Shown: positions 1 through 64,000 of the stretch, piece after piece
How positions within the stretch are numbered: the stretch's first letter is position 1
Layout: each line of letters starts with the position of its first letter
Assembly: GCA_003551845.1 (NCBI GenBank)
Contig: PUNQ01000064.1
Span: 10,649 to 74,648, forward strand
Direction: 5' to 3'
DNA length: 64,000 nt
Source: Candidatus Nealsonbacteria bacterium
GTDB taxonomy: Bacteria > Patescibacteriota > Minisyncoccia > Minisyncoccales > PWPS01
The notes under the pieces: model-generated
Seen by the model: the letters and a program-made list of their open reading frames with translations, nothing else
Told to the model about the DNA's origin: nothing
Database searches by the model: none
Program-made: the position numbers and the translations under genes

Positions 1-2
1 AC

Positions 3-461
3 ATAAACATCGTTGAAGAAGCACTGGAATTGGATCCAGACTTAGTAGAGGCTGACGGAACGACCAACGTGGGAGTCGCCTCCACCGAGATAGAGCTGGG
101 AACCAGTAATCCTGGTTGGACGATGCAGATAGAAGGAACAAATGAAGGTCTCGAGCAAGATGTAGAGGAAGATCCCTTCTTAATAGATTCTGTCACCGAA
201 CGTACCGAGCTTATTGCCGGAGATGTGGGATACGGTGCCAGCATGATTGGTGTGGGAGGAACTACCGTTCCGGATGCTTACGTTGATGAAGGAGATCACG
301 TGGGCCCGATTTTGGGTGACGCGGCCAACATATTGACCAGTGAAGAAGCAAATGAATTTGAAACTGTCGGAGAGCTTTTCATAAGAGCGGCTGCGAGTGA
401 TATTACTCCCGCCGGTGATTATGAGGATAGCGTAATAATTACCGCCTTTACCGGAACATAA
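3..461 (+). CDS. Secreted beta-rich surface protein, C-terminal fragment (5' end outside window); WxL-like family
   Basis: Frame is open from base 3, so the TTG at 30 in the ORF track is not a real start. C-terminus ...PAGDYEDSVIITAFTGT parallels ...PAGYYNNTLTYIATPTF of 11871..13004. A DUF916-like gene follows, as in WxL/Csc loci. Confidence 0.5.
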   Translation: MNIVEEALELDPDLVEADGTTNVGVASTEIELGTSNPGWTMQIEGTNEGLEQDVEEDPFLIDSVTERTELIAGDVGYGASMIGVGGTTVPDAYVDEGDHVGPILGDAANILTSEEANEFETVGELFIRAAASDITPAGDYEDSVIITAFTGT

Positions 462-506
462 TCTTGACAGAAGGGCTTTGCTCGCCACTCCCTTAAAAAG
501 TTAGAG

Positions 507-1454
507 ATGAAAAAAATTCTATGGAAGAATTCAATGGGACTATTTATAGCCGGCGCTATTTTGTTTTTAGCGGCCGGCTTTACTATGGCCCAGTCGAGAA
601 GAATCGCCGTCACTCCGCTCAATTTTGAGATGACCGTAGAAAGAGGAGAGGCGAAGAGTGATTACATAACAGTTTTAAATCCTTCTTATGAAGACGGTGT
701 GGAGGTGGAGATGACGATAGAAGACATGTTTCCGGAAGGTGAAGAGGGAAGAGTCATTTTGAGCTCTCCGGAAGAAGATTTGGATATTATGGCTATTTCC
801 CGCTGGATTACCTTTGAGCCGAGAGAGTTTTCTTTGGAGCCGAGAGAGCAAAAAAATGTTCGTTTTACCGTCGATGTTCCCGAAAACGCCAACCCGGGAG
901 GACATTACGCCGGACTTATCGCCGGAAGCGGTGAAGCCGAAATCGAGGGCACCGGAGTAACTCTCACCCAGAGAATCGCCTCGCTCGTTCTTCTGACCGT
1001 TCCCGGTGAGATGGTTGAAGATCTTTCCACGGTTGATTTGAGTACTTCCCAAAACTATTACGAATACGGGCCGGTAACTTTCAGCTCCCGTTTTAGAAAT
1101 GAGGGAACCGTTCACCTGCGCCCGGAAGCGACGATTCCCGTAGAGGATCTCTTCGGGAGAGAAGTGGCCGAGATTCCCGTCGAGCCGAGAAACGTATTGC
1201 CCGACGCGACACGAAGAGTGGATTCAAAGTGGGATGAAAACAGGTTGTGGGGGATAAGATACACCGCCACCTTGAACGGAGTTTACGGAATGGACGAAAC
1301 CGCGCTCAATTCGGAAAAGGTCGTCTTCTGGGCTTTTCCCTGGAAATACGGATTGGCCTTCTTCTTGATAATTTTATTTTTCATATTTACGAGAAAAAGA
1401 TGGATTACGATTTTAAAAATTTTGGTGATGGGAGAAAAAGCACTTTCCAAATAA
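507..1454 (+). CDS. Membrane-anchored cell-surface protein, DUF916/DUF3324-like (CscA-like), paralog 1 of 4
   Basis: Signal peptide. IAVTPLNFEMTVERGE..ITVLNP opening strand. RWITFEP..VRFTVDVPENANPGGHYAG motif. Second beta domain (NEGTVHLRPE..). C-terminal TM (GLAFFLIILFFIF). Same layout as 13105, 14162 and 15106. Confidence 0.6.
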   Translation: MKKILWKNSMGLFIAGAILFLAAGFTMAQSRRIAVTPLNFEMTVERGEAKSDYITVLNPSYEDGVEVEMTIEDMFPEGEEGRVILSSPEEDLDIMAISRWITFEPREFSLEPREQKNVRFTVDVPENANPGGHYAGLIAGSGEAEIEGTGVTLTQRIASLVLLTVPGEMVEDLSTVDLSTSQNYYEYGPVTFSSRFRNEGTVHLRPEATIPVEDLFGREVAEIPVEPRNVLPDATRRVDSKWDENRLWGIRYTATLNGVYGMDETALNSEKVVFWAFPWKYGLAFFLIILFFIFTRKRWITILKILVMGEKALSK

Positions 1455-1521
1455 AGATCAGCCGATAAATAATAAGATGTAGAAGACGTTTTACCACCTT
1501 AAAGGTAAAATTTTAGAAAAG

Positions 1522-3246
1522 ATGAAAAGGGAGGGATTAATAAAAAGTAATTTGAATCGCTTCAAGTCTTTTTTTGGAGCGATGTTGGTTTTTCTTCTTC
1601 TCTCTCCTTCTTTAGTTTTTGGCTCCGACGCCGGGCTTTCCCTTTCTCCGTCCGATGGCTCTCATCGGGTCGGAGATACCTTTTCGGTCGATATCGTAGT
1701 CAGCAGTAGCGATGATATTGACACCGGGGGAGCCGTTTTGGAATTCGATTCGGATTTGATAAGAGTTCAAAACGTCTCCGATGCCAACAGCATATTCGGA
1801 ATGTGGCCGGAAGAGCCCGATTTCTCCAACGTTGGGGGAACGATCGAGTTCGCCGGGGGAACTCCCCGTCCTTTCAGCGGTCAAAACGGAAATATAATTA
1901 CCGTAACTTTCAGAGCCGTCGAAGCGGGATCCGCTTCGGTTAGTTTCAGAGAGGGAGAACTTTTGAGGGCGGGAGATGTTTTGTTCGAGGGCAGTGACTT
2001 CGGCCAAGCCACTTATACGATTGAAGAGGCTTCCGAACCCGACCCCGATCCGACTCCCGACCCCGACCCCGATCCGGATCCGACCCCCGGACCGACCGAA
2101 GCGCCGACGCCCAGGGTTGATTCTTTAACTCACCCGGACCAGTATCAGTGGTACTCGGACAGCTCACCTTATTTCAGTTGGGATGTGCCCGGTGAAGTGG
2201 ATGCGGTCAGAATTTCAATGAGCCGAGACGAGGACGAGACTCCCGATGAAGTTCACAGCCCGCCCATAGAAGAGTACGAGGCCGAAAATCTGGAGGACGG
2301 AGTCTGGTTTTTCGCAATCCAGTTTCAATCCGGAGACAGTTGGGGGGATGTGGCAAGAAGAAGAGTTCAAATAGACAATACCCCGCCGGAAGGATTCAAC
2401 TTGGAAGTCGATAATGAAGAAGACCCTCAAAACCCCCGGCCCCTTTTCAAATTTCAAACCAGAGACGAGCTTTCCGGAATAGATTACTACACCTTGATTT
2501 TAAATGATGAAACTTACGCCGAGCTTCAGCCCGAAGAGTTGGAGAACGGATCCTATCGGCCGTCATCCTTACCTCCCGACGAGTACTTTTTGATTGTCAG
2601 GGCGGTTGACAGAGCCGGAAACTCAATAGCTGATTTTATTAACTTTTCCATAGAGCCGATTCCTTTGGAGATAGAGGAAATTGACTTGGAAGTCACTTCC
2701 GGAAGCTACTTCCGGGTTACGGGAACCACTTCTCCGGAGGCCGAAGTGGCGGTATTTATCCGCAAAATTAATGAGGACGAGGCGATGGCCGAAACCGTCA
2801 GAGCCGGTGAAGACGGATCTTTCGATTATCGTAAAGTTTTGCCGGAAGGAACGTACGAAGTCTGGCTCGAAGCCAGAAATCAGCGGGGAGCGCGAAGTCT
2901 GCCCACCGATCCGGAAACCTTGAGAGTGGGAGCCGGCCGAGCGGTAGTCATAGTTTCCATAATTTTGATAGTTTTGATTCTTGCCGGCCTGATAGTCGCT
3001 TGGAGACTCTGGGCTCAGCTAAGCAAGGAAAAGCAGGAATTGGAAAAGGATAGCGATACCGTCAAAGTCAAAAAACAAGCTTACGGAATCCTGGAGGAAA
3101 AAATCAAGGAGCAGATAAGATATTTGGAGGGTAAGGTTGATTTGAGCAGAAGTGAAAGTCGTCTTTTGGAGGAGCTCAGGGAATCTTTGGAGATAACCGA
3201 AGAGGCCAAAATAAAGGAGGATCAAATTGAGGAAAATAATCAATAA
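1522..3246 (+). CDS. Cohesin-like domain surface protein with Pro/Asp linker, Ig-like module, TM helix and cytoplasmic coiled-coil tail
   Basis: Signal (MLVFLLLSPSLVFG). Cohesin-like segment LSLSPS..VGDTFSVDIVV..GGAVLEFDSDLIRV..GGTIEFAGG..GNIITVTFRAVEAGSASVSF. PDPDPTPDPDPDPDPTP linker. DNTPP..SGIDYY..VRAVDRAGN module. TM VVIVSIILIVLILAGLIVAW. Lys/Glu-rich tail. Confidence 0.6.
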   Translation: MKREGLIKSNLNRFKSFFGAMLVFLLLSPSLVFGSDAGLSLSPSDGSHRVGDTFSVDIVVSSSDDIDTGGAVLEFDSDLIRVQNVSDANSIFGMWPEEPDFSNVGGTIEFAGGTPRPFSGQNGNIITVTFRAVEAGSASVSFREGELLRAGDVLFEGSDFGQATYTIEEASEPDPDPTPDPDPDPDPTPGPTEAPTPRVDSLTHPDQYQWYSDSSPYFSWDVPGEVDAVRISMSRDEDETPDEVHSPPIEEYEAENLEDGVWFFAIQFQSGDSWGDVARRRVQIDNTPPEGFNLEVDNEEDPQNPRPLFKFQTRDELSGIDYYTLILNDETYAELQPEELENGSYRPSSLPPDEYFLIVRAVDRAGNSIADFINFSIEPIPLEIEEIDLEVTSGSYFRVTGTTSPEAEVAVFIRKINEDEAMAETVRAGEDGSFDYRKVLPEGTYEVWLEARNQRGARSLPTDPETLRVGAGRAVVIVSIILIVLILAGLIVAWRLWAQLSKEKQELEKDSDTVKVKKQAYGILEEKIKEQIRYLEGKVDLSRSESRLLEELRESLEITEEAKIKEDQIEENNQ

Positions 3247-3257
3247 ATTAAAAAAAT

Positions 3258-3554
3258 ATGGATAATCTGATAATCCTAATAATCGGTCTGACAATAGTGA
3301 TAATATACACGATTTACAGAGTCTCTTTTTGGCGTAAGCGAATCAGGATAGAAACCAAAGAAGCCCAAGATGCGGTCAGTAGCTCTTTTAAGGAATTGAG
3401 AGAAAAGATAGAAAAGAATGTTGAAATGCTCGACAACAAGCCCGGCCTCAGTAAAGAAGAAAAAGAGATCAGGGACAGGCTTCAAGAAGCCCTGGATAAG
3501 TCGGAAAATATAATAAGAAAAGAGATAGACGACATTGAAAAAGAGATAGATTAA
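3258..3554 (+). CDS. Small single-pass membrane coiled-coil protein (paralogous to the tail of 1522..3246)
   Basis: N-terminal TM (LIILIIGLTIVIIYTIY) followed by a charged helix. KELREKIEKNVEMLDNKPGLSKEEKEIRDRLQEALDKSENIIRKE aligns with ILEEKIKEQIRYLEGKVDLSRSESRLLEELRESLEITEEAKIKE of the preceding gene. Confidence 0.55.
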   Translation: MDNLIILIIGLTIVIIYTIYRVSFWRKRIRIETKEAQDAVSSSFKELREKIEKNVEMLDNKPGLSKEEKEIRDRLQEALDKSENIIRKEIDDIEKEID

Positions 3555-3579
3555 TTTTCCGCTTCGGCCACCAAAACAT

Positions 3580-4377
3580 ATGAAAAGATTTATTAAAAAA
3601 AGAAGAAAGATTTTGTCTTTTTTTGCCCTTGTGGGATTTTTTTCACTTGTTCTTTTATTTTTTTCCGGTTCGGTTTACGGACAAAACGTCTCCTTTTCTC
3701 AAGCGGCCACCAATTTCATAGTCGCCGATGAGGAAGCGGAACCGGGTGACATAATCGTCAAGAAGGACGGTGAATTGGTCAGATCGGAAAAAAGATACGA
3801 TCCGGACATACTGGGCGTAGTCGCCACCGATCCGATAATAACCGTCGGTACGGAGACGGAAGAGACTCTACCGATAGTCACCTCGGGAGTAACGACAATG
3901 AGAGTGACCGGAGGGCATGAAGGTATTAGAACGGGAGATTATATAACTTCTTCGGAAATTCCCGGTGTAGGGCAAAGAGCCCCGACTCCCGGATACGTCG
4001 TCGGAAGAGCTTTGGAAAACTTTGACGGAGAAGAGGGAACGATCAGGGTTTTGGTTAATCCCCACGAAGCTCTCTTTGACGTGGAAAGAGAATGGGACGA
4101 GATAACTCTATGGGAGGCACTTGGCAGAATCTTTACCGCCATTGAAAGAGATGTTCCGGAAGTAATTCGTTATATTTTGGCCTTTTTCGTCGCCGTCGGA
4201 AGTTTTATATTCGCTTTCAGGTCTTTCGCTACCGCTTTAAGGGAAGGAATGAAAGGGATAAGCAGAAATCCCTTGGCCAAGGGGAGTATAAAATTTGCGA
4301 TGGTGCTGAATCTTTTGGGTATTTTGATATTGACTTTGGCCGGACTCGGTCTTTCCGTGTTTATTATTCTTTTGTGA
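3580..4377 (+). CDS. Signal-peptide protein: extracytoplasmic beta-rich domain fused to a C-terminal ATP-synthase c-subunit-like TM hairpin (no carboxylate)
   Basis: Signal ...FFSGSVYG|Q. Residues ~70-165 are homologous to the C-terminal domain of 10284..11669. The last ~75 aa are two TM helices joined by the loop EGMKGISRNPLAKGSIKFAMVLN, resembling the R-Q/N-P loop of c subunits. The gene sits immediately 5' of the b-like gene, in the atpE position. Helix 2 has no Asp/Glu. Confidence 0.55.
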   Translation: MKRFIKKRRKILSFFALVGFFSLVLLFFSGSVYGQNVSFSQAATNFIVADEEAEPGDIIVKKDGELVRSEKRYDPDILGVVATDPIITVGTETEETLPIVTSGVTTMRVTGGHEGIRTGDYITSSEIPGVGQRAPTPGYVVGRALENFDGEEGTIRVLVNPHEALFDVEREWDEITLWEALGRIFTAIERDVPEVIRYILAFFVAVGSFIFAFRSFATALREGMKGISRNPLAKGSIKFAMVLNLLGILILTLAGLGLSVFIILL

Positions 4378-4379
4378 TT

Positions 4380-4388
4380 TGATATAAT
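4380..4388 (+). promoter_or_regulatory. Possible extended -10 promoter element (TGaTATAAT) ahead of the b-like gene
   Basis: The sequence tgatataat lies directly after the stop of 3580..4377. No clear -35. Confidence 0.3.
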
Positions 4389-4433
4389 TCAAAAACTTGA
4401 ATTTCATAAAAATTAATTAATTTTTAAATCCTT

Positions 4434-5537
4434 ATGAACATCTCCAGCTACATATTTCCTTTCATTCTCCTGGTCATCTTTTTGGTTATAGTGGAAGTGA
4501 TAATAAGGCTTCTCTTTTTAAGAAAAAAGAATAAAATTTTGAAGGAGGGAAATGAAAAGGAAAAAAAGGAGCTGGTTGAACTCAAAAAGGAAGGAATAAA
4601 ACAGCTCGAAAAGCTGGAAGAAAAGAGAAAAAGAGAACCGGAGCCGGAGCCCAAGCCGGAGCCGGCGAGAAGAGAAGGAGGCAAGGTTGAATTTGATACC
4701 AAAAGAAGAAGAGAAACTCCCAAAATCAGAGTAAGAGAGGAGAAAGAGGAAAGGCTCGGAAGAAGTGAAGAAAAAAGAGAAAGAGAGCCGGAGGAGCGAT
4801 CGTATGACCGGGAAAGAGAAACGGTTTCAGAAAGGGATTTGCAGGAGACTTCCGAGAGAGCTCTTTCCGACTACAAGGAAAAGCTGAAGGATCTGGAAAA
4901 AAAGATGGAAAGAGTCGAGAAAAACTTTCTGGAAGAAGTTTCCAGAGAAAATGAAAAAATTAAAAAAGAGATGGCCGGCGCCGTTGAGGATGAGATTTCC
5001 CGCTGGAAAGAAGAAAACTCAAACATAAGAAACTTTTTGGAAAAGGAGGTTAAAGAAAAGTCGGAAGAAATTTTGGGTAAAATGGATCAGGTTTACAAGC
5101 CTTTGGAAGAGACCGTCAGGAGAAAAGCGGAAAGAGCGGAAAGAGAGATAGAAAATTACAAGACCAAAAAGATGGAAGAGATAGATAAAAATATCTATAG
5201 GATAATAAAGGACGTCTCCAGAAGAGTCATCGGTAGAGCGGTTGATCTTTCCACTCATGAAGACCTGGTTCTGGAAGCCCTGGAGAAAGCTCGGGAAGAA
5301 AATTTCTTTACTCTCGGAAACGGAAGGGAAAGCTTTTCCGAAAGGCCAAAAAAGGAAAGAGCGGAAAAGGAGAGAGTGGTCGGCTTTACCGGTAACGGAC
5401 TTGAAGACGATAAAAGAGAAAGTGATGAAAACGGATTTGAAAGAGGTAACCGAATTAGAATTCAAAACGTCTCGGAGCAAAAAAATAAAGACGACAGAGA
5501 TATCGAAGAGCGCTTCAGAAGATTAACTCAAAATTAA
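4434..5537 (+). CDS. atpF: F-type ATPase peripheral-stalk subunit b-like protein, unusually long (367 aa)
   Basis: One N-terminal TM (YIFPFILLVIFLVIVEVIIRLLFL), then about 340 aa of Lys/Glu-rich coiled coil including EPEPEPKPEP. IIKDVSRRVIGRAVDLSTHEDLVLEALEKA resembles the b-subunit C-terminus. Lies directly 5' of the delta-like gene. Confidence 0.5.
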   Translation: MNISSYIFPFILLVIFLVIVEVIIRLLFLRKKNKILKEGNEKEKKELVELKKEGIKQLEKLEEKRKREPEPEPKPEPARREGGKVEFDTKRRRETPKIRVREEKEERLGRSEEKREREPEERSYDRERETVSERDLQETSERALSDYKEKLKDLEKKMERVEKNFLEEVSRENEKIKKEMAGAVEDEISRWKEENSNIRNFLEKEVKEKSEEILGKMDQVYKPLEETVRRKAERAEREIENYKTKKMEEIDKNIYRIIKDVSRRVIGRAVDLSTHEDLVLEALEKAREENFFTLGNGRESFSERPKKERAEKERVVGFTGNGLEDDKRESDENGFERGNRIRIQNVSEQKNKDDRDIEERFRRLTQN

Positions 5538-5549
5538 AAAAAGCCGAAC

Positions 5550-6317
5550 ATGGAAAAAGTTTTACAAAAACTCTACGGGAAGATAAAAACCAAAGAGGAT
5601 CTCAATTTTTATCTCGGAGAAATAAATTCGGCCAAGGAGTTGCTTTTTAGAAGCGACCAAGCCTCTTTACAAAAAAGAAAAGAAAACCGACTTTTGTCCG
5701 AGCTGGATCAAATTTTAACTCAAACCGAAGACAAAAGGGAAGGTCTTGAAAAAGAAAAAGTCAGCCTGGAAGAAGAAAAAGAAGAGCTTATCCGAAGAGA
5801 ATCCGAGCTCAGCTCACAAAAAAAAGAGATCAGGGAGTTGATGAGAGAGATAAGTGATGAGGAAAAGAGAAGAGTTTTAATCCGAAAAAACAGGGAAGTG
5901 GAAGAAGAAAGAAGAAAGGTGGAAGAAGAGATATGGAATAAGGAGGAAGCCGTTGCCTCATTGGAAAAAAAATTGAAGGAAGCCGAAAAAAACGGATTTT
6001 CCGAGAAATCCGGTGGTCCGGAAAGACCCGAAGAAAAAAGGGCTCTTTTGGAAAAGCTGGAGGAAGAGTTATTGAAGATTCCGGTAATGAAGATGAAGAT
6101 AGCTTTTCGGCCCCGGGAAGAGACGGTTGATAGAATCAGCCGGTGGATTGAGGACAATCTGGAAAGAAAAATCGTTTTGGATATCGGAACGGACCCGGAA
6201 ATAATGACCGGCGCCGTGCTCGAACTCGGTGGAAAATGGATCGATCTCTCTTCGGAAAAAAGATTGGATAAAATCGATATTGAAATTCCGAAAGAAGAGA
6301 TCCGTTATGGAAAATGA
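5550..6317 (+). CDS. atpH: F-type ATPase delta (OSCP)-like subunit with long N-terminal coiled coil
   Basis: C-terminal DPEIMTGAVLELGGKWIDLSSEKRLDKI matches the delta-subunit ..liGG..v..g...iD.S....L motif. The stop overlaps the atpA start. The N-terminal ~170 aa is Glu/Lys coiled coil rather than the usual helical bundle. Confidence 0.55.
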   Translation: MEKVLQKLYGKIKTKEDLNFYLGEINSAKELLFRSDQASLQKRKENRLLSELDQILTQTEDKREGLEKEKVSLEEEKEELIRRESELSSQKKEIRELMREISDEEKRRVLIRKNREVEEERRKVEEEIWNKEEAVASLEKKLKEAEKNGFSEKSGGPERPEEKRALLEKLEEELLKIPVMKMKIAFRPREETVDRISRWIEDNLERKIVLDIGTDPEIMTGAVLELGGKWIDLSSEKRLDKIDIEIPKEEIRYGK

Positions 6318-7785
6318 AAAATTTAAAAAATATTTGGAAAAAACGGGAGAGATCGGCCAAATCTCGGGTGTAAATGAGTCGATAATCTCCGTTTCCGGTC
6401 TTCCGTCGGTAAAAACCAAAGAGATGGTAATTACCGAAGACGGTGAACCGGGCATGGTTTATGAAGTCAAAAAGGACCTCGCCGAGGTCCTTATGTTTGA
6501 TTTGAAAAGGGTAAGTGGAGGAAAAAGAGTGGCCAGAAGCGGTGAGTTTTTTAAAATTCCGGTCTCTCGTGAGCTTTTGGGAAGAGTCGTAAATCCGCTC
6601 TGCCTTCCACTTGACGGAGAAGGGCCGATAGGCGGAAAAAAAGAAAGAAAGAAGATAGAGAGAGAAGCCCCCGGAATTACTCGCAGAGTGGAAGTTAACC
6701 GGCCGATGGAAACCGGAGTAACCGCCGTCGATTTAATGGTCCCGGTCGGTTACGGACAAAGAGAAGTCGTCGTCGGAGACGCCAAAACGGGAAAGACGAC
6801 CCTTCTTTTGCAGGCGATGACCAACCAGGCCAGAAAAGGAACGATTTGTGTTTATGTAGGGATAGGAAAAGAGACCTCCGCCCTGAAAGCGGTTGAAAGC
6901 TACCTGAAAAAGATGAATGTCTTTGAAAAGCTGGTCATGATGGTGTCCGCCTCCAACGATTTCCCGACAGTTCATTATTTGGCCCCCCTTTCCGGGATAA
7001 CCGTCGCCGAATACTTTCGGGATATGGGAAATGACGTCCTTATCGTTTTCGATGATCTCAGTAATCACGCCAAGGCTTATCGTGAACTCTCCCTACTTCT
7101 CAAGAATCCGCCCGGCAGAGAGGCTTATCCCGGAGATATATTTCATCTTCACGCCGGAGTTATAGAAAGGGCCGGAAACATAAAGGGTCCGGACGGAAAA
7201 GAAGTCAGCATAACCGCACTTCCGGTAGCCGAAACCCTGGAGAACGATATATCCGGATTTATCCAGACCAACCTCCTTTCCATGACTGACGGGCATATAT
7301 TTTTTGATATAAATAAGCAGAAAAAAGGGCAAAATCCGGCAATAAACATCTCGTTTTCGGTCTCCCGTGCGGGTAATCAGACCAGGGCGATGCTGGACAA
7401 GGATATAGCCGGTAAGATAAGGGAAAGACTCGTTCAGTACAGAAAGGTTTTGGAAGTCACCCAGTTCGGTGCCGAATTGTCCGAGAAAAACAGGAGGGTT
7501 TTGGACTTCGGAAGGAAGATAGAGACGATCTTCGAACAGGACACGGACAGGATAATATCCCGTATAGAGCAACTCTTCCTCTTCGGACTTCTCTTTTCCG
7601 GATTTTGGAAAGATGTTCCCCGGCAGGCGATGGAAAAGGAGATCGATATAGTTTTGAGTCTTTTAAAAAAAGGTGAAGTGATTACCTTCGAGGAGCTGGA
7701 AGAAAGAATAAACCGGATGGAGAATGCTGAAGAATTGAAGGATTTTTGTGAAGGAATCGGATTAAGAATGGAAAAATTCGTATAA
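6307..7785 (+). CDS. atpA: F1 ATPase alpha subunit
   Basis: P-loop VVGDAKTGKTTLL. VFDDLSNHAKAYRELSLLLKNPPGREAYPGDIFHLHAGVIERA. Start chosen at ATG 6307 (MENEKFKKYLE...) rather than the ORF-track 6229. Confidence 0.9.
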   Translation: MENEKFKKYLEKTGEIGQISGVNESIISVSGLPSVKTKEMVITEDGEPGMVYEVKKDLAEVLMFDLKRVSGGKRVARSGEFFKIPVSRELLGRVVNPLCLPLDGEGPIGGKKERKKIEREAPGITRRVEVNRPMETGVTAVDLMVPVGYGQREVVVGDAKTGKTTLLLQAMTNQARKGTICVYVGIGKETSALKAVESYLKKMNVFEKLVMMVSASNDFPTVHYLAPLSGITVAEYFRDMGNDVLIVFDDLSNHAKAYRELSLLLKNPPGREAYPGDIFHLHAGVIERAGNIKGPDGKEVSITALPVAETLENDISGFIQTNLLSMTDGHIFFDINKQKKGQNPAINISFSVSRAGNQTRAMLDKDIAGKIRERLVQYRKVLEVTQFGAELSEKNRRVLDFGRKIETIFEQDTDRIISRIEQLFLFGLLFSGFWKDVPRQAMEKEIDIVLSLLKKGEVITFEELEERINRMENAEELKDFCEGIGLRMEKFV

Positions 7786-7792
7786 CAAAAAA

Positions 7793-8623
7793 ATGGCAAA
7801 ACCACGCGAAATAAAAGAAAAAGTAAAGGCCGTTTCGGCCATAGAAACGATAGCCGTTACCTATCAGGAGGTTTCTCAAAACAAGATGAATGAAATCAGG
7901 GAAACGGCTTTGGGAAACAGAAAATTCATAGAAAAGCTTTCTCTGGTTTACGCCTCCGCCAAGGACGCCTATCTAAGGGACAAGGAAGAAGAGATTGATC
8001 TTTTGGCCGGAAAAAAGGATGCCGAAGTGGTCGTTTTTATCTCCGCCAACGCCAGATTTTACGGAGCGCTGATATGGAAGGTCTGGGTAGAGCTCAGGGA
8101 TTACTTGCAAAAAAATCGAGCCGAACTCGTCGTTTTGGGGGAAGTCGGAAAGTTCATGGCTGAAAACGCCTACGGCGATGAGTTTGAATATTTCGATATC
8201 GACGACGAAGAGCCCGGTGAAGATCAGGTTAAAAAATTGATAGACTTTATAGAAAATTACAAAAAGATAACCGTTTTTCACGGAAAGTTTAAAAACATAC
8301 TCAACCAGGAAGCGGCAATAACCGACATTTCCGGACAAATCTCCGAGAGGGAAGCCAAAGAGGAAGCCAGCTATCTTTTTGAGCCGTCGCCCAAAAAAGT
8401 TTTGGAGTTTTTTGAAAAGGAACTGATAACCGCCTTTTTCAATCAATCTTTTTTGGAGCACAGGCTCTCCCGGCACGCTACCCGGATGGTTGCCATGCAC
8501 AGAGCCAGCAATAACGCCCAAGAAGAGATAGAAGGGTTAAAGCAGGAAGAAATTAGAATGAAAAGACGCCTTTTGGATAAAAAACAATTCGAAATTACCA
8601 CTCCCTATCAATTATGGAAATAA
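7793..8623 (+). CDS. atpG: F1 ATPase gamma subunit (divergent)
   Basis: 276 aa lying between alpha and beta. [28 protein letters not shown] matches the gamma N-terminal helix pattern. ...[15 protein letters not shown] matches the conserved m.AM..A..NA segment. Confidence 0.8.
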
Positions 8624-10008
8624 AAAAGAGAACCGGAAAAAAGAGAGGAATCGTCCGCGAAATACGCGGTGAGGTGGTCAAGGTGGAGATGCACGGAGAG
8701 TCTCCCTTTTTGAAGGAGATTTTGATTCTGGAAGGAGATCCCGAGGTCCGTCTTGAAGTTCATAAGCTCTCTTCTTCGGGGCAAACCTTCGTCTGTGTCT
8801 GTGTTATTTTATCCGGATTCGAAAAAGTTTATAAAGGAGCTTCGGTGGAAAGGACGGGAAAACAGCTCCAAATACCGGTCGGGGAGGAGCTTTTGGGGCG
8901 GGTAATCGACGCCTTCGGCAATCCCCGTGACGGAACGGAAGATTTCACCACCGAAAAGACCCGCTCGATTTACGGAGAACCCTCTTATGAAGAAGTCTCT
9001 TCCGGTCAGGAAGTCGTTCAGACGGGAATAAAGACGATAGATTTTTTCACTCCACTGATAAAGGGTGAAGAGATCGGCCTCTTCGGTGGAGCCGGAGTCG
9101 GAAAAACGATTCTTTTGGTCGAGCTGATGCACAACGTCGTTTTTCACCAGAAAAAGCTTCTCGTTTACGCCGGGCTGGGAGAGCGTATCAGGGAAGGACA
9201 CAAACTGCACAAGACTCTTAAAGACGTCGGAATTTTGTCTTCCGCTTCATTGATTTACGGACAGATGAACGAAACCGCTTCCATTCGTGTCAATGTCGGC
9301 CATGCGGCGGCGACCATCGCCGAGCATTTTCGGGATTCCCGCGGGGAAGATATCTTCTTTTTTATCGACAACGTATACAGATTTCTGCAGGCCGGCAACG
9401 AGCTGTCGATGATGCTTGACGAGATTCCTTCCGAAGGGGGTTATCAGCCCACCTTACAGACCGATATAGGAAAGCTGGAGGAGAGGCTGTCTTCAAGCAA
9501 AAAGGGGGCGATAACCAGCTTGCAGGCCGTTTACGTTCCCGCCGATGACATTACCGACCCCGGTGTTCAGGCGATACTGCCCTTTTTTGATTCTTCCGCG
9601 GTTCTTTCCAGGGAAGTTTACAGAGAGGGAAGATATCCGGCGATGGATATTCTGACCTCTTCTTCAACCGCCGTCGAGCCGGAGATAGTCGGCAAAAAGC
9701 ATTACCGGCTTTACATGGAGGCTCGAAGCATACTGGAAAAGCACAAGGATTTGGAGCAGATAGTTTCCATTGTCGGTGAATCCGAGCTTTCGGCGGAAAA
9801 CAGGACCGTTTACTATAGAGCTCAGAAGCTTCTCAACTTTATGACTCAGTATTTTGAAGTCGTCTCCGACCAAACCGGGAAAAAGGGTCAATATGTCGAC
9901 ATTGAAGATACCGTCCGGGGAGTGGAAGCGATACTCAGGGGAGAAGTCGACGAAGTCCCTCCGGAAAAATTTTTATACATAGAAACGATAAACGATCTCG
10001 AAAAGTGA
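8614..10008 (+). CDS. atpD: F1 ATPase beta subunit
   Basis: [15 protein letters not shown]-loop. [40 protein letters not shown]. The DELSEED region reads ESELSAEN. Confidence 0.92.
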
Positions 10009-10009
10009 T

Positions 10010-10270
10010 ATGCCCGAAGACTTTCTACAAGTGGCCGTCTATTTTTCTTCCATAATGAACAAAGAGCCCTTCCGGGGAAGGGCGGTTTCGGTTTCTTCCG
10101 AAAACGATCTGGGAAAGTTCGACGTCTTAAAAGATCACAGCAACTTCATCAGCTTAATCTATGAGAAATTGGAAATAAAGACTCCGGGCGGAAAAGTTAT
10201 CGATTATCAGTTCAAAAGAGGAGTGATGAAGGTAAACAGAAACGAGGTCAACGTATTTTTGGGCCTTTAA
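10010..10270 (+). CDS. atpC: F1 ATPase epsilon subunit, short form (86 aa, beta-sandwich only)
   Basis: Starts 1 nt after the atpD stop. Size and position fit epsilon. No C-terminal helical hairpin. Confidence 0.6.
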   Translation: MPEDFLQVAVYFSSIMNKEPFRGRAVSVSSENDLGKFDVLKDHSNFISLIYEKLEIKTPGGKVIDYQFKRGVMKVNRNEVNVFLGL

Positions 10271-10283
10271 GACTCGGATTATT

Positions 10284-11669
10284 TTATTTTTGACAGGGGA
10301 GCTTTTTCAGCTCGCCGTTTTTTATTTGAATGCAGTAAGTTTCTCCGGTCTCCGTATCGGTCAGCTTCAACTCTTCCGGCACCTCTTTGTGTTTTTCGTG
10401 CGGGTTGATGAAGACGGTTATCTTTTCTTTTCCTTTACTTTGGTCCGCCTTTGAAAAGCTTTCCAGAGCCATTCCGATTACCCTTCCCGAACCGGTTGCC
10501 TTTTTGGCCACTCCCGGAGTATTGGAAGAGGTCAGCCGGTCTCCCACATTTATCTCTCCTCCTTCAAGTGAAACTCTGGTCGGCACCCGCCCTATCAGGG
10601 CGACGGCGCCGGCACTTTCTTTTTCTACGGATCCCAAAGTCAGGGCCGGATCGGTCGATATCACTCCTATCAGCTTTTCGTCGTAGGCTTTTTCCGCTTT
10701 TCTTATCACTTTTCCTTCCGAAACGGAGACCAAATCACCCGGCCGGGGACAAACATTTTCACTTTCACAGTCGGAATCCAGGGGGAATTTTTCGGCGACG
10801 TCGGCTTCTTCCCTGCGGGGAGTCAAAACCGGCCGCCAGGTACCGACACCCCTTTCATCGGACATCAGTCCGTATCCTTCTTCCGGGCTGACCGGCATCC
10901 TGAAACCGAGCATTCTCACCGTTCCGGAAACGTCCAGTGTTTGACTGGGAGAAGTTCCTATTCCGATTTGACCGGCGCTTTGTCGCATCACCGAATCACC
11001 CAGCCGGTTATTGTCTCGCCAAAGAGGTATCTTGCCCGTTTCTCCGCGCCCTTCTTGAACTTGAACCACGTCTTCCAAAACGTCTTCCGGTTCGGCGTCT
11101 ATTTCTTGTATGGAAGCCATCACTTCGCTAAGACAAACCCCGCCGCCCAATTCGGTACAGATATCTTCTCCGGCGTGTATTCCGTATTGCGGATCGTCTA
11201 TTCCCACTCCCACTCTTCCCAAATCGTCTATCGTCACCGCAACGTCGGGATAAAAATCTTGAATCGAGGAATCGACCAGGCCGGCCGGTCCGAAGCGGAC
11301 CAGGCGATCTTCGGTCCCCGTATGGGCCGTGTCGCAATTTCCGGCCGAAAGGCAGACCTCTCCGGATATGTCCGGAAAAAGATAGCTTCTGTCACCGGTC
11401 AGTTGATTTACCGACACCTCTCCGCGATAATCTTCGTCGGTAATAAAAAAAGTGGGGGACAAAATCTCTTCACCGCTTATCGGCCCTTCTATGACCGTTT
11501 CCGAACCGATCTTCAAAAAGGGGTCGGTCAAAAGATAGTCGGGAATGTCGTCCGGATCGGTCTGGGCCCGCAGACCGCCGACCAGAAAAAACAAAAGAGC
11601 GAGAAAAACAATTCCCGCCGGGCCGAAAGTTTTAAAGTGTGAGTTTTTGGACTGGGTTTTCTTTTTCAT
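10284..11669 (-). CDS. Secreted fibre-like protein; C-terminal domain shared with 3580..4377
   Basis: Signal peptide (GIVFLALLFFLVGGLRAQ). IGIGTSPSQTLDVSGTVRM collar-type motif common in tail-fibre-like proteins. C-terminal LIGVISTDP...GDRLTSSNTPGVAKKA..VIGMALESF...INPHE is homologous to 3580..4377. Confidence 0.55.
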   Translation of the reverse strand: MKKKTQSKNSHFKTFGPAGIVFLALLFFLVGGLRAQTDPDDIPDYLLTDPFLKIGSETVIEGPISGEEILSPTFFITDEDYRGEVSVNQLTGDRSYLFPDISGEVCLSAGNCDTAHTGTEDRLVRFGPAGLVDSSIQDFYPDVAVTIDDLGRVGVGIDDPQYGIHAGEDICTELGGGVCLSEVMASIQEIDAEPEDVLEDVVQVQEGRGETGKIPLWRDNNRLGDSVMRQSAGQIGIGTSPSQTLDVSGTVRMLGFRMPVSPEEGYGLMSDERGVGTWRPVLTPRREEADVAEKFPLDSDCESENVCPRPGDLVSVSEGKVIRKAEKAYDEKLIGVISTDPALTLGSVEKESAGAVALIGRVPTRVSLEGGEINVGDRLTSSNTPGVAKKATGSGRVIGMALESFSKADQSKGKEKITVFINPHEKHKEVPEELKLTDTETGETYCIQIKNGELKKLPCQK

Positions 11670-11760
11670 AAAATAGGGCTTGATTTTTATTTTTTAATTA
11701 TATCATAATCCATAAGGATAAAAAGCCCTTTTTTATGCCACAAACTCCCCTTAATTTCAA

Positions 11761-11788
11761 TTGACAAGCACTTGAAGGCGATTATAAT
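11761..11788 (+). promoter_or_regulatory. Sigma70-type promoter for 11871..13004
   Basis: TTGACA (11761-66), 16-nt spacer, TATAAT (11783-88). Confidence 0.6.
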
Positions 11789-11870
11789 TATCTAATGTAA
11801 ATTCTCCCTTAAAAAGTTAATGAAAAAATTGTAAAGGTCGGAGGGAGAAAAGACAAAAAAAGAAAAGATT

Positions 11871-13004
11871 ATGAAAAAGATTTTTAAGACGGGAATGGCT
11901 TTTATGCTTGTCGCCTCTTTGGCTTTGGCGCTTATCCCCTTATTGGGTATAGCCGACAATGAGCCGACCGAGTCGGTTCTTGACTTCACGATTACCATCA
12001 GTGACTCGGCTCCCGAGGCTGATGGTGTAGAGTATTACGCAAGTTGGGTGTCCGGAGAAGGGATGGAAGATGGGCAGAACGTCTATCTAACATTTCCTGA
12101 TGAATTTTTTACCAGAGACGGTTCGCTTGATACTATCATTGATGATAGCGACAACCTAACTGGATGTACTATTCCTGCACCTGAGGATTCGGTTAGGTGT
12201 GATGCTGACGGGATTGAAGAGAATGATGAAGTGTGGGTAGAGTTTGAGGTAACCAATCCGCAGAAGGATGCCGACGCGGGAACAGCCGATACCTACATGA
12301 TTGAGCTTGCGACGGACGGTGACACCGAGGTGCACACCGCCCAGGTGGCGATCATAGAACCGGTAGTGGTAACCGCCAACATTGACGCTACTCTCAACTT
12401 TGAGGTTTTGGGTGTTGACGCGGGAGAGATTGATCTTCACGGTGATGAAGAGTCTACCGTAAACACTACCAGTTTGCCGGATTTGATTGATTTCGGAGAG
12501 ATAAATCCGGACGATGGTCCCTATATTGCCGCTCAAAGGCTTCAGGTTAAAACCAACGCTACCGAGGGGTATACGGTAACCGTTTTCCAGGACGGAGACT
12601 TGGAAAGTGCCGCCGGTGATATCATTAGCCCCTTCAATAACGGATCAGTTGTGAGTCCGAGTAATTCTGTTATATGGGAAGGACCCGACGGAATACTCGA
12701 CAATGAAGAGACTTGGGGACACTTCGGCTACACCACTCAAGATTTGCATGTTTCAGAGTCGTGTTTAGAGAATGAAGAGGGATACTTCTTTGATGAGACG
12801 GAGACTCTTGCCAAATGGGCCGGATTCGATGAAGATAATGAAAGAACCGTGATGTGTTACAACGGACCGGTTCCCGATCCCGGTGAAAACGATATAGAAA
12901 ACGTCAACTACACTTATGTGGGTTACCAAGTAGAAGTCAGCCAACTGCAACCGGCCGGTTACTACAACAACACTCTAACCTACATAGCCACTCCCACCTT
13001 TTAG
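11871..13004 (+). CDS. Secreted beta-rich surface protein, WxL-like
   Basis: Signal peptide. Acidic, Thr/Asn-rich. KTNATEGYTVTVFQDG segment. C-terminus PAGYYNNTLTYIATPTF resembles the terminal G.Y..TLTW.L...P strand of WxL domains. Three DUF916-like genes follow. Confidence 0.5.
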   Translation: MKKIFKTGMAFMLVASLALALIPLLGIADNEPTESVLDFTITISDSAPEADGVEYYASWVSGEGMEDGQNVYLTFPDEFFTRDGSLDTIIDDSDNLTGCTIPAPEDSVRCDADGIEENDEVWVEFEVTNPQKDADAGTADTYMIELATDGDTEVHTAQVAIIEPVVVTANIDATLNFEVLGVDAGEIDLHGDEESTVNTTSLPDLIDFGEINPDDGPYIAAQRLQVKTNATEGYTVTVFQDGDLESAAGDIISPFNNGSVVSPSNSVIWEGPDGILDNEETWGHFGYTTQDLHVSESCLENEEGYFFDETETLAKWAGFDEDNERTVMCYNGPVPDPGENDIENVNYTYVGYQVEVSQLQPAGYYNNTLTYIATPTF

Positions 13005-13043
13005 GAAAGCTTAAGCTTAAGGTTTTTTTTGGGGAGGTTAAGG

Positions 13044-13084
13044 GCTTTCCGGCCTTGCGGGGCCGGAAGCTCTTTATCTCTTTT
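13044..13084 (+). terminator. Intrinsic terminator after 11871..13004
   Basis: GC-rich hairpin gctt(t)ccggcc-ttgcgg-ggccggaagc followed by tctttatctctttt. Confidence 0.6.
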
Positions 13085-13104
13085 AAAAATAAGAAATTCT
13101 TTTT

Positions 13105-14160
13105 ATGAAAGAAAAATCAATACTTTTTACTTTACTCTTTTCTATTTTTGTCTTTTCTTTGCCCCTTTTTGCCGGCGCTCAGACGGGGATTGAGGTCAGC
13201 CCTTACAGGATAGAAGAGACCGTCGAGCCCGGTGACACGGTGGTAAGAACGATCAGAGTCAGAAACACCACCGACAGAGAGAGAACCTTTTATGCCGACC
13301 TGATGGATTTTGTCGTCATGGGAGAGGGCGGAAACGCCCGCCTGATGAGGGCCGGCAGTCATGAAAGAGCCTCTCTTACCGACTGGATAACGATTAGAAG
13401 AACCGGCACCGATTTTGATCCGGGAGAACGAAAGGAGGTCCAGGTCACCTTCAACGTGCCCGAGGATATAGGTCCGGGCGGATATTACGGGGCGATAGTC
13501 TTCGGCCCCAGTCCGCCGGACGCCAATGATCAGGCCACTTTTGTCGGCCTTACCCACCAGGTGGGGGTTTTGGTCCTTTTTAACGTTATGGGTGATGCCG
13601 ACGTCGAGGCCAGGGTAAGAGAGTTCAGCACCAGAAACCAGGTTTACGACACTCCGCTTCAAGTCGACTTTTTAACCCGGGTGGAAAATATAGGTAATTT
13701 ACATATAAAACCGACCGGATCGATACAAATTGAAAATATGCGCGGCGACAAAGTCGCCTCCGTCCCTTTAAATCCCGACGGGGACAACGTCTTACCCCGG
13801 TCCATAAGACGGATTGAAAACTTTTGGCAGGACGATTTCGGCTTCGGCAGATACAAGGCCTCCTTGATTATGAACTTCGGCGAGCCGACCGAGCGGGGAG
13901 GAACCGGAGTCCGGACCGTTTCCGCCGAAACAAACTTTTGGGTCTTGCCCCGGGCGCTAATCGGGCAAGTGGCCGTCGGTATTTTACTCATAATTTTGAT
14001 ACTCTACGTCATATTCAGAAATTACAAAAGAAAAGCGATCGAAGAAGCGACCGGTAAAGCCGCCGAAGCTAAAAGCTCGTCCGGCTTCGGTGTGATTGTC
14101 GCCGTCTTTTTGTTATCGCTTTCGGGCGTCGGAATATACGTTTACTTTTTCTTACTTTGA
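13105..14160 (+). CDS. DUF916/DUF3324-like membrane-anchored surface protein, paralog 2
   Basis: Signal peptide. GIEVSPYRIEETVEPGDTVVRTIRVRNTT. DWITIRR..VQVTFNVPEDIGPGGYYGAIVFG. GRYKASL..NFWVLP. Two C-terminal TM segments. Confidence 0.6.
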   Translation: MKEKSILFTLLFSIFVFSLPLFAGAQTGIEVSPYRIEETVEPGDTVVRTIRVRNTTDRERTFYADLMDFVVMGEGGNARLMRAGSHERASLTDWITIRRTGTDFDPGERKEVQVTFNVPEDIGPGGYYGAIVFGPSPPDANDQATFVGLTHQVGVLVLFNVMGDADVEARVREFSTRNQVYDTPLQVDFLTRVENIGNLHIKPTGSIQIENMRGDKVASVPLNPDGDNVLPRSIRRIENFWQDDFGFGRYKASLIMNFGEPTERGGTGVRTVSAETNFWVLPRALIGQVAVGILLIILILYVIFRNYKRKAIEEATGKAAEAKSSSGFGVIVAVFLLSLSGVGIYVYFFLL

Positions 14161-14161
14161 T

Positions 14162-15079
14162 ATGAAAGTAAAAATAATAATTCTCCTCTTGGCGTTTTTT
14201 CTCTTGCCTGTCGGAGCATTTTCCGAGCCGGATCCGGAAGTCGGTGAACCCGAAGAAGTGGAAGAAACGGAAGAAGTGGAGGAGGGAGCGATTTCTGTTT
14301 ATCCGGCCGTAGTTGAAGAAGTTTTGGATAAAAGAACTTCCAATACCTTTACGGTCACCGTTAAAAATGAGACCGATTCGTCCATACGCTTTTACCCTTT
14401 GGTTTACGACATCTTTCCCGACGAGGGAAGAGTCGATGAGACCGATCGGGAACAGGCTTTGAGCTCTTGGATAGAAGTTGACCGGTCCAGAAGAAGCCTG
14501 GGCTCCGGGGAAGAGAAGGAGATCTCAATAACGATAAATGTCGACGGCAACGCTGAGGCCGGCCGTTACAGCGGTGTGGTTGCCTTTTCTTTGGGAAGCA
14601 CCCGCCCGGACGCCGCCGAAAATGCCGAAACTCTGGTTCAACCGGAAGTTTTGATCAATCTCGAGGTTTTGGATCGTATCGTGGAAAGGGCTCAGGTTTT
14701 GAGCTTCAATAACTCCAACCGGGTTCTGCCCCCCGCCTCGTTGGATTTAAAAGTGGAAAACATAGGAAACACGGAAGTTATTCCCACCGGAATAATAGCC
14801 ATCTACGATCAGCGGGGAAGAGAGATAGATACTTTGAATCTTAACGAAGACCGTAAAGCGATAGAAGACGGAGAAACGGAGATTTTTACCGGTAAGTGGG
14901 GTGAAGGATTCGGCCGCTACAAGGCCGTTCTGATGGCCGAATACGGACGGGAAACGGAAAGAGAACTTCTGGACGTGATCTTTTTCTGGGTTATTCCCTG
15001 GCAGATTCTGGTCATCTTCGGCTTGGGAATAGTCGCCTTCATAGTTTTGCTTTGGCTGATGCGCAAGATGAAGATGTAA
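14162..15079 (+). CDS. DUF916/DUF3324-like membrane-anchored surface protein, paralog 3
   Basis: Start at ATG 14162 (MKVKIIILLLAFF..), 1 nt after the previous stop. ISVYPAVVEEVL..TVTVKNETD. SWIEVDR..ISITINVDGNAEAGRYSGVVAF. GRYKAVLMAEYG..FFWVIPW. C-terminal TM. Confidence 0.6.
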   Translation: MKVKIIILLLAFFLLPVGAFSEPDPEVGEPEEVEETEEVEEGAISVYPAVVEEVLDKRTSNTFTVTVKNETDSSIRFYPLVYDIFPDEGRVDETDREQALSSWIEVDRSRRSLGSGEEKEISITINVDGNAEAGRYSGVVAFSLGSTRPDAAENAETLVQPEVLINLEVLDRIVERAQVLSFNNSNRVLPPASLDLKVENIGNTEVIPTGIIAIYDQRGREIDTLNLNEDRKAIEDGETEIFTGKWGEGFGRYKAVLMAEYGRETERELLDVIFFWVIPWQILVIFGLGIVAFIVLLWLMRKMKM

Positions 15080-15105
15080 TAGCATATTCTTTCGGTTTAT
15101 GATTT

Positions 15106-16056
15106 ATGAAAAAATTGGTATACATTTTTTTTCCGGTTATCTTTTTGACCCTTCCCTTCTTCGCCTTCGGGGAAGCTGATTTGAGTTTGACCATAAGCCC
15201 TCTCATAAACAAGATAGAGGTGGAGCCGGGTGGAAGCCGGTCCGGTATTCTGCAGGTTTTCAATATGGGATCCCGGGAAGTGGAAGCGACCGCTTCCGTT
15301 CTTGACTTTGAGGGCGGCTATCAGGGCCACGTCAACTTTTTTTCAAGGGAAGAGATGGAAGAAAGAAGGGAAGAAATCTCTTTGGGTAGCTGGATGAGTG
15401 TGGACGAAGATCCTTTTTTGATTCCTCCCGGAGAAGGAAGGACGGTTCATTTTAGGATTGACGTCCCCGAAGACGCCGAACCGGGAGGTAAATACGCCTC
15501 CGTTTTGGTTACCACCGGGTCACCGGAAAGAGATTCCGAAAGCACGGGAATAGATTTGGCCGCCGGGGTCGGTTCTCTTTTTTTGGTCAACGTGGAAGGT
15601 GATGTGATTGAAAAAGCCGTTTTAAGAGATTTTTTTACCGAGGATCTCTTTTACAGAGGAGATGAAATAAGCTTTCGGTTGGGAGTTGAAAATCCGGGCA
15701 CCGTTCATATCCAACCCCGGGGAGAGATAAGGATTTACGACTACGGAGGACGGCGGGCGGGAGCCATAGATGTCAACCGGATAACCGATTTCGGGAACGT
15801 TTTACCGGGCACGGAGAGAAGTTGGGATTTTACTTGGAATAAAAAAAACGATATAATGGAAGCGGGAAGGTATAAGGCGGTTCTTTTCTTGGAATACGGA
15901 CGGGATAGAAGTGAAATTTACAAAGAGATAAATTTTTGGGTTTTGCCGGTTACTCGCCGGGGAGCGGTGATGGTCTTGATTTTGAGCGGCCTCTTTTTTG
16001 CCTTGGTCGGATACCGCCTGGTTGAAATTTACGGCAAAGAAGCTTTTAAAAAGTGA
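15106..16056 (+). CDS. DUF916/DUF3324-like membrane-anchored surface protein, paralog 4
   Basis: Signal peptide. LTISPLINKIEVEPGG..LQVFNMG. SWMSVDE..VHFRIDVPEDAEPGGKYASVLV. GRYKAVLFLEYG..NFWVLP. C-terminal TM. Confidence 0.6.
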   Translation: MKKLVYIFFPVIFLTLPFFAFGEADLSLTISPLINKIEVEPGGSRSGILQVFNMGSREVEATASVLDFEGGYQGHVNFFSREEMEERREEISLGSWMSVDEDPFLIPPGEGRTVHFRIDVPEDAEPGGKYASVLVTTGSPERDSESTGIDLAAGVGSLFLVNVEGDVIEKAVLRDFFTEDLFYRGDEISFRLGVENPGTVHIQPRGEIRIYDYGGRRAGAIDVNRITDFGNVLPGTERSWDFTWNKKNDIMEAGRYKAVLFLEYGRDRSEIYKEINFWVLPVTRRGAVMVLILSGLFFALVGYRLVEIYGKEAFKK

Positions 16057-16442
16057 TTATGAATATACTCAGAGTAGCAGTCAAACTGGCGATAGCGACC
16101 GGGATTCTGGTCGTGGTCGGCCTTTTTATCTTTTCTTGGCGATTTTATAATGTAAACCCCGTTGACTTGGGGCAATATTTGGGGGCCAGGGTCGGCTCCG
16201 TGGGAACTCAGTTGGAAGTGGCCGAAAACCCTTATAACAGCTTGGCCAGACAGCTCAGAGAAAGAGAAGAAGAGCTTGACGAACGGGAAAAGAAGCTGTT
16301 GGAAACTTTGGAAAAGAGGGATGCCGAAAACAGGTGGATTTCCAACCTGATATTGGGCTCGATAACTCTCCTTTTCATTCTGCTTCTTTTTAACTTTTAT
16401 CTGGATTACAAAATGCGCAAAAATGAGAGTTCGGGTCCGTAA
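16053..16442 (+). CDS. Small membrane protein (two TM helices flanking a coiled coil)
   Basis: TM ILVVVGLFIFSW and TM LILGSITLLFILLLFNFYL. RQLREREEELDEREKKLLETLEKRD between them. The start overlaps the previous stop. Confidence 0.45.
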   Translation: MIMNILRVAVKLAIATGILVVVGLFIFSWRFYNVNPVDLGQYLGARVGSVGTQLEVAENPYNSLARQLREREEELDEREKKLLETLEKRDAENRWISNLILGSITLLFILLLFNFYLDYKMRKNESSGP

Positions 16443-16463
16443 CTCTTGTTTTCTAAAAATAAA

Positions 16464-18488
16464 ATGAGGCATTCAAGTAAAAAATTTATTTCCCTTTTTC
16501 TCATCTCTATACTTTGCGGACTCTTTGCGGTTTTATTCGTCTTCGGCAACTATCAAGGCAGACTGACAAGTGTTTCCGATAAGATTTCCACTTCTCAGCC
16601 CGATGTGGGTGCTCGGCACAAAGTAAGCTTTACCATTACTACGGAAATCCCGCCTTCCGGGAAGATAATCGTCGACTTTATCGATAAAGAGGGCGCCGAG
16701 TTTTATATTCCTTCCGAAATGAGTTATGAAGACGTTCAGCTTTGGGTGGGAGAAGAAGAATTCAATTTGGGTGAAGAAGCCGGTCCGGAGACGACCGGCG
16801 CCGTTTTTTCCGTTGAAGAAAAAGTTTTAACACTTACTTTGGCCGATGAGCTTACCCTGGAGCCCGGAGACGAGCTGGTTATCGACGTCGGCAGCGATGA
16901 AAATCAAATTATAAACCCTCCTCAAGTCGACTCTTACAGGATAGAGATAGAAACTTTGACTCAGGAAGATGAGTTGCTCGATTACGGTGTGGCCATGATC
17001 GCCGTGGTGGAGCCGGTCGATGTGGGAGCGGAAATGATAGTCTTGGAGCCGATCGTAGTTACCGAACCGGCTGCCGTTTTGAGCGTTGACACCGCTATTT
17101 TGTATGGTGAGCTGGTCAATATGGGAATGGAAGATTCAGTTGACATATTTTTTCAATATCGCCTCACTGAAGAAGGTGAAGAAGAAGGTGAGGGCGAAGA
17201 GGGAGAAGAAGGTGAAGGTGAAGAAGGTGAGGGCGAGGAAGGTGAAGAAGAAGGAGAAGGTGAAGAAGAAGGAACCGAAGGAGCGATGCAGCCCATGGAA
17301 GAAGAAAACGATTGGATAGAGACTTCCAGGTTCGGAACCACCAGAGTGGTCAGGTTCAGTGAAATTTTAAGCGGACTCGAAAGGGGCGCCACTTATGAGT
17401 TCAGGGCCTGTGTGGAGTGGTATGACGAAGAAGAAGAAGAGTTGATGATGAACTGTGGCGAAATTTTGGATTTCAGAATGCTCGACGAAGATCCGGGAGA
17501 AGGTGACGGAGACGGTGAAGGTGAAGGAGGTGAAGGTGACGGCGAAGGCGACGGCGAGGGCGAAGGAGAAGAGGACGGAGAGGGTGATGGGCCGGAAGAG
17601 GAAGACGGTGCCGGAGAAGGACCGGAGGACGAAGAAGGAGTGGGTGACGGCGGAACCGGTGGAGGAACCGGTGGCGGAACCGGCGGTGATGTCGGCCCCG
17701 ATACCGGTGGTGGAGACGCCGGTGGAGACAGAGGACCGGAGCCCGGCGGTGAGCCGGCCAATCCCCCTCCTCCGGAGATTCAGGACCCTCCTCCTTATCT
17801 GTCTATCGGAGGATGGGCTTATCCGGGAGGAGAGGTCAGCCTTTTTAAAGATGGTGAATTGATGGAGACGACTCAAACCGATGCCGACGGAACCTTTTTG
17901 ATCGAGGAAAACGAGCCGATGGAAAACGAACCGACCAACTTTTTGCTCGAGGCTCAAGATTCGGAAGAAAGATCTTCCATAGAGACCACTTTCAATTTGA
18001 CTCCCAGGCCCGATGTCGGTTATCGAATCTCCAATTATCTCTTATCTCCCACCTTGGAACTAAGCAGTAGTTCCGTAGCGATGGGTCAAGATCTTTCCAT
18101 CTTCGGTAAATCGGTTCCGGGAGGAGTCGTTGAAGTCCGTTTTTTTGAAGATTTGGAAGAAGTGGCTCTGATGACCGCCGAAGTTGACGATCAGGGTGAT
18201 TGGGAGCTCGTTCCCGATCCGGAAGAATTGGGAGAGGGACGCTTTGAAATAATAGCCAGAGTGGAAGCTTACGGAGAGGAGTCCGCTTTCGGTGCTCCGC
18301 GAATGCTTTCTGTGGGAGAAGACGGATGTGTCGCCGCGGATATAAACAACGACGGGTCGGTCGGTCTTTTTGACTTCAGTATTATGATGTCCGTCTGGAA
18401 TACCGACGATCCTCGGGCCGATTTGAATAATGACGGAGTAGTTGATTTGATGGATTTCAGTATACTTTTAAGTTGTTGGACCGATTAA
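16464..18488 (+). CDS. Large acidic surface protein with C-terminal dockerin-like module
   Basis: Signal/TM (FISLFLISILCGLFAVLFVF). Two Glu/Gly/Asp low-complexity tracts. The last 53 aa, CVAADINNDGSVGLFDFSIMMSVWNTDDPRADLNNDGVVDLMDFSILLSCW, are two D.N.DG.....D EF-hand-like dockerin repeats (nt 18327-18485). ATG 16464 preferred to TTG 16446. Confidence 0.6.
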   Translation: MRHSSKKFISLFLISILCGLFAVLFVFGNYQGRLTSVSDKISTSQPDVGARHKVSFTITTEIPPSGKIIVDFIDKEGAEFYIPSEMSYEDVQLWVGEEEFNLGEEAGPETTGAVFSVEEKVLTLTLADELTLEPGDELVIDVGSDENQIINPPQVDSYRIEIETLTQEDELLDYGVAMIAVVEPVDVGAEMIVLEPIVVTEPAAVLSVDTAILYGELVNMGMEDSVDIFFQYRLTEEGEEEGEGEEGEEGEGEEGEGEEGEEEGEGEEEGTEGAMQPMEEENDWIETSRFGTTRVVRFSEILSGLERGATYEFRACVEWYDEEEEELMMNCGEILDFRMLDEDPGEGDGDGEGEGGEGDGEGDGEGEGEEDGEGDGPEEEDGAGEGPEDEEGVGDGGTGGGTGGGTGGDVGPDTGGGDAGGDRGPEPGGEPANPPPPEIQDPPPYLSIGGWAYPGGEVSLFKDGELMETTQTDADGTFLIEENEPMENEPTNFLLEAQDSEERSSIETTFNLTPRPDVGYRISNYLLSPTLELSSSSVAMGQDLSIFGKSVPGGVVEVRFFEDLEEVALMTAEVDDQGDWELVPDPEELGEGRFEIIARVEAYGEESAFGAPRMLSVGEDGCVAADINNDGSVGLFDFSIMMSVWNTDDPRADLNNDGVVDLMDFSILLSCWTD

Positions 18489-18512
18489 ATATAATATAAA
18501 AAAATATAAAAA

Positions 18513-19463
18513 GTGACCGTTTTGAATAAAAAAATAAATTTACACCTGATCTTTCTCTTGTTTTTTCTTTTATTTTTTCCTTTGGTTATGGAGGCGGGAG
18601 TTTTGTATTTTGAACCCGCCGAAGAGGAGTATCGGATAGGTGAAAAATTCATTTTGGAAATCAGGGTGGATACCGCCGGCGAGTGTATCAATGCGGTGGA
18701 AGTTTCTTTCAATTATCCGACCGATAAATTGACTGCCGTGGAATTTGTCGAGTCCCGGTCTATTTTGACTCTTTGGCCCAAGCCCGCGGAGATTGATGAA
18801 GATGACGGAAGAGTTACTTTTTCCGGTGGTCTGCCGGGAGGATTTTGCCCGGAAGATGATGAGTCCGCTCTTTTGGGAGAGTTGATTATGGAAGTTGATG
18901 AGATAAACCGGGAAAGCGAAGAAAGAATAAGATTTTGGAGAACCTCCAAGATACTTCTAAATGACGGCTACGCCACTCCGATGGATTACAGTCGCCGCAG
19001 TGCCTATTTAACTCTTATTCCGGAAGAGGTCGAGGACCCGGTTGATCCTATGCAGGAAAGAATAGAAGAAGACACCCGGCCTCCCAAAATATTCGACCTG
19101 ATATTGAGGAGAACACCCTTTCTTTTCAATGGAAAGTACTTTATAATCTTTTCCGCCGAGGACAAGGAGAGCGGAATAGATTACTTTGAGATTTCCGAGC
19201 AGAGAAGAGTCGGATTCGTGGGAGCGGAAGCAAAGCGGTGGACAAGATGGGAAAGAGCGGAAAGCCCTTACGTTCTCGAGGATCAGGATTTGAGAAGCAT
19301 AATCAGGGTCAGGGCGGTTGACAAGGCCGGCAATGAGACGATAAAGAAGATTAATCCTCCCGTAAACAGATGGGACATCCTTCCCTGGATGGCCGCATTC
19401 ATACTTATCGGAGCCGCCGCCTGGCGAGTAAAAGAAGTTAAGAAATTCAACGCACAACAATAA
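18513..19463 (+). CDS. Cohesin-like domain surface protein with Ig-like module and C-terminal TM
   Basis: Signal. VLYFEPAEEEYRIGEKFILEIRVDTAGECINAVEVSFNYPTDKLTAVEF..DGRVTFSGGLPGG..LLGELIMEV is cohesin-like. DTRPP..ESGIDYFEI..VRAVDKAGNE module as in 1522..3246. TM ILPWMAAFILIGAAAW. GTG start. Confidence 0.55.
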   Translation: MTVLNKKINLHLIFLLFFLLFFPLVMEAGVLYFEPAEEEYRIGEKFILEIRVDTAGECINAVEVSFNYPTDKLTAVEFVESRSILTLWPKPAEIDEDDGRVTFSGGLPGGFCPEDDESALLGELIMEVDEINRESEERIRFWRTSKILLNDGYATPMDYSRRSAYLTLIPEEVEDPVDPMQERIEEDTRPPKIFDLILRRTPFLFNGKYFIIFSAEDKESGIDYFEISEQRRVGFVGAEAKRWTRWERAESPYVLEDQDLRSIIRVRAVDKAGNETIKKINPPVNRWDILPWMAAFILIGAAAWRVKEVKKFNAQQ

Positions 19464-19496
19464 CCCCCTTCTTTACACCTCGGGGGTGTAAAAATC
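19464..19496. repeat. Palindromic intergenic element, copy A (33 nt identical to copy B)
   Basis: cccccttctttacacctcgggggtgtaaaaatc; hairpin TTTACACC/GGTGTAAA. Confidence 0.85.
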
Positions 19497-19518
19497 TCCA
19501 AGCTTCTCCAACCTTGAG

Positions 19519-19546
19519 TTGATTTAAAAATCTTTTTACTTATAAT
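19519..19546 (+). promoter_or_regulatory. Sigma70-type promoter for tRNA-Arg
   Basis: TTGATT (19519-24), 16-nt spacer, TATAAT (19541-46), 9 nt before the tRNA 5' end. Confidence 0.6.
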
Positions 19547-19555
19547 TACAAGCGA

Positions 19556-19629
19556 CTCCTCGTAGCTCAACGGGATAGAGCGGCTCCCTCCTAAGGAGCA
19601 GGCTGGAGGTTCGAGTCCTCCCGAGGAGG
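19556..19629 (+). tRNA. tRNA-Arg (anticodon CCT)
   Basis: Manual cloverleaf. Acceptor CTCCTCG/CGAGGAG. D arm GCTC-AACGGGATA-GAGC. Anticodon arm GCTCC-CTCCTAA-GGAGC. Variable loop AGGCT. T arm GGAGG-TTCGAGT-CCTCC. Discriminator G. CCA not encoded. Confidence 0.9.
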
Positions 19630-19639
19630 CATTATTTCA

Positions 19640-19666
19640 CCCTTCCACCGACAGGAAGGGCTTTTA
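19640..19666 (+). terminator. Intrinsic terminator after tRNA-Arg
   Basis: CCCTTCC-accgaca-GGAAGGG followed by cttttactt. Confidence 0.55.
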
Positions 19667-19669
19667 CTT

Positions 19670-19708
19670 CCCCCTTCTTTACACCTCGGGGGTGTAAAAA
19701 TCGGGGGG
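19670..19708. repeat. Palindromic intergenic element, copy B
   Basis: cccccttctttacacctcgggggtgtaaaaatcgggggg; the outer CCCCC/GGGGG arms extend the hairpin. Confidence 0.85.
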
Positions 19709-19761
19709 CGGCCCATCTCTCCCCTTTTTTTATTGTATTTATTTACTATAATTAACACATT

Positions 19762-20310
19762 ATGATTTATTACCTGGACGGAAAAATAACCTTGAAGAAA
19801 AAAGATTTCGTAGTCATTGAAACTGCGGGAGTCGGAAGAAAAGTTCATATGTCTCCGGATGCGATCGCCGGCCTACCCGCGGAAGGTGAAAATTTTAAGC
19901 TGTTTTGCTACTTGAACATAGGCAGAAATTCCGAACGGCTTTATGGATTTCCCAGCCGTGAAAATTTGGAGTTTTTTGAGAGTCTGATAAATTTATCCGG
20001 AATAGGACCGAAAACGGCGGTGGAAGTGGCTTCAATAGCCCCCATGAAAGAGCTGAAAAGAGGGATAAAGGAAGATGATGAAGAGATTTTGGAAAAGATT
20101 TTTTCAATAGGAAAAAAGAGAGGTCAAAGGGTCATATTCGAGCTTTCGAGAAGAATAAAAGAAGAGCCGGATGAAGACGGAGCCTTGCAGGCTTTGACTT
20201 CTTTGGGTTTCAACAAGAAGGATGCCGCCGCCGCTTTGAAAGGAGTTTCCAAAGACAAAGATGTCGATGAAAGGGTTAAAGAAGCTCTCAAGCTTCTTGA
20301 TAGAGGCTAA
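19762..20310 (+). CDS. ruvA: Holliday junction DNA helicase subunit RuvA
   Basis: MIYYLDGKI...VIETAGVG opening. LYGF..ENLEFFESLINLSGIGPKTA HhH. C-terminal ALTSLGFNKKDAAAALKGV domain III. Confidence 0.85.
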   Translation: MIYYLDGKITLKKKDFVVIETAGVGRKVHMSPDAIAGLPAEGENFKLFCYLNIGRNSERLYGFPSRENLEFFESLINLSGIGPKTAVEVASIAPMKELKRGIKEDDEEILEKIFSIGKKRGQRVIFELSRRIKEEPDEDGALQALTSLGFNKKDAAAALKGVSKDKDVDERVKEALKLLDRG

Positions 20311-20325
20311 ATAAAAAATAAAAAG

Positions 20326-21765
20326 ATGGCAACAACGGAATTAAAAAATAAATTTACGCGAGTAAATAAATGGCTTTGGGAATTGCCGGAAAAGAATTTT
20401 CCCTTTATGCGCGTTCCGGCTCGACTTTATGCTTCCGAAAAGCTCTTCAAAGAGACGGAAGAGAGAGCTTTAAAACAGCTGGTAAACATAGCTTCTTTAC
20501 CCGGAATAGTCAGACACGCACTGGCGATGCCAGATATTCATTCCGGCTACGGCCCTCCGATAGGTGGAGTGGGAGCGGTCAGAGCTAAGGACGGTGTCAT
20601 ATCTCCCGGTTTTGTCGGATTCGATGAAAATTGCGGAGTGAGACTGCTTACCACTCAATTGAAATTTAAAGAAGTGGAGGGTCATATTGAAAGCGTGGCC
20701 GAAGAGATGCATAAGGCGATTCCTTCCGGTGTGGGAAAAGGAAGATCCAAGAGCTTTTCAAGAGCGGAAGTCAATCGTATTTTGAATGAAGGACCTCGTT
20801 TTTTGGTTGAGCAAGGATTCGGAAAAAAAAGAGATATAGAAAGATGTGAATCGGAAGGAAAACTGCCCGCCGACGCGTCCCGAGTGTCGGAAAAAGCCAA
20901 AAAAAGAGGAGCCGATCAGGTCGGAACCTTGGGAAGCGGAAATCATTTTTTGGAGATTCAAAGAGTAAAAAATATTTTTGATCGGGAAGCGGCCGAAATC
21001 TTCGGTTTAAGTGAAGACGGGGTGGTTATTATGATTCACACCGGCTCAAGGGGGTTGGGACATCAAAACTGCAAGGATTTTCTGAATAAGGCTAAAAAGG
21101 CGGTTAGGAAGAACAATATAAATCTTCCCGATGCCCAGCTGAATTGCTTTCCTTTCAAATCGGAAGAAGGACAGGATTTCTTTTTGGCGCTGGGAGGGGC
21201 TTGCAATTATTCTTTTGCCAACAGGCAGATGATAACCGATACGGTTCGCCGAATCTGGAAGCGGTATTTTTCCGACGAACCGGAGTTAATTTATGACGTA
21301 GCCCACAATACGGCCAAGCTGGAGACTCATGAAATAGACGGAAAAGAGATCGATTTGGTGGTTCACAGGAAAGGATCCACTCGTGCTTTTCCCGAAAACC
21401 ATATGGAAATCCCCGAAGCTTATCGCTCCGTCGGCCAGCCGGTGATTATGCCCGGCAGCATGGGAGAATCTTCATATATTTTACGTGGAGTCCCCGATGG
21501 GAAAACGTCTTTTTATTCCACGGGGCACGGAGCGGGAAGAGCTATGTCCAGAACCGGAGCCAGAAAAAATGTTGACGGTAGAGAGCTGCTTCAAAGACTG
21601 CGAAAAAAGGGAATCGTAGTCAAATGCAGTTCGGAAAAAGGGGTTGCGGAAGAAGCTCCCGAGGCGTACAAGGATATTTCCGAAGTGGTGGAAGTGGTTG
21701 ACGGTGCCGGACTTTGTAAAAAGGTAGCGGAAGTCGAACCGTTGGCGGTAATAAAAGGAGAATAA
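20326..21765 (+). CDS. rtcB: RNA 3'-phosphate ligase RtcB
   Basis: MPDIHSGYGPPIGGV, GFDENCGVRL, GSGNHFLEIQ, HTGSRGLGHQ, AHNTA..HRKGSTRA and PGSMG motifs. Confidence 0.9.
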   Translation: MATTELKNKFTRVNKWLWELPEKNFPFMRVPARLYASEKLFKETEERALKQLVNIASLPGIVRHALAMPDIHSGYGPPIGGVGAVRAKDGVISPGFVGFDENCGVRLLTTQLKFKEVEGHIESVAEEMHKAIPSGVGKGRSKSFSRAEVNRILNEGPRFLVEQGFGKKRDIERCESEGKLPADASRVSEKAKKRGADQVGTLGSGNHFLEIQRVKNIFDREAAEIFGLSEDGVVIMIHTGSRGLGHQNCKDFLNKAKKAVRKNNINLPDAQLNCFPFKSEEGQDFFLALGGACNYSFANRQMITDTVRRIWKRYFSDEPELIYDVAHNTAKLETHEIDGKEIDLVVHRKGSTRAFPENHMEIPEAYRSVGQPVIMPGSMGESSYILRGVPDGKTSFYSTGHGAGRAMSRTGARKNVDGRELLQRLRKKGIVVKCSSEKGVAEEAPEAYKDISEVVEVVDGAGLCKKVAEVEPLAVIKGE

Positions 21766-21766
21766 T

Positions 21767-21925
21767 ATGACCAAAAAGAGATTGCCGAAATCGGTAAGAA
21801 AACATATAAGAAGAAAAAAGGCGGAGATCAGAAATCGGTACTCCGATGAAGAAAGGCAAAAAGAAGAGATAGAAAAGATCTATAAAAAATTTAAAAAATA
21901 TTATGACGATAAAACAGATATATGA
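21767..21925 (+). CDS. Possible small basic protein (52 aa), unsupported
   Basis: The ATG lies 1 nt after the rtcB stop. Sequence MTKKRLPKSVRKHIRRKKAEIRNRYSDEERQKEEIEKIYKKFKKYYDDKTDI. Overlaps the start of 21903 by 23 nt. Too short to appear in the ORF track. Confidence 0.25.
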   Translation: MTKKRLPKSVRKHIRRKKAEIRNRYSDEERQKEEIEKIYKKFKKYYDDKTDI

Positions 21926-22844
21926 ATCGGCGATAAAAGAAGGAAGAAAAGCTGATTTCAGAACAAAAAAAGAGATAGAAAGAAAGCTCTCCCGAGCCGA
22001 GGAAGAGTATAAAAATTTATCGGGAAAAAAGAAGAATCTTTTTGACAAGGAGAAACTGGAGAATCCTTACAGCGACACCAGGATTTTATACGGGGATCCG
22101 AAAAAGAAAGTGAAAAAAGTGATGGTCGGGATAGATATAGACGGTGAAGAATTGCTTTTGGCCGACAAGTTGGGAGATATAGACTTGGTTATCTCTCATC
22201 ATCCGCGGGGAAAAGCTTTAGCCGGTCTCGATGACGTTATGGATTTGCAGATAGATATGCTTCATCATTACGGTGTTCCGATAAATATAGCCGAAAAACT
22301 TTTAAAAAAGAGGATAAAAGAAGTTTTTAGAGAGCTTGCTCCGGGTAACCATCAGAGAGCGGTTGATTTTGCGCGTCTCTTGGACATTCCTTTGATGTCG
22401 ATTCACACTCCTTGTGATAATTTGGTTGCCGAATTCGTTGAGAAAAAGCTGGAAAAAGACAATCCCAGAATATTAAAAGACGTTTTAAAGTCATTAAGAG
22501 AGATACCGGAATACGAAGAAGCGGAAAAACTGGGTATGGGACCGAAGATATTCGTCGGGAACGAACGGGACAGAACCGGAAAGATAGTGATGACCGAGAT
22601 TACCGGCGGCACGGAAGGCTCTCCCGACATATACAAAAATTTGGCTCATGCCGGTGCGGGGACGATAATCGGTATGCATATCTCGGAAAAACATCGCGGA
22701 GAAGCTCAGAAAGCCCATGTCAACGTCGTTATTGCCGGACATATATCATCGGACTCCATAGGAGTTAATCTCTTCTTGGACAAGCTCAAGGGGGTTGAGA
22801 TAGTGCCTTGTTCGGGACTTATAAGACATAAAAGAAACGGATGA
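21903..22844 (+). CDS. NIF3 (DUF34)-like dinuclear-metal-centre family protein
   Basis: KKVMVGIDIDGEELLLADKLGDIDLVISHHP and later SIHTPCDN / VIAGHISSDSIG histidine clusters typical of the NIF3 family. Confidence 0.45.
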   Translation: MTIKQIYESAIKEGRKADFRTKKEIERKLSRAEEEYKNLSGKKKNLFDKEKLENPYSDTRILYGDPKKKVKKVMVGIDIDGEELLLADKLGDIDLVISHHPRGKALAGLDDVMDLQIDMLHHYGVPINIAEKLLKKRIKEVFRELAPGNHQRAVDFARLLDIPLMSIHTPCDNLVAEFVEKKLEKDNPRILKDVLKSLREIPEYEEAEKLGMGPKIFVGNERDRTGKIVMTEITGGTEGSPDIYKNLAHAGAGTIIGMHISEKHRGEAQKAHVNVVIAGHISSDSIGVNLFLDKLKGVEIVPCSGLIRHKRNG

Positions 22845-23701
22845 AACAGATCAACTGGAAAACTTTCGTCATAGAACTTATCTTTTTTATGGTGACGCTC
22901 ATTTTGGGTGTGATGATCTCTCCTTATGTATTTGAGATGATGCAATCGGAAGCGATTTATGCCGCGGAAGGAAATCAGTCGCAAGAAGCCGTTTCCCCGC
23001 TGATTTTTGTAGCTTACTTTATTTTTGCCACTCTTTTGGTTTATCTCGTCTCCAAGAGCGAAAAATTGAAAAAGCAGCGTCTTGTCTTTTTTAAATTCGC
23101 CTTCTTTCTTTCGGTGGCTGTCGGTGGCTTTATAACCTTGTCCGTTTTTCTTCCGGAGTTGATATCTTTTTCGGTGATGGTGATTTTGCTTTTTATCTGG
23201 GAGAAAAAGCCGATCGTCTTTATTCATAATCTACTCATCGTTTTTGCGATAGCCGGAATCGGCGCTTTGGTGGGAACGATATTCGATCCGCCCACGGTAG
23301 TCGTGTTTCTAATTCTTTTTTCCGTTTATGACGTGATTGCGGTTTATAAGACCAAGCATATGGTTAAAATGGCCACCGAGATGATAAAAACCAAGGCGGT
23401 AATGGGTCTTATAGCCCCACTTGATTTTAAGAGTCTTTTTGACGATTTATCCAAAAAAAAGAAAAAGGAGTTCATGGTTTTGGGAGGAGGAGACTTGGCT
23501 TTTCCTCTCTTTTTAGCGACATCGGTTTCTCATAATTACGGCTTTGTTGAAGCTATGGTTGTGGTTTCTTTTGCCTGTTTGGGACTTTTCGGATCCTTTT
23601 TCTTTTTCATTATTCAAAAAATAAAAAAGCCGATCCCGGCATTGCCCCCGATAGCCCTCCTCTCAATAATAGGGTACCTGTTGGCCCGCTTCGTCCTCTG
23701 A
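22841..23701 (+). CDS. Presenilin/signal-peptide-peptidase-like GxGD intramembrane aspartyl protease (A22 family)
   Basis: Polytopic membrane protein with the three signature motifs in order: FSVYDVIAVY (YD), FMVLGGGDLAFPL (GxGD) and KPIPALPPIALL (PAL). Confidence 0.7.
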   Translation: MKQINWKTFVIELIFFMVTLILGVMISPYVFEMMQSEAIYAAEGNQSQEAVSPLIFVAYFIFATLLVYLVSKSEKLKKQRLVFFKFAFFLSVAVGGFITLSVFLPELISFSVMVILLFIWEKKPIVFIHNLLIVFAIAGIGALVGTIFDPPTVVVFLILFSVYDVIAVYKTKHMVKMATEMIKTKAVMGLIAPLDFKSLFDDLSKKKKKEFMVLGGGDLAFPLFLATSVSHNYGFVEAMVVVSFACLGLFGSFFFFIIQKIKKPIPALPPIALLSIIGYLLARFVL

Positions 23702-23738
23702 CCCCTTTTTTACACCTACGAGGTGTAAGAATCGGGGG
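23702..23738. repeat. Palindromic intergenic element, copy C (overlaps the 3' end of the Elp3-like gene and begins 1 nt after the stop of the A22 protease gene)
   Basis: ccccttttttacacctacgaggtgtaagaatcggggg. Confidence 0.8.
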
Positions 23739-25275
23739 TGCGATTCTTTACCATGTAGCTGTCCTCAAGTTTATATCCGTTTTTTCTCCAATAACCCCTG
23801 GCACCCACGCCGGAAATAACCGTAATCTTTTTTGTCGGTGCCAGTTCTTCGGCCCTTTTTACCAATCTTTTACCCAGTCCTTTGTGTTGTGGTGAAGTTT
23901 TCAAAACTTCTCCGTTTTTAATCATCGTTTGCTGGCCGTAAGTGTGAATTTCTCTTATTATGGTTGAGTTTTTAAGCACTTCCGGATACGGATCGGCCGG
24001 AATTCTCATTCTCAGAAGACTGAACAATTTGGTTCTTTTTTTGTTTTCAAAGGTTAAAACCATCTCTTTTCCTCCCGAAGCCTCGTATTCTTCTTTAAAA
24101 AATTTCAACTCTTCTTCCGGGTCGTAGTTGTCTTTTACTTCTCTGCAACGGATGCACTTACATCTCCACCCCTCCTTCTCGGCTTTCTCGTGTAATTTTT
24201 CTCTTAAATTGGAAGTTCCCCCGCCGGCAACCACGTATTGGGACGGAATATCCCTTATCACTCTTTGAATTCTGACCCAGTAAGGAATTTCTTTTTTAAT
24301 TTTTGAAAGCAAGTCGATCAACTCATCGGTTGTGTAGGGCTCATATTCCCCTTTTTTGTAAAGCTCATAAAGAGGAGCTTCTTTGAGCACCATGCAGGGA
24401 TAAATTTTTAAAAAATCGGGCTTAAACCTATCGTCTTTGAAGATCAGCTCCATCATTTCAATATCCTTTTTAAAAGTGGAGCCGGGAAGGTCGGGCATTA
24501 TTTGATAACAAACCTTGAATCCGGCATCTTTCAGCAATTTTGTCGCCTTTACGGTTTCTTTCACTTCGTGACCTCTTTTATTTTTTTTCAAAACGTCGTT
24601 GAAGACACTTTGAACTCCGATTTCCACCATCGTCACCCCCAATTTTCTTAAGTGAGAAATTTCTTTTTTATCTATATAATCTGGCCTGGTTTCTATTGAG
24701 AGAGTAACCATTTTCCGTTTTGCCTTTTCATTGTCTTCTTGTGCCTTTTTTAATGTTTCTGCCTTTTTACCGTTTAAGCTCTCAAAGCAAGATTTAATGA
24801 ACTCTTCCCTGTAATCTTTGTCGTAGTAAGACCATGTTTCTCCAACTATTCTCAACTCAACTTTATCCGTAGGGTGGCCGGTTCTGGTTAGAGAATTAAT
24901 CCTGTTTTTCACTTGCTTTTCGGGGTCGAAGTCGTTTAATTTAGCTCGCATTACCGCCGGTTCGTCATCCAGGTAACTTTTGGGCGCTCCTTCCTGAATC
25001 GGGCAATAAAGACAATCACCCGGGCATTTATGAGGTTTGGTAAGAACCGAAACGTTGACCACCCCGGAAAGAGACCTTACCGGCCTGAGTCTTAGCACGG
25101 CTTCCAATCTTTTATCTTTTACACCCATATTTTTGTAGGCTTCAATAAGGTCGGTGTTGGGTGGGCAATTAACACCGTATTTTTTACATACGTTTCTTTT
25201 GGTTTGATCGACCACTTCTCGAGACACCTCTTCTTTTTCAAGTAGTCTTTTTACAATTTCTTTTGCTAAATTCAT
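23716..25275 (-). CDS. elp3: Elp3-type radical SAM + GNAT enzyme (tRNA U34 cm5 modification)
   Basis: VLTKPHKCPGDCLYCP radical-SAM cluster. SYLDDEPAVMRA. KVELRIVGETWSYY. C-terminal GNAT IHTYGQ..QHKGLGKRLVKRAEELA. Confidence 0.8.
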   Translation of the reverse strand: MNLAKEIVKRLLEKEEVSREVVDQTKRNVCKKYGVNCPPNTDLIEAYKNMGVKDKRLEAVLRLRPVRSLSGVVNVSVLTKPHKCPGDCLYCPIQEGAPKSYLDDEPAVMRAKLNDFDPEKQVKNRINSLTRTGHPTDKVELRIVGETWSYYDKDYREEFIKSCFESLNGKKAETLKKAQEDNEKAKRKMVTLSIETRPDYIDKKEISHLRKLGVTMVEIGVQSVFNDVLKKNKRGHEVKETVKATKLLKDAGFKVCYQIMPDLPGSTFKKDIEMMELIFKDDRFKPDFLKIYPCMVLKEAPLYELYKKGEYEPYTTDELIDLLSKIKKEIPYWVRIQRVIRDIPSQYVVAGGGTSNLREKLHEKAEKEGWRCKCIRCREVKDNYDPEEELKFFKEEYEASGGKEMVLTFENKKRTKLFSLLRMRIPADPYPEVLKNSTIIREIHTYGQQTMIKNGEVLKTSPQHKGLGKRLVKRAEELAPTKKITVISGVGARGYWRKNGYKLEDSYMVKNRTPDSYTS

Positions 25276-25402
25276 AGATTTTTATTTGGTGGTTTATTAT
25301 AGCTCATCAATCTTTATATTCAAAACAGTCAAACCGCTCTTTTTCAATTTATCTGTTTTTAGGTGTGTGGACGGGATTAAGTTGAGTTAAATGCAGTAAT
25401 AA

Positions 25403-25564
25403 TTTTCACAAGGAGGGGATTTTGAAGCGTTATGGTCTACATCTATGGATGCCGGAGATTGGCCGTATACGATGCAACTTTGTAGCTATTGGTGTCCCGG
25501 AGTGAAGAGGTGGACCGGATCGGGATATGATATGGGAATTTCAGTTCGCTGCATTAAAGAATAA
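25403..25564 (+). pseudogene. Orphan C-terminal remnant of a DUF1566/FISUMP-type domain gene
   Basis: In-frame translation FSQGGDFEALWSTSMDAGDWPYTMQLCSYWCPGVKRWTGSGYDMGISVRCIKE*. No upstream start or N-terminal part (stop at 25400). ..WSTS..(G)ISVRCIK is the family's C-terminal signature. Compare YWSSTE..YRVRCVRR at the end of 36100..37200. Confidence 0.55.
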
Positions 25565-25590
25565 AAATTTTAAAGTTGCCACCCCTTTAA

Positions 25591-25615
25591 TTGTGATAGG
25601 TTGAACCTATCACAA
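25591..25615. promoter_or_regulatory. Perfect 11-3-11 palindrome (operator-like site or hairpin)
   Basis: ttgtgataggt-tga-acctatcacaa, 45 nt upstream of the -35 of the Trm9-like gene promoter. Confidence 0.35.
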
Positions 25616-25659
25616 AGTGTGGTGCAAAAGGTGAAGTTTTTGTGAGGGAGAAGAGATCC

Positions 25660-25687
25660 TTGAAGCTTTTCTTTGAAGGTTTATAAT
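25660..25687 (+). promoter_or_regulatory. Sigma70-type promoter for 25710..26390
   Basis: TTGAAG (25660-65), 16-nt spacer, TATAAT (25682-87). Confidence 0.55.
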
Positions 25688-25709
25688 TGAAGCGATAATC
25701 TTCGATGAT

Positions 25710-26390
25710 ATGAAAGAGAAAAAAATATTGAAAAAAAATAAAGATGATTACAACCTGATTGCCGATCATTTTTCAAATACCAGAAAGTATCCCTGGAGAG
25801 GTTTTAAATTTATTTTTGAAGAAATTTCGGAGGGTGAAAGGGTTTTGGACCTGGGTTGTGGAAACGGAAGATTTTATCAGTTTTTAAAAGAGAAAGATGT
25901 AGACTACGTTGGTGTGGACAAGGCCGAAAAGTTGATTGAAAAGGCTCGAAAAGAATATCCGAAAGCGAAATTTAAAACTGCCGATGCCTTAAAACTCCCT
26001 TTTAAAGACAATTCTTTTGATTTTGTAATTTCAATTGCCGTTTTACATCACATGCCTTCAGAAAAAACGAGACTGCAATTTTTAAGGGAGGCGAAAAGAG
26101 TTTTGAAAAAGGGCGGAAAGCTTAGAATTTCTGTTTGGGATCTTTTGAAAACCGACAAGAGAATTTATTTTTCCGATGTCGGGAAAAAGATAGCCGGTCG
26201 GATCGGACTCAGGGACGCATTTTTACCCTGGAAAAATGATAAGGGAAAGATAATTACAGAGAGGTATTATCACGCCTTCAAAAAAGAAGAACTCGAAAAG
26301 CTGGCAAAAGAGGCGAAGCTTAAAAACGTTGAAATTTTTGGAAAAGGAAAAAAACATAAATCGACACTTTTTCTTTTCGCTCAAAAATGA
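25710..26390 (+). CDS. Class I SAM-dependent methyltransferase, Trm9-like
   Basis: IADHFSNTRKYPWRGF resembles the Trm9/ALKBH8 MTase N-terminal motif (hFs.TR...W). VLDLGCGNGRF motif I. FDFVISIAVLHHM. Confidence 0.6.
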   Translation: MKEKKILKKNKDDYNLIADHFSNTRKYPWRGFKFIFEEISEGERVLDLGCGNGRFYQFLKEKDVDYVGVDKAEKLIEKARKEYPKAKFKTADALKLPFKDNSFDFVISIAVLHHMPSEKTRLQFLREAKRVLKKGGKLRISVWDLLKTDKRIYFSDVGKKIAGRIGLRDAFLPWKNDKGKIITERYYHAFKKEELEKLAKEAKLKNVEIFGKGKKHKSTLFLFAQK

Positions 26391-26743
26391 AAATAAGCTA
26401 CATAAAACCGGGAAAAATAAAGATAGCCGATAAAAAATACGAAGAAGACGTAGTCGTCGATTCTTCGGGAATTGTCTTTTCTTGGAAAAAAAAGAAGAAG
26501 ATACTCGGCAAAGACGACTTGGAGATTTTTTTAAAAGAAGAACCGGAAGCTTTGATAGTAGCCAAAAATGAAAATTTAACCGAGATATCGGAGGAAGGAA
26601 AGCGGCTTATCAAAAATCGGGACGTATTACTCTTTTTTGACAAGACCGCTCAAGCGGTTAAAGCTTTTAATCTTTCAGCACGAAAAAAAAGGAGAGTAAT
26701 GGCAGTTTTTGCCTTAAAAAGTGATAATGAAGAGAAAAAGTGA
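26387..26743 (+). CDS. Mth938-like (DUF498) domain protein
   Basis: 118 aa. G.I.I....Y..DVVV...G.V..W pattern (KIKIADKKYEEDVVVDSSGIVFSW). PEALIVAKNE. TAQAVKAFNL..KKRRVMAVFAL. Confidence 0.5.
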   Translation: MKISYIKPGKIKIADKKYEEDVVVDSSGIVFSWKKKKKILGKDDLEIFLKEEPEALIVAKNENLTEISEEGKRLIKNRDVLLFFDKTAQAVKAFNLSARKKRRVMAVFALKSDNEEKK

Positions 26744-26758
26744 GAGCTTTGCGGGGGG

Positions 26759-26787
26759 TTGACAAAAATATTGAAAAGGGTAATATT
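26759..26787 (+). promoter_or_regulatory. Sigma70-type promoter upstream of the greA leader
   Basis: TTGACA (26759-64), 16-17-nt spacer, TAATAT/AATATT (26781-87). Confidence 0.55.
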
Positions 26788-26833
26788 AGGATACGATGAA
26801 AAGTTACTGCTACGAAAAAAATACCAGATTTGA

Positions 26834-26860
26834 AAAGGAATGCGATTCCTTTCATTTTTT
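26834..26860 (+). terminator. Weak terminator-like hairpin inside the greA leader
   Basis: AAAGGAAT-gcg-ATTCCTTT followed by cattttttt. AT-rich stem with only 2 GC pairs. Confidence 0.3.
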
Positions 26861-26918
26861 AGTCCCAAACGCCTTTCGGGTAGGTTAGTTTTTGCTTCTC
26901 TATATTTAGGGCAAAAAA

Positions 26919-26939
26919 CCTCCCTCGAAAGACGGGAGG
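26919..26939 (+). promoter_or_regulatory. GAAA-tetraloop hairpin sequestering the greA Shine-Dalgarno
   Basis: CCTCCCTC-GAAA-GA(C)GGGAGG. The 3' arm GGGAGGA is the only SD-like sequence, 11 nt before ATG 26951. Confidence 0.45.
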
Positions 26940-26950
26940 ATTAATTTTAT

Positions 26951-27418
26951 ATGACAAAAAAACATTACTTAACTGAAGAAGGTCTTGAAAAAGTCAAAAA
27001 TGAATTGAAAGAGCTGATTCAGGAAAAAAAGAAGAAGACCAAAGACGGTGTTCCCGAGGTTTTGCATTCGGAAGATCTGAATCCGGAGTACTTGGATTTC
27101 AGGCAAGACCTCCATCTTTTGGAAAGGAGAATAATGAAGTTGGACGAAGTAGTTAAAAATGCGGAAATAATCAAATCTCCTGAAAACAAGAGAAAGGTTG
27201 AATTGGGGGCCAGAGTAATCATTGAAGCTGACGGCCAGGAAGACCAATTCACCATAGTCGGATCTTTGGAGGCCGATCCTGCGGAAGGAAAAATATCGAA
27301 TGAATCATTGGTAGGAAGAAAGTTGATGGGAAAAAAGGTTGGAGACAAAGTGACCGCAGCCTCCAAGGTGGAGACGGTTTATGAAATTAAAAAGATTGAA
27401 TATCAAGACGAAGTATGA
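26951..27418 (+). CDS. greA: Transcription elongation factor GreA
   Basis: 155 aa. N-terminal coiled coil (LTEEGLEKVKNELKEL...). C-terminal ..ISNESLVGRKLMGKKVGDKV.. FKBP-like domain. Confidence 0.85.
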   Translation: MTKKHYLTEEGLEKVKNELKELIQEKKKKTKDGVPEVLHSEDLNPEYLDFRQDLHLLERRIMKLDEVVKNAEIIKSPENKRKVELGARVIIEADGQEDQFTIVGSLEADPAEGKISNESLVGRKLMGKKVGDKVTAASKVETVYEIKKIEYQDEV

Positions 27419-28047
27419 AAGAAATATATGAGTTTATAACTTCAGTCGGAAAACTAAAGTCCGAAGGCAGAAGAGGCTGGAAAATACATGACATAGAAAA
27501 TCCGGAAACGACGGCCGCTCATACTTTTCAGTTGGCACTCATAGTTTGGACAGTGGGTAAAAGAAAAGAGGACTTTGACTTGAACAGGGCTATAAAAATG
27601 GCTTTGATTCACGATATTTGTGAGGTTCATTCTCCCGATTTGACTTCTTATGATGCCGTGGGAATCGATGAGAATGAGAAATTTACAAGAGACGATATTG
27701 AAAATTTAAAACCGAAGAAGGGTCGACCAACCTTGAAGCAAAGAAAAAAAATGAAAAAAGTAAAGAGAGAGCTGGAAAGCGAAGCCATGGATAAGATACT
27801 CGCCGATTTGCCCGAAGAAATAAGTGAGGACTTTTTTGAGCTTTGGCGGGAATATGAAAAAAAGGTCACTCCCGAGGCGAAATTCGTAAAACAGGCCGAT
27901 GATGTAACCAACTTACTTCAAGGAATGGAGTATTGGAAGGACGGACACAAGGGCATAGAATACAGGCTTTGGGTGAGGAGAGGAAAAGAGAAGATAGACG
28001 ACCCCGATTTAATTGAATTTTTGGTAATGATTGAAGAATCATTGTAA
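27415..28047 (+). CDS. HD-domain phosphohydrolase (YfbR/HDDC2-like 5'-nucleotidase)
   Basis: ENPETTAAHTFQLALI and ALIHDICEV (H...HD). Carries a Lys-rich insertion. Confidence 0.65.
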   Translation: MKEIYEFITSVGKLKSEGRRGWKIHDIENPETTAAHTFQLALIVWTVGKRKEDFDLNRAIKMALIHDICEVHSPDLTSYDAVGIDENEKFTRDDIENLKPKKGRPTLKQRKKMKKVKRELESEAMDKILADLPEEISEDFFELWREYEKKVTPEAKFVKQADDVTNLLQGMEYWKDGHKGIEYRLWVRRGKEKIDDPDLIEFLVMIEESL

Positions 28048-28054
28048 GATATTC

Positions 28055-28645
28055 ATGAAGAAGAGAAGACTGATAGTGAACTTTATCGCGTCAGATTTTT
28101 TTCTACAATCGGGATGGGGCTTCATAGGCCCCGTTTTCGCTATTTTTTTGACCGAAAGGATTGCCGGAGCAACAATCGGAACCGTGGGTTTTGCCGCCGG
28201 AATATATTGGATAACTAAATCCAGCGTTCAACCCTTCGTTGCCAGAATGATGGATATGATAAAAGGAGAAGAGGATGACCTCAATTTCTTGGTTGCCGGC
28301 CTCGTCGCTCTCAGCTTTCTTTCTTTGGCTTATATTTTTGCGACCAATATTTGGCATATATTTCTCATAGAGTTTTTAAGAGGATTGGCTCAAGCTTGCG
28401 TTGTTCCCGCATGGTTCGGAATGTTCACTCATTACATCGATCCCAACTGGAGATCTTTCACCTGGGCGATGCACAGCACTTTTATCGGTTATGCTCTGGG
28501 ATTTGCAGCAATTTTCGGGGGAATGATAGCCGATACGGTTGGCTTTAATCTGGTATTCATGCTTGTTGCCGGATCGGCACTTGTTTCCGCTCTGATAGTG
28601 AAAAGAGTAAAAAGTAAACATTTGATTTTGGTTGATGAAAAATAA
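28055..28645 (+). CDS. Six-TM membrane protein resembling half of an MFS transporter
   Basis: About 196 aa and six hydrophobic segments. ATG 28055 preferred to TTG 28031. Confidence 0.4.
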   Translation: MKKRRLIVNFIASDFFLQSGWGFIGPVFAIFLTERIAGATIGTVGFAAGIYWITKSSVQPFVARMMDMIKGEEDDLNFLVAGLVALSFLSLAYIFATNIWHIFLIEFLRGLAQACVVPAWFGMFTHYIDPNWRSFTWAMHSTFIGYALGFAAIFGGMIADTVGFNLVFMLVAGSALVSALIVKRVKSKHLILVDEK

Positions 28646-30368
28646 AGAGATAGCTCAAAAGCTGAATAAAATAGCTCGACATCTGGAAATGGATGATGTC
28701 GATTTTAAGCCATTCGCTTACCGGAGAGCGTCTTCTTCCATATTGAATCTTGAAGAAGATATAGAAAAAATTTATGAAGAAAAAGGAAGAAAAGGCATAG
28801 AAGAAATTTCGGGAGTGGGTAAAAATATAGCTGATAAAATAGAAGAATTTTTGCTTACCGGAGAAATGGAACATTTAAAAACTTTGGAAGAAAAGCATCC
28901 CGTAGAACTGGATGAGCTGTTGAAAGTGGAGGGGCTGGGACCAAAAAGCATTAAAAAGCTTTACGAAAAGTTGAAGATAAAAAGTCTTGAGGATTTGGAA
29001 GAAAAAGCTAAAAAAGGAGAGATCGCTTCCCTGGACGGTTTTGGCGAAAAAACGGAAAAAAATATTTTGGAAGCGATAGAATTTTTAAAAAGAGATGAGG
29101 GAAAATGGTCTTTGGGAGAAGTTATGGAGGTGGCGAATCGAATATTTGAAAAACTGAAATCTTTAGAAGAAGTTAAGCGAATAAATTTTGCCGGCTCTTT
29201 GAGAAGGAGCAAAGAATTGGTGGGAGATGTGGATATTTTGATTTCTGCAGGAAAGACGGAGCGAGTAATGGAAACTTTTACCTCTTTTGAAAATGTTTTC
29301 AAAGTGCTCAGCAAAGGGGATACTCGTTCATCCGTTAAAGTGGATGCCGGTTTCGGGATTGATTTACGGGTCGTTAAAAAGAAAAGCTTCGGATCGGCAC
29401 TACAATACTTTACCGGTTCCAAGGAGCATAATATAAAGTTGAGAAAATTGGCAATCGGTAAGGGAATGAAACTCAATGAATACGGGCTATTCAAAAATGG
29501 AAAAAAAATTGCCGGCAAAGAGGAAGAAGAAATCTATTCTCATTTGGGTCTTTCTTTCATTCCTCCGGAATTAAGAGAAGACAGGGGGGAAATTGAAAAA
29601 GCGATTAAAGGGGAAGATTTTTCGGATTTATGTAGACCGGAAGACTTAAAGGGAGATTTGCATGTCCACACCGATTGGACCGGGGGTGCTAATACACTTG
29701 AAGAAATGATTGCTGAGGCGGAAAAGAAAGGATATGATTATTTGGGAATAGCGGACCATACCGAATTTTTGAGAATTGAAAACGGGTTGAGCAAGGAGGA
29801 GCTACGAAAGCAAAGGAAAGAAATAGAAAAAATGAATTCAAAATTAAGGAAAAAAGGATCAAAAATGAGAGTATTGCAAGGATGTGAAGCCAATATTCTA
29901 AAAGACGGATCTTTGGATATGGACGATGAGACGCTTGAGAAGCTGGATTATGTCATAGCCGGAATTCACTCTTCTTTCAAAATGAATGAAAAGGATATGA
30001 CCGACAGGCTCATTAAAGCGATTGAAAATCCGGTTGTCGACATAATATCACACCCGACCGGAAGGTTGATTAAAAAGAGAGAATCGTTAGACTTGAATAT
30101 GGGCAGGGTGTTTAGGGCTGCCGGTGACAGAGGGATAGCAATGGAAATAAATTCTTCTCCCGCCAGATTGGATCTTTCCGACAAACATATAAAGGCATGT
30201 GTCGAAAAAGGGATAAAGATGGTTATAAACAGTGATTCTCACCATAAAAGTCAGATGGACAATTTGAGTTTCGGAGTCGGGCAAGCCAGAAGAGGATGGG
30301 CTCGTAGAAGTGATATTATAAATACTAATAATCTTGAAGATCTTTTGTCTTTTTTTAAAGAAGAGTGA
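28632..30368 (+). CDS. polX: Family X DNA polymerase with C-terminal PHP domain (PolX)
   Basis: HhH motifs (ISGVGKNIADKI, VEGLGPKSIKKL). GSLRRSKELVGDVDILI catalytic aspartates. PHP LHVHTDWTGG...IADH. Confidence 0.85.
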   Translation: MMKNKEIAQKLNKIARHLEMDDVDFKPFAYRRASSSILNLEEDIEKIYEEKGRKGIEEISGVGKNIADKIEEFLLTGEMEHLKTLEEKHPVELDELLKVEGLGPKSIKKLYEKLKIKSLEDLEEKAKKGEIASLDGFGEKTEKNILEAIEFLKRDEGKWSLGEVMEVANRIFEKLKSLEEVKRINFAGSLRRSKELVGDVDILISAGKTERVMETFTSFENVFKVLSKGDTRSSVKVDAGFGIDLRVVKKKSFGSALQYFTGSKEHNIKLRKLAIGKGMKLNEYGLFKNGKKIAGKEEEEIYSHLGLSFIPPELREDRGEIEKAIKGEDFSDLCRPEDLKGDLHVHTDWTGGANTLEEMIAEAEKKGYDYLGIADHTEFLRIENGLSKEELRKQRKEIEKMNSKLRKKGSKMRVLQGCEANILKDGSLDMDDETLEKLDYVIAGIHSSFKMNEKDMTDRLIKAIENPVVDIISHPTGRLIKKRESLDLNMGRVFRAAGDRGIAMEINSSPARLDLSDKHIKACVEKGIKMVINSDSHHKSQMDNLSFGVGQARRGWARRSDIINTNNLEDLLSFFKEE

Positions 30369-32329
30369 AAAAGTACGGCCTTAAAATAATTACGCTTTTT
30401 TTATTATTATTGTTTTTCGGTAGTTCAGTCTATCTTTATTTGGAGTTGGAAGAAGAACGAGAAACTATTTTCAATTTGCGTAGGAAATTGGAAGAAGAGA
30501 AAGAGAAGGAAGAAGAGTCGGTCATTTTTGATGAAGAATTCGTTAAAAATGCGGAAATAGACATTTATTGCCCACTTTTTCTTGAAGACGGCCGAGTTGA
30601 AGTGGAAAGCCTTGCATCAGCTTGTGATGATGAAAGTTTGCCGGATGAAGAGTTTCGGGCGGAGCTTTTGTTTTTTGAGATGGATGAAAATGAACGGAAG
30701 GCCTTCGGTCTGTTGGAAAGCCAAGTCGGAAATTTTGATTCTGAATTTAAAATCGTAGCCTTTGATCTCTCAAGAGGTCATTTTTCAAGTTTTTATTTGG
30801 AAGAAAAGCCTTTAAGCTTAAGCTTGAGGGACGGAATAGTAAAGGTTGATTTTAGAGAAGATGAAGAGAGTTACAGATTGATCGGAAATAATTTTGAAAG
30901 AGTTGTTTTTGAAACCGTCAGATTAGCCAGTCCCGGAGGAGGTTTTTCGGTTGAAATTCCCGTCAATTGGAAAGTTGAAAGAAACGGGCTCGTTTTCCGC
31001 TTGTATAACCCGGACTCGAGAGAGCTTCACTTTATTGAAATTCATCTCAATGAGGATGGAGAGCATTATAAATTGGAAGCTTCTAAAAATAATCCGTATG
31101 ATTGGGAAATGGAGCTGATTGAAGAGTCGATAAGAATTAATGAGTTGAGCTATCTATCGGATTACAGAAGTTTTAATGAAAATTTGGAAACCTATCTCGA
31201 TTTGAATACCGTCCGGGAAAAAATTACATATTTTGAAGAGGGAGAAAAAAAAGATTATTTTAATATTTTGGCTTTCGGCGATCCGTCAAGCTGGAGCGGA
31301 ACTCCCGGCGGCCTTTATGAGATTATTTCCAAAGAAGGGCTCAGATTTTCTACCGAATCTGCAGTATATATGCCCTTTTCGATGCGGATGTACGGTAAAT
31401 ACCTCATTCACGGTGAAGCATATCTTCCATCGGGGGCCCCTTATCAAGCACCCGTCTCCGGAGGATGTGTCAGAGTTAGAAATAGTGAAATGGAAAAGCT
31501 TTATGATCTTGCTAAAGAAGGAATGCCGCTTCTGTCAATCACTCATGAAAAAGATCCGTTTCCGGATAAAAAAGAGAAGGCGGCGAAATTTCCGGAGATT
31601 ACGGCTGAAAGCTTTTTGATTGCGGATATTGATTCGGGAAAGGTATTTGCTGATAAAAGCCCCTCGGAAAAATATCCACCGGGATCGCTTGCCAAATTTA
31701 TGACGGCGATTATAACAACCGAACAGATGGGAGTTAACACACCGATAACGATAAGAAATTACATGATTAACGAGCCTTCACCGGGAATTTATAACGGAAG
31801 GAGAATAACAATGGCCAATCTCCTCCCTCCCTTGCTTGCCGAATCCTCGGATGAGTCCGCTCGAGTATTGGCTCATTATTTGGGGAGAGACTCAACATTG
31901 GAAAAGATGAATGAGAAAGCCGAGATGATAGGAATGAAAAATACCGAGTTCGTAGAAGTAACCGGAACGAATATCGATAATTTTTCAACTGCCGAAGATC
32001 TCTATTATTTGCTTTATTATCTTATAAATACGAGAGTCCCCATTTTGGATGTTACTCGGGGAAAATGGGTTCAGCACGTAAATTACAATGCTTTTCCGGG
32101 GCTTGAAAATCAAAATATATTTTACCCGGACCCTGATTTTTTAGGAGGGAAAACCGGTTCCATTGAAGATTTTGGAGAAACGGCTGCTTTTCTTTTTAAT
32201 CTTGATATCGGGGGAGAAAGTAGGAAGATAGCCTTTGTTCTTTTGGGTTCTGAAAATCGTAAAGAATTAAGGAGAGAAGTCACGGAATTAAAAAAGTGGC
32301 TCCAAAGCGCTTATAGTCATGATGATTAG
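30365..32329 (+). CDS. Membrane-anchored fusion: YkuD-type L,D-transpeptidase domain + S11-type D-Ala-D-Ala carboxypeptidase domain
   Basis: N-terminal TM. IHGEAYLPSGAPYQAPVSGGCVRV (H..S.GC.R catalytic motif). Then PPGSLAKFMTA (SxxK), ESSDES (SxN-like) and GGKTGS (KTG). GTG start overlapping the polX stop. Confidence 0.65.
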   Translation: MKKYGLKIITLFLLLLFFGSSVYLYLELEEERETIFNLRRKLEEEKEKEEESVIFDEEFVKNAEIDIYCPLFLEDGRVEVESLASACDDESLPDEEFRAELLFFEMDENERKAFGLLESQVGNFDSEFKIVAFDLSRGHFSSFYLEEKPLSLSLRDGIVKVDFREDEESYRLIGNNFERVVFETVRLASPGGGFSVEIPVNWKVERNGLVFRLYNPDSRELHFIEIHLNEDGEHYKLEASKNNPYDWEMELIEESIRINELSYLSDYRSFNENLETYLDLNTVREKITYFEEGEKKDYFNILAFGDPSSWSGTPGGLYEIISKEGLRFSTESAVYMPFSMRMYGKYLIHGEAYLPSGAPYQAPVSGGCVRVRNSEMEKLYDLAKEGMPLLSITHEKDPFPDKKEKAAKFPEITAESFLIADIDSGKVFADKSPSEKYPPGSLAKFMTAIITTEQMGVNTPITIRNYMINEPSPGIYNGRRITMANLLPPLLAESSDESARVLAHYLGRDSTLEKMNEKAEMIGMKNTEFVEVTGTNIDNFSTAEDLYYLLYYLINTRVPILDVTRGKWVQHVNYNAFPGLENQNIFYPDPDFLGGKTGSIEDFGETAAFLFNLDIGGESRKIAFVLLGSENRKELRREVTELKKWLQSAYSHDD

Positions 32330-32350
32330 TTTTTAATTTTTTACTCGATT

Positions 32351-32785
32351 ATGAAGATGGAAAAATCGGCGGGCTTCGTAATTTACATTCAAAAAGAAGA
32401 GCCGGTCTATTTGTTGCTCAAGTATCCGAACAGTAGCATGGAAAAAGATTATTGGGGTCTTCCCAAGGGGCATATTGAAAATGGTGAAAGTCCTACGGAT
32501 GCGGCTAAAAGAGAGCTTTTTGAAGAGACCGGACTAAAAGAGGAGGAGCTGACGGTTGATGATGATTTCAGGGAATCTATTAAATATTTTTTTAAACAAA
32601 AAGATGAGACAATTTTTAAAGTTGTTATCTATTTTTTAGCAAAAACAAAAAGAGAGTCGGTGAAACTCTCTGATGAACATGAGGATTATCGTTGGGTCGG
32701 CTTTGAAGAGGGGATCGATATGATTCCCTATAAAAATACTAAAGACGTCTTGAGAAAAGCGAACCGTTTTATCTTGAACCGCTAA
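32351..32785 (+). CDS. NUDIX hydrolase
   Basis: Nudix box GLPKGHIENGESPTDAAKRELFEETG. Confidence 0.8.
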   Translation: MKMEKSAGFVIYIQKEEPVYLLLKYPNSSMEKDYWGLPKGHIENGESPTDAAKRELFEETGLKEEELTVDDDFRESIKYFFKQKDETIFKVVIYFLAKTKRESVKLSDEHEDYRWVGFEEGIDMIPYKNTKDVLRKANRFILNR

Positions 32786-33123
32786 AGACTGTCAACTATT
32801 TCAGTGAAAGTTTCGGGCTCCTCTTTTGCCAGAAGGGCCAATATTTTTCTATCCAAGGCGATATTTTCTTTTTTTAAGTCGTGAATGAATTTGCTGTAAG
32901 TTGTTCCGTTTTGTCTGCAAGCCGCATTTATTTGAGTTTGCCATTTTTTTCTGAAATCTCTCTTCTTTCTTTTTCTGTCTCTGTATTTATAGGTCCAAGA
33001 TTTCATCAGCGCCTCTTTGGCCGCTTTGTATTTGTTTTTTCTTCCCCATTTGAATCCCTTGGTCTGTTTTTTTATCTTCTTCCTTCGCTTGTTTTTAGTT
33101 TTTCCTCTTTTTACTCTTGGCAT
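32782..33123 (-). CDS. rplT: 50S ribosomal protein L20
   Basis: MPRVKRGKTKNKRRKKI..GFKWGRKNKYKAAKEAL..SWTYKYRDRKRKKRDFRKKW. Confidence 0.95.
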   Translation of the reverse strand: MPRVKRGKTKNKRRKKIKKQTKGFKWGRKNKYKAAKEALMKSWTYKYRDRKRKKRDFRKKWQTQINAACRQNGTTYSKFIHDLKKENIALDRKILALLAKEEPETFTEIVDSL

Positions 33124-33162
33124 ACTTTCATTTTAAAATTTAAGATTTCAGAAATCCAAGCC

Positions 33163-33357
33163 TTAATACTTTAAGGCTTTTTTTATCTTTTTCGCTTCCG
33201 GGCCGGTTACTTCCACCCATTTTTTGGCTTTTCGTTTTTCTTCTCCGGACATCTTGGCTCTGTAATGGGTCTGACCGGTTTTTCTACGCAGCACTTTACC
33301 GTTTTTTGTTATCTTGAATCTTTTTTTAATTGATTTTCTGGTTTTGGGTTTGCTCAT
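33163..33357 (-). CDS. rpmI: 50S ribosomal protein L35
   Basis: MSKPKTRKSIKKRFKITKNGKVLRRKTGQTHY. Lies between infC and rplT. Confidence 0.9.
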   Translation of the reverse strand: MSKPKTRKSIKKRFKITKNGKVLRRKTGQTHYRAKMSGEEKRKAKKWVEVTGPEAKKIKKALKY

Positions 33358-33359
33358 AA

Positions 33360-33872
33360 TTAATCTTTGATTAAAGTCATAGTAAGTCCTCTGGGTTCTT
33401 TTTCTATATCTTTTTCCACCTCGGCATCCTCCATCTCCTTTACCATCTCCACGAATTTTTTCATCTTTTTTCTGGCCGTGTCTTGCAGGGCGTTTTCTCT
33501 TCCTCTTAGAGGCAAGACGATCCTGACACGATCTCCTCTGCTCAAGAACTTTTTAGCGCTTTTGGCTCTCACCTCCATGTCGTGATCGGATATTGAAAAG
33601 CTGAGCTTCAAGGTTTTCAGTTCCGGTTGATGAGATTTTTGAGATTTTTTTTGCTCTTTCTTTTGTTCTCTGTATTTGTATTTTCCGTGATCTATTATTT
33701 TACATACCGGCGGTTCCGCATTGGGTGATATCTCTACCAAATCCAAATCTCTCTTTTTTGCTTCTTCAAGAGCTTCTTTTTTGCTTAAAACTCCTATGTA
33801 ATCTCCGTCCGCGGTTACTACTCTGACTTTCTTCGCCCTTATTTGTTTGTTGACTTTTGCTTCGTTAGAAAT
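33360..33872 (-). CDS. infC: Translation initiation factor IF-3 (ATT start)
   Basis: The frame extends upstream of the ORF-track Met to ATT at 33872-33870: ISNEAKVNKQIRAKKVRVVTADGDYIGVLSKKEALEEAKKRDLDLVEISPNAEPPVCKIIDHGKYKY. An AUU start is the hallmark of infC. Confidence 0.85.
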   Translation of the reverse strand: MSNEAKVNKQIRAKKVRVVTADGDYIGVLSKKEALEEAKKRDLDLVEISPNAEPPVCKIIDHGKYKYREQKKEQKKSQKSHQPELKTLKLSFSISDHDMEVRAKSAKKFLSRGDRVRIVLPLRGRENALQDTARKKMKKFVEMVKEMEDAEVEKDIEKEPRGLTMTLIKD

Positions 33873-33898
33873 ATTTTTTTAATTAATTTTGAATATTG

Positions 33899-34250
33899 TG
33901 GAGATGGGGAGGTGTGACCCCCCGTCCGAAAATTTCCTCAAAATGAGTCTACAAGTTTAGTCCGGTTATTTCTCGGCCGGAGATTATATCCGGACGAAGC
34001 TTCTCCGACCAAAGGTCGGTTGGTTCATGACTCGTTTGACCAAAACGAGCCGGATATCCCGAAATTATGGTACCTTTACCACCCATCGGGAGTCAGTGGT
34101 AAAAGCAGGCACTCAAGCTGCCGCTAAAGCGGGAGAGAATGCCAGATCTTCTTGTAAGTTGGCACTTACTTGAATTTGATCATTTTTACGAGTTAATCAG
34201 CTCGACTTGCGTCATTTTAAGGATGATTTTCGTCTAATCGGATCATCCCC
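33899..34250 (-). ncRNA. ssrA: tmRNA (SsrA)
   Basis: 5' GGGGATGATCCGATTAGACG. 3' GGGGG-GTCACAC-CTCCC-CATCTCC-A. Acceptor GGGGATG/CATCTCC with G3:U70. Tag frame 34163..34113: GCC AAC TTA CAA GAA GAT CTG GCA TTC TCT CCC GCT TTA GCG GCA GCT TGA = ANLQEDLAFSPALAAA*. Adjacent to smpB. Confidence 0.85.
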
Positions 34251-34273
34251 GTTTTTTTATGTGCGACTTAATA

Positions 34274-34723
34274 TCAATAATTGTTCTTCATTCGGCGTCT
34301 CAGCTTTCTGTCTATCTCTCTGTCTTTTATCTTTTTGCGTTTGTCGTATTTTTTCTTGCCTCGACAAACACCAAACTCAAGCTTGATTAAGCCTTTTTTA
34401 GTATACACCCTTAAGGGTACTAAAGTCAAGCCCTTTTCACTTGTTTTTCCGGTCAGGTATTTAATCTGTTTTTTGGTTAAAAGAAGCTTTCTGTCTCTTT
34501 GCGGATCATAGTCTTCCGGTGCATTTTTGGGTTGATACGGGGGAACTTTAACACCTATCAGGAAAGCTTCCCCTTCTTTTATTCTGACATAAGATCCTTT
34601 CAATGAAATTTTTCCCTCTTTTATAGCTTTTACTTCTTGACCGGACAAAGCCAAACCCGCCTTGAATTTTTCCAAGATCTCATAATCGTGATAAGCTTTT
34701 TTGTTTTTTGTTAAAACGGGCAT
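34274..34723 (-). CDS. smpB: SsrA-binding protein SmpB
   Basis: NKKAYHDYEILEKFKAGLALSGQEVKAIKEGKISLKGSYV...KLLLTKKQI..LTLVPLRVY..G.IKLEFGVCRGKKKYDKR. Confidence 0.92.
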   Translation of the reverse strand: MPVLTKNKKAYHDYEILEKFKAGLALSGQEVKAIKEGKISLKGSYVRIKEGEAFLIGVKVPPYQPKNAPEDYDPQRDRKLLLTKKQIKYLTGKTSEKGLTLVPLRVYTKKGLIKLEFGVCRGKKKYDKRKKIKDREIDRKLRRRMKNNY

Positions 34724-34788
34724 ATGTTCATTTTACCAGAAAAAATATTAACAATAAACAGGCGAACTTACAAGCCCGCTGCCTCGGA

Positions 34789-34824
34789 CCCCCGTTTTTA
34801 CACCTACGAGGTGTAAAAAGGGGG
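34789..34824. repeat. Palindromic intergenic element, copy D
   Basis: cccccgtttttacacctacgaggtgtaaaaaggggg. Confidence 0.85.
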
Positions 34825-34914
34825 TTGGTGGTTTTATTTTTTTGGAATTTTATTTATAATTCGACAAAGGTCGTTTAAAATAGTAATACAAGTGAAGTAA
34901 AAAGATAAAATTTT

Positions 34915-35904
34915 ATGACTAAAAAGATAGGTCTTTTAACTTTTGTCTTTATTTTGACTTTTTCTTTAACCGGTTTGGTTTTGGGAATGGCTCCGGAACA
35001 TGCTCAAAGACCGCAAGGAGATGATTCCGATGTTGTTCGCCGAACCAGAGGAATTGATCAAGCCATGGAAAGAGTTAGGGAAAATTTAGAAAGAATAGAG
35101 GAAGAAACCGGCAGAAATGTCAGGGGTCTTGAGAGAGCTATTGAAAGGCTGATGTTGAGGAGGGGTGATTTTTGTTATCAAATAGAAGAAGATTTGGAGT
35201 ACGGGGATGAAGAGAATGATGTCGGGCGTCTGCAGTCGATGCTTAGAGAAGAAGGGTTTTATAGGGGTGAAATAGATGACCTCTATGGCTGGTCTACGGC
35301 CGAGGCTCTTTATAATTTTCAAAACGACAATGAGATAGAACTGGAAGGACTGGAGCGTTTCGGGTTTGTTCTCAGTGATCAGGCCAAAGACCTTCTGAAT
35401 GAAAGATTTGAATGTGATCCGGAAGATGAAGAAGAGGAAAATGATATTGACCGGTTGGAGCTTTTGATAAGTTCTACCGATGGAGGAACTACGGACCCGG
35501 ACCCGGAAACTTATCAGTACGAAGAGGGAGAAGAGGTAACGGTTGAAGCTATTCCCGATGAAGGCTATGAATTTGAAGGATGGGAAAAAAGGGGTAGTGC
35601 AACCGAGTGTGATAGTGAAGATAAAAAATGTGTTTTTGAAATTAAGGAAGACTCTACCCTCGCCGCTCATTTTGTAGCGGTTGAAGAAGATGTCGTTTAC
35701 AGCTGCGAAGAAGATGCGGACTGTCAGTGGGTATCAACCAATTGTTGTCCGGAGACCGCAGGAGCCAATTGGGAGTGTGTAAACGAGGCGGAGACCGAAT
35801 TGGATTGCCCGGAAAATCCGATTTGCCTTGATGTGCAGAGCCCAAAACCGACTTCTTCTTGTGAGTGTGCTGACGGAGAGTGTCGTGAAGAAGATGGTCA
35901 GTAG
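34915..35904 (+). CDS. Secreted protein: peptidoglycan-binding-like domain + InlB-B-repeat-like domain + Cys-rich C-terminus
   Basis: Signal. GDENDVGRLQSMLREEGFYRGEIDDLYGWSTAEALYNFQ (PG_binding_1-like). YEEGEEVTVEAIPDEGYEFEGWE (bacterial repeat domain). Ten Cys in the last 80 aa. Confidence 0.5.
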   Translation: MTKKIGLLTFVFILTFSLTGLVLGMAPEHAQRPQGDDSDVVRRTRGIDQAMERVRENLERIEEETGRNVRGLERAIERLMLRRGDFCYQIEEDLEYGDEENDVGRLQSMLREEGFYRGEIDDLYGWSTAEALYNFQNDNEIELEGLERFGFVLSDQAKDLLNERFECDPEDEEEENDIDRLELLISSTDGGTTDPDPETYQYEEGEEVTVEAIPDEGYEFEGWEKRGSATECDSEDKKCVFEIKEDSTLAAHFVAVEEDVVYSCEEDADCQWVSTNCCPETAGANWECVNEAETELDCPENPICLDVQSPKPTSSCECADGECREEDGQ

Positions 35905-35924
35905 TGTAAACTGAAGAGTAGTTT

Positions 35925-35954
35925 AAAACGCCCCGTTTTTTGATGGGGCGTTTT
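35925..35954 (+). terminator. Intrinsic terminator after 34915..35904
   Basis: AAAACGCCCC-gttttttgat-GGGGCGTTTT. Confidence 0.55.
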
Positions 35955-35987
35955 ATAATTTACATGCTTGGAGATGGGTAATGTAAA

Positions 35988-36020
35988 TTTTTACACCTAC
36001 GAGGTGTAAAAATGGGGGGG
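35988..36020. repeat. Palindromic intergenic element, copy E (no 5' C-run)
   Basis: tttttacacctacgaggtgtaaaaatggggggg. Confidence 0.8.
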
Positions 36021-36099
36021 CTTTTTTTACGAGGGGGGGATTTATGATATACTTTTTCAATACTCATAAAAGCGTCTATTTTTATAATTAACATTAAAT

Positions 36100-37200
36100 A
36101 TGAATAAAAAAGGTTTTACTTTAATTGAGTTACTAATAGTAATCGGCATTATCGCCATCCTGGCATCAGCCGTAATAGTGGCCATAGACCCGGCCCAACA
36201 ATTTGCCGCGGCAAGGGATGCCACCAGAAGCAATCACATAAACTCACTACACAATTCACTCATCTCCTATCAAGTGGCAAACCAAGGAACCTGGGGAGAC
36301 ATAAGCCTACCCCAAGAACTTACTGAAATATGCAACACCAACCTTGAGTCTCCTGATTGCACCGGTTTAGTTGATCTCTCCGATTTGGTTGACAGCGGTC
36401 ATATGAACCAAATCCCCGTAGACCCACAAGCGGAAGGGGACGGCACGGGATATCTCATATCCCGAAGCAGTGTAATCCTGGTAGCCGAAAACGCGGAAAC
36501 CCGTTTCATAGCGGTTGGAATTACCGAATCAGAATATGCGGAAAACGGAAATGGTGAAGAAAACGGAAATGGTGAAGATTTAGCACTTTTTTGTGAAGAT
36601 CCGGAAAATCAACCCGACGGAGGTGAGCATGATGGAATTCACGACATAGGAGAAAATGATGACAGAATTTATTGTGATAATGATGGCAAGATGTGGTCTC
36701 CGACTCTCTCCGGCATGGGTGATGCCAGCGACAACGGAGCTGTAACTCTTGAGTGGGGCTGTTATGAAAATGAAATTAATGCGGATGAGGACTCGGACGG
36801 AGCAAGCAATACCGATACTATTTTAACAGAAGATTGTAAAACTGATGACGACCCACCAACGGATGAAATTGCCGCAAAAGCTTGTAATCAACTCGAATGG
36901 GCCGGAAGTGAGCAAGGGGATTGGTATTTGCCCGCCAAGTTGGAAATAGAAGCCTTGGTTCAAAGCGCTGAAAGTGACGGCGACGGTGAATGCCCCGACG
37001 ATTGGACGTGGGAAGAAGGTAGTGATCACGAGGATTTTGATAATTGTGAGCCTGAATATGATTATAACGCCCAGTCTGCTGCCTACTGGTCGTCTACTGA
37101 GAGTAGCTCGACCCACGCCCACAGACTCTTCTTCAGCCTTGGCAGCACGCACACGACCACCAAGTTCAACAGCTACCGGGTGCGGTGCGTCCGCAGGTGA
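36100..37200 (+). CDS. Type IV pilin-like protein (prepilin N-terminal methylation motif) with C-terminal DUF1566/Lcl-type domain
   Basis: MNKKGFTLIELLIVIGIIAILASAVIVAI is the class III signal. Acidic middle region (NGNGEENGNGED). C-terminus AAYWSSTESSSTHAHRLFFSLGSTHTTTKFNSYRVRCVRR. Confidence 0.7.
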   Translation: MNKKGFTLIELLIVIGIIAILASAVIVAIDPAQQFAAARDATRSNHINSLHNSLISYQVANQGTWGDISLPQELTEICNTNLESPDCTGLVDLSDLVDSGHMNQIPVDPQAEGDGTGYLISRSSVILVAENAETRFIAVGITESEYAENGNGEENGNGEDLALFCEDPENQPDGGEHDGIHDIGENDDRIYCDNDGKMWSPTLSGMGDASDNGAVTLEWGCYENEINADEDSDGASNTDTILTEDCKTDDDPPTDEIAAKACNQLEWAGSEQGDWYLPAKLEIEALVQSAESDGDGECPDDWTWEEGSDHEDFDNCEPEYDYNAQSAAYWSSTESSSTHAHRLFFSLGSTHTTTKFNSYRVRCVRR

Positions 37201-37322
37201 TTATCAAGGTATTGGTTTTTTGATTTTTGACCCTTGGGCTTGGTATATGATGTTGCCGCAAGTTTAATTCCAATTAAAAAAGCATAAAGAAACCCTATTT
37301 TGCCACTTTGAGACCGTAGGTC

Positions 37323-37387
37323 GAAGAATCCCTTCGAATGCTGCCATGCGGACAATTAAAGAGATCCTTCACCATGTTCAGGATGGA
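37323..37387. repeat. ~65-nt repeat module, copy 1 (GAAGAATC..AAAGAGATCCTTC..TCAGGATG)
   Basis: gaagaatcccttcgaatgctgccatgcggacaattaaagagatccttcaccatgttcaggatgga aligns with 37911..37971. Confidence 0.6.
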
Positions 37388-37657
37388 AGAGCGAATAAAG
37401 AGAAAATAAATGATATAGATGAATAGAGTAAATTCTTAAAAATCCGATTAGAACGGCGCCGGGCAAGGTCGACCCGCCGCCGGCCGCCCGATTTTTTGAG
37501 CCTTGCCCGTGGAGTCGGGGAAGGTTCAAAAAGAGAGCAATTAATTGTGCTCGATATCCTCTTTTGAGAGACCACACCTCGAATCACCCAGCGGTGATTC
37601 GGGCCTTACGCTCTCGGAATTTCATTTCCGACAAAGTCGAAAAACCATGCTGAAATT

Positions 37658-37798
37658 CCTGCGAGAGCCCTCTCAAAGAGGGTATCTTCGCTTATGAAAA
37701 GGAAAGCTCGTGCCGAACCGCCTCCGAGAGCTCTTCAAAGAGGGTATCTTTGCTTCCAAGGTAGAGCGAGAGCTTCTTTGAAAAGAGCATCTTCATTT
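37658..37798. repeat. Three degenerate direct repeats (~35 nt), each with an internal short hairpin
   Basis: cctgcgagagccctctcaaagagggtatcttcgctt (37658). cctccgagagctcttcaaagagggtatctttgctt (37721). agagcgagagcttctttgaaaagagcatcttcattt (37763). Copy starts 63 and 42 nt apart. Confidence 0.6.
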
Positions 37799-37864
37799 AA
37801 GGCTAAAAAATGAAAATCATAAACAACCTGCCTCGCGGCGATTTTTTTGTTTGTAAAAACAATA

Positions 37865-38034
37865 GTCATTCTGAGCAAGCGTGGCGCAGTGCCTGCCTGC
37901 CGGCAGGCAGGAAGAATCTCTTGGAAAGACGGCGGAACAAAGAGATCCTTCGGCTGGCGCCTCAGGATGACGGGGGAAGAGGAGACGCTTCGCTCCGCTC
38001 AGGATGACGAGCGGGGTGGGTTCAGGATGACGAG
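37865..38034 (+). other. GC-rich nested inverted-repeat block (candidate structured RNA or REP-like cluster)
   Basis: GTCATTCTGAG (37865) pairs with CTCAGGATGAC (37961). These enclose the perfect palindrome CCTGCCTGCCGGCAGGCAGG (37892-37911) and AAGAATCTCTT/AAGAGATCCTT. Two more TCAGGATGACGAG copies lie at 37998 and 38022. CCGCTC/GAGCGG hairpin. Confidence 0.4.
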
Positions 38035-38093
38035 TAGGAAGGCCGCCAGTCGGCGGGTTTTGTTTAAAGATTTCCAATTACGGATTACCGATT

Positions 38094-38125
38094 AAATCCA
38101 CTTTTAGTGGATTTTCTCGTTTTTA
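38094..38125 (+). terminator. Intrinsic terminator closing the noncoding block
   Basis: AAATCCACT-ttt-AGTGGATTT followed by tctcgttttt. Confidence 0.6.
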
Positions 38126-38147
38126 ACATTCAAATTATCTTATTTTG

Positions 38148-38156
38148 TGTTATAAT
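38148..38156 (+). promoter_or_regulatory. Extended -10 promoter (TGtTATAAT) for argS
   Basis: tgttataat ends 6 nt before ATG 38163. Confidence 0.45.
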
Positions 38157-38162
38157 GGACGC

Positions 38163-39839
38163 ATGATAAAAAGAGAAATTAAAGAAAAAATAAAAGATTC
38201 TTTGGAGCGGATTTATGACATATCCGTAAGTCTTGAAGATTTGGATTTGGAGATACCTGCGGATAAAAGTCACGGAGATTATTCCGCCAATATCTGTTTT
38301 AGGCTGGCCGGGGAAGTGGGAAAATCCCCGAAGGAAATCGCCTCGGAAGTTGCCAAGGACATTAAAAATGATCTTTTTATTTGTGAAAGCAAAAACGGTT
38401 TTTTGAATTTCCGTCTTACCGACTCGGCTCTTGAAAAAATGGTTAAAAAGGTCTTGAAATTCGAAACCGAAAAAAGGGAAAAAACGATGGTTTTGGATTA
38501 CTCTTCCCCCAACATCGCCAAGTCGTTCGGTATCGGCCATCTTCGCTCTACCATAGTAGGACAAGCTATCTATAACATATATGAATATTCCGGATGGAAT
38601 TGCGTGGGAATAAATCACTTGGGAGATTGGGGAACCCAATACGGAAAACTTTTATATCAAATAAAAGAAAAAGATTTGAATCCCAAAGAGCTTTCGGTCA
38701 AAGATTTGGAAAAGCTTTACGTTGACTTTCATAAAAGGGCGGAAAAAAATCCGGAGATGGAAGAGGAGGGAAAGCGGTGGTTCAAAAAACTTGAAGACGG
38801 GGATCCGGAAGCTACCCAAATTTGGGAGATTTGCGTGGAAAAAAGTATGCGGGAGTTTGAAAAGATATACGATCTTTTAAATGTTGAAATCGATCATCAT
38901 ATCGGGGAAAGTTTTTATCAGGACAAGATGGAGGCGGTAATTGAGGAGGCCAAAGAAAAAGGAGTGGCCAAAGAGTCGAAAGGAGCCCTGATTGTTGATT
39001 TTGGAGACGAGATTCCGCCGGCGATGCTTTTAAAATCGGACGGCGGAACCACTTATTTTACCCGGGATTTGGCTACCGTAAAGTACAGAGTTGATCGCTG
39101 GGATCCGGAGCTTTTCATATATGAAATAGGCGCCGATCAGAAGCTACATATGAGACAGCTTTTTAAAACCGTAGAGATGCTGGGCTGGAAAAGTGAAAGC
39201 GACTTCATGCACGTCGCCCACGGAATGTATCGATTGAAGGACGGGGCGATGTCGACCAGAAAGGGGAAAACAATTCATTTGGAAGATGTTTTAAATGAAG
39301 CCATGAAGAGAGCCGAAAAAATAATAGATGAGTCGGAGACGACCGGTGAAATTACCGAAAAAGAGAAAAAAAAGATTGCCGAGAAGGTGGGAGTCGGAGC
39401 GGTCAAATACGCCGATCTTAAAAAACACTATAAAAAAGATATAGTCTTTGACTGGGAAAAAGCTTTTTCTTTGAAGGGGAACTCCGGCCCTTATTTACAA
39501 TACACTGCCTTGAGAGCGAAAAGCGTTTTGGATAAGCACGATGAAAAGTTTAAATTGGAAATTAATAAACTCTCCGACCCGGAAAAAGCGGTATTGAAAG
39601 AGATTATTCTGTTTGATGAGGTTATGGAGACGGCGGAGAAAAATTTTACACCTTCGAGCATTGCCAATTTCAGTTATCGGGTGGCGAAAAAATTCAACGC
39701 CTTTTACGCCGAAAAACCGATATTGGAGGCGGGTACGGAAGAAGAAAAGATACAACGATTATCGATTACGAAAGCCGGCTTTGAAGTTCTGAAAAAATCT
39801 TTATCCATTTTAGGGATTGATTTGCCGGAAAGAATGTAA
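38163..39839 (+). CDS. argS: Arginyl-tRNA synthetase
   Basis: SSPNIAKSFGIGHLRST (HIGH region). DWGTQYG. GAMSTRKG (KMSK-like). C-terminal anticodon-binding domain. ATG 38163 preferred because 38145 lies upstream of the -10. Confidence 0.9.
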   Translation: MIKREIKEKIKDSLERIYDISVSLEDLDLEIPADKSHGDYSANICFRLAGEVGKSPKEIASEVAKDIKNDLFICESKNGFLNFRLTDSALEKMVKKVLKFETEKREKTMVLDYSSPNIAKSFGIGHLRSTIVGQAIYNIYEYSGWNCVGINHLGDWGTQYGKLLYQIKEKDLNPKELSVKDLEKLYVDFHKRAEKNPEMEEEGKRWFKKLEDGDPEATQIWEICVEKSMREFEKIYDLLNVEIDHHIGESFYQDKMEAVIEEAKEKGVAKESKGALIVDFGDEIPPAMLLKSDGGTTYFTRDLATVKYRVDRWDPELFIYEIGADQKLHMRQLFKTVEMLGWKSESDFMHVAHGMYRLKDGAMSTRKGKTIHLEDVLNEAMKRAEKIIDESETTGEITEKEKKKIAEKVGVGAVKYADLKKHYKKDIVFDWEKAFSLKGNSGPYLQYTALRAKSVLDKHDEKFKLEINKLSDPEKAVLKEIILFDEVMETAEKNFTPSSIANFSYRVAKKFNAFYAEKPILEAGTEEEKIQRLSITKAGFEVLKKSLSILGIDLPERM

Positions 39840-39846
39840 ATCTTTT

Positions 39847-40425
39847 ATGAATCTAAAAAATAGCTATTACATCTTACGACACGGTGATACCGAATACCAG
39901 TCGGAAAAAACCGAGGAGATTTATCCTCGGGATTGCACCGATAAGATTCCGTTGTCCGAAAAAGGAAGAAAAAAGGTTTTAAAGACGGCGGAAAAGATTA
40001 AGGCTTTGGGAATTGATAAAATATATTCATCCGATTTTTTAAGAACAAAACAGACGGCCGAGTTGGTAAAATCAAAGCTGAGAAACGTAGAAATAGTTTT
40101 TGACGAAATGCTTAGAGATATGGATTTGGGTGTCTGGCATGAAGAAAAAAAGAAAGATTTTTATGATAAATTTCCGATAAAAAAAGAGAGATATGATAAG
40201 AGACCGGAAGAAGGTGAGAGCTGGCGGGAGGTTGAAGAGAGAATGAAAAAAGTTTTGGTCAACATTGAAAAAGAAGAGAACGGAACGATTTTGATTGTCA
40301 GTCACGGAGATCCGTTATGGATTTTGGAAGGATGTGTCAAGGGAATAAGTAAAGAGAAGCTGATGGATATAAAAAGAGAAAAAAAGAAATTTATAAAACC
40401 CGCCGAGCTCAGAAGATTAAATTAA
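39847..40425 (+). CDS. Histidine phosphatase family protein (phosphoglycerate-mutase-like)
   Basis: YYILRHGDTEY (RHG motif). SSDFLRTKQTA. LIVSHGDPL. Confidence 0.7.
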   Translation: MNLKNSYYILRHGDTEYQSEKTEEIYPRDCTDKIPLSEKGRKKVLKTAEKIKALGIDKIYSSDFLRTKQTAELVKSKLRNVEIVFDEMLRDMDLGVWHEEKKKDFYDKFPIKKERYDKRPEEGESWREVEERMKKVLVNIEKEENGTILIVSHGDPLWILEGCVKGISKEKLMDIKREKKKFIKPAELRRLN

Positions 40426-40471
40426 AGGTTAAAAATTTAAAAATATTAAGAAATTAACCCGTTAAAATAGT

Positions 40472-43300
40472 ATGGATTTTTCAAAAATGGAAGAAGAGAT
40501 ATTGGATTTTTGGAACAAGGAAGATATATTCGAAAAAACTCTGGAAATCAGGCAAGATGCCGATCTTTTCAGTTTTTATGACGGACCCCCTTTCGCTACC
40601 GGGAAGCCGCATTACGGGCATATTCTGGCAAGCACGATAAAGGACAGTGTTCTCAGGTACAAGACGATGAGAGGATACAAGGTGCCGAGAAGAGTCGGAT
40701 GGGACTGCCACGGACTTCCGGTTGAGAATTTGATTGAAAAAGAGATCGACGTAAACAGTAAGAGAGAGATTGAAGAGGAGGTGGGAATTGAAAAGTTCAA
40801 TAAAAAATGCAAGGACTCCGTTTTCAGATGCGTTGATGATTTTAAGGAGGCTCTTACTCGTGTCGGTAGATGGGCCGATTATGAAAATGACTATTCAACG
40901 ATGGACAAAGAATATACCGAGTCGGTCTGGTGGGTTTTTAAGAAGCTATGGGATAAAAAATTAATTTACAAGGATTACAGGATTTCTCCCTATTGTCCCC
41001 GGTGTGGAACTCCGATTTCCAACTTTGAGGTCAATCAGGGATACGAGATGACGACCGATCCTTCCGTTTTTGTAAAAATGAAGGTGAGGATCGGCAAACT
41101 GAAAGGAGCTCATCTTTTGGCTTGGACGACTACTCCGTGGACTTTACCCGGAAATGTAGCGTTGGTTGTTGATGAGGAATTTGATTATGTGCTCGTAAAG
41201 GTGAAAAATGAAAAATTGATTTTGGCGGAAAAGAGACTGGAAATTTTGGAAGAGGATTTTAAGATTGAAGAAAAGCTGAAAGGGAAAGATTTAATCGGCT
41301 TGGAATACGAACCACCTTACGACCATATGAAAAAAGCGAAACCGGAGGGAATTGAAAATTCATTCAAGGTTTATTCGGCGGATTTTGTTACTTTGGAAGA
41401 AGGAACGGGCATAGTTCATACGGCGGTAATGTACGGAGAAGATGATTTTCAATTGGGAAAGGAGAAAAACCTCCCCTTCTTCCATCTGGTGGATGAGGAA
41501 GGAAAATTCAATGAATATGCCGGAGATTTCAAAGAGATGTTCGTAAAAAAGGCTGATAATAAAATTTTAGAGGACCTGGAAGAAAGAGATCTTCTGTATA
41601 AAAAAGAGGATTATAATCACAGCTACCCATTTTGTTGGCGATGCGACACTCCTTTGCTTTATTACGCTTTTGAAAGCTGGTATGTGAAGGTAACTTCCTT
41701 TAAGGATGAGCTGATAGAAAATAATAAAAAAATTCATTGGGTTCCGGAACACCTGAAAGACGGAAGATTCGGAAACTGGCTGGAGGGGGCCAAAGACTGG
41801 TCGGTTTCCAGGAACAGATTTTGGGGGGCTCCGATTCCGGTTTGGGAGTGTGAAGATTGTGATCGGGTCAAAGTCGTAGGAAGCGTGGAAGAATTGGAAG
41901 ACGAACCTGAAGATTTGCACCGCCCCCACATAGACGAGGTCGTTTTTGATTGTGAGTGCGGAGAAGAGATGAAGAGAGTGGAAGAAGTTTTTGATTGCTG
42001 GTTCGAGTCCGGATCGATGCCGTACGCGCAAAGACATTACCCCTTCGAGGACAAGGAAAAGACGGAAGAAGCTTTTCCGGCCGACTTCATAGCTGAAGGA
42101 ATGGATCAAACCAGGGGCTGGTTTTACACTTTACATGTTTTAGCGACGGCACTTACCCTTGAAGATGTGGGGCTGGGAGAGGGAAATCCGGCTTACAAAA
42201 ACGTGATTGCCAACGGACTTTTATTGGATGAGACGGGGAAAAAGCTCTCCAAAAGACTCAGAAATTATCCGGAGATGGATCATATATTCGATAATTACGG
42301 AGCCGATTCCCTGCGCTTCTTCTTACTTTCTTCCACCAAGGTTGGAGAGGACTATCGATTTTCAGAAGAAAGAGTCAAAGAGACAAACAGAAAAGTTATT
42401 TCCACTTTGTGGCACAGTTATCGTTTTTTCAATACTTATGTTGAAAAAGATGAATTAACCGACAAGCTTGAGGTCCGAAATTCGCTGAATAAGTGGATCT
42501 TGTCAAAAGTCAATCGTGTTAACAAACTGATTATAGAAGAAATGGATGATTATAAGTTAACCCAATCTTCCCGTTTGATTGAAGAGCTGATAGACGATTT
42601 ATCGAATTGGTATATCAGAAGGTCGAGAAGAAACCTGCAAAAGCCGGAATCGAAGAAGGAAAAGGAGGAGTTCGCAAAGACATTTCATTATTGTTTGGTC
42701 AAAATAGCCAAAATGATGGCTCCGTACTCTCCTTTCATTGCCGACAAGCTCTTCAAAGAGCTTACCGGAAAAGAATCGGTACACTTGGCGGATTATCCCG
42801 AGCCGGAAGAAAAGTATTTGGACGAAGAGTTGGAAAAAAAGATGGAGACGGCGAGAGACTTGGCTCAGAAGGCGCTTTCCAAGAGAGCGGAAGCGGGAAT
42901 AAAGGTCAGACAACCCCTCTCAAAGCTGATAGTAACGGAAAAATTGGACAAGCATATAGCCGATATATTGAAAAAGGAGATCAATGTTAAAGAGGTCGTT
43001 TCAGGAAAGAGGTTTGAATTGATTACCGAGATTGATTCCGAATTGAAAAAAGAAGGAATGGCCAGAGAAACGGTTCGTCGGGGTCAGCACTTGAGAAAAA
43101 AAGCGGGACTTACTCCCGATGACAAAATAAAGCTTTACTACAGGGGAGATTTCAAAGATTTCTTCAGTGAAAATGAGAAATACTTCAAGAAAGAAACTTC
43201 CGCTGAAAAAATAGAAGAGATGGGAAAAGATCACCCCGAATGGACCAAGGAAATTGAAATTGACGATCGAAAGTTGATTTTGGGATTGGAAAAGGTATAA
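40472..43300 (+). CDS. ileS: Isoleucyl-tRNA synthetase
   Basis: 942 aa. PPFATGKPHYGHIL (HIGH). GWDCHGLP. TTPWTLPGN editing domain. GKKLSKRL (KMSKS). Confidence 0.92.
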   Translation: MDFSKMEEEILDFWNKEDIFEKTLEIRQDADLFSFYDGPPFATGKPHYGHILASTIKDSVLRYKTMRGYKVPRRVGWDCHGLPVENLIEKEIDVNSKREIEEEVGIEKFNKKCKDSVFRCVDDFKEALTRVGRWADYENDYSTMDKEYTESVWWVFKKLWDKKLIYKDYRISPYCPRCGTPISNFEVNQGYEMTTDPSVFVKMKVRIGKLKGAHLLAWTTTPWTLPGNVALVVDEEFDYVLVKVKNEKLILAEKRLEILEEDFKIEEKLKGKDLIGLEYEPPYDHMKKAKPEGIENSFKVYSADFVTLEEGTGIVHTAVMYGEDDFQLGKEKNLPFFHLVDEEGKFNEYAGDFKEMFVKKADNKILEDLEERDLLYKKEDYNHSYPFCWRCDTPLLYYAFESWYVKVTSFKDELIENNKKIHWVPEHLKDGRFGNWLEGAKDWSVSRNRFWGAPIPVWECEDCDRVKVVGSVEELEDEPEDLHRPHIDEVVFDCECGEEMKRVEEVFDCWFESGSMPYAQRHYPFEDKEKTEEAFPADFIAEGMDQTRGWFYTLHVLATALTLEDVGLGEGNPAYKNVIANGLLLDETGKKLSKRLRNYPEMDHIFDNYGADSLRFFLLSSTKVGEDYRFSEERVKETNRKVISTLWHSYRFFNTYVEKDELTDKLEVRNSLNKWILSKVNRVNKLIIEEMDDYKLTQSSRLIEELIDDLSNWYIRRSRRNLQKPESKKEKEEFAKTFHYCLVKIAKMMAPYSPFIADKLFKELTGKESVHLADYPEPEEKYLDEELEKKMETARDLAQKALSKRAEAGIKVRQPLSKLIVTEKLDKHIADILKKEINVKEVVSGKRFELITEIDSELKKEGMARETVRRGQHLRKKAGLTPDDKIKLYYRGDFKDFFSENEKYFKKETSAEKIEEMGKDHPEWTKEIEIDDRKLILGLEKV

Positions 43301-43313
43301 ATTTCGGCTGAAA

Positions 43314-44048
43314 ATGTTTACCCGTTACAGAACAAAAGGAATTTTTATCAAGAAGATTAAAAAGTTTGAAGCTGACGAGTATCTGATCGCCTACACCGAG
43401 GACTTCGGTAAAATAGGACTAACCGGTAAATCGATAAGAAAGATAAAATCCAAGCTGAGTTCGGGATCGAGACTTTTTTGTTTCTCCAATATAGAATTCG
43501 TTAGGGGTCGCCATTACAACATTTTAACCGATGTGGAGCTGATCAGCAGTTTTCCGGAGATAAGAAATGATTTGAGCAAGCTGTCCGTCGCTTTCAGGAT
43601 GACTTCTTTAATCGGATCTTTTTTAACCGAAGAGGAGAAAGATGATATTCTTTGGCAGTTTATCGAACGGAGCTTTTTTCTTCTTGAGGATTACTCATTC
43701 GGAAGCAATCCGTCCTTAAAAAAGAAGAGAATCAGAAGGTTTTATTATTATTTCGCTTTTAAATTTTTGGAAATTTTGGGATACAAGCCGGAGGTCGGAG
43801 AGTGCGTAGTCGATAAAAAGAGAAAAACGACGGCTTTCAGTCCGCGGGAAGGGGGGCTGGTTTGTCGGCTCTGTGCTCAAAAAATAAAAGATCCGTTGCA
43901 GGTAAAGATGAAAGAAGAAGATAGAATATTTTTAAAAGCGATTTCGGAGAAAAAGTTTGAAAACTTTTTAAAAGAAGAGCTCGAGTTTTCTGAAATGGGT
44001 CAAGTTTTAAAAAATTATATAACTCTCCTTCCCTCGGGCATGTCTTGA
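43314..44048 (+). CDS. recO: DNA repair protein RecO
   Basis: 244 aa. N-terminal OB-like region (GIFIKKIKKFEADEYLIAYTEDFGKI). Zn-finger-like CVVDKK...VCRLC. Confidence 0.65.
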   Translation: MFTRYRTKGIFIKKIKKFEADEYLIAYTEDFGKIGLTGKSIRKIKSKLSSGSRLFCFSNIEFVRGRHYNILTDVELISSFPEIRNDLSKLSVAFRMTSLIGSFLTEEEKDDILWQFIERSFFLLEDYSFGSNPSLKKKRIRRFYYYFAFKFLEILGYKPEVGECVVDKKRKTTAFSPREGGLVCRLCAQKIKDPLQVKMKEEDRIFLKAISEKKFENFLKEELEFSEMGQVLKNYITLLPSGMS

Positions 44049-44116
44049 AGTCAGTAGTCGGGTCTGTTAGAATAAAAGATAGAAAATAACAAAATAACAA
44101 TCAGAGACCAGAAAAC

Positions 44117-45883
44117 ATGAGAAATATTTTAAAAAAGACAGCATTCTTTATTTTTTTATCGGCTTTTGTTGCCGTAGCTGTAGCTTTCTTTTATTTCGAC
44201 CGGACAAGCTTTGATGAATCCGATCTCAGACTCGAAATAATAGGCCCGGAAGAAGTCAGTGTGGGTGAAGAGATGGAATACAGAGTCCGCTACAGAAACA
44301 ATAGTGACATTCGTTTGGAAAACGTTTCCGTAATTTTTGAATATCCGGAGACCTCCGTTCCCCTTGAAAGAGAAGAGGATGAAATTATTGAAGGAAGTGA
44401 TAATTTCAGGAAAAGAAAAGAATTGCCCGATATAAATCCGGGACAAGAAGAAATTATCGATTTCAGCGCTCGAGCTTTTGGTGAAAAAGGAGATGCCGTA
44501 GAAGCTTCGGCTTGGTTCAGCTATTCTCCGCAAAATTTGTCCGCAAATTATGAAATTTCAAGAAGTCACACGGGAATAATTACCGAGGTTCCTTTGACTT
44601 TGGAATTTGTTAGTGGTGATTCTTTTGACGGATCCTTTCCTGACAGAGTTGAGGCTGGCCAGGATTTTTCTTTCGGTCTCTATATTTTTTCCGATTTGGA
44701 TTATGACATAGGTGATTTGGGACTGAGAGCCACTTATCCGTCCGGATTCGAATTTATTTCCAGTAGTCCGGAAGGAATAGAAGATAATGAATGGGAAATA
44801 GAGAGCTTGGGGAGCAGGAACGGAACGGGCGTCACCGTTTCCGGAATATTGGAAGGGGAACCGGGTGATACCAGAGGTTTTCAAGCCGAACTCGGTGTTT
44901 GGAGAAGAGATCGTTTCATACCGATTAAAAGAGTTGAAGATAGAATATTAATACCCAGTAGAGAATTTTTCATGGACGTGGTTGTCAACGATGATCCGGA
45001 TTACGTAGCCGATCCCGGAGACGATCTTCTTTATGATATCTATTTTAAAAATTTGGGAGAAGAAACGATTGAAAATTTATTTTTAAGAGTAGATTTGGAT
45101 ACGGATATGATTGATGAGGAGCGACTGGAGACGATGCAGGGCATGCTTAGAGGAGATACCATAATTTGGAATCATTCTTCTACATCTCAGCTGAGAAGAT
45201 TGGGTCCGGAAGAAGAGGAAAAGGTTTCTTTTATGATGGGAATCAAGGAAGATGATTTGGGATACAATCCCGAAATCAGGATTTCAGCGGAGATGAACCA
45301 AGCAAGAAGAACAATTCAAACCAAAGTGAATACGGATTTGGAAATCATGCAGAACTTTATGGGTGAAGATGATCCGTTCAGGTCTTCCGGGCCTTTGCCC
45401 TTGAATATGAACCAGACCTCAACTTATACAATTTCTTGGGAAGTCGGAAGCTCTTTCAATGATGTTGAAGATGTGGAAGTTAATGCCGAGCTCCCCGAAG
45501 GGGCAACGATTATAAATAGTGACTATCCCGAGGAAACCGAATTTGAATTCGATTCGGAAACCGGAGAAATCATTTGGAAGCTGGAAAGTCTGGAAAGAGG
45601 AACGGGAATCTCACGGAGTGCTCCGAAAGCTAATTTTCAAGTGGAATTCACCCCCGACTTTTCCGTCGAAGGAGACACGGAACTTATCTCCGAAGCGGTA
45701 ATTAGAGGAACGGATACATGGACCGATAGGGAGCTGGAAAAGGAGTCGGGATCATTACTGCACGGAGACTTATTGGGAATTTTCGAAATAGGGATTGATG
45801 ATGAAGTTGAAGAAATTGAATTTGAAGAAGAAAATCAAGAGGAAGACGATGAGGATGATCCGGATGAAGATGAGAATAATTAA
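44117..45883 (+). CDS. Membrane-anchored protein with repeated beta-sandwich (DUF11/CARDB-like) segments and an acidic tail
   Basis: N-terminal TM. Recurring ..G(E/D)...Y.(V/I).(Y/F).N.(S/G).. strands. C-terminal EEIEFEEENQEEDDEDDPDEDENN. Confidence 0.35.
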   Translation: MRNILKKTAFFIFLSAFVAVAVAFFYFDRTSFDESDLRLEIIGPEEVSVGEEMEYRVRYRNNSDIRLENVSVIFEYPETSVPLEREEDEIIEGSDNFRKRKELPDINPGQEEIIDFSARAFGEKGDAVEASAWFSYSPQNLSANYEISRSHTGIITEVPLTLEFVSGDSFDGSFPDRVEAGQDFSFGLYIFSDLDYDIGDLGLRATYPSGFEFISSSPEGIEDNEWEIESLGSRNGTGVTVSGILEGEPGDTRGFQAELGVWRRDRFIPIKRVEDRILIPSREFFMDVVVNDDPDYVADPGDDLLYDIYFKNLGEETIENLFLRVDLDTDMIDEERLETMQGMLRGDTIIWNHSSTSQLRRLGPEEEEKVSFMMGIKEDDLGYNPEIRISAEMNQARRTIQTKVNTDLEIMQNFMGEDDPFRSSGPLPLNMNQTSTYTISWEVGSSFNDVEDVEVNAELPEGATIINSDYPEETEFEFDSETGEIIWKLESLERGTGISRSAPKANFQVEFTPDFSVEGDTELISEAVIRGTDTWTDRELEKESGSLLHGDLLGIFEIGIDDEVEEIEFEEENQEEDDEDDPDEDENN

Positions 45884-45905
45884 CAAGAACTAAAATTATC
45901 AAATT

Positions 45906-47246
45906 ATGAAAAAGTCAATTAAAAAAATAACCGCTCTAACGAAGCGCAAGGGTTTTGTTTATCCGTCATCTCTGATTTATGGTGGATTCAGTTCCACTTA
46001 TGACTTCGGTCCGCGCGGTGTAGCTTTGAAAAACAACCTGAAAAACGAGTGGTGGAAAGAGATGACGAGATGTCAGGATGACGTGGTCGGTTTGGATTCT
46101 TCAATAATAATGAATCCGAAAATCTGGCAGGCTTCGGGACATCTTTCCAAGGGTTTTGCCGACAAGCTCAGTGAATGCAAAGATTGCCATAAAAGATTCA
46201 AGGATCTGGAGGAGGACGGAAAGAGTACCGAAAAATGCCCGGATTGCGGAGGAGATCTGATGGAACCCAGAGATTTTAATTTGATGATGAAAACTTTTGT
46301 CGGCCCGGTTGAAGATGATGCAACTACCGCTTACCTCAGAGCTGAAACATGTCAGGGAATATTCGTTAATTTTAAAAACGTCATGGATTCGATGAGAGTT
46401 GATTTGCCTTTCGGCATCGCTCAAATCGGTAAATCCTTCAGAAACGAGATTACTCCCGGAAACTTCATCTTCAGGATGAGAGAGTTTGAACAAATGGAGA
46501 TGCAATGGTTTTGCAATAAGAAAGAGGCCGATGAATTTTTTGAGTTCTGGCTGAAGCAGAGACTTGAGTGGTATGAAAAAATGGGAATTGATATGGAAAA
46601 GATAAGAAAAAATGAAATCGGTGAAGACGAAAGAGCTCACTACGCTCGCAGGCAAGTGGATATCGAATACAAGTTCCCCTTCGGATGGGGAGAGATAGAA
46701 GGAATTCATAATCGGGGAGACTGGGATCTTTCGAACCACTCAAAGCACAGCGATGAAGATTTAATGGTGGATGGTGATTATCCGTGGGTGATAGAAACTT
46801 CCATAGGTGTAGAAAGGTCATTTTTAGCTTTTTTGGTTGATTCTTATGAGGAGCTGGAAAGTGGACGAAGTAATGATGCGGAATCGAAAGAAGTGGTTTT
46901 AAAGCTCGATCCCAAGCTGTCTCCGACTAAAGTTGCCGTGTTTCCTCTTCTGAAAAACAAAAAGAAGCTCACGAAAAAAGCCAAACTAATCTTTGAGGAA
47001 ATAAAAAAAGAATTTGATGCCGTTTACGATGAAACGGGATCGATAGGAAAAAGATACAGAAGGCAGGACGAGGTCGGCACACCTCTTTGTGTAACGGTTG
47101 ATTTTGACAGCCTTGAAGATGACTCCGTTACGGTTAGGGAAAGAGACAGCATGGAGCAAATAAGAGTGAGCGAAAAAGAGTTGAAAAAGGTGGTGCGACG
47201 ATTTATGGAAGGAGAAGAATTCGGCAAGTTGGGAAAAAAAGCTTGA
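45906..47246 (+). CDS. glyQS: Glycyl-tRNA synthetase (alpha2 type)
   Basis: KRKGFVYPSSLIYGGFSSTYDFGPRGVALKNNLKNEWWK. FRNEITPGNFIFRMREFEQME (motif 2). Zn-ribbon-like CKDCH..CPDCG insertion. Confidence 0.9.
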   Translation: MKKSIKKITALTKRKGFVYPSSLIYGGFSSTYDFGPRGVALKNNLKNEWWKEMTRCQDDVVGLDSSIIMNPKIWQASGHLSKGFADKLSECKDCHKRFKDLEEDGKSTEKCPDCGGDLMEPRDFNLMMKTFVGPVEDDATTAYLRAETCQGIFVNFKNVMDSMRVDLPFGIAQIGKSFRNEITPGNFIFRMREFEQMEMQWFCNKKEADEFFEFWLKQRLEWYEKMGIDMEKIRKNEIGEDERAHYARRQVDIEYKFPFGWGEIEGIHNRGDWDLSNHSKHSDEDLMVDGDYPWVIETSIGVERSFLAFLVDSYEELESGRSNDAESKEVVLKLDPKLSPTKVAVFPLLKNKKKLTKKAKLIFEEIKKEFDAVYDETGSIGKRYRRQDEVGTPLCVTVDFDSLEDDSVTVRERDSMEQIRVSEKELKKVVRRFMEGEEFGKLGKKA

Positions 47247-47270
47247 AGATCTTGAAAGAGTTCAGCAAAT

Positions 47271-47300
47271 AAAAAACCGCCTCTTCGGGGGCGGTTTTTA
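47271..47300. terminator. Bidirectional intrinsic terminator between convergent glyQS and the GT2 gene
   Basis: aaaaaa-CCGCCTC-TTCG-GGGGCGG-ttttta: UUCG tetraloop with an A-run on one side and a T-run on the other. Confidence 0.7.
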
Positions 47301-48212
47301 ATTTTTAATTATCTCTTCTATTTCATATTCCGGTGAATAAGTATAGTATCTTTTTTTATTGAATTCGGTAATTACTTCAAGAACAAGCAAGCTGACCGAA
47401 AAAAGAATTAAGAGATATATGATTATTGAATTCTGATAGTACAAAAAAATAACTGAAAAAATCAAAATTGTCGCGGAGAAAATGAAAGCCTTGATAGTAA
47501 ACAATTTTTTTTCCGCTGTTTTTATTTTCCAAACGGTTATAAAACCCATCATGCCCGGAATATATTTAAAGACATTATATTTCGTTTTTCCGGTGGTTCT
47601 GGGACGATGTTTGGTTTCGATTTCTCCGATATTTTTTCCCTTAATGATTAGTAGTGCGGGGATGAATCGATGCAATCCGTCGAATAGATTAATACCTTTC
47701 AATGCCGATTTTTTAAATATTTTCAAAGTGCATCCACTGTCTTTTGTTTTATCTTTCAGTATTATATTTCTCAATTTGGAAGCTATTAAGGCGAATATCA
47801 CCTTACTTTTTTTATCTTTTCTGTTTTTTCTCCATCCGCAGACGGCATCTAAATTTTCATCTTTCAATTTGGCAAACATTCGCGGTATTTCATTCGGATC
47901 ATTTTGTCCGTCACCGTCTATCGTTATTATGTAATCTCCGGAGGCATAATTGATTCCGGCGTCAAGTGCCGTGGATTGACCGTGGTTTTTATCCAAAATA
48001 ATTAATGTAGATCTTTCTCTCTTTTTAACTTCTTCCCGTGTTGAATCTTCAGAGCCGTCATCAACAATTATGAGCTCCAGCTCTTCGCCCCATTCGGAGA
48101 AAACTTCTTTAATTTCATCCATCAACCCACCTATGGCATCTTCTTCGTTGTATGCGGGTATAACGACGGAGAACAGTCTTTTTTCTGCCATATTACTTTC
48201 CCCCTTTTTCAT
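47298..48212 (-). CDS. GT2-family polyprenol-phosphate glycosyltransferase (GtrB/ArnC/DPM1-like) with C-terminal TM helices
   Basis: FSVVIPAYNEEDAIG. IIVDDGSEDST. TIDGDGQNDP (DxD). Two C-terminal TM segments. The true start may be the internal MAEKRLF. Confidence 0.75.
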   Translation of the reverse strand: MKKGESNMAEKRLFSVVIPAYNEEDAIGGLMDEIKEVFSEWGEELELIIVDDGSEDSTREEVKKRERSTLIILDKNHGQSTALDAGINYASGDYIITIDGDGQNDPNEIPRMFAKLKDENLDAVCGWRKNRKDKKSKVIFALIASKLRNIILKDKTKDSGCTLKIFKKSALKGINLFDGLHRFIPALLIIKGKNIGEIETKHRPRTTGKTKYNVFKYIPGMMGFITVWKIKTAEKKLFTIKAFIFSATILIFSVIFLYYQNSIIIYLLILFSVSLLVLEVITEFNKKRYYTYSPEYEIEEIIKN

Positions 48213-48460
48213 AAATTGATTTTAATTTTTACAGTGATAATATTGAAGATTATTAATTATCCGAGGCTTGCATACATTAATTCCATTTTGCGAATTATAA
48301 AATTATTTTTATTTGATTACAACCGATGTTGCTTATAAAACCGTTACAAAAAGACTTATCGAGTTAAAAGTTATTGATTAAGTTGCTGATTTTGGTTATT
48401 GTAAAAAGTAAAGTGAGCGAGAAAAAGATTAATTAAAGCGATACCAATCAAGTTATTTTT

Positions 48461-50323
48461 ATGTGTGGGATAGCCGGTTATTTTGGAAAAGGAAGCAAAA
48501 AAAGTTTAGCCGACATGGTCGGAGAGATCGATTACAGAGGACCGGATGGAGTTTATTTTTACAAAGACAGAGATGTCGGAATAGCTCAAAACAGGCTGGC
48601 TATAGTCGGGTCGGATTATTCTTCGATAATTGCTAACGAGAATAAAAATGTTATTCTCGCCTGTAACGGAGAAATCTACAATTATAAAAAATTGAAAAGA
48701 AAACTCGATGGCCATGATTTTAAGACCGATACGGATACGGAAGTGATAGTTCATCTTTATGAGGAGTACGGAATTGATTTTTTAAAGATGATCCGGGGAA
48801 TGTTTTCTCTGGCTCTCTATGATAAAGAAAAAAAGAAACTTTTTTTGGCAAGAGACAAAACCGGACAAAAGTCGCTTTATTGGGGAGTTTTCGACGGGAC
48901 ACTTATTTTTTCTTCAGAACTAAAAGGGGTAGCACAACACCCTTCTTTCAAAAAAGAGATCGACTTAAGTGCATTCAACAAGTATCTACTTTATGAGTAT
49001 GTTCCCGCTCCGGATACGATAATTAAGGGTTTGAGAAAATTGACCGCCGGAAGCTATCTTTCTTATCAAAAAGGAAACATTACGGAGAAAAAGTATTGGG
49101 ATTATTCTTTTAACGATACTTATAAAGAATATTCAAAAAAAGAAATCTTAAAAAGGTTCGATGACGTCCTGGAAAAGAGTATCGACACGGTTTCTCCCTC
49201 CGGCAAGTTCGGTATTTTTTTAAGTGGAGGAATAGATAGCAGTACTCTTGTTTATTATTGTAAAAAATTAGGCAGAAATTTTGAAACCCTAACAGCTGAA
49301 TTTGAAGAGGAAAGTTTTAATGAGGCCGGTAGGGCGACTCGTATTGCGGAGTATTTTGATATAAAAAATCAAAAAATATCAATTACGCCCGAAAAAGTTA
49401 TAAAGTCATTTGATGATATTTATGAATTGCTGGACGAGCCTCAATCCAACATGACATTAATACCTTCTTATTTTTTATCGCTTAAAGCCAAAAGTAAGTT
49501 TAAAGTTTGCCTTGAGGGTAACGGTATTGATGAGTTGATGTGCGGGTATGGAACACTCACTGCCGAGAAAATTGTCGAATTCTACCTTAAATTCCCGAAT
49601 TTTTTTAGAGAAAATATCTTTCCCCGAATGGTTGACTTGTTGCCGACTTCCCGAAAATATTTCAGTCTTGATTTTAAAATTAAGAAATTCATAGATGGGG
49701 CCGATCCCGATCCGATAAAAAGGCATCATTACTGGTGCGGATCTTTCAATAGAAAGCAGCGCAAAAGATTAATGAAAAAAAATCTTCTAAAAAAAATTAA
49801 AATAGAAGATGATTTTTCGTCAATTGAAAAATACGGTGGAGAAGAAAATCCGGAAAAGATTAATCTGATAATTTATGATTATTTAAAAACTTATTTACCG
49901 GAGACCGTTTGCCCCAAAACGGATAGATCGGGAATGTATAATTCCGTTGAAGTTCGGCTTCCGTTTTTGGATGATGCGATAATTGATTTTACCTCTTGCT
50001 TGCCGGCTGAGTACAAGATGAAAAGATTGAAAGGGAAATTTTTGCTTGAAAATTTAATGGCTGACAGATTACCCGGAAGAATGGCCAAGGCTAACAAAAA
50101 AGGCTTCGGAGTTCCTATAGCTTATTGGATCGACAAAGAATTCAAGCCATTGATTTTGGAGCATTTATCTTCCGAAAAGATGAAAAAAAGCGATTTTTTT
50201 AATCACCTCGAAGTTGAAAAAATATTGAGTGCTCATTTTGAGAAAAAAGCGAACAATTATAAATTGATATGGACTCTGTTTGTTTTTCAGTATTGGCTGG
50301 AAAACGTCTACAAAAATCTTTAA
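48461..50323 (+). CDS. asnB: Asparagine synthase family glutamine amidotransferase (AsnB-like)
   Basis: MCGIAGYFG N-terminal Cys nucleophile. GIFLSGGIDSS PP-loop. Confidence 0.8.
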   Translation: MCGIAGYFGKGSKKSLADMVGEIDYRGPDGVYFYKDRDVGIAQNRLAIVGSDYSSIIANENKNVILACNGEIYNYKKLKRKLDGHDFKTDTDTEVIVHLYEEYGIDFLKMIRGMFSLALYDKEKKKLFLARDKTGQKSLYWGVFDGTLIFSSELKGVAQHPSFKKEIDLSAFNKYLLYEYVPAPDTIIKGLRKLTAGSYLSYQKGNITEKKYWDYSFNDTYKEYSKKEILKRFDDVLEKSIDTVSPSGKFGIFLSGGIDSSTLVYYCKKLGRNFETLTAEFEEESFNEAGRATRIAEYFDIKNQKISITPEKVIKSFDDIYELLDEPQSNMTLIPSYFLSLKAKSKFKVCLEGNGIDELMCGYGTLTAEKIVEFYLKFPNFFRENIFPRMVDLLPTSRKYFSLDFKIKKFIDGADPDPIKRHHYWCGSFNRKQRKRLMKKNLLKKIKIEDDFSSIEKYGGEENPEKINLIIYDYLKTYLPETVCPKTDRSGMYNSVEVRLPFLDDAIIDFTSCLPAEYKMKRLKGKFLLENLMADRLPGRMAKANKKGFGVPIAYWIDKEFKPLILEHLSSEKMKKSDFFNHLEVEKILSAHFEKKANNYKLIWTLFVFQYWLENVYKNL

Positions 50324-50330
50324 TCAATCT

Positions 50331-52136
50331 TTACGGAATAATTCGGTAAAGACCTATAAGCAATTCTCCTTCAGCGAATATGTCGTAATTGAATCCTCTT
50401 TCGAACTCTTTTTGCTTACGGAAGTTGTGCAATCTGTTGATTGCCATAGTTTCTCGTATCGGTTTCAGGTTGTGTTGGTTTTCGAATTTCATAGTGGCTT
50501 CGAAAGGTTTTAATTTATCCGGATTTTGCGGATTATAGTCCATATCTATCTTTTCATGGTAGCCGTACAGGCTTCTGTAATAAAAGACGTTGTCATACTT
50601 CTCCATCAGTACGGGCAGCATTTCCGGATCGTATTCCAGATATATATCCATAACATCTATCTTTTTGTCTACGGGAAGAAGGTGAGTGTTAAATTCCATG
50701 CCATGTTGGTTGTACTGGTAACCGCGTCTTATTCTTGAAAATTTACTCTCTTCGTATTTTTTTTCATGCACGGTTAAAATTAGGCTGTTTTCCGGCATCT
50801 CTTCCAAAATTTCCATCAAAAAATCCTGTTCTATTTTTCTTCCGTTTTCAGCGGTTAAAAAGTATCCGTTTTGAGCCGTGGACAATACGATTACGATTGT
50901 GCAAAAAATTAAAATCGATCTTGTCGAGAGCTTTATCTTGCTTAAAATAAAGTAAAAAGTAAAAGCGACTTGGGGAATTAAAACCGTCATAAAGGGCATT
51001 TCCATTCGGAAATCTCCTATATTGGCATTAGCCAGAAGAAGAAATAAAAATAAAAACAAGCCATTGATAATTATGAGCCACCATCTCTTTTTAAAAAAGA
51101 GGATTAAAGGGGTAAGCATCAGCATTATGAAAAAATAAGCCGGGCTAAAAAATGATTTCAAATATTGGGCCGAAGATTGGGTGTCGGTATCAAAATAATT
51201 TAAAGAATTCAAGTGAAAATTAAAATGCTCAAAACTGCCGGTGCGAATGGTTATTTCTCGAGCAATTTCCGGAAGAGCGTAAAAAATCCAATAAAAAGCA
51301 GCTATGAAAAGAGATAAAATCGTAAAAACTTGCAGCTTTTTATCTTCAAGAAAATGGTTCCTTATCGGCTTTTTTGCAATTAAAAGTAGAACGAGTAAAA
51401 AAAATAATGAGCCGCTAAAGGCCGGTAAAAACTCTCTTCTACCCACTAAATTTGAAGAAAAAAGGCCCAAGAAAATCAAATAATCAAAAACATTCCTCTT
51501 TTCTTTTTTAAAGAAATAAAAGCCAAAATTGATGAAAAGGGAGATAGTTAAAGCATTTATGATAAATATCGTTTCCGTAGCGCTGAATATTATTAATATG
51601 GGGAGAAAAGAAAAAATTAGAAGAGAAATGAAGGCAACTTCTTTTTTTCGAAACAGATTCAAGGCTAAAAGAAAGACCATCAGCCCGATTAAAAGATGAA
51701 CGAAAACGCTCGTATAATAGACCGTATAAACATTGAATTCGGAAAAAATACGAACGGGAATGTTGTAGATAAACTCAAAAAGGCCCCCGGAGCCGGGGTA
51801 TCTATCAAGCTCAAAAAGAAGGTTTCCGCTCAAAAAGTTTCTCTTCAAGTTTATCAAAAGTTGAACGGAATGATCATGCTGACGGATAGGGCCGAAAAGT
51901 CCGTAACCGACTCTCATAAAAAAAGAGGAAAGAGTAATGAAAATCAATAAAAAAAACTCCCCTCTATTTAAGCGTTTCAGCAAATAATTGATGAGAATGA
52001 TAATTCCCGCCAAAATTGCTACGAAGGAAAGCAAAATTATGATACTGTTTATGTGCTCCATATTCTCTCCTATCGGAGAGTCGATTATCCGCTGAATTAT
52101 AAAAAATTGCATTATTTGCTCAATCAATAAGTCCAT
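50331..52136 (-). CDS. Polytopic membrane protein with C-terminal soluble domain; possible GT-C-type glycosyltransferase (tandem paralog A)
   Basis: About 12 hydrophobic segments. Colinear similarity with 52148..53932, e.g. GLFGPIRQHDH / GLFGVWRAEAH and NPDKLKPFEATMKFE / NPDKLAPFEATAKFE. Confidence 0.4.
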   Translation of the reverse strand: MDLLIEQIMQFFIIQRIIDSPIGENMEHINSIIILLSFVAILAGIIILINYLLKRLNRGEFFLLIFITLSSFFMRVGYGLFGPIRQHDHSVQLLINLKRNFLSGNLLFELDRYPGSGGLFEFIYNIPVRIFSEFNVYTVYYTSVFVHLLIGLMVFLLALNLFRKKEVAFISLLIFSFLPILIIFSATETIFIINALTISLFINFGFYFFKKEKRNVFDYLIFLGLFSSNLVGRREFLPAFSGSLFFLLVLLLIAKKPIRNHFLEDKKLQVFTILSLFIAAFYWIFYALPEIAREITIRTGSFEHFNFHLNSLNYFDTDTQSSAQYLKSFFSPAYFFIMLMLTPLILFFKKRWWLIIINGLFLFLFLLLANANIGDFRMEMPFMTVLIPQVAFTFYFILSKIKLSTRSILIFCTIVIVLSTAQNGYFLTAENGRKIEQDFLMEILEEMPENSLILTVHEKKYEESKFSRIRRGYQYNQHGMEFNTHLLPVDKKIDVMDIYLEYDPEMLPVLMEKYDNVFYYRSLYGYHEKIDMDYNPQNPDKLKPFEATMKFENQHNLKPIRETMAINRLHNFRKQKEFERGFNYDIFAEGELLIGLYRIIP

Positions 52137-52147
52137 AATAAGCTTGA

Positions 52148-53932
52148 TTAATAGTCAAAATCAATATTAGCAATCTCTTCCGGATCCATTTTGTAAAGCC
52201 CTATCTCCAGATCACCCTTGGCATGAATTGTAAGATTGGCACCTTTTAAAAATTCTTCTCTGGTAAACATGTTGTAGGTTCTGTTGGTCACCACCTTGGT
52301 TTTTACGGGATCCAGGGTGTGAGCTTCTTCAAATTTTGCAGTAGCTTCAAAAGGCGCTAATTTATCCGGATTTCTTGGAGATCCACCTTTATATTTTTTC
52401 CAAGATCCGTGATGGTTGTAGAGGCTTTTGTAGAAGAATATATTTTCATATTCCAGTATCGCTTCCGGGTCGTACTCCAAGTAAAAGTCCATAATATCTA
52501 TATTTTTGTCGGCGGGAATCAGATAATTGTAAAATTTAGTCCCGGATTGATGGTATCTGTACCCTTCTCTGTGCCGGTCAAAGGGTGAATGATGAGGCTC
52601 TATGTCGTGAGCCGTAAGAATCAGGCTGCCTTCCGGAATGTGATTTTCCATCAAATCGATAATAAGATCTTGCTCCACTTTTCGTGAAATTTCAGCTTCT
52701 AAAAAATAGGAATTTTGATAAGTGGAAGGGATTATTATAAGCACGGATAAAATTAAGATATACCTTCTTTTCAATTTCATTTTTTCCAAAATGAAATAAA
52801 AGGAAAAAGCCATTTGAGGTATGACGAAGATAAGAAACGGGTAGACTCTTCTAAAATCGGAAACATGCATATTAGCTACTAAAATCAGAAAAATTACGGT
52901 CATGAAATTCAAAAAAAGCAACTTCCATTTTTTAGTCAGTATTAAAATTATTCCGGTCAAATTCAAAAGAATAAAAAAGTAGAGAGGGCTAAAAGTATAT
53001 CGAAAAAATGGTGCCGAGGTAGTTAACTCTTCCGAGAAGGATCTGAAAAAATTAAGATGCACCGATATATTTTCCGGATAAAACCACCCGATTCTGTATC
53101 CGATTTCCCGCCCGGCATGGGGGATTACCGAATATATGATATAGAATGCCGACACCAAAAGACTTCCCAATATGATTAATTTCGGCTTATTATTTTCAAT
53201 GAAAATAGTTCTCAGTTCCCCGTCTTTTATTAGTAAAATCAAAAGAAATAAAAAGGAGGTTCCCATGAACATGGCCATAATCTCTTTTCTACCCGTCATA
53301 TTTGCACAAAACAATCCGAAAAGAATAAGAGAATTAATTGTTGAAAAGTTTTTCTCTCTCCAACAATAAATTGCGAAAGCGGCAAAAAGAGGAATTGTCA
53401 AGGCATTTGTTATAAAAATAGTTGCACTCGCACTTATTCTTATCAGTATCGGAGTGAAGGTATAGATTAGAAGAGAGGTAAAAGCAATATCTTTTCTTTG
53501 AAACAGTTGCAGTGCTAAAATATAAACGATTATCCCGATTAAGACGTTTATGGCAACACTGACATAATAAATATGATAAACACTGAATTCCGAAAAAAAC
53601 TGAAGGAAAAAATTATAGATGAATTCATGAAGACCTCCCGAGGCGTTGTACCAATGATTTACACGAAAAAAGCTTCCATTTAAAAAATTATCTCTGATAT
53701 TGGAGATAATGTAGATATGATGAGCTTCGGCTCTCCAGACACCGAAAAGTCCGTGCCGCAGACGCACCACCAGAGAACCGACTGAAATCAGTGAAAGCAA
53801 AACCAGTTCCCGTTTACCCGATTTTTTGAAGAGATCAACAAACAAAATTCCGACAGCCGCAACCAAACTAATGGAAGAAATCAGCAATATCGCTCTTATT
53901 ATGGGCCAAGAATATTCCGGATAGAATGACAT
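52148..53932 (-). CDS. Polytopic membrane protein with C-terminal soluble domain; possible GT-C-type glycosyltransferase (tandem paralog B)
   Basis: Same architecture and order of conserved blocks as 50331..52136. The two are separated by only 11 nt. Confidence 0.4.
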   Translation of the reverse strand: MSFYPEYSWPIIRAILLISSISLVAAVGILFVDLFKKSGKRELVLLSLISVGSLVVRLRHGLFGVWRAEAHHIYIISNIRDNFLNGSFFRVNHWYNASGGLHEFIYNFFLQFFSEFSVYHIYYVSVAINVLIGIIVYILALQLFQRKDIAFTSLLIYTFTPILIRISASATIFITNALTIPLFAAFAIYCWREKNFSTINSLILFGLFCANMTGRKEIMAMFMGTSFLFLLILLIKDGELRTIFIENNKPKLIILGSLLVSAFYIIYSVIPHAGREIGYRIGWFYPENISVHLNFFRSFSEELTTSAPFFRYTFSPLYFFILLNLTGIILILTKKWKLLFLNFMTVIFLILVANMHVSDFRRVYPFLIFVIPQMAFSFYFILEKMKLKRRYILILSVLIIIPSTYQNSYFLEAEISRKVEQDLIIDLMENHIPEGSLILTAHDIEPHHSPFDRHREGYRYHQSGTKFYNYLIPADKNIDIMDFYLEYDPEAILEYENIFFYKSLYNHHGSWKKYKGGSPRNPDKLAPFEATAKFEEAHTLDPVKTKVVTNRTYNMFTREEFLKGANLTIHAKGDLEIGLYKMDPEEIANIDFDY

Positions 53933-54100
53933 CGGTCTATTTCTATTTTTGTTTAAAGATTTTTAAAAAAGAGTTATAAATTTGGTTTTCAGTCGTCTAT
54001 TTTGAAAAATTATATTTTTTAAAATAATTTAAGTCAAGGTGTTTAATTAAAGATTTTTTTTGTTATACTTATCGAAAGCAAAATTAAAAGAAAAACAAAG

Positions 54101-55378
54101 ATGAATGACTATAAGAAGATCAAACTGAAAAATGGAGCCGAAGTGATAACCGTCCCCAAAAAAGGAACCGAAGCGGTCGTAGTTTTGGTACTGGTTAAGA
54201 CGGGATCAAAATATGAAACGAAAGAGACGATGGGCATTTCTCATTTTCTGGAACATATGCTATTCAAAGGAACGAAAAAAAGACCTTCTCCATTGAAAAT
54301 TGCTGAAACTTTGGACAAGATAGGGGGATCCTACAATGCTTTTACTTCCGATGACTTTACCGGTTATTATGCCAAGGTAGCGAGCGAAAAAGCTGATCTC
54401 GCCTTGGATTGGGTGGCCGACATATATCTGAATTCCCTGTTGCCGGAAAAAGAGATAGAAAAGGAAAAAGATGTCATTTCCGAAGAAATCAATATGAGAT
54501 ACGACAACCCGATGACATACGCACAAGTTTTGTGGCAAAGGCTTCTTTACGGGGATCAGCCGGCCGGATGGGATACCGCCGGTAGCAAAGAGAGCGTTTC
54601 CGGAATTACGAAAAAAGATTTGGAAAGCTATATGGAAAGACAGTATTCTGCAGAAAATACTTTGATAGTATTATCGGGAGCAATAAGTCATGGAGAGGGA
54701 AGAAAAAAAGCTGAAAATTATTTCTCCGAACTGAGAAAAAGAGAGCCCAAGAAAAAACCGAAAGTTGTCGAAGCTCAAGAAGAGCCGGAAGTTAATCTTT
54801 TAAAAAGAGAAACGGATCAAAGCCATATTTGTCTGGGAGTTAGAGCTTTTAATGATCTAAGCCCGGACAGATATACTCAGGAAGTGATGGCGACCGTCTT
54901 GGGCGGAATGATGAGCTCTCGCCTTTTTACCGAAGTAAGAGAGAATCTGGGGCTGGCTTATTATATTCAGGCTGCCTCCGCAACCAATCCGGACACGGGC
55001 TATCTTTTTTCCAGAGCCGGCTTGGACAATAAAAAAGTAGTTAAGGGAATAAAAGCGATTCTTCAAGAATTTAAAAAATTAAAAAAAGAAAAGCTCGGTG
55101 AAGAAGAGCTTCAAAAGGGGAAGGACTATATGAAGGGAATAACCGCACTCAGGCTGGAGTCTTCGGATTCTCTGGCTTTTTATTACGGCAGACAATCCCT
55201 GTTGGAAGAAGAGGTTCTTACCCCCGAAGAGTTTTTTGAAAAAATCGACCGGGTATCCGTTGAGGATATATCGAGAGTTGCCGATGAAATCTTTAAGCCG
55301 GAAAATCTCAATTTGGCCATGATAGGGCCCTTTGAAGAAAAGGAAAAATTCCAAAAGCTGTTAAAAGAAAATTTTTAA
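54101..55378 (+). CDS. M16-family zinc peptidase (pitrilysin-like)
   Basis: GISHFLEHMLFKGT (HxxEH zinc motif). 425 aa. Confidence 0.85.
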   Translation: MNDYKKIKLKNGAEVITVPKKGTEAVVVLVLVKTGSKYETKETMGISHFLEHMLFKGTKKRPSPLKIAETLDKIGGSYNAFTSDDFTGYYAKVASEKADLALDWVADIYLNSLLPEKEIEKEKDVISEEINMRYDNPMTYAQVLWQRLLYGDQPAGWDTAGSKESVSGITKKDLESYMERQYSAENTLIVLSGAISHGEGRKKAENYFSELRKREPKKKPKVVEAQEEPEVNLLKRETDQSHICLGVRAFNDLSPDRYTQEVMATVLGGMMSSRLFTEVRENLGLAYYIQAASATNPDTGYLFSRAGLDNKKVVKGIKAILQEFKKLKKEKLGEEELQKGKDYMKGITALRLESSDSLAFYYGRQSLLEEEVLTPEEFFEKIDRVSVEDISRVADEIFKPENLNLAMIGPFEEKEKFQKLLKENF

Positions 55379-55439
55379 TTTACTTTTTATCCGTTTTTTT
55401 GATAGAATTAATAATCGTTTTTTAAATTAATTTTTGGAT

Positions 55440-56459
55440 ATGGAAAACAAGGATATATTGGATATTTCGTGGGGAACGATTTTTAAAATTTCTTTCACGG
55501 TCATAAGTATCTATTTTCTCTATCAAATCAGCGAAATTCTGATTCTTTTCGTGTTTGCAATCATAATTTCAATTCTATTTTCTCCGGGTATCAAATTTTT
55601 GGAGAAAGGAAAAATACCCAGGCCGGTAGCCGTTTTTACCGTTTATGCATCCATTTTTGGAATTTTAAGTTTTTTAATTTATTTGGCGGTTCCCGCATTT
55701 AGTAATGAAATAGCGGAATTTTCACGCCTGATACCGGAATATTTCGATAGAATGGTTCCTTTTTTGGAGGGAGCGGGAATCAGGACTTTTGAGAGTATAG
55801 AAGCTTTTGTGGACGCTCTGCAGGAGTCCGGAGAAATGATAGCTACCAATATTTTCAATGCATTGACGATAATCTTCGGCGGGATATTCACTACTCTTTT
55901 TGTTTTGACGATGGCCATATTTTTATCCCTTGAAGGAGATGGAACAGAAAGAGTGATAAAATTGATATTTCCGGAAAAGGAAAAAAATCAAGCTCTGGTC
56001 GTTTGGAGGAAGGCCAAAAGGCAAGTTACGAATTGGTTTTTTGTTCGCATTTTAGCCTGTATTTTTGTCGGGGTCACTTCCTATACAGCTTTTTATCTTT
56101 TCAATGTTGAGTATGCTCTTCTTTTTGCTTTGATAGCCGGTATTTTCAACTTTATTCCGTATATAGGACCGTTTGTGGCGGGTGTTATATTTTTCTCAGT
56201 AATTTTAATCGATAGCGCCTGGAAGGCCGTTTTTGCTCTGATTGCCTTTATGATAATTCAACTTATAGAAAGCAGTGCCCTTACTCCGATGCTTTCAAAA
56301 AGATATATGGGAGTTTCTCCCGTTTTAGTTCTTATAGCGATTACCGTGGGGGGTACTCTTTGGGGATTTTTGGGAGCTTTTCTGGCTATTCCGCTTTTGG
56401 GAATCCTTTTTGAATTTTTCAAAGAATTCATGGAGAGGAGAAGCAAAAGATTGACTTAA
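55440..56459 (+). CDS. AI-2E family transporter (PerM/UPF0118)
   Basis: About 8 TM segments. ..FNFIPYIGPFVAG.. and ..ALTPMLSKRYMGVSPVLVLIA..FLAIPL blocks typical of the family. ATG 55440 preferred to TTG 55434. Confidence 0.7.
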   Translation: MENKDILDISWGTIFKISFTVISIYFLYQISEILILFVFAIIISILFSPGIKFLEKGKIPRPVAVFTVYASIFGILSFLIYLAVPAFSNEIAEFSRLIPEYFDRMVPFLEGAGIRTFESIEAFVDALQESGEMIATNIFNALTIIFGGIFTTLFVLTMAIFLSLEGDGTERVIKLIFPEKEKNQALVVWRKAKRQVTNWFFVRILACIFVGVTSYTAFYLFNVEYALLFALIAGIFNFIPYIGPFVAGVIFFSVILIDSAWKAVFALIAFMIIQLIESSALTPMLSKRYMGVSPVLVLIAITVGGTLWGFLGAFLAIPLLGILFEFFKEFMERRSKRLT

Positions 56460-56476
56460 CTCATATTTTTTGTGCT

Positions 56477-57142
56477 ATGTTGTATGTAACGGCGACACCG
56501 ATAGGGAATCTTTCTGACGTTTCGGAAAGAATGGTGGAAACTTTAAAAAAAGTTGACTTTATTTTATGTGAAGATACCAGGGTAACCGGCAAGCTTTGTC
56601 ATCATTTTGAGATTGAGACTCCCTTGATCAGTTATCATCATCACAGTGGAAAGAAAAAGATCGCTCAAATAATGAAAAAGCTGAAAGAAGGAAAGGATCT
56701 GGCCCTGGTAACCGATAGTGGAACTCCGGGAATAGCTGATCCTGCGGGTAAATTGATAAGAGAGATAGTTGAATCCGGAATGGAGGTGAGTGTCAGTCCC
56801 GTTCCGGGCCCGTCAGCGGTTACCGCTGCCGCCGGAATATCGGGGTTTTATATGAATAAATTTACTTTTTTGGGGTTTCCCCCGAAAAAGAAAAAGAGGA
56901 GAAAATTTTTTGAAGAGGCCTTGAGTTACGATCATCCGGTAATATTTTATGAATCTCCTCACAGAATAATCAAAACAATCAAAGAAATTTGTGAGATGGA
57001 TGATAAAAAAAAGATAGTTGTCTGTAGGGAAATGACCAAGATGCACGAAAGAATCTACAGAGGAGACTTGAGTAGCGTTTTAAAAAAACTGGAGAGTGAA
57101 AAGCACACCAAGGGAGAGTTTACGGTCGTAATTGAAAATTAA
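56477..57142 (+). CDS. rsmI: 16S rRNA (cytidine1402-2'-O)-methyltransferase RsmI
   Basis: MLYVTATPIGNLSDVSERMVETLKKVDFILCEDTR. TDSGTPGIADPG. FYESPHR. Confidence 0.85.
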   Translation: MLYVTATPIGNLSDVSERMVETLKKVDFILCEDTRVTGKLCHHFEIETPLISYHHHSGKKKIAQIMKKLKEGKDLALVTDSGTPGIADPAGKLIREIVESGMEVSVSPVPGPSAVTAAAGISGFYMNKFTFLGFPPKKKKRRKFFEEALSYDHPVIFYESPHRIIKTIKEICEMDDKKKIVVCREMTKMHERIYRGDLSSVLKKLESEKHTKGEFTVVIEN

Positions 57143-57230
57143 TTTTATTTTTGAAATAATTATTGAGATTTTGGAAAAAGAGAGAGGTTTTGTCAAAAAT
57201 TAAAAGATAAGTAGTTGTAATTGCAATTTC

Positions 57231-58667
57231 ATGAAAAAAGATAAATTTTATATAACAACCAGTATAGCTTATACCAACGGGCCTCCACATATAGGATTCG
57301 CTCTGGAGCTCGTTCAAGCTGACGTTTTGGCCAGAGCTTACAGAAAAAAGGGGGTGGACACCAAGTTTTTAACCGGTACTGATGAACACGGTCAAAAGAT
57401 AGCTCGAAAGGCCGAAGAAGAAGGAATGGAAGTTTCTGATTATGTTGATGGAATAGTCGACGAATATAAAAGATTGATTACCGATCTCAATATATCCAAC
57501 GATGACTTCATCAGGACTACGGATAAAGAAAGGCACTGGCCGACGGTCCAAAAAATTTGGAAACAGATGGATGCGGCAGGTGATTTGTATAAAAAAAAGT
57601 ATACCGGTTACTATTGTGTCGGCTGTGAAGCTTTTTTAACTGAAAAAGATCTGGTGGGCGGAGTATGTCCCAATCACGATAAAACTCCGGAAAAAGTTGA
57701 AGAAGAAAATTACTTCTTTAAGCTTTCTTCATATGAAGATGAAATAAAGAAGTTGATTGAAGAAGATAAGTTAAAAATAGTTCCCGAAGGAAAGAAAAAA
57801 GAAATCCTCTCTTTTTTGGAAGAGGGTCTTAAAGACATAAGTGTTTCTCGTTCTACGGAAAGCTTGCAGTGGGGGATTCCGGTTCCCGGTGATGAAAACC
57901 AAAAAATGTATGTTTGGGTCGATGCTTTAAGCAATTACCTGTCCGCTTTGGGATATGCTGAAAAAAATGATGATTTTAAAGACTACTGGCCCGCCGACAT
58001 TCATTGCATAGGTAAGGACATTTTAAGATTTCATTCCGTAATCTGGATAGGAATACTTCTTTCTGCGGGATTGGATATTCCCGAAAACATATTGGTTCAC
58101 GGATTTATCACTTCCGAAGGAAAAAAGATGTCCAAATCGATAGGGAATGTGATTGACCCTTTTGCTATTTTGGATGAATTCGGTTGTGACCCGCTCAGAT
58201 ATTATCTATTATCCCGAATACCGACTACCGATGACGGAGACTTTACGGAAGACAGGTTTAAAGAAGTATATAATTCCGATTTGGCCGACGGATTGGGCAA
58301 TCTTGTTTCCAGGTCGATCGGATTGGCTTTAAAAAAAGAATTGGAATTTGATAAAGAAAGAAAAGCGAGCGGGAAAATTATGAAAAAGGTAAGTGAAACG
58401 GAGAAAAAAGTATCCGTCTTGGTGGAAGATTATGAATTAAAGAAAGCTTTGGAAGAAATTTGGGATTTAATTCATTTTACCGACAAATATATTGAGCAAA
58501 AAAGACCGTGGGAAGAGTCTTGGGAGCAAGACAAGGTAATCTTTGACATGCTCTATATTTGTTATAGTTTGAGTCGACTACTCTATCCCTTTTTACCCGA
58601 AACCGCTCAAAAAATTGAAGAATTAATTTTAAATTCGGAAAAAGAGATCCTTTTCAAGAAGTTTTAA
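57231..58667 (+). CDS. metG: Methionyl-tRNA synthetase (short form, no C-terminal tRNA-binding domain)
   Basis: TTSIAYTNGPPHIGFALE (HIGH-type). CVGCEAF..CPNH zinc knuckle. GKKMSKSIGN (KMSKS). Confidence 0.9.
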   Translation: MKKDKFYITTSIAYTNGPPHIGFALELVQADVLARAYRKKGVDTKFLTGTDEHGQKIARKAEEEGMEVSDYVDGIVDEYKRLITDLNISNDDFIRTTDKERHWPTVQKIWKQMDAAGDLYKKKYTGYYCVGCEAFLTEKDLVGGVCPNHDKTPEKVEEENYFFKLSSYEDEIKKLIEEDKLKIVPEGKKKEILSFLEEGLKDISVSRSTESLQWGIPVPGDENQKMYVWVDALSNYLSALGYAEKNDDFKDYWPADIHCIGKDILRFHSVIWIGILLSAGLDIPENILVHGFITSEGKKMSKSIGNVIDPFAILDEFGCDPLRYYLLSRIPTTDDGDFTEDRFKEVYNSDLADGLGNLVSRSIGLALKKELEFDKERKASGKIMKKVSETEKKVSVLVEDYELKKALEEIWDLIHFTDKYIEQKRPWEESWEQDKVIFDMLYICYSLSRLLYPFLPETAQKIEELILNSEKEILFKKF

Positions 58668-58705
58668 TTTGTTGAAATTCAAAGAGAATATTTTTTGAAC
58701 GGATG

Positions 58706-58734
58706 TTGCAGTTTTAAAAATCTTAAATTATAAT
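58706..58734 (+). promoter_or_regulatory. Sigma70-type promoter for pheA
   Basis: TTGCAG (58706-11), 17-nt spacer, TATAAT (58729-34). Confidence 0.55.
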
Positions 58735-58756
58735 TAACCAAAGTAATTTAAAGACT

Positions 58757-59593
58757 ATGGACAAAGAAACAAAAAAAGTGGTATTTCAAGGTGAAAGTGG
58801 GTCTTACGGGGAAGAGGCGGCCCACATTTTTTTTAAGGACGAAGAAATTAAATCGATTCCTTGTGATTTTTATGAGGATATATTTGAAATGTTGGAAAAT
58901 GGAGGAGTCGATTTCGGGGTGGTTCCGATTGAAAATACGTTACGGGGAAGTGAAGGAGAAATCTTTAACCTACTTACCAAATCACCGCTTTTTATTTATG
59001 GAGAAACCGAAATAAGGGTTGATTATTGCCTGATAGGAGCCGAAGGAGCAAGGTTGAAAGACATAAAAAGAATTTTTATAAGACCCGAAGCCCTAAGACA
59101 GACCAGAAGTTTTATCAAGGATAAAAATTTAATAGTTGTTCCTTCTTATAATCCGATGGAAAAGTTGAAGGTCGTTGTCGATAACGGTGACAGAAGTACC
59201 GGAGCAATTTTTAATGAAAGAGCCGCCGATAATTTTAATATGGAGATAATAGAAAGAAAAGTGGAAGTCGAGGAGGCTGATTTTACCAGATATTTTTTGA
59301 TTTCGAGAAGAGAAAACAAGGAAGAAAATAATTTTCTCAAAAAAACTTCGATTATTTTTCAAACCGGCCACAAGCCGGGCTCACTGCTCAATATTTTGGA
59401 GGAATTTACTAAAAGGGATATAAATATGACCAGAATAGAGTCACAACCGATTGCCGGACACCCCTGGGTTTATAGGTTCTTTTTGGATTTTGAGGGAGAC
59501 AAGAGAAATCCGATGGTCAAAAAAGCTTTTGAAAAGGTAAAAGAAAAGGCTCTATTCTTTAAGTTTCTGGGAACTTACCCGGTTAAAAAATAA
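58757..59593 (+). CDS. pheA: Prephenate dehydratase (PDT + ACT domains)
   Basis: VFQGESGSYGEEAA. VVPIENTLRGS. TSIIFQTGHKPGSLLNILEEFTKRDINMTRIESQP (ACT/ESRP-like). Confidence 0.8.
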   Translation: MDKETKKVVFQGESGSYGEEAAHIFFKDEEIKSIPCDFYEDIFEMLENGGVDFGVVPIENTLRGSEGEIFNLLTKSPLFIYGETEIRVDYCLIGAEGARLKDIKRIFIRPEALRQTRSFIKDKNLIVVPSYNPMEKLKVVVDNGDRSTGAIFNERAADNFNMEIIERKVEVEEADFTRYFLISRRENKEENNFLKKTSIIFQTGHKPGSLLNILEEFTKRDINMTRIESQPIAGHPWVYRFFLDFEGDKRNPMVKKAFEKVKEKALFFKFLGTYPVKK

Positions 59594-59644
59594 AGCAGGT
59601 AGTTGATATAAGCAACTTGAAACGCCTGTCTTGAAAAAGAAAAA

Positions 59645-59671
59645 GACCCCGTGAATTTATTACGGGGTCTG
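59645..59671. terminator. Bidirectional hairpin between convergent pheA and 59660..60037
   Basis: AGACCCCGT-gaatttatt-ACGGGGTCT preceded by an A-rich run. Overlaps the stop codon of the minus-strand gene. Confidence 0.55.
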
Positions 59672-60037
59672 CTGATTTAGTTTTTCCTCCTTTCTATGCA
59701 TGATTATAGCTGTGGCTGCGACCACCAGCATTCCCCAACTTCCGGTAAAGGACATCAGGGAAGCGATAAATCCACTAAAAAAGAAGTGGGTCAGATATGT
59801 AGCGGATGTCGCTATCGCCGCCACACTTAAAATTTTGATAGTCTTTTCTGACATTTTTTGGTTCATTGCCCAGTATGTGAATCCCAATAGCATTATTGTC
59901 ATTATCATCTGTAATTGGAAGTCCAATCTTGAGGTTTTCCAACCCAATTCCAATCCCGTTACGATGAGGGATAGGAACCAGGATGTCAGCGCTATAATCC
60001 AAAGAAAAAATATTTTTTTAATGTACATAGCAAGCAC
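59660..60037 (-). CDS. Small four-TM membrane protein, unknown function
   Basis: 125 aa with four hydrophobic segments. No recognisable motif. Confidence 0.5.
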   Translation of the reverse strand: MLAMYIKKIFFLWIIALTSWFLSLIVTGLELGWKTSRLDFQLQMIMTIMLLGFTYWAMNQKMSEKTIKILSVAAIATSATYLTHFFFSGFIASLMSFTGSWGMLVVAATAIIMHRKEEKLNQQTP

Positions 60038-60113
60038 CTCCTTGCTTTATATTATATATATTTTTTTATATTTGTCAAATAAAAACAATTAGGTCCTAAG
60101 ATATCTTCGGTTT

Positions 60114-60140
60114 TTGACAAATTAAAACTTTTGTTATAAG
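60114..60140 (+). promoter_or_regulatory. Promoter for the leader of 60391..61086
   Basis: TTGACA (60114-19), 15-nt spacer, TGtTATAAG extended -10 (60132-40). Confidence 0.5.
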
Positions 60141-60225
60141 ATTAGATTGGTTTATGAAAAGTTTAATCGGAAAAAAACCGACCTGTAGGACATTTATCTC
60201 CGGGGAAGAGATGTATCTTTGGATT

Positions 60226-60315
60226 GGGGGAGGTGATTTCCGAAATCGTTGAAAGTAAAAACAAATAGAAATATTTTCGGAAGATCACCCTCCTAAAAAA
60301 AAAGGAGGTTTTTTT
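60226..60315 (+). promoter_or_regulatory. Attenuator-like leader: long imperfect hairpin competing with a CCTCC-A10-GGAGG-T7 terminator
   Basis: 5' arm gggggaggtgatttccgaaa (60226-45) pairs with ttttcggaagatcaccctcc (60274-93). The same CCTCC (60289-93) can pair with GGAGG (60304-08), which is followed by ttttttt. Confidence 0.4.
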
Positions 60316-60390
60316 AAGTTTGAAGCCCGATTGAAGCTCGATTTCGATCGGTCTTCAAAAGACCGTAATAATTGAAAGGAGGAGGGAGAA

Positions 60391-61086
60391 ATGCGCCTTT
60401 CGTTCTTTATCAAGCCCAATACCGAAGCTCTAAGGGAGATCAATGAGTTGCTTCAGGAAGCCGGCTTTGAAGTTGTGACAAAAGGACACGTGAATGAGCA
60501 AAAGGACAGAATAATTATTTTTAACGAAAGAAGCAGAAATAATTTTTGCTTTTCCGCTCACAAATTGATCAGCGATCCATCCATTAACTTTTCGGCTCCG
60601 TTTCTTGTCCGCGTCGGTTCAAATTGGACACTTCACGGGCTGGTCACCGTTTTAAGGGGCTATTTGGTTTTCAGAATTCCGTATTTCAGGCCTGTGCACT
60701 TTCCTTCCGAGACCGACTTCGACGTTCTGGCGATAAACGATGAGAAGCTATTAAAAAGATTGGATAGAATCAGGAAAACTATCAAAAATTGTCAGCACGG
60801 CACTCAAAAAGAACTGATGGAAGTAGAGAAGATATTACGGAATCTGAATGGAAAATCATCAGGCGAGATAAAAAGAGAGATATTTTACTTTATGATGAGC
60901 AACAAAAGACTTGATCCCCCATGGGGAGATCCGCCGAGCGGCTTAAGATCCAGAAATATTTATATAGATTGGCTTAGAGAGGCTAATGAGAGCTTCCCAA
61001 GAGAAGAGAGCACCGATAGGAGATTCAAAGAAGATCTCCTGAAAATAAAAAAGATGGAAGGCGTTGAAGCTTTAAAGCTCATCTGA
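60391..61086 (+). CDS. Hypothetical protein (231 aa), no recognisable domain
   Basis: Strong SD (aaaggaggagggagaaATG). No TM or signal. No motif that I recognise. Confidence 0.55.
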   Translation: MRLSFFIKPNTEALREINELLQEAGFEVVTKGHVNEQKDRIIIFNERSRNNFCFSAHKLISDPSINFSAPFLVRVGSNWTLHGLVTVLRGYLVFRIPYFRPVHFPSETDFDVLAINDEKLLKRLDRIRKTIKNCQHGTQKELMEVEKILRNLNGKSSGEIKREIFYFMMSNKRLDPPWGDPPSGLRSRNIYIDWLREANESFPREESTDRRFKEDLLKIKKMEGVEALKLI

Positions 61087-61108
61087 ATTTTAGATGAGCT
61101 CTTTTTTT

Positions 61109-61140
61109 ACCCCCTTTTTTACACCTCGTAGGTGTAAAAA
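61109..61140. repeat. Palindromic intergenic element, copy F (opposite orientation to C-E)
   Basis: ccccctttttttacacctcgtaggtgtaaaaa. Confidence 0.85.
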
Positions 61141-61161
61141 CTATTAATTTTAACTTAAAAA

Positions 61162-61197
61162 CCCCCTTTTTTACACCTCGTAGGTGTAAAAATGGGG
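61162..61197. repeat. Palindromic intergenic element, copy G
   Basis: cccccttttttacacctcgtaggtgtaaaaatgggg. Confidence 0.85.
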
Positions 61198-61299
61198 TTG
61201 GATCCATTCCGGTTTAATGTTGAAAAAAAGCCTTTTCATGATAAACTTTAGCTATGCTCAGCAGTCGATGGGTTAAGCAGTCAATTATTTATTAATCGT

Positions 61300-62022
61300 A
61301 TGTTCGATACTCATGCTCACTTGAATTTTTCCGATTTCGATAAAGATAGGGAAGATTTGATTAAGAAATGTAATTTGAAAGGAATGGGGGTTATCAATGT
61401 GGGTGCAACTTTTGAAAGCGCAAAAAGAGCGGTGGAAATAGCCGGTGAAAATGAAAAAATGTATGCTTCGGTGGGAGTTCATCCTTTACACGCGGAGGAG
61501 GATTTTCATTTTGAAGAGCTTGATAAATTAGTTAAAAATCCCGGAGTGGTGGCAATTGGAGAAACCGGTCTGGACAAGAAGAAGAAAAAAACTTTTGAAA
61601 AGCAAAAAGAGATATTTTTACGCCATATCGATTTGGCCGAAAGGGAAAACTTGCCTCTTATATTGCATTCGAGAAAGGCTCACGATAAGACCTTGGAAAT
61701 GATACCCGATCATAAGGGGGTGATTCATTGCTTTACCGGTAACTTAAAGCAAGCGGAAAAGTATATCGAAAAAGGATATATGATAGGTTTGAACGGAATA
61801 ATCTTTAAGATGAATTTAAAGAAGGTAATCAGAAAAGTTCCTTTGGATAAGGTTTTACTTGAAACCGATTGCCCTTATCTCAGCCCGCCCGGTTGGAAAG
61901 GTAAAAACACACCGCTGGGAGTTTTTGAAGTGGCGAAAGAAGTGGCTAAAATCAAAAGGATCAACCTTGAAAAGGTAGAAGAAATTACCGACGAAAATGC
62001 AAAAAAGATATTCGGAATATGA
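61300..62022 (+). CDS. tatD: TatD-family metal-dependent hydrolase
   Basis: MFDTHAHLNF. GVHP. IGETGLD. LILHSR. IHCFTG. ETDCPYL. Confidence 0.85.
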   Translation: MFDTHAHLNFSDFDKDREDLIKKCNLKGMGVINVGATFESAKRAVEIAGENEKMYASVGVHPLHAEEDFHFEELDKLVKNPGVVAIGETGLDKKKKKTFEKQKEIFLRHIDLAERENLPLILHSRKAHDKTLEMIPDHKGVIHCFTGNLKQAEKYIEKGYMIGLNGIIFKMNLKKVIRKVPLDKVLLETDCPYLSPPGWKGKNTPLGVFEVAKEVAKIKRINLEKVEEITDENAKKIFGI

Positions 62023-62026
62023 AAAA

Positions 62027-62051
62027 CCCCTTTAAGTCAGGGGCTTTTTTT
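62027..62051 (+). terminator. Intrinsic terminator after tatD
   Basis: CCCCT-ttaagtc-AGGGG followed by cttttttt. Confidence 0.6.
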
Positions 62052-62235
62052 GCTTAACGACCTTACACCTAATTTTCTAAACATTTCTTCTTTTTCAAAA
62101 CCGGTAAGAATCGCGAATTCCGGATCCGTCAATTTATTTTTGAGGATTGAAAAATGCTTATTAGCGATGAATTAATTTATTAGACAAATAACGAATATTC
62201 AGATAAAATTAAGCCATAAATAATTTAAACCAGGC

Positions 62236-63999
62236 ATGAAATACGATCACAAAAAACAAGAAAAAAGATGGCAGGAATTTTGGGAAAAGAGCCGGGTTTT
62301 CAGAGCTGAAGAGAACTCCGAAAAACCAAAGTTCTATTGCCTTGATATGTTTCCCTATCCTTCGGGAAAAGGGCTTCACGTAGGCCATCCCAGAGGATAT
62401 GTTGCCACCGATCTGTTTTCTCATTACAAAAGAATGAACGGCTTTAATGTTTTACATCCTATGGGGTGGGATGCTTTCGGCCTTCCGGCTGAAAATTATG
62501 CCATAAAAACGGGAACCCATCCTCGAAAAACGGTTGAAAAAAATGTAGAGCAGTTCAAAAGACAATTGAAGTCGATCGGTTTGGGATATGATTGGTCAAG
62601 AGAGATAAATACTACCGATCCGGATTATTTTAAGTGGACTCAATGGATATTTTTACAGATGTTTAAAAAAGGCTTGGCTTATGAAGACGAGCTACCGATC
62701 AATTGGTGTCCTTCTTGTAAAACTGGGCTGGCCAATGAAGAAGTTGTAAAGGGTGAATGTGAGAGATGTGACAGTTTAGTTGAAAAAAAGAATGTAAGGC
62801 AATGGGTTTTGAAAATAACCGACTATGCCGACAGGTTGCTTGATGATTTGAAAGGATTGGACTGGCCGGAGCCGATAAAGGAGATGCAAAGAAATTGGAT
62901 AGGTCGCTCGGAGGGAGCCGAAATAGTGTTTAGTGTTAAAAATAGTGAAGAAGAAATAAGAGTTTTCACTACCAGACCGGATACCGTTTTTGGAGCAACT
63001 TTCATGGTTTTGGCACCGGAGCATGATTTGACTCAAAAAGTTGTTTCCGAAGATTTAAAGATTGAAAATAAAAAGGAAGTTCAAAATTATGTGGAGGAAT
63101 CGAAGAAGAAGACCGATTTGGAAAGAACCGAGCTCAGCAAAGAAAAAACCGGAGTGGAGATTAAGGGTCTTAAAGCCATCAACCCGCTAAGTGGTGAAGA
63201 AATCCCCGTTTGGGTGGCTGATTATGTTTTGGGATATTACGGTTACGGAGCGGTTATGTCCGTTCCCGCTCATGATGAACGTGATTATGAGATGGCTAAA
63301 AAATATGAGCTAAAAATAAGGCCGGTAATAGAGGTGGAAGAACTTCCTTTTACGGGTGAAGGGAAGGTGATAAATTCAGGCTCATTCAACGGTCTTTCTA
63401 CCGAGTTGATGAAGGAGAAAATAATAGAAAAATTGGAAGAGATTGAGAAAGGGAAGAGAGCTGTGAATTACAAATTGAGAGATTGGGTTTTCTCAAGGCA
63501 ACGTTATTGGGGTGAGCCGATTCCTCTTATTCATTGTGATCTTTGCGGGACGGTTCCGGTTCCGGAAGAGGATTTGCCGGTTACCCTGCCGGAAGTGGAA
63601 AAATACGAGCCGACCGGGACGGGTGAGTCGCCTTTGGCAGCAATTGACAAGTGGGTGAATGTCAGTTGTCCACGATGTGGGATGGATGCCAAAAGAGAAA
63701 CCAATACCATGCCTCAATGGGCCGGGTCATGCTGGTATTATCTTAGATACATCGATCCCGAAAACGGCAAGCAACTTGTCGATCCCGAAAAAGAAGAATA
63801 TTTTATGCCGGTGGATTTATATGTTGGTGGAGCGGAACATGCGGTTTTGCATCTGCTTTATGCCAGATTTTGGCATAAATTTTTATATGATCTGGATGTG
63901 GTTTCGACTAAAGAACCCTTTAAGAGCTTAAAAAATCAGGGACTAATAATGGCCGAGGACGGGACTAAAATGTCCAAATCGAAGGGCAATATGGTTTCT
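62236..63999 (+). CDS. leuS: Leucyl-tRNA synthetase, N-terminal ~588 aa (continues past window end)
   Basis: Absent from the ORF track because it has no stop in the window. [44 protein letters not shown] (HIGH). [18 protein letters not shown] zinc motif. [16 protein letters not shown]. ...[10 protein letters not shown] at the window end. Confidence 0.92.
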
Positions 64000-64000
64000 C

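Follow-up and report, generated by a model that had tools for sequence, protein, structure and literature searches.

The chemistry at C5 of the wobble uridine (U34) of tRNA is treated as a marker of the domains of life: MnmE/MnmG operate in Bacteria, Elp3/Elongator together with Trm9 in Archaea and Eukarya. MnmE/MnmG, which generate cmnm5U/nm5U, share their target with Elp3/Trm9, that is, C5 of the wobble uridine in NNA/NNG-reading tRNAs; the chemistries are unrelated, a GTPase and FAD/folate being employed in the former and radical SAM and acetyl-CoA in the case of Elp3. In eukaryotes Trm9 acts downstream of the six-subunit Elongator, and both the eukaryotic and the archaeal Trm9 require Trm112. 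Archaeal Elp3, such as MinElp3 from Methanocaldococcus infernus (PDB code: 6ia8), is a single subunit that stands alone, without Elp1, 2, 4, 5 or 6. mcm5U is made by the Haloferax volcanii Trm9-Trm112 (HVO_1032-Trm112) (PMC6144793), and in Sulfolobus (S. solfataricus) the genes encoding Elp3 and Trm9 cluster (PMC6144793, PMC5372719). The characterised bacterial Elp3, DmcElp3 from Dehalococcoides mccartyi (PDB code: 5l7j), is also a stand-alone enzyme with a two-domain architecture; it has no N-terminal extension, and its binding of tRNA is weak (PMC6367351). Bacterial Elp3 has been described as a one-clade curiosity, and biochemical or nucleoside evidence exists for no bacterium, not even for Dehalococcoides (PMC7663514). 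According to a review, homologues of the Trm112-dependent methyltransferases are absent from bacteria (PMC5372719).

The locus described here resembles the archaeal clusters, in a bacterial host: the 64,000-nt window (the whole stretch of DNA analysed) encodes tmRNA, GreA, SmpB and RuvA. A full-length Elp3 of 519 AAs (23716-25275, minus strand), consisting of an N-terminal basic tRNA-binding domain, a radical-SAM domain and a KAT/GNAT domain, is transcribed divergently from a Trm9-like class I SAM methyltransferase of 226 AAs (25710-26390, plus strand), the ORF positions and the divergent arrangement being those of the original prediction. We propose, at a probability of about 75%, that these two genes form a module that modifies the wobble uridine of tRNA in an ultra-small member of the Patescibacteria (CPR). 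Using SAM and acetyl-CoA, Elp3 would add a carboxymethyl group to C5 of U34, cm5U34 being its predicted product, and the methyltransferase, using SAM, is predicted to methyl-esterify the carboxylate of cm5U34, resulting in mcm5U34 or, on tRNA that is thiolated too, in mcm5s2U34. Both the nucleoside made and the tRNA substrates are inferred. The pathway and its mechanism are already known; what is added here is a new bacterial member.

The methyltransferase conforms to Trm9 in its active-site residues. Its N-terminal Trm9 signature, YNLIADHFSNTRKYPW (25749-25796, plus strand), had been quoted in the original prediction as Trm9-like; the string is present and aligns with both the yeast and the Yarrowia Trm9, residues Y14, H20 and R25 matching Y18, H24 and R29 of S. 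cerevisiae Trm9 (ScTrm9) by BLASTP. In alignments with Trm9, the catalytic histidine pair of ScTrm9 (H115, H116) corresponds to H113 and H114 within AVLHHMPS (26037-26060, plus strand), and R241 and Y243, involved in carboxylate or tRNA contacts, correspond to R185 and Y187 within RYYH (26262-26273, plus strand). The ScTrm9 query sequence matched the Yarrowia lipolytica Trm9 structure (PDB code: 5cm2, chain 5cm2_Z) at 1.5e-70, and its residue numbers agree with those of PMC4678810. The activity of ScTrm9 requires R29, D72, H116, W145, W168, R241 and Y243 (PMC4678810), and the equivalent residues of the window methyltransferase (R25, D47, H114, W143, W174, R185 and Y187) are identical to these seven. 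Of the eight residues that inactivate the yeast enzyme when mutated, seven are identical, the exception being N271, at the position of which the window protein carries T219. ScTrm9 N271 is the proposed reader of U34 O2/N3, and an N271A mutant keeps about 4% of the activity. Since T219 replaces N271, the certainty is lowered for the window protein, not for the family.

With the eukaryotic Trm9/ALKBH8 the window methyltransferase shares the N-terminal YN-IA-HFS-TR--PW motif, motif I, the HH pair, the tryptophans W145 and W168, RYYH and, at the C-terminus, the ...N-x-x-x-x-A-x-K tail. The overall identity to the Y. lipolytica and S. cerevisiae enzymes is only about 27-36%. Besides the Thr at the N271 position, it differs from ScTrm9 in lacking the ScTrm9 insertion, and it is paired with a stand-alone Elp3 in place of the six-subunit Elongator.

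Among the alternatives, the one that survives best accepts that the pair works on RNA and assigns to the methyltransferase a reaction other than the conversion of cm5U to mcm5U, either at a different atom, or on a different Elp3-derived intermediate, or leading to a bacterial-specific xcm5U derivative. We regard this as unlikely. It is in line with the T219 of the window protein in place of the uridine-reading N271, with the variability of the position equivalent to Y243 (Y is found in 23/55 Elp3-linked homologues, the others having F, I or V) and with the fact that in H. volcanii cm5U is turned into other products when Trm9 is missing (PMC6144793). In addition, the window differs from the archaeal Elp3/Trm9 systems in that no Trm112 gene is evident nearby, and a six-frame search of the window and 89 loci, a weak scan relying on a motif, revealed no Trm112-like Zn-knuckle ORF. 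Against it stand the carboxylate-positioning residues R25, H113/H114 and R185 and the stacking tryptophans W143 and W174, all kept as in Trm9, and the Asn present at the N271 position in 50 of the 55 homologues. The remaining positions are likewise conserved in the Elp3-linked homologues (R25 in 54/55, D47 in 55/55, H114 in 52/55, W143 in 55/55, W174 in 50/55 and R185 in 49/55). Mcm5U34 formation is retained as the preferred reading.

The closest solved relative of the methyltransferase is the Yarrowia Trm9, 5cm2_Z, which was the top match by phmmer (6.5e-17) and also the top match of the methyltransferase family profile (92.8 bits, the next match scoring 77.8). The alignment with Trm9, covering residues 22-196, reaches past the Rossmann core, and BLASTP gives 36% identity over 162 AAs with the yeast enzyme. 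When the AF2 model (pLDDT 94.8) was compared to the PDB with Foldseek, Trm9 ranked first (3.2e-17) by a small margin over a generic methyltransferase (9.2e-17), class I methyltransferases being poorly discriminated by this comparison. The closeness of these scores would also fit a generic UbiE/SmtA/UbiG-type methyltransferase acting on a small molecule or lipid, located beside Elp3 by chance. So would the Pfam search, in which only the generic Methyltransf_11/25/31 families matched (neither Pfam nor NCBIfam holds a Trm9-specific curated model), and the names given to homologues in public annotation, 'class I SAM-dependent methyltransferase' or 'UbiE'. In the JGI pipeline some homologues are named TRM9. 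Moreover, none of the NCBIfam equivalog cutoffs is reached, neither that of UbiE/MenG (TIGR01934, 60.3 vs 158 bits) nor those of UbiG (TIGR01983, 39.3 vs 103) and BioC (TIGR02072, 47.4 vs 185); the score also falls short for ArsM (54.9 vs 263) and for the highest-scoring model, DVU_1556 (83.3 vs 155). Furthermore, the Trm9-specific motifs extending beyond the Rossmann core are kept. The assignment to the Trm9 type rather than to the UbiE/SmtA type, made in the original prediction, agrees with Trm9 being first by phmmer, by profile and by Foldseek.

An argument against a chance neighbourhood comes from the gene linkage. Homologous loci were gathered by scanning metagenomes with the methyltransferase family alignment (a scan of genome contigs with single-protein Elp3 patterns yielded only seven loci). 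In 52 of the 65 informative metagenomic loci with a methyltransferase homologue, Elp3 is located immediately upstream on the opposite strand, and at a methyltransferase identity of at least 40% the same linkage is found in 38/40 loci. The Elp3-linked methyltransferases are deeply divergent, forming 47 clusters at 70% and 19 at 50% identity; in one locus (L005) the pair is kept even though all other synteny with the window is gone. The pair occurs in a second phylum as well, in the Anaerolineales of the Chloroflexota, the phylum to which DmcElp3 belongs. Because 52/65 informative loci keep the linkage, the adjacency is far beyond chance; the Elp3 and the Trm9-like methyltransferase constitute a real, conserved module, which recurs in dozens of related bacteria. 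These linkage statistics largely refute the generic, small-molecule methyltransferase, which we consider very improbable. The Trm9 residues, conserved as described above, and the divergent Elp3, maintained next to very divergent homologues, both support the archaeal/eukaryotic-style (m)cm5U34 module that had been predicted and which we continue to favour. In one respect the original prediction was too narrow: it confined Elp3 to a few bacteria such as Dehalococcoides, whereas many Patescibacteria have the pair, which is present also in Anaerolineales. In the literature searched, no paper connects Elp3 with CPR or Patescibacteria.

The window Elp3 matches NCBIfam TIGR01211 with 562.4 bits (cutoff 350), its residues 7-511 covering positions 2-521 of the 522 of the model. 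Its Pfam matches above cutoff are ELP3_N, Radical_SAM (64.8 bits, cutoff 29.5) and Radical_SAM_C. ELP3_N (PF23613), the archaeal/eukaryotic-type tRNA-binding extension, is found on residues 3-68 (40.2 bits, cutoff 27). The GNAT match is below threshold (18 bits vs 23.6), and the KAT domain is recognised by alignment with MinElp3 (6ia8), the best PDB match (E = 1.9e-129, 436 bits), which reaches residue 510. Thus the full-length Elp3 with a CPGDCLYC cluster and a C-terminal GNAT domain, as first described from the sequence, is borne out. The window Elp3 and MinElp3, each a single subunit, have in common the N-terminal tRNA-binding extension, the prokaryote-type Zn cysteines and the rSAM and KAT motifs. 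The radical-SAM [4Fe-4S] motif CPGDCLYC (residues 84-91 with C84, C88 and C91; 25003-25026, minus strand), read from the sequence, aligns with the CPHGKCIFC of MinElp3, the spacing being CX3CX2C in the window protein and CX4CX2C in MinElp3. The Zn-binding cysteines, CKCIRC (residues 372-377; 24145-24162, minus strand), align with CRCIRC, and the acetyl-CoA-binding motif of the KAT domain, QHKGLGKRL (residues 463-471; 23863-23889, minus strand), aligns with QHMGYGRML. DmcElp3, whose two-domain architecture is the same, gives a lower score (359 bits) than the archaeal protein and, unlike the window Elp3, is devoid of the N-terminal extension. The reading of Elp3 as an acetyltransferase of protein (lysine) substrates, or as serving some other function unrelated to tRNA, the methyltransferase being functionally unrelated or protein-modifying, draws on the historical annotation of Elp3 as a histone acetyltransferase, a label still carried by PDB molecule names, and is hardly credible given that acetyl-CoA hydrolysis by bacterial, archaeal and eukaryotic Elp3 needs tRNA as a trigger (PMC6367351), that the window Elp3 possesses the N-terminal tRNA-binding domain and that it is linked to a Trm9-like enzyme.

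The presence of the linked Elp3/Trm9-like cassette in many Patescibacteria and in Anaerolineales implies a complete two-step mcm5U pathway in bacteria. As a tentative extension, which we rate as less likely than not, large parts of the Patescibacteria and Anaerolineae might decode with the archaeal/eukaryotic-type mcm5(s2)U34, replacing the cmnm5U of MnmE/MnmG or existing beside it; this nucleoside would be made by a stand-alone Elp3 and a Trm112-free bacterial Trm9, encoded in a divergent cassette whose two genes would have passed together from phylum to phylum. If this were the case, neither a Trm9 nor mcm5U would have been known from bacteria before, and it would contradict the statement that bacteria are without homologues of the Trm112-partner methyltransferases (PMC5372719). 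Such a pathway would bear on the archaeal-like features of, and gene exchange in, CPR bacteria, and the family could provide structural studies with small, soluble Trm9 enzymes that may not depend on Trm112. No MnmE, MnmG or MnmA gene is located within the 64-kb window.

The two genes are separated by a spacer of 434 bp (25276-25709), far longer than that of the relatives (estimated median of about 9 bp); only about 50 bp of it are conserved among relatives. The spacer contains sigma70-like hexamers directed toward each gene, the promoter-like sites at 25323-25296 (minus strand) and 25660-25687 (plus strand) being consensus matches only, and a perfect 9-bp hairpin (25593-25613). An RNA element was considered for this spacer and rejected, no Rfam family matching at E <= 1. 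In most relatives a short divergent control region is common to both genes, which suggests that the expression of Elp3 and that of the methyltransferase may be coupled.

Downstream of the methyltransferase, its stop codon and the start codon of a 118-AA ORF (26387-26743, plus strand) overlap by 4 bp (ATGA), an overlap with an Mth938-like gene that had been noticed in the original prediction; the encoded protein has a DUF498/Mth938 domain (PF04430, 59.4 bits, cutoff 33). Besides the window, just three close relatives (L003, L004 and L008) have this gene behind the methyltransferase, and its candidacy as a Trm112 substitute or as a third component was rejected on account of this restricted occurrence; it is a lineage-specific neighbour outside the module. 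When the ORFs of the 4 kb following the methyltransferase were clustered over all loci, no general conserved partner emerged; a protein of about 87 AAs is present in 16 loci and one of about 192 AAs in 12. The close relatives of the window are labelled as Nealsonbacteria or Patescibacteria.

The ORF listing reproduced the coordinates and divergent orientation of the original prediction, with a 519-aa Elp3 ORF (23716-25275, minus strand) and a 226-aa methyltransferase ORF (25710-26390, plus strand) separated by a 434-bp spacer. That the first is a full-length Elp3 homologue with a CPGDCLYC cluster was borne out by HMM search, the protein matching NCBIfam TIGR01211 end to end (562 bits, cutoff 350). 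ELP3_N, Radical_SAM and Radical_SAM_C exceed their Pfam thresholds, the generic GNAT model is the only one to remain below, and the cluster cysteines (residues 84-91) are present in the alignment. Comparison to solved structures ranked the archaeal Methanocaldococcus infernus Elp3 (PDB code: 6ia8; E = 1.9e-129, 436 bits) first, followed by Dehalococcoides Elp3 (359 bits) and eukaryotic Elp3 (313-331 bits). The window Elp3 carries the N-terminal extension that is missing from Dehalococcoides Elp3, a weak tRNA binder (PMC6367351).

The methyltransferase has only generic class I matches (Methyltransf_11) in Pfam and NCBIfam, neither of which holds a Trm9 model. It attains none of the curated NCBIfam equivalog cutoffs (UbiE/MenG 60 vs 158, UbiG 39 vs 103, BioC 47 vs 185), and its best match among all PDB sequences is the Trm9 of Yarrowia lipolytica (YlTrm9, PDB code: 5cm2, chain Z; E-value 6.5e-17), in agreement with a Trm9-type rather than a UbiE-type enzyme. 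The 5cm2_Z alignment spans residues 22-196, far outside the Rossmann core alone, and with a profile of 27 family members the Trm9 margin grows (92.8 bits vs 77.8 for the runner-up). Foldseek with the AlphaFold2 model (pLDDT 94.8) placed 5cm2_Z first by a narrow lead (3.2e-17 vs 9.2e-17), therefore the fold alone does not discriminate for Trm9. The N-terminus is Trm9-like, as had been proposed: its signature YNLIADHFSNTRKYPW lines up with Y18-W33 of Saccharomyces cerevisiae Trm9 (ScTrm9), and the two proteins are 36% identical across 162 aa by BLASTP. The ScTrm9 sequence compared is validated by its 1.5e-70 match to 5cm2_Z and by residue numbers agreeing with PMC4678810.

Letoquart et al. found that ScTrm9 loses all or much of its activity when alanine replaces R29, D72, H116, W145, W168, R241, Y243 or N271 (PMC4678810). 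Alignment with YlTrm9 equates these, in order, with R25, D47, H114, W143, W174, R185, Y187 and T219 of the window methyltransferase, seven of the eight being identical and the eighth a T, not an N. We consider this predicted active site the decisive sequence evidence for the Trm9 assignment. Among 55 Elp3-linked homologues from metagenomes, the first six positions (R29 to R241) are kept in 49-55, the Y243 position is occupied by Y, F, I or V, and 50 carry N at the N271 position. T219 (26364-26366, plus strand), which aligns with the functionally important N271, is accordingly a peculiarity of the window lineage, found also in the two nearest homologues (P0002 and P0003). The probable orthology to Trm9 is argued from the best hits, the conserved residues and the gene context rather than from a tree.

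A metagenome scan with the methyltransferase family alignment yielded 80 loci, 65 of which extend upstream of the methyltransferase by more than 400 bp; in 52 of these 65 an Elp3 homologue lies directly upstream on the opposite strand. Linkage follows methyltransferase identity to the window protein: 24/24 loci at 45% or above, 14/16 at 40-45%, 11/16 at 36-40% and 3/9 below 36%. The Elp3-linked methyltransferases form 55, 47 and 19 clusters at 90%, 70% and 50% identity, respectively, hence the count does not reflect sampling redundancy. At locus L005, where Elp3 is 56% identical, the pair is kept 17 bp apart and no other gene is common with the window neighbourhood. The farthest linked loci (L088, GC 0.53-0.55) belong to Anaerolineales/Chloroflexi, where the divergent pair lies beside glpX (L088 8299-10705; L090, L091 and L092 4317-6723) and in one instance is on a 1.56-Mb contig. 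Gene tables of two such loci list, beside glpX, a Radical_SAM/Radical_SAM_C protein of 535-537 aa that is divergent from a methyltransferase of 240 aa. Relatives of the methyltransferase of this clade number 4857 at E <= 1e-15, and JGI calls several of them TRM9.

The bacterial nature of the window DNA shows in its tmRNA (33896-34250), its GreA and RuvA genes and an F-type ATP synthase operon; identical proteins are encoded on contig PWHH01000085.1 (MAG GCA_003554795.1), along with SmpB, IF3 and L20. The tmRNA, the bacterial genes and the labels of the nearest relatives (Nealsonbacteria, Patescibacteria group, Dojkabacteria or Pacebacteria) identify the host as a CPR/Patescibacteria bacterium. 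In archaea (Sulfolobus) the Elp3/Trm9 pathway and an Elp3-Trm9 gene cluster are known, and Haloferax volcanii Trm9-Trm112 makes mcm5U (PMC6144793, PMC5372719); the window host, in contrast, is a bacterium. Since pathway and cluster were known, the pair is a bacterial addition to that pathway rather than a system of a new type. Bacterial Elp3 was described as restricted to Dehalococcoides (PMC7663514), and a more recent paper places it in "numerous bacteria" (PMC13315578); the literature searched held no published link of Elp3 to CPR/Patescibacteria. A 2017 review of Trm112 considered bacterial homologues of its partner methyltransferases not detectable and archaeal Trm9 confined to Sulfolobales and Halobacteriales (PMC5372719). 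Some homologues of the methyltransferase are already labelled TRM9 by automatic annotation.

We propose, as the best-supported model, that the pair acts in two steps: Elp3 would make cm5U at the tRNA wobble uridine (U34) via radical SAM and acetyl-CoA, and the Trm9-like enzyme would esterify cm5U34 to mcm5U34, and the divergent arrangement would coordinate their expression. Beyond the observed family membership, active-site conservation and linkage of the pair, we infer the product, the substrate tRNAs, Trm112 independence and the relation to MnmE/MnmG. The search for MnmE, MnmG and MnmA covered the 64-kb window, in which none is encoded; Elongator-type chemistry in place of the Mnm type is only a possibility. 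A motif-based, hence weak, test found no Trm112-like zinc-knuckle ORF in the window or any locus.

The window spacer (25276-25709) is 434 bp long, against an estimated median start-to-start spacing of ~9 bp in related loci. Its conserved part in the related loci L003 and L004 is only the ~50 bp adjoining Elp3; ~300 bp of the spacer is extra. Within the spacer are a perfect 9-bp hairpin (GTGATAGGT-TGA-ACCTATCAC, 25593-25613) and, as consensus matches only, sigma70-like hexamers toward both genes; it has no Rfam match.

The ATG of a 118-aa DUF498/Mth938-domain ORF (26387-26743, plus strand) overlaps the methyltransferase stop (ATGA), as originally predicted, and the two genes are apparently translationally coupled. 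Apart from the window, this neighbour is confined to three near relatives (L003, L004 and L008), so it is not a conserved component of the module; across loci there is otherwise no generally conserved gene downstream of the methyltransferase. In 12-16 Elp3-linked loci (L015 2906-3750 and 15 others) a ~192-aa and a ~87-aa protein, both missing from the window, are encoded ~0.4-1 kb downstream on the same strand.

Just past Elp3 (20326-23701) lie RtcB (RNA ligase), a 52-aa ORF, NIF3/DUF34 and a presenilin-like signal-peptide peptidase. Pieces of this string, NIF3 above all, stand beside Elp3 in further CPR loci, at least 12 in number (e.g. L020-L023, L025, L043), which might point to a broader neighbourhood of RNA-processing genes. 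At 507-5537, 10284-19463 and 50331-53932 there are many long ORFs (265-680 aa) that match nothing in Pfam at E <= 1e-5, as is typical of CPR genomes. An HD-domain (YfbR-like) 5'-deoxynucleotidase (27415-28047) precedes PolX (28632-30368), a DNA polymerase of family X that ends in a PHP domain and is kept in the close relatives.

Follow-up and report, generated by a model that had tools for sequence, protein, structure and literature searches.

Hairpin-forming repeat families piled up between a pilin-like gene and argS in Candidatus Nealsonbacteria

Is a long, hairpin-rich spacer in a small bacterial genome the gene for one structured RNA, or is it assembled from smaller parts? The question is raised by a noncoding block of 0.96 kb (37201-38162) that separates a pilin-like gene from argS in the 64,000-nucleotide stretch of a Candidatus Nealsonbacteria contig (PUNQ01000064.1) analysed here, hereafter the window. 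The initial annotation had described the block as the longest noncoding stretch and as a candidate structured RNA locus. The ranking holds: the block measures 962 nt and the next gap 434 nt, when two ORFs composed of repeat sequence are disregarded. The repeats, hairpins, palindrome and terminator reported for it are all present within 1-2 nt (Table 1). Its description as GC-rich is accurate for 37860-38060 (61% G+C), the only clearly GC-rich part, and not for the block overall (45.8% vs 41.7% in the window). We find that the spacer is a pile-up of several small hairpin-forming interspersed repeat families and not a single structured RNA gene.

Table 1 Features of the spacer and its flanks, in window coordinates
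Feature	Position	Strand	Basis
Pilin-like protein gene, N-terminal methylation motif and Lcl_C (DUF1566-like) C-terminal domain	36100-37200	+	Pfam N_methyl 3e-8, Lcl_C 1.4e-9
X', degenerate hairpin copy of the GTCATTCTGAG..GAAGAATC repeat: GCCACTTTGAG..CGAAGAATCCC	37301-37332	+	aligned with the 37863-37971 doublet
Y', inverted hairpin copy: AAAGAGATCCTTC..TCAGGATG	37358-37385	-	repeat families D2, D7, I10
GC-rich hairpins CGGGCAAGG/CCTTGCCCG and TTTTTGAGCCTTGCCCG/CGGGGAAGGTTCAAAAA	37460-37532		repeats I1, D5, I9
156-nt three-way-junction core element	37541-37697	+	covariance model R1: 175 bits, E = 9e-42
Second copy of the 3' strand of the 156-nt element: CCTCCGAGAGCTCTTCAAAGAGGGTATCTTTGCTTCC	37721-37757	+	D4, 95% identity over 21 nt
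Third, more diverged arm (GCGAGAGCTTCTTTGAAAAGAGCATCTTCATTTA) and hairpin ATCTTCATTT/AAATGAAAAT	37766-37817	+	I4, I12, I21
Weak terminator-like site, 4-bp GCC/GGC stem then T7	37827-37852	+	-4.4 kcal/mol, z ~0
X, hairpin repeat (AGTCATTCTGAG...GGAAGAATCTC) with palindrome in loop	37863-37920	+	I20, I14, D6
Y, inverted hairpin repeat, reverse complement CGTCATCCTGAGGCGCCAGCCGAAGGATCTCTTT	37939-37971	-	I15
One full (37982-38011) and one half (38021-38034) hairpin copy, CGTC-tagged	37982-38034	-	D1, D2
Intrinsic-terminator-like hairpin CCGCC-agtc-GGCGG then GTTTTGTTT, G+C-rich	38043-38066	+	sequence and fold
Heptamer tract GATTnnn (GATTTCC AATTACG GATTACC GATTAAA)	38069-38094	+	TRF: period 7, 3.7 copies
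Predicted intrinsic terminator AAATCCACT-ttt-AGTGGATTT then TCTCGTTTTT	38094-38124	+	-13.2 kcal/mol, z = -5.2
Predicted argS promoter TTCAAA, 16 nt, TG-n-TATAAT, and ATG at 38163	38129-38165	+	sequence

Separable modules in the spacer

BLAST searches and inspection of eight argS loci from relatives revealed that the modules of the block are separable: relatives carry them apart from one another, in intergenic spacers other than this one and in differing combinations. These spacers include those from smpB to a PG-binding gene (locus L002), from a histidine phosphatase gene to ileS (L003, L004 and L006) and upstream of argS (L003 and L007). Most relatives lack the block at the orthologous site; it is missing as a whole from L002, L005, L006, L009, L186 and L190, where the PG-binding gene lies ~50-130 nt from argS. 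The core region of the block folds with z = -4.4, and both strands of the block fold equally well, as expected for palindromic repeats.

Several identities were searched for and rejected. The initial annotation had matched the block to no RNase P, SRP, 6S or T-box signature. A scan of Rfam 15 placed no family in the block at gathering score and gave four chance-level matches at E up to 10; elsewhere in the window it detected only tmRNA and one tRNA. A hidden protein gene or pseudogene was rejected, as none of the six block ORFs, including one across the 156-nt element, had a Pfam match at E up to 1 and the 50-aa core translation corresponds to no protein on record. The block had no blastn match among 50,697 phage records, which argues against a phage origin; in viral contigs, patterns for a 16-mer and a 19-mer from the core gave only chance matches, and none of the 19-mer matches was recognized by the covariance model. 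CRISPR and TIGR arrays consist of regularly spaced short repeats beside a cas or tas gene (TIGR definition: PMC12045711). Here, TRF reported only the 7-nt tract and an A-rich run, the arms of the 156-nt element are irregularly spaced (62 and ~38 nt), and the neighbors are the pilin-like gene and argS, not cas or tas. Finally, copies near aminoacyl-tRNA synthetase genes led us to consider a T-box or other argS/ileS leader. This reading was rejected because there was no T-box match and because the 156-nt element directly adjoins the stop codon upstream of it and is found behind mreB, gatC and pilin-like genes as well.

The pilin-like gene is context and lies outside the repeats; an exact look-up of its product returned no record. 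At the 5' end of the block, the only promoter-like site is a 9/12 match at 37300. Plus-strand terminators are confined to the block's end, where the sites at 38043-38066 and 38094-38124 appear to be real, judging by consensus and predicted folding; the latter is the clean terminator of the initial annotation. The true argS ATG, at 38163, lies 6 nt past the -10 box, and the mRNA is probably leaderless. Exact look-ups found the 558-aa product from 38163 on record and not the 564-aa form from 38145. Two smaller components complete the inventory. The CGGGCAAGG/CCTTGCCCG stem pairs 37460-37468 with 37501-37509, and the fold of 37452-37500, which covers the first hairpin only, is no better than that of shuffled sequences (z = 0.2). 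Both hairpins at 37460-37532 resemble decayed ATTCCCG-type hairpin repeats, and a related copy is found at 37224-37243. Tracts similar to the heptamers at 38069-38094 occur in L042, L003, L006 and L191.

Hairpin repeats of the dRS3/NTS kind

One family in the block is the hairpin GTCATYCTGAG..GAAGRATC (also written GTCATCCTGAG...), present as two inverted doublets, one full copy and one half copy. X' and Y' form a decayed inverted doublet (37296-37392, fold z = -1.5), and the X/Y doublet (37860-37975) folds at -50 kcal/mol with z = -3.7. The ~65-nt modules at 37323-37387 and 37911-37971 are identical in 46 of the 56 ungapped columns of a gapped alignment. The loop of X holds a perfect 20-nt palindrome, CCTGCCTGCCGGCAGGCAGG (37892-37911), a small component that nests within other modules, and two copies of this long variant of the hairpin are present in L003. 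GTCATTCTGAG at 37865 pairs with CTCAGGATGAC at 37961, and the stem described earlier as 11 bp is a 12-bp stem that joins 37911-37922 to 37940-37951. The apparent nested structure is the automatic product of two inverted copies of one hairpin. Further downstream, TCAGGATGACGAG occurs at 37999 and 38022, and the copies at 37982-38034 are colinear with those just upstream of argS in L003 and L189. The X-Y array upstream of argS is likewise colinear among the window, L003 and L189, which could mean that it has a conserved function at the argS site.

The repeats and folds of the block go beyond what chance would give: allowing at most one mismatch, TCAGGATGAC occurs nine times in the window against 2.7 expected, with four of the nine inside the block. 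The family is also widespread. Among the matches listed, the hairpin is found in at least 120 viral contigs of 34-70% GC, compared to a chance estimate of ~6, and the copies in relatives sit in spacers beside annotated genes. The relatives also carry CGTCATTCCCGCGAAAGCGGGAATC, which is 2-3 substitutions from the published Neisseria NTS (PMC11893778), and near-exact NTS copies are found in L003, L188 and L189. The hairpin is ubiquitous and of the known dRS3/NTS kind. According to the initial annotation, many scattered copies of the modules would mark a REP-like pile-up. Scatter of this kind was found for the family across relatives but not in this genome: within 72 kb of the organism (the window plus L191, which is 99.98-100% identical to it), the GTCAT hairpins and the 156-nt element are confined to the block.

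REPs of the CGTC superfamily have an unpaired terminal CGTC (or TGTC/CCTC) tag beside an 8-9-bp stem that starts from A-T pairs, a loop of 4-5 nt and a short CCA-like tail; they are dispersed through the genome in many copies, mostly outside genes, and head-to-head dimers predominate in the described families (Di Nocera et al. 2013, PMC3733652). CGTC-tagged REPs include Neisseria dRS3, and NTS/Ssn-related motifs are cut by the GIY-YIG ssDNA nuclease SsnA (PMC11893778), whose single-domain, cd10448-type gene they often flank. In the block, minus-strand CGTCATCC starts the copies that end at 37971, 38008 and 38031. AGTC takes its place in the plus-strand copy at 37863, whereas at 37301 and 37385 the copies have degenerated. 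AT opens the stem (ATCCT/AGGAT), which comprises 5 bp, a tandem G-A and 3 bp. Its loop is 4 nt in 37939-37971 and ~30 nt in 37863-37920, and its tail is CTC, not CCA. The window copies share with CGTC REPs, dRS3 and NTS the unpaired (C)GTC tag, the AT-initial stem, the GTCAT...GAATC frame, the arrangement in intergenic inverted pairs and clusters and the spread over many phyla. By contrast, the interior of their stem is CTGAG/CGAAG and contains tandem G-A mismatches, the tags of their doublets point outward, the tail is CTC and one copy carries a 30-nt insert. The published SRM pattern HGTCWYN(0-2)YYVSBRHN(0-5)WNVSBRGN(0-2)RNCYNB matches nothing in the block. Its single match in the window falls within the 45906-47246 ORF and is, for that reason, probably due to chance; relatives L003 and L046 have SRM matches.

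A motif scan and Pfam searches of small ORFs detected no cd10448-type, GIY-YIG or Ssn gene in the window or the fetched loci. No transposase or RAYT gene was found in the window or any fetched locus, and no second arm pair, such as a parent insertion sequence with matching ends would have, flanks a gene in the fetched loci. REPINs are REP doublets mobilized by RAYT transposases, with GTAG-type tags and a linked RAYT gene. The doublets described here resemble them in having two inverted hairpin copies with a ~20-nt spacer that can fold as two hairpins or one long one; they differ in the CGTC-type tag and in the lack of a RAYT gene in the window and fetched loci. As a whole, the spacer is comparable to the BIME clusters of enterobacteria such as E. 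coli and to the NIME/dRS3 clusters of Neisseria, in which several repeat families are nested or adjacent in one spacer beside a surface-protein gene and the spacer varies among related genomes. The repeat families here are different, the host is a small-genome Patescibacterium and the copy number in the genome is apparently low. A literature search found no description of BIME/NIME-like clusters in Patescibacteria. On balance, we consider it likely that the spacer is a BIME/NIME-like mosaic of non-autonomous hairpin repeats.

A 156-nt element with a covarying three-way junction

The initial proposal of a structured RNA locus and the outcome that was named as refuting it each hold in part, and the proposal fares better for one part of the block. 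The core element at 37541-37697 is a conserved three-way junction with strong covariation; the block around it consists of separable modules and is missing from this site in six relatives. The element begins with TAATTGTGCTCG and ends with CTTCGCTTA. Its TIR-like closing stem, P1, pairs 37553-37570 with 37670-37686 and 37547-37549 with 37689-37691. P2 pairs 37578-37588 with 37593-37603, and the 9-bp hairpin CGAATCACC-cagc-GGTGATTCG maps to 37580-37601, a shift of one base from its earlier placement at 37579-37600. P3 comprises 37608-37613/37663-37668, 37616-37624/37651-37659 and 37625-37630/37638-37643. RNAalifold identified compensatory changes in 18 of 49 pairs, and 97% of cells pair compared to 37-49% in slid controls, which give 1-3 compensatory pairs; none of 500 shuffles reached the values of the element. 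Folding the window and L002 copies one at a time gives a consistent structure. The arms GATAYCCTCTTTTGAGAG and CTCTCAAAGAGGGTATC (also represented as GATACCCTCTTTTGAGAG) pair in all eight copies, with 13 of 16 pairs invariant. The element is previously undescribed, and its structure is maintained by compensatory changes. On the sense strand, G-U pairs outnumber A-C mismatches (16 vs 8) and one U-G pair is invariant. However, in every copy the antisense strand folds more stably, by 2-8 kcal/mol, and the strand is therefore not settled by energy.

Three degenerate CCCTCT..AGAGGG hairpin arms are found at ~37663-37693, 37721-37757 and 37766-37799. The second has homologs in L002, L004, L045, L042 and L043, and the third aligns with the third arm of L004. 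The weak terminator-like site at 37827-37852 matches the position of a clear intrinsic terminator in the copies of L045, L002 and L004; an intrinsic terminator also follows the unit in L003. In seven of eight full copies, TA precedes the element (before AWTGCGC) and ends it (after CGCT), and the L002 copy ends CGCTTT. A repeat of two bases is too short to establish a target-site duplication, and the element may in truth extend at its 3' side past the second arm.

A metagenome scan identified six further contigs with the element. The eight full copies occupy no fewer than six different gene contexts. It follows leuS (L044 and L045) and pilin-like Lcl_C genes (window, L042 and L048) and lies in a divergent spacer in L046. 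In L043, it follows mreB and, 488 nt on, gatC, the two copies being 96% identical on one 1.9-kb contig. In all co-directional contexts, it is sense to the upstream gene and starts at the stop codon. The histidine phosphatase site is without the element in the window, L002, L005, L186 and L190 and holds decayed copies in L003/L188/L189, L004 and L006. The leuS site is empty in the window's organism (L191) and filled in L044 and L045, where the orthologous copies are 92% identical compared to 74-76% for the flanking leuS and glmS coding DNA. That the element evolves more slowly than neighboring coding DNA points to host-level or element-level selection and not neutral junk. It was absent from ~119 kb from other relatives.

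ERIC/IRU-type MITEs occur at gene 3' ends and are co-directional with the genes (PMC3184786). The 156-nt element has the terminal inverted repeats, short non-coding core, dispersed copies and filled and empty orthologous sites of a MITE. It shares with ERIC/IRU of enterobacteria and Correia of Neisseria, MITEs that function as RNA elements, a length in the range of 100-160 bp, TA termini, a stable fold and the co-directional position at gene 3' ends. In contrast to these families, it folds not into one long hairpin but into a three-way junction whose two inner hairpins covary independently. It also begins precisely at the stop codon, has one or two additional 3'-strand copies plus a terminator behind it, and has no known parent insertion sequence. 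We conclude that the composite (the junction with its TIR-like closing stem, two partial 3'-arm copies and a weak terminator) is MITE-like. It is probably part of a co-transcribed 3' UTR.

Origin of the mosaic and rival readings

In the explanation that we favor, insertion or recombination would have brought the modules in. For the REP hairpins, movement was probably as single-stranded DNA hairpins through an Ssn- or RAYT-like enzyme that would be encoded elsewhere, and the 156-nt element would insert at a TA/TAA directly at the stop codon. Read-through from the pilin-like gene may transcribe the entire stretch as an extended and strongly structured 3' UTR, with the two terminators in 38043-38124 ending that transcript and insulating the argS promoter.

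The strongly negative folding z-scores in parts of the block, the terminators at its 3' end and the covariation in one sub-region could also be accommodated by a single large structured non-coding RNA gene, akin to the large ornate RNAs. We regard this as very improbable: the modules recur independently, most relatives do not have the block at the orthologous site, both strands fold equally well, there is no Rfam match in the block even at E = 10 and nothing promoter-like at the 5' end beyond the site at 37300. By these sequence comparisons, the reading appears already contradicted. The pilin-like gene raises another reading, in which the block would be an accessory part, or the remnant, of a system that diversifies the pilin-like Lcl_C protein, either a template region of a diversity-generating retroelement (DGR) or recombination cassettes for swapping the C-terminal domain. 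Lcl_C and C-type-lectin-like C-termini are common DGR targets. The N-terminal 157 aa of the window protein are 76% identical to those of its L042 homolog, and the C-terminal domains are wholly different and unrelated; a second Lcl_C-like C-terminal fragment lies at ~25400-25564 of the window, and the 156-nt element follows pilin-like Lcl_C genes at three loci. However, the window has no template repeat matching the gene's 3' end, no reverse transcriptase was noticed there (outside a systematic search), and the element also follows the housekeeping genes leuS, mreB and gatC and the histidine phosphatase gene, making this reading highly unlikely as well.

A more serious rival is that the 156-nt junction, linker, second arm and terminator form a functional RNA module kept by the host and are more than selfish DNA. 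Such a module could serve as a portable 3'-UTR element that affects mRNA 3' ends or stability, as an RNase processing site or as the source of a 3'-UTR-derived small RNA. The compensatory changes, the slow divergence of the leuS copies relative to the essential genes beside them, the sense orientation at the stop codon in every co-directional context, the excess of G-U pairs with an invariant U-G and the intrinsic terminators in four relatives are consistent with this idea. But the empty orthologous sites and the decayed copies at the histidine phosphatase site, the near-identical copies in consecutive L043 spacers, the absence from the ~119 kb of other relatives and the slightly better antisense fold in every copy argue against it, and we view it as possible, though not probable. 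It overlaps with the mobile-element reading, as a mobile element can be co-opted. Still more tentatively, and with considerable doubt, we suggest that the junction, second arm and terminator would be a Patescibacteria-specific mobile 3'-UTR RNA cassette that docks exactly on stop codons and, separately, that the dRS3/NTS-like arrays would be targets of an Ssn-type single-strand nuclease. The cassette would then leave the upstream gene with a 3' end that is structured, protected or processed, or else serve as the source of a small RNA. The nuclease, acting on the arrays beside a variable pilin-like gene, would modulate recombination or DNA uptake at the locus, as proposed for Neisseria.

Genomes of the Candidate Phyla Radiation are small and densely packed and are usually held to have little repetitive DNA. 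The mosaic favored here indicates that at least some Nealsonbacteria-like lineages have several hairpin-repeat families, one of them the hairpin of dRS3/NTS type that Neisseria and many other phyla also carry. It also carries a warning for annotation, as an intergenic block of such a genome can be long and look highly "structured" and yet be a mosaic of repeats and not an RNA gene. The 156-nt element is a ready candidate for a new Rfam or MITE family and offers a concrete case in which to ask if repeats of this kind serve as 3'-end modules of RNA.

The noncoding block and its neighbours

The argS gene directly 3' of the block encodes a protein with 66-72% identity to MAG proteins from Candidatus Nealsonbacteria and other Patescibacteria. 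The window DNA was present, and identical, in a Logan contig of SRR490150 (L001), and NCBI assembly GCA_003554795.1 (L191) was 99.98-100% identical to it over 9 kb. The true start of argS is the ATG at 38163, 6 nt past a TG-n-TATAAT box, and the noncoding block therefore spans 37201-38162. The argS promoter, a strong sigma-70-type sequence conserved in L007, a relative's contig, lies 3' of two terminator-like sites. Its extended -10 box occupies 38149-38156 and no Shine-Dalgarno sequence precedes the ATG (38129-38165); from this sequence, argS appears to be leaderless.

As the initial annotation held, no other noncoding stretch in the window is as long as the block: it measures 962 nt and the next longest 434 nt, in a count that disregards two ORFs made of repeat sequence. 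Neither ORF had a Pfam match. All the features listed in that annotation were found, with positions within one or two bases. Its description of the block as GC-rich held for the last 200 nt (61%), but overall the enrichment is mild (45.8% versus 41.7%). The motif TCAGGATGAC, allowing at most one mismatch, occurred 9 times in the window versus 2.7 expected, with four of the nine inside the block. The nested doublet folded with a z-score of -3.7, the central region with -4.4 and the final terminator with -5.2. The features of the block are beyond chance expectation.

In relatives, the conserved gene order is tmRNA, smpB, a peptidoglycan-binding protein gene, argS, a histidine phosphatase gene, ileS and recO, and in L002, L005, L006, L009, L186 and L190 roughly 50-130 nt separate the peptidoglycan-binding gene from argS. 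About 2.1 kb, comprising the pilin-like gene and the block, has been gained by the window or lost by the others.

The pilin-like protein has a modular make-up: residues 1-157 are 76% identical to a homologue in L042 (8442-9554), located in a type IV pilus gene cluster, and the C-terminal halves are unrelated. Another homologue lies 3' of the histidine phosphatase gene in L006 (7581-7867). The pilin-like gene and the gene preceding it (35100-37200) have a GC content of about 41-54%, above most surrounding DNA and similar to stretches near 39000-39400 and 40500-40800. At 25400-25615, the second-longest spacer (434 nt) carries an apparent C-terminal fragment of another Lcl_C/DUF1566-type protein, ending ...GISVRCIKE (stop at 25562-25564), and a hairpin, TTGTGATAGGT-tga-ACCTATCACAA (25591-25615), also present in L003 (about 6335) and L007 (about 4835), within their repeat blocks. 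The window's largest direct-repeat family is a long low-complexity stretch of GAA/GGT/GAG-type triplets (Glu/Gly-rich) at 17166-17647, in a 680-aa ORF (16446-18488).

Features of the block and its 5' neighbour (window positions)
Feature	Position	Location	Composition
Pilin-like protein gene	36100-37200	5' of block	N-terminal methylation motif and Lcl_C domain
Module X			GTCATTCTGAG, loop, GAAGAATCTC
Module Y			AAAGAGATCCTTC, loop, TCAGGATGAC; reverse complement of an X variant
Decayed X-Y doublet	37301-37385
156-nt element	37541-37697	Block centre	Three-way-junction fold
Decayed copies of the element's 3' strand	37721-37757 and 37766-37799
Weak T-run site	37827-37852	3' of the decayed arm copies
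Good X-Y doublet	37863-37971
Perfect palindrome	37892-37911	Inside the loop of X
One full and one half Y	37982-38034
Terminator-like site, plus strand	38043-38066
Terminator	38094-38124	Plus strand, before argS promoter

Hairpin repeats of a known kind

Modules X and Y are inverted forms of one hairpin repeat. In the X variant behind Y, ATTCT/AGAAT has become ATCCT/AGGAT, with both sides changed. Lying about 20 nt apart, X and Y can fold as two hairpins or as a nested structure. The nested structure reported in the initial annotation is indeed present, but it is an automatic result, because X and Y form an inverted doublet.

The X/Y hairpin is of a known, ubiquitous kind. The Neisseria NTS, CGTCATTCCCGCGMAVGCGGGAATCYRG, contains dRS3 and is cleaved in single-stranded form by the GIY-YIG nuclease SsnA, and Ssn-related motifs occur in many phyla (PMC11893778); the CGTC-tagged REP superfamily was described by Di Nocera et al. 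(PMC3733652). Like these repeats, the window copies have a (C)GTCAT...GAATC frame and a stem starting AT; unlike them, they have a stem interior of CTGAG/CGAAG with tandem G-A. The published degenerate SRM pattern was not matched by the window's own X/Y copies. Relatives of the window's organism carry CGTCATTCCCGCGAAAGCGGGAATCCCT, with 2 substitutions in 28 nt relative to the NTS consensus. The matches listed for GTCATYCTGAG-N3-30-GAAGRATCYC came from more than 120 viral contigs with a GC content of 34-70%, each with up to 7 copies; chance alone would, by our own estimate, give about 6 matches. No GIY-YIG gene was found in the window or fetched loci, with about a tenth of the organism's genome covered. 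Other X/Y arrays lie immediately 5' of argS in L003, L188, L189 and L007, and that of L003/L189 is colinear with the window's, with identical runs of 20-36 nt.

Another hairpin family, (C)CCCCTTYTTTACACCTCGGGGGTGTAAAAA, is represented by at least seven copies. All of them lie at gene ends (19455-19717, 23692-23748, 34780-34836, 35988-36029, 61101-61209) and look like repeat-borne terminators. Two of these, at 61101 and 61153, stand in tandem at a distance of 52 nt and are collapsed to a single copy in L191, which is about 20-50 nt shorter at window 61140-61161. Tandem GATTAnn heptamers (GATTACG GATTAAA GATTAAT ...) form a short tract at 38069-38094. Such tracts, also seen in L042 (about 8090-8116), L003 (3553-3583), L006 (7420-7448) and L191 (9737-9765), adjoin repeat blocks and lie 5' of promoters in several relatives and may be protein-binding or UP-like elements.

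A new dispersed structured repeat

The 156-nt element is closed by an 18-bp stem, GATATCCTCTTTTGAGAG with CTCTCAAAGAGGGTATC, which encloses the 9-bp hairpin described in the initial annotation and a second, longer hairpin. The three direct repeats noted there are the element's 3' strand and two progressively decayed copies. In an alignment of eight full copies, the consensus structure has 49 pairs, and in 18 of these both sides have changed. Pairing cells reached 97%, compared with 37-49% when partners were slid by 1-3 columns, and none of 500 shuffles matched the alignment in pairing, covarying-pair number or covariation score. The eight sequences form about three groups, and independent compensatory events are fewer than the cell counts suggest; the slid controls nevertheless indicate that the covariation signal is real. 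Between its orthologous copies in L044 and L045 the element is 92.3% identical, compared with 74-76% for the adjacent leuS and glmS coding DNA. As for strand, there were 16 G-U pairs versus 8 A-C mismatches on the sense strand, and antisense folds were 2-8 kcal/mol better.

A BLAST search of the block against eight relatives' argS loci placed the element, in L002, in the spacer that separates smpB from the peptidoglycan-binding gene and, in L004 and L006, 3' of the histidine phosphatase gene. A metagenome scan with a 21-nt degenerate pattern from the element's 3' arm returned seven contigs, six of them true: the element follows leuS in L044 and L045 and a pilin-like Lcl_C gene in L042 and L048, lies in a divergent spacer in L046, and is present twice in the 1.9-kb L043, after mreB and after gatC (96% identical). 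In all co-directional contexts it is sense and starts at the upstream gene's stop codon (TAA, then WTGCGCTCG); at the histidine phosphatase site the gene's last codons and stop overlap its 5' end. The L043 (Ga0307932_1020127) copies fill the consecutive spacers mreB-gatC and gatC-gatA (366-1008), and this bracketing by direct copies could favour gatC deletion or duplication.

Within the 72 kb covered for this organism, the block's repeats occur only here. R1, a covariance model of the element, found no copy in the viral contigs tested; across the 64-kb window, the 8 kb beyond it and about 119 kb of sequence from other relatives, its only additional hits were short decayed forms at the histidine phosphatase site. 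That site, the histidine phosphatase-ileS spacer, is empty (10-47 nt; protein ending ...KLN) in the window, L002, L005, L186 and L190. It holds a 57-nt hairpin, the closing stem only, in L003, L188 and L189, a CCTGCCTGCCGGCAGGCG palindrome in place of the inner hairpins in L004, and only a 5' fragment in L006. The leuS-glmS spacer is filled in L044 and L045 and empty in the window's organism, with unrelated sequence after the TAA stop.

An Rfam scan, proposed in the initial annotation, returned no match to the element, and literature searches covering these phyla turned up no such element. The element is a new dispersed structured repeat, within the class of structured MITE-like intergenic repeats. 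Contig L001 begins at window 37588, precisely within the CGAATCACC/GGTGATTCG hairpin loop; here the assembly broke at a palindrome, not at a dispersed repeat.

Nature and possible roles of the block

Collectively, these data show that the block is composed of non-autonomous interspersed repeats in a mosaic of the same kind as BIMEs in E. coli and NIMEs in Neisseria. For the entire block, the proposal of a single structured-RNA locus is not supported; it is supported for one module, the 156-nt element. This element shows the features that Delihas (PMC3184786) lists as operational criteria for a MITE: it has terminal inverted repeats and a TA at each end, lacks coding capacity, folds stably and occurs in several copies, with both filled and empty sites. 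Its constant stop-codon position would fit insertion at TA or TAA, and in genomes whose spacers are only tens of bases long the stop codon would be the safest such site. REP-type hairpins are probably mobilised by an Ssn- or RAYT-like enzyme acting on single-stranded DNA hairpins; no enzyme able to move the repeats was found in the window or fetched loci. The 156-nt unit could also, compatibly with mobility, be a portable 3'-end module. It is always sense, evolves slowly and, in relatives, is followed by a linker, second arm and clear intrinsic terminator, which makes such a role a serious possibility, albeit one we rate as less likely than not.

As for the mosaic itself, no plus-strand terminator lies between the pilin-like gene and 38043, which suggests that the block is probably transcribed as a long structured 3' UTR. 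The terminator annotated before the argS promoter was recovered together with a second terminator-like site, and the two would insulate the argS promoter.
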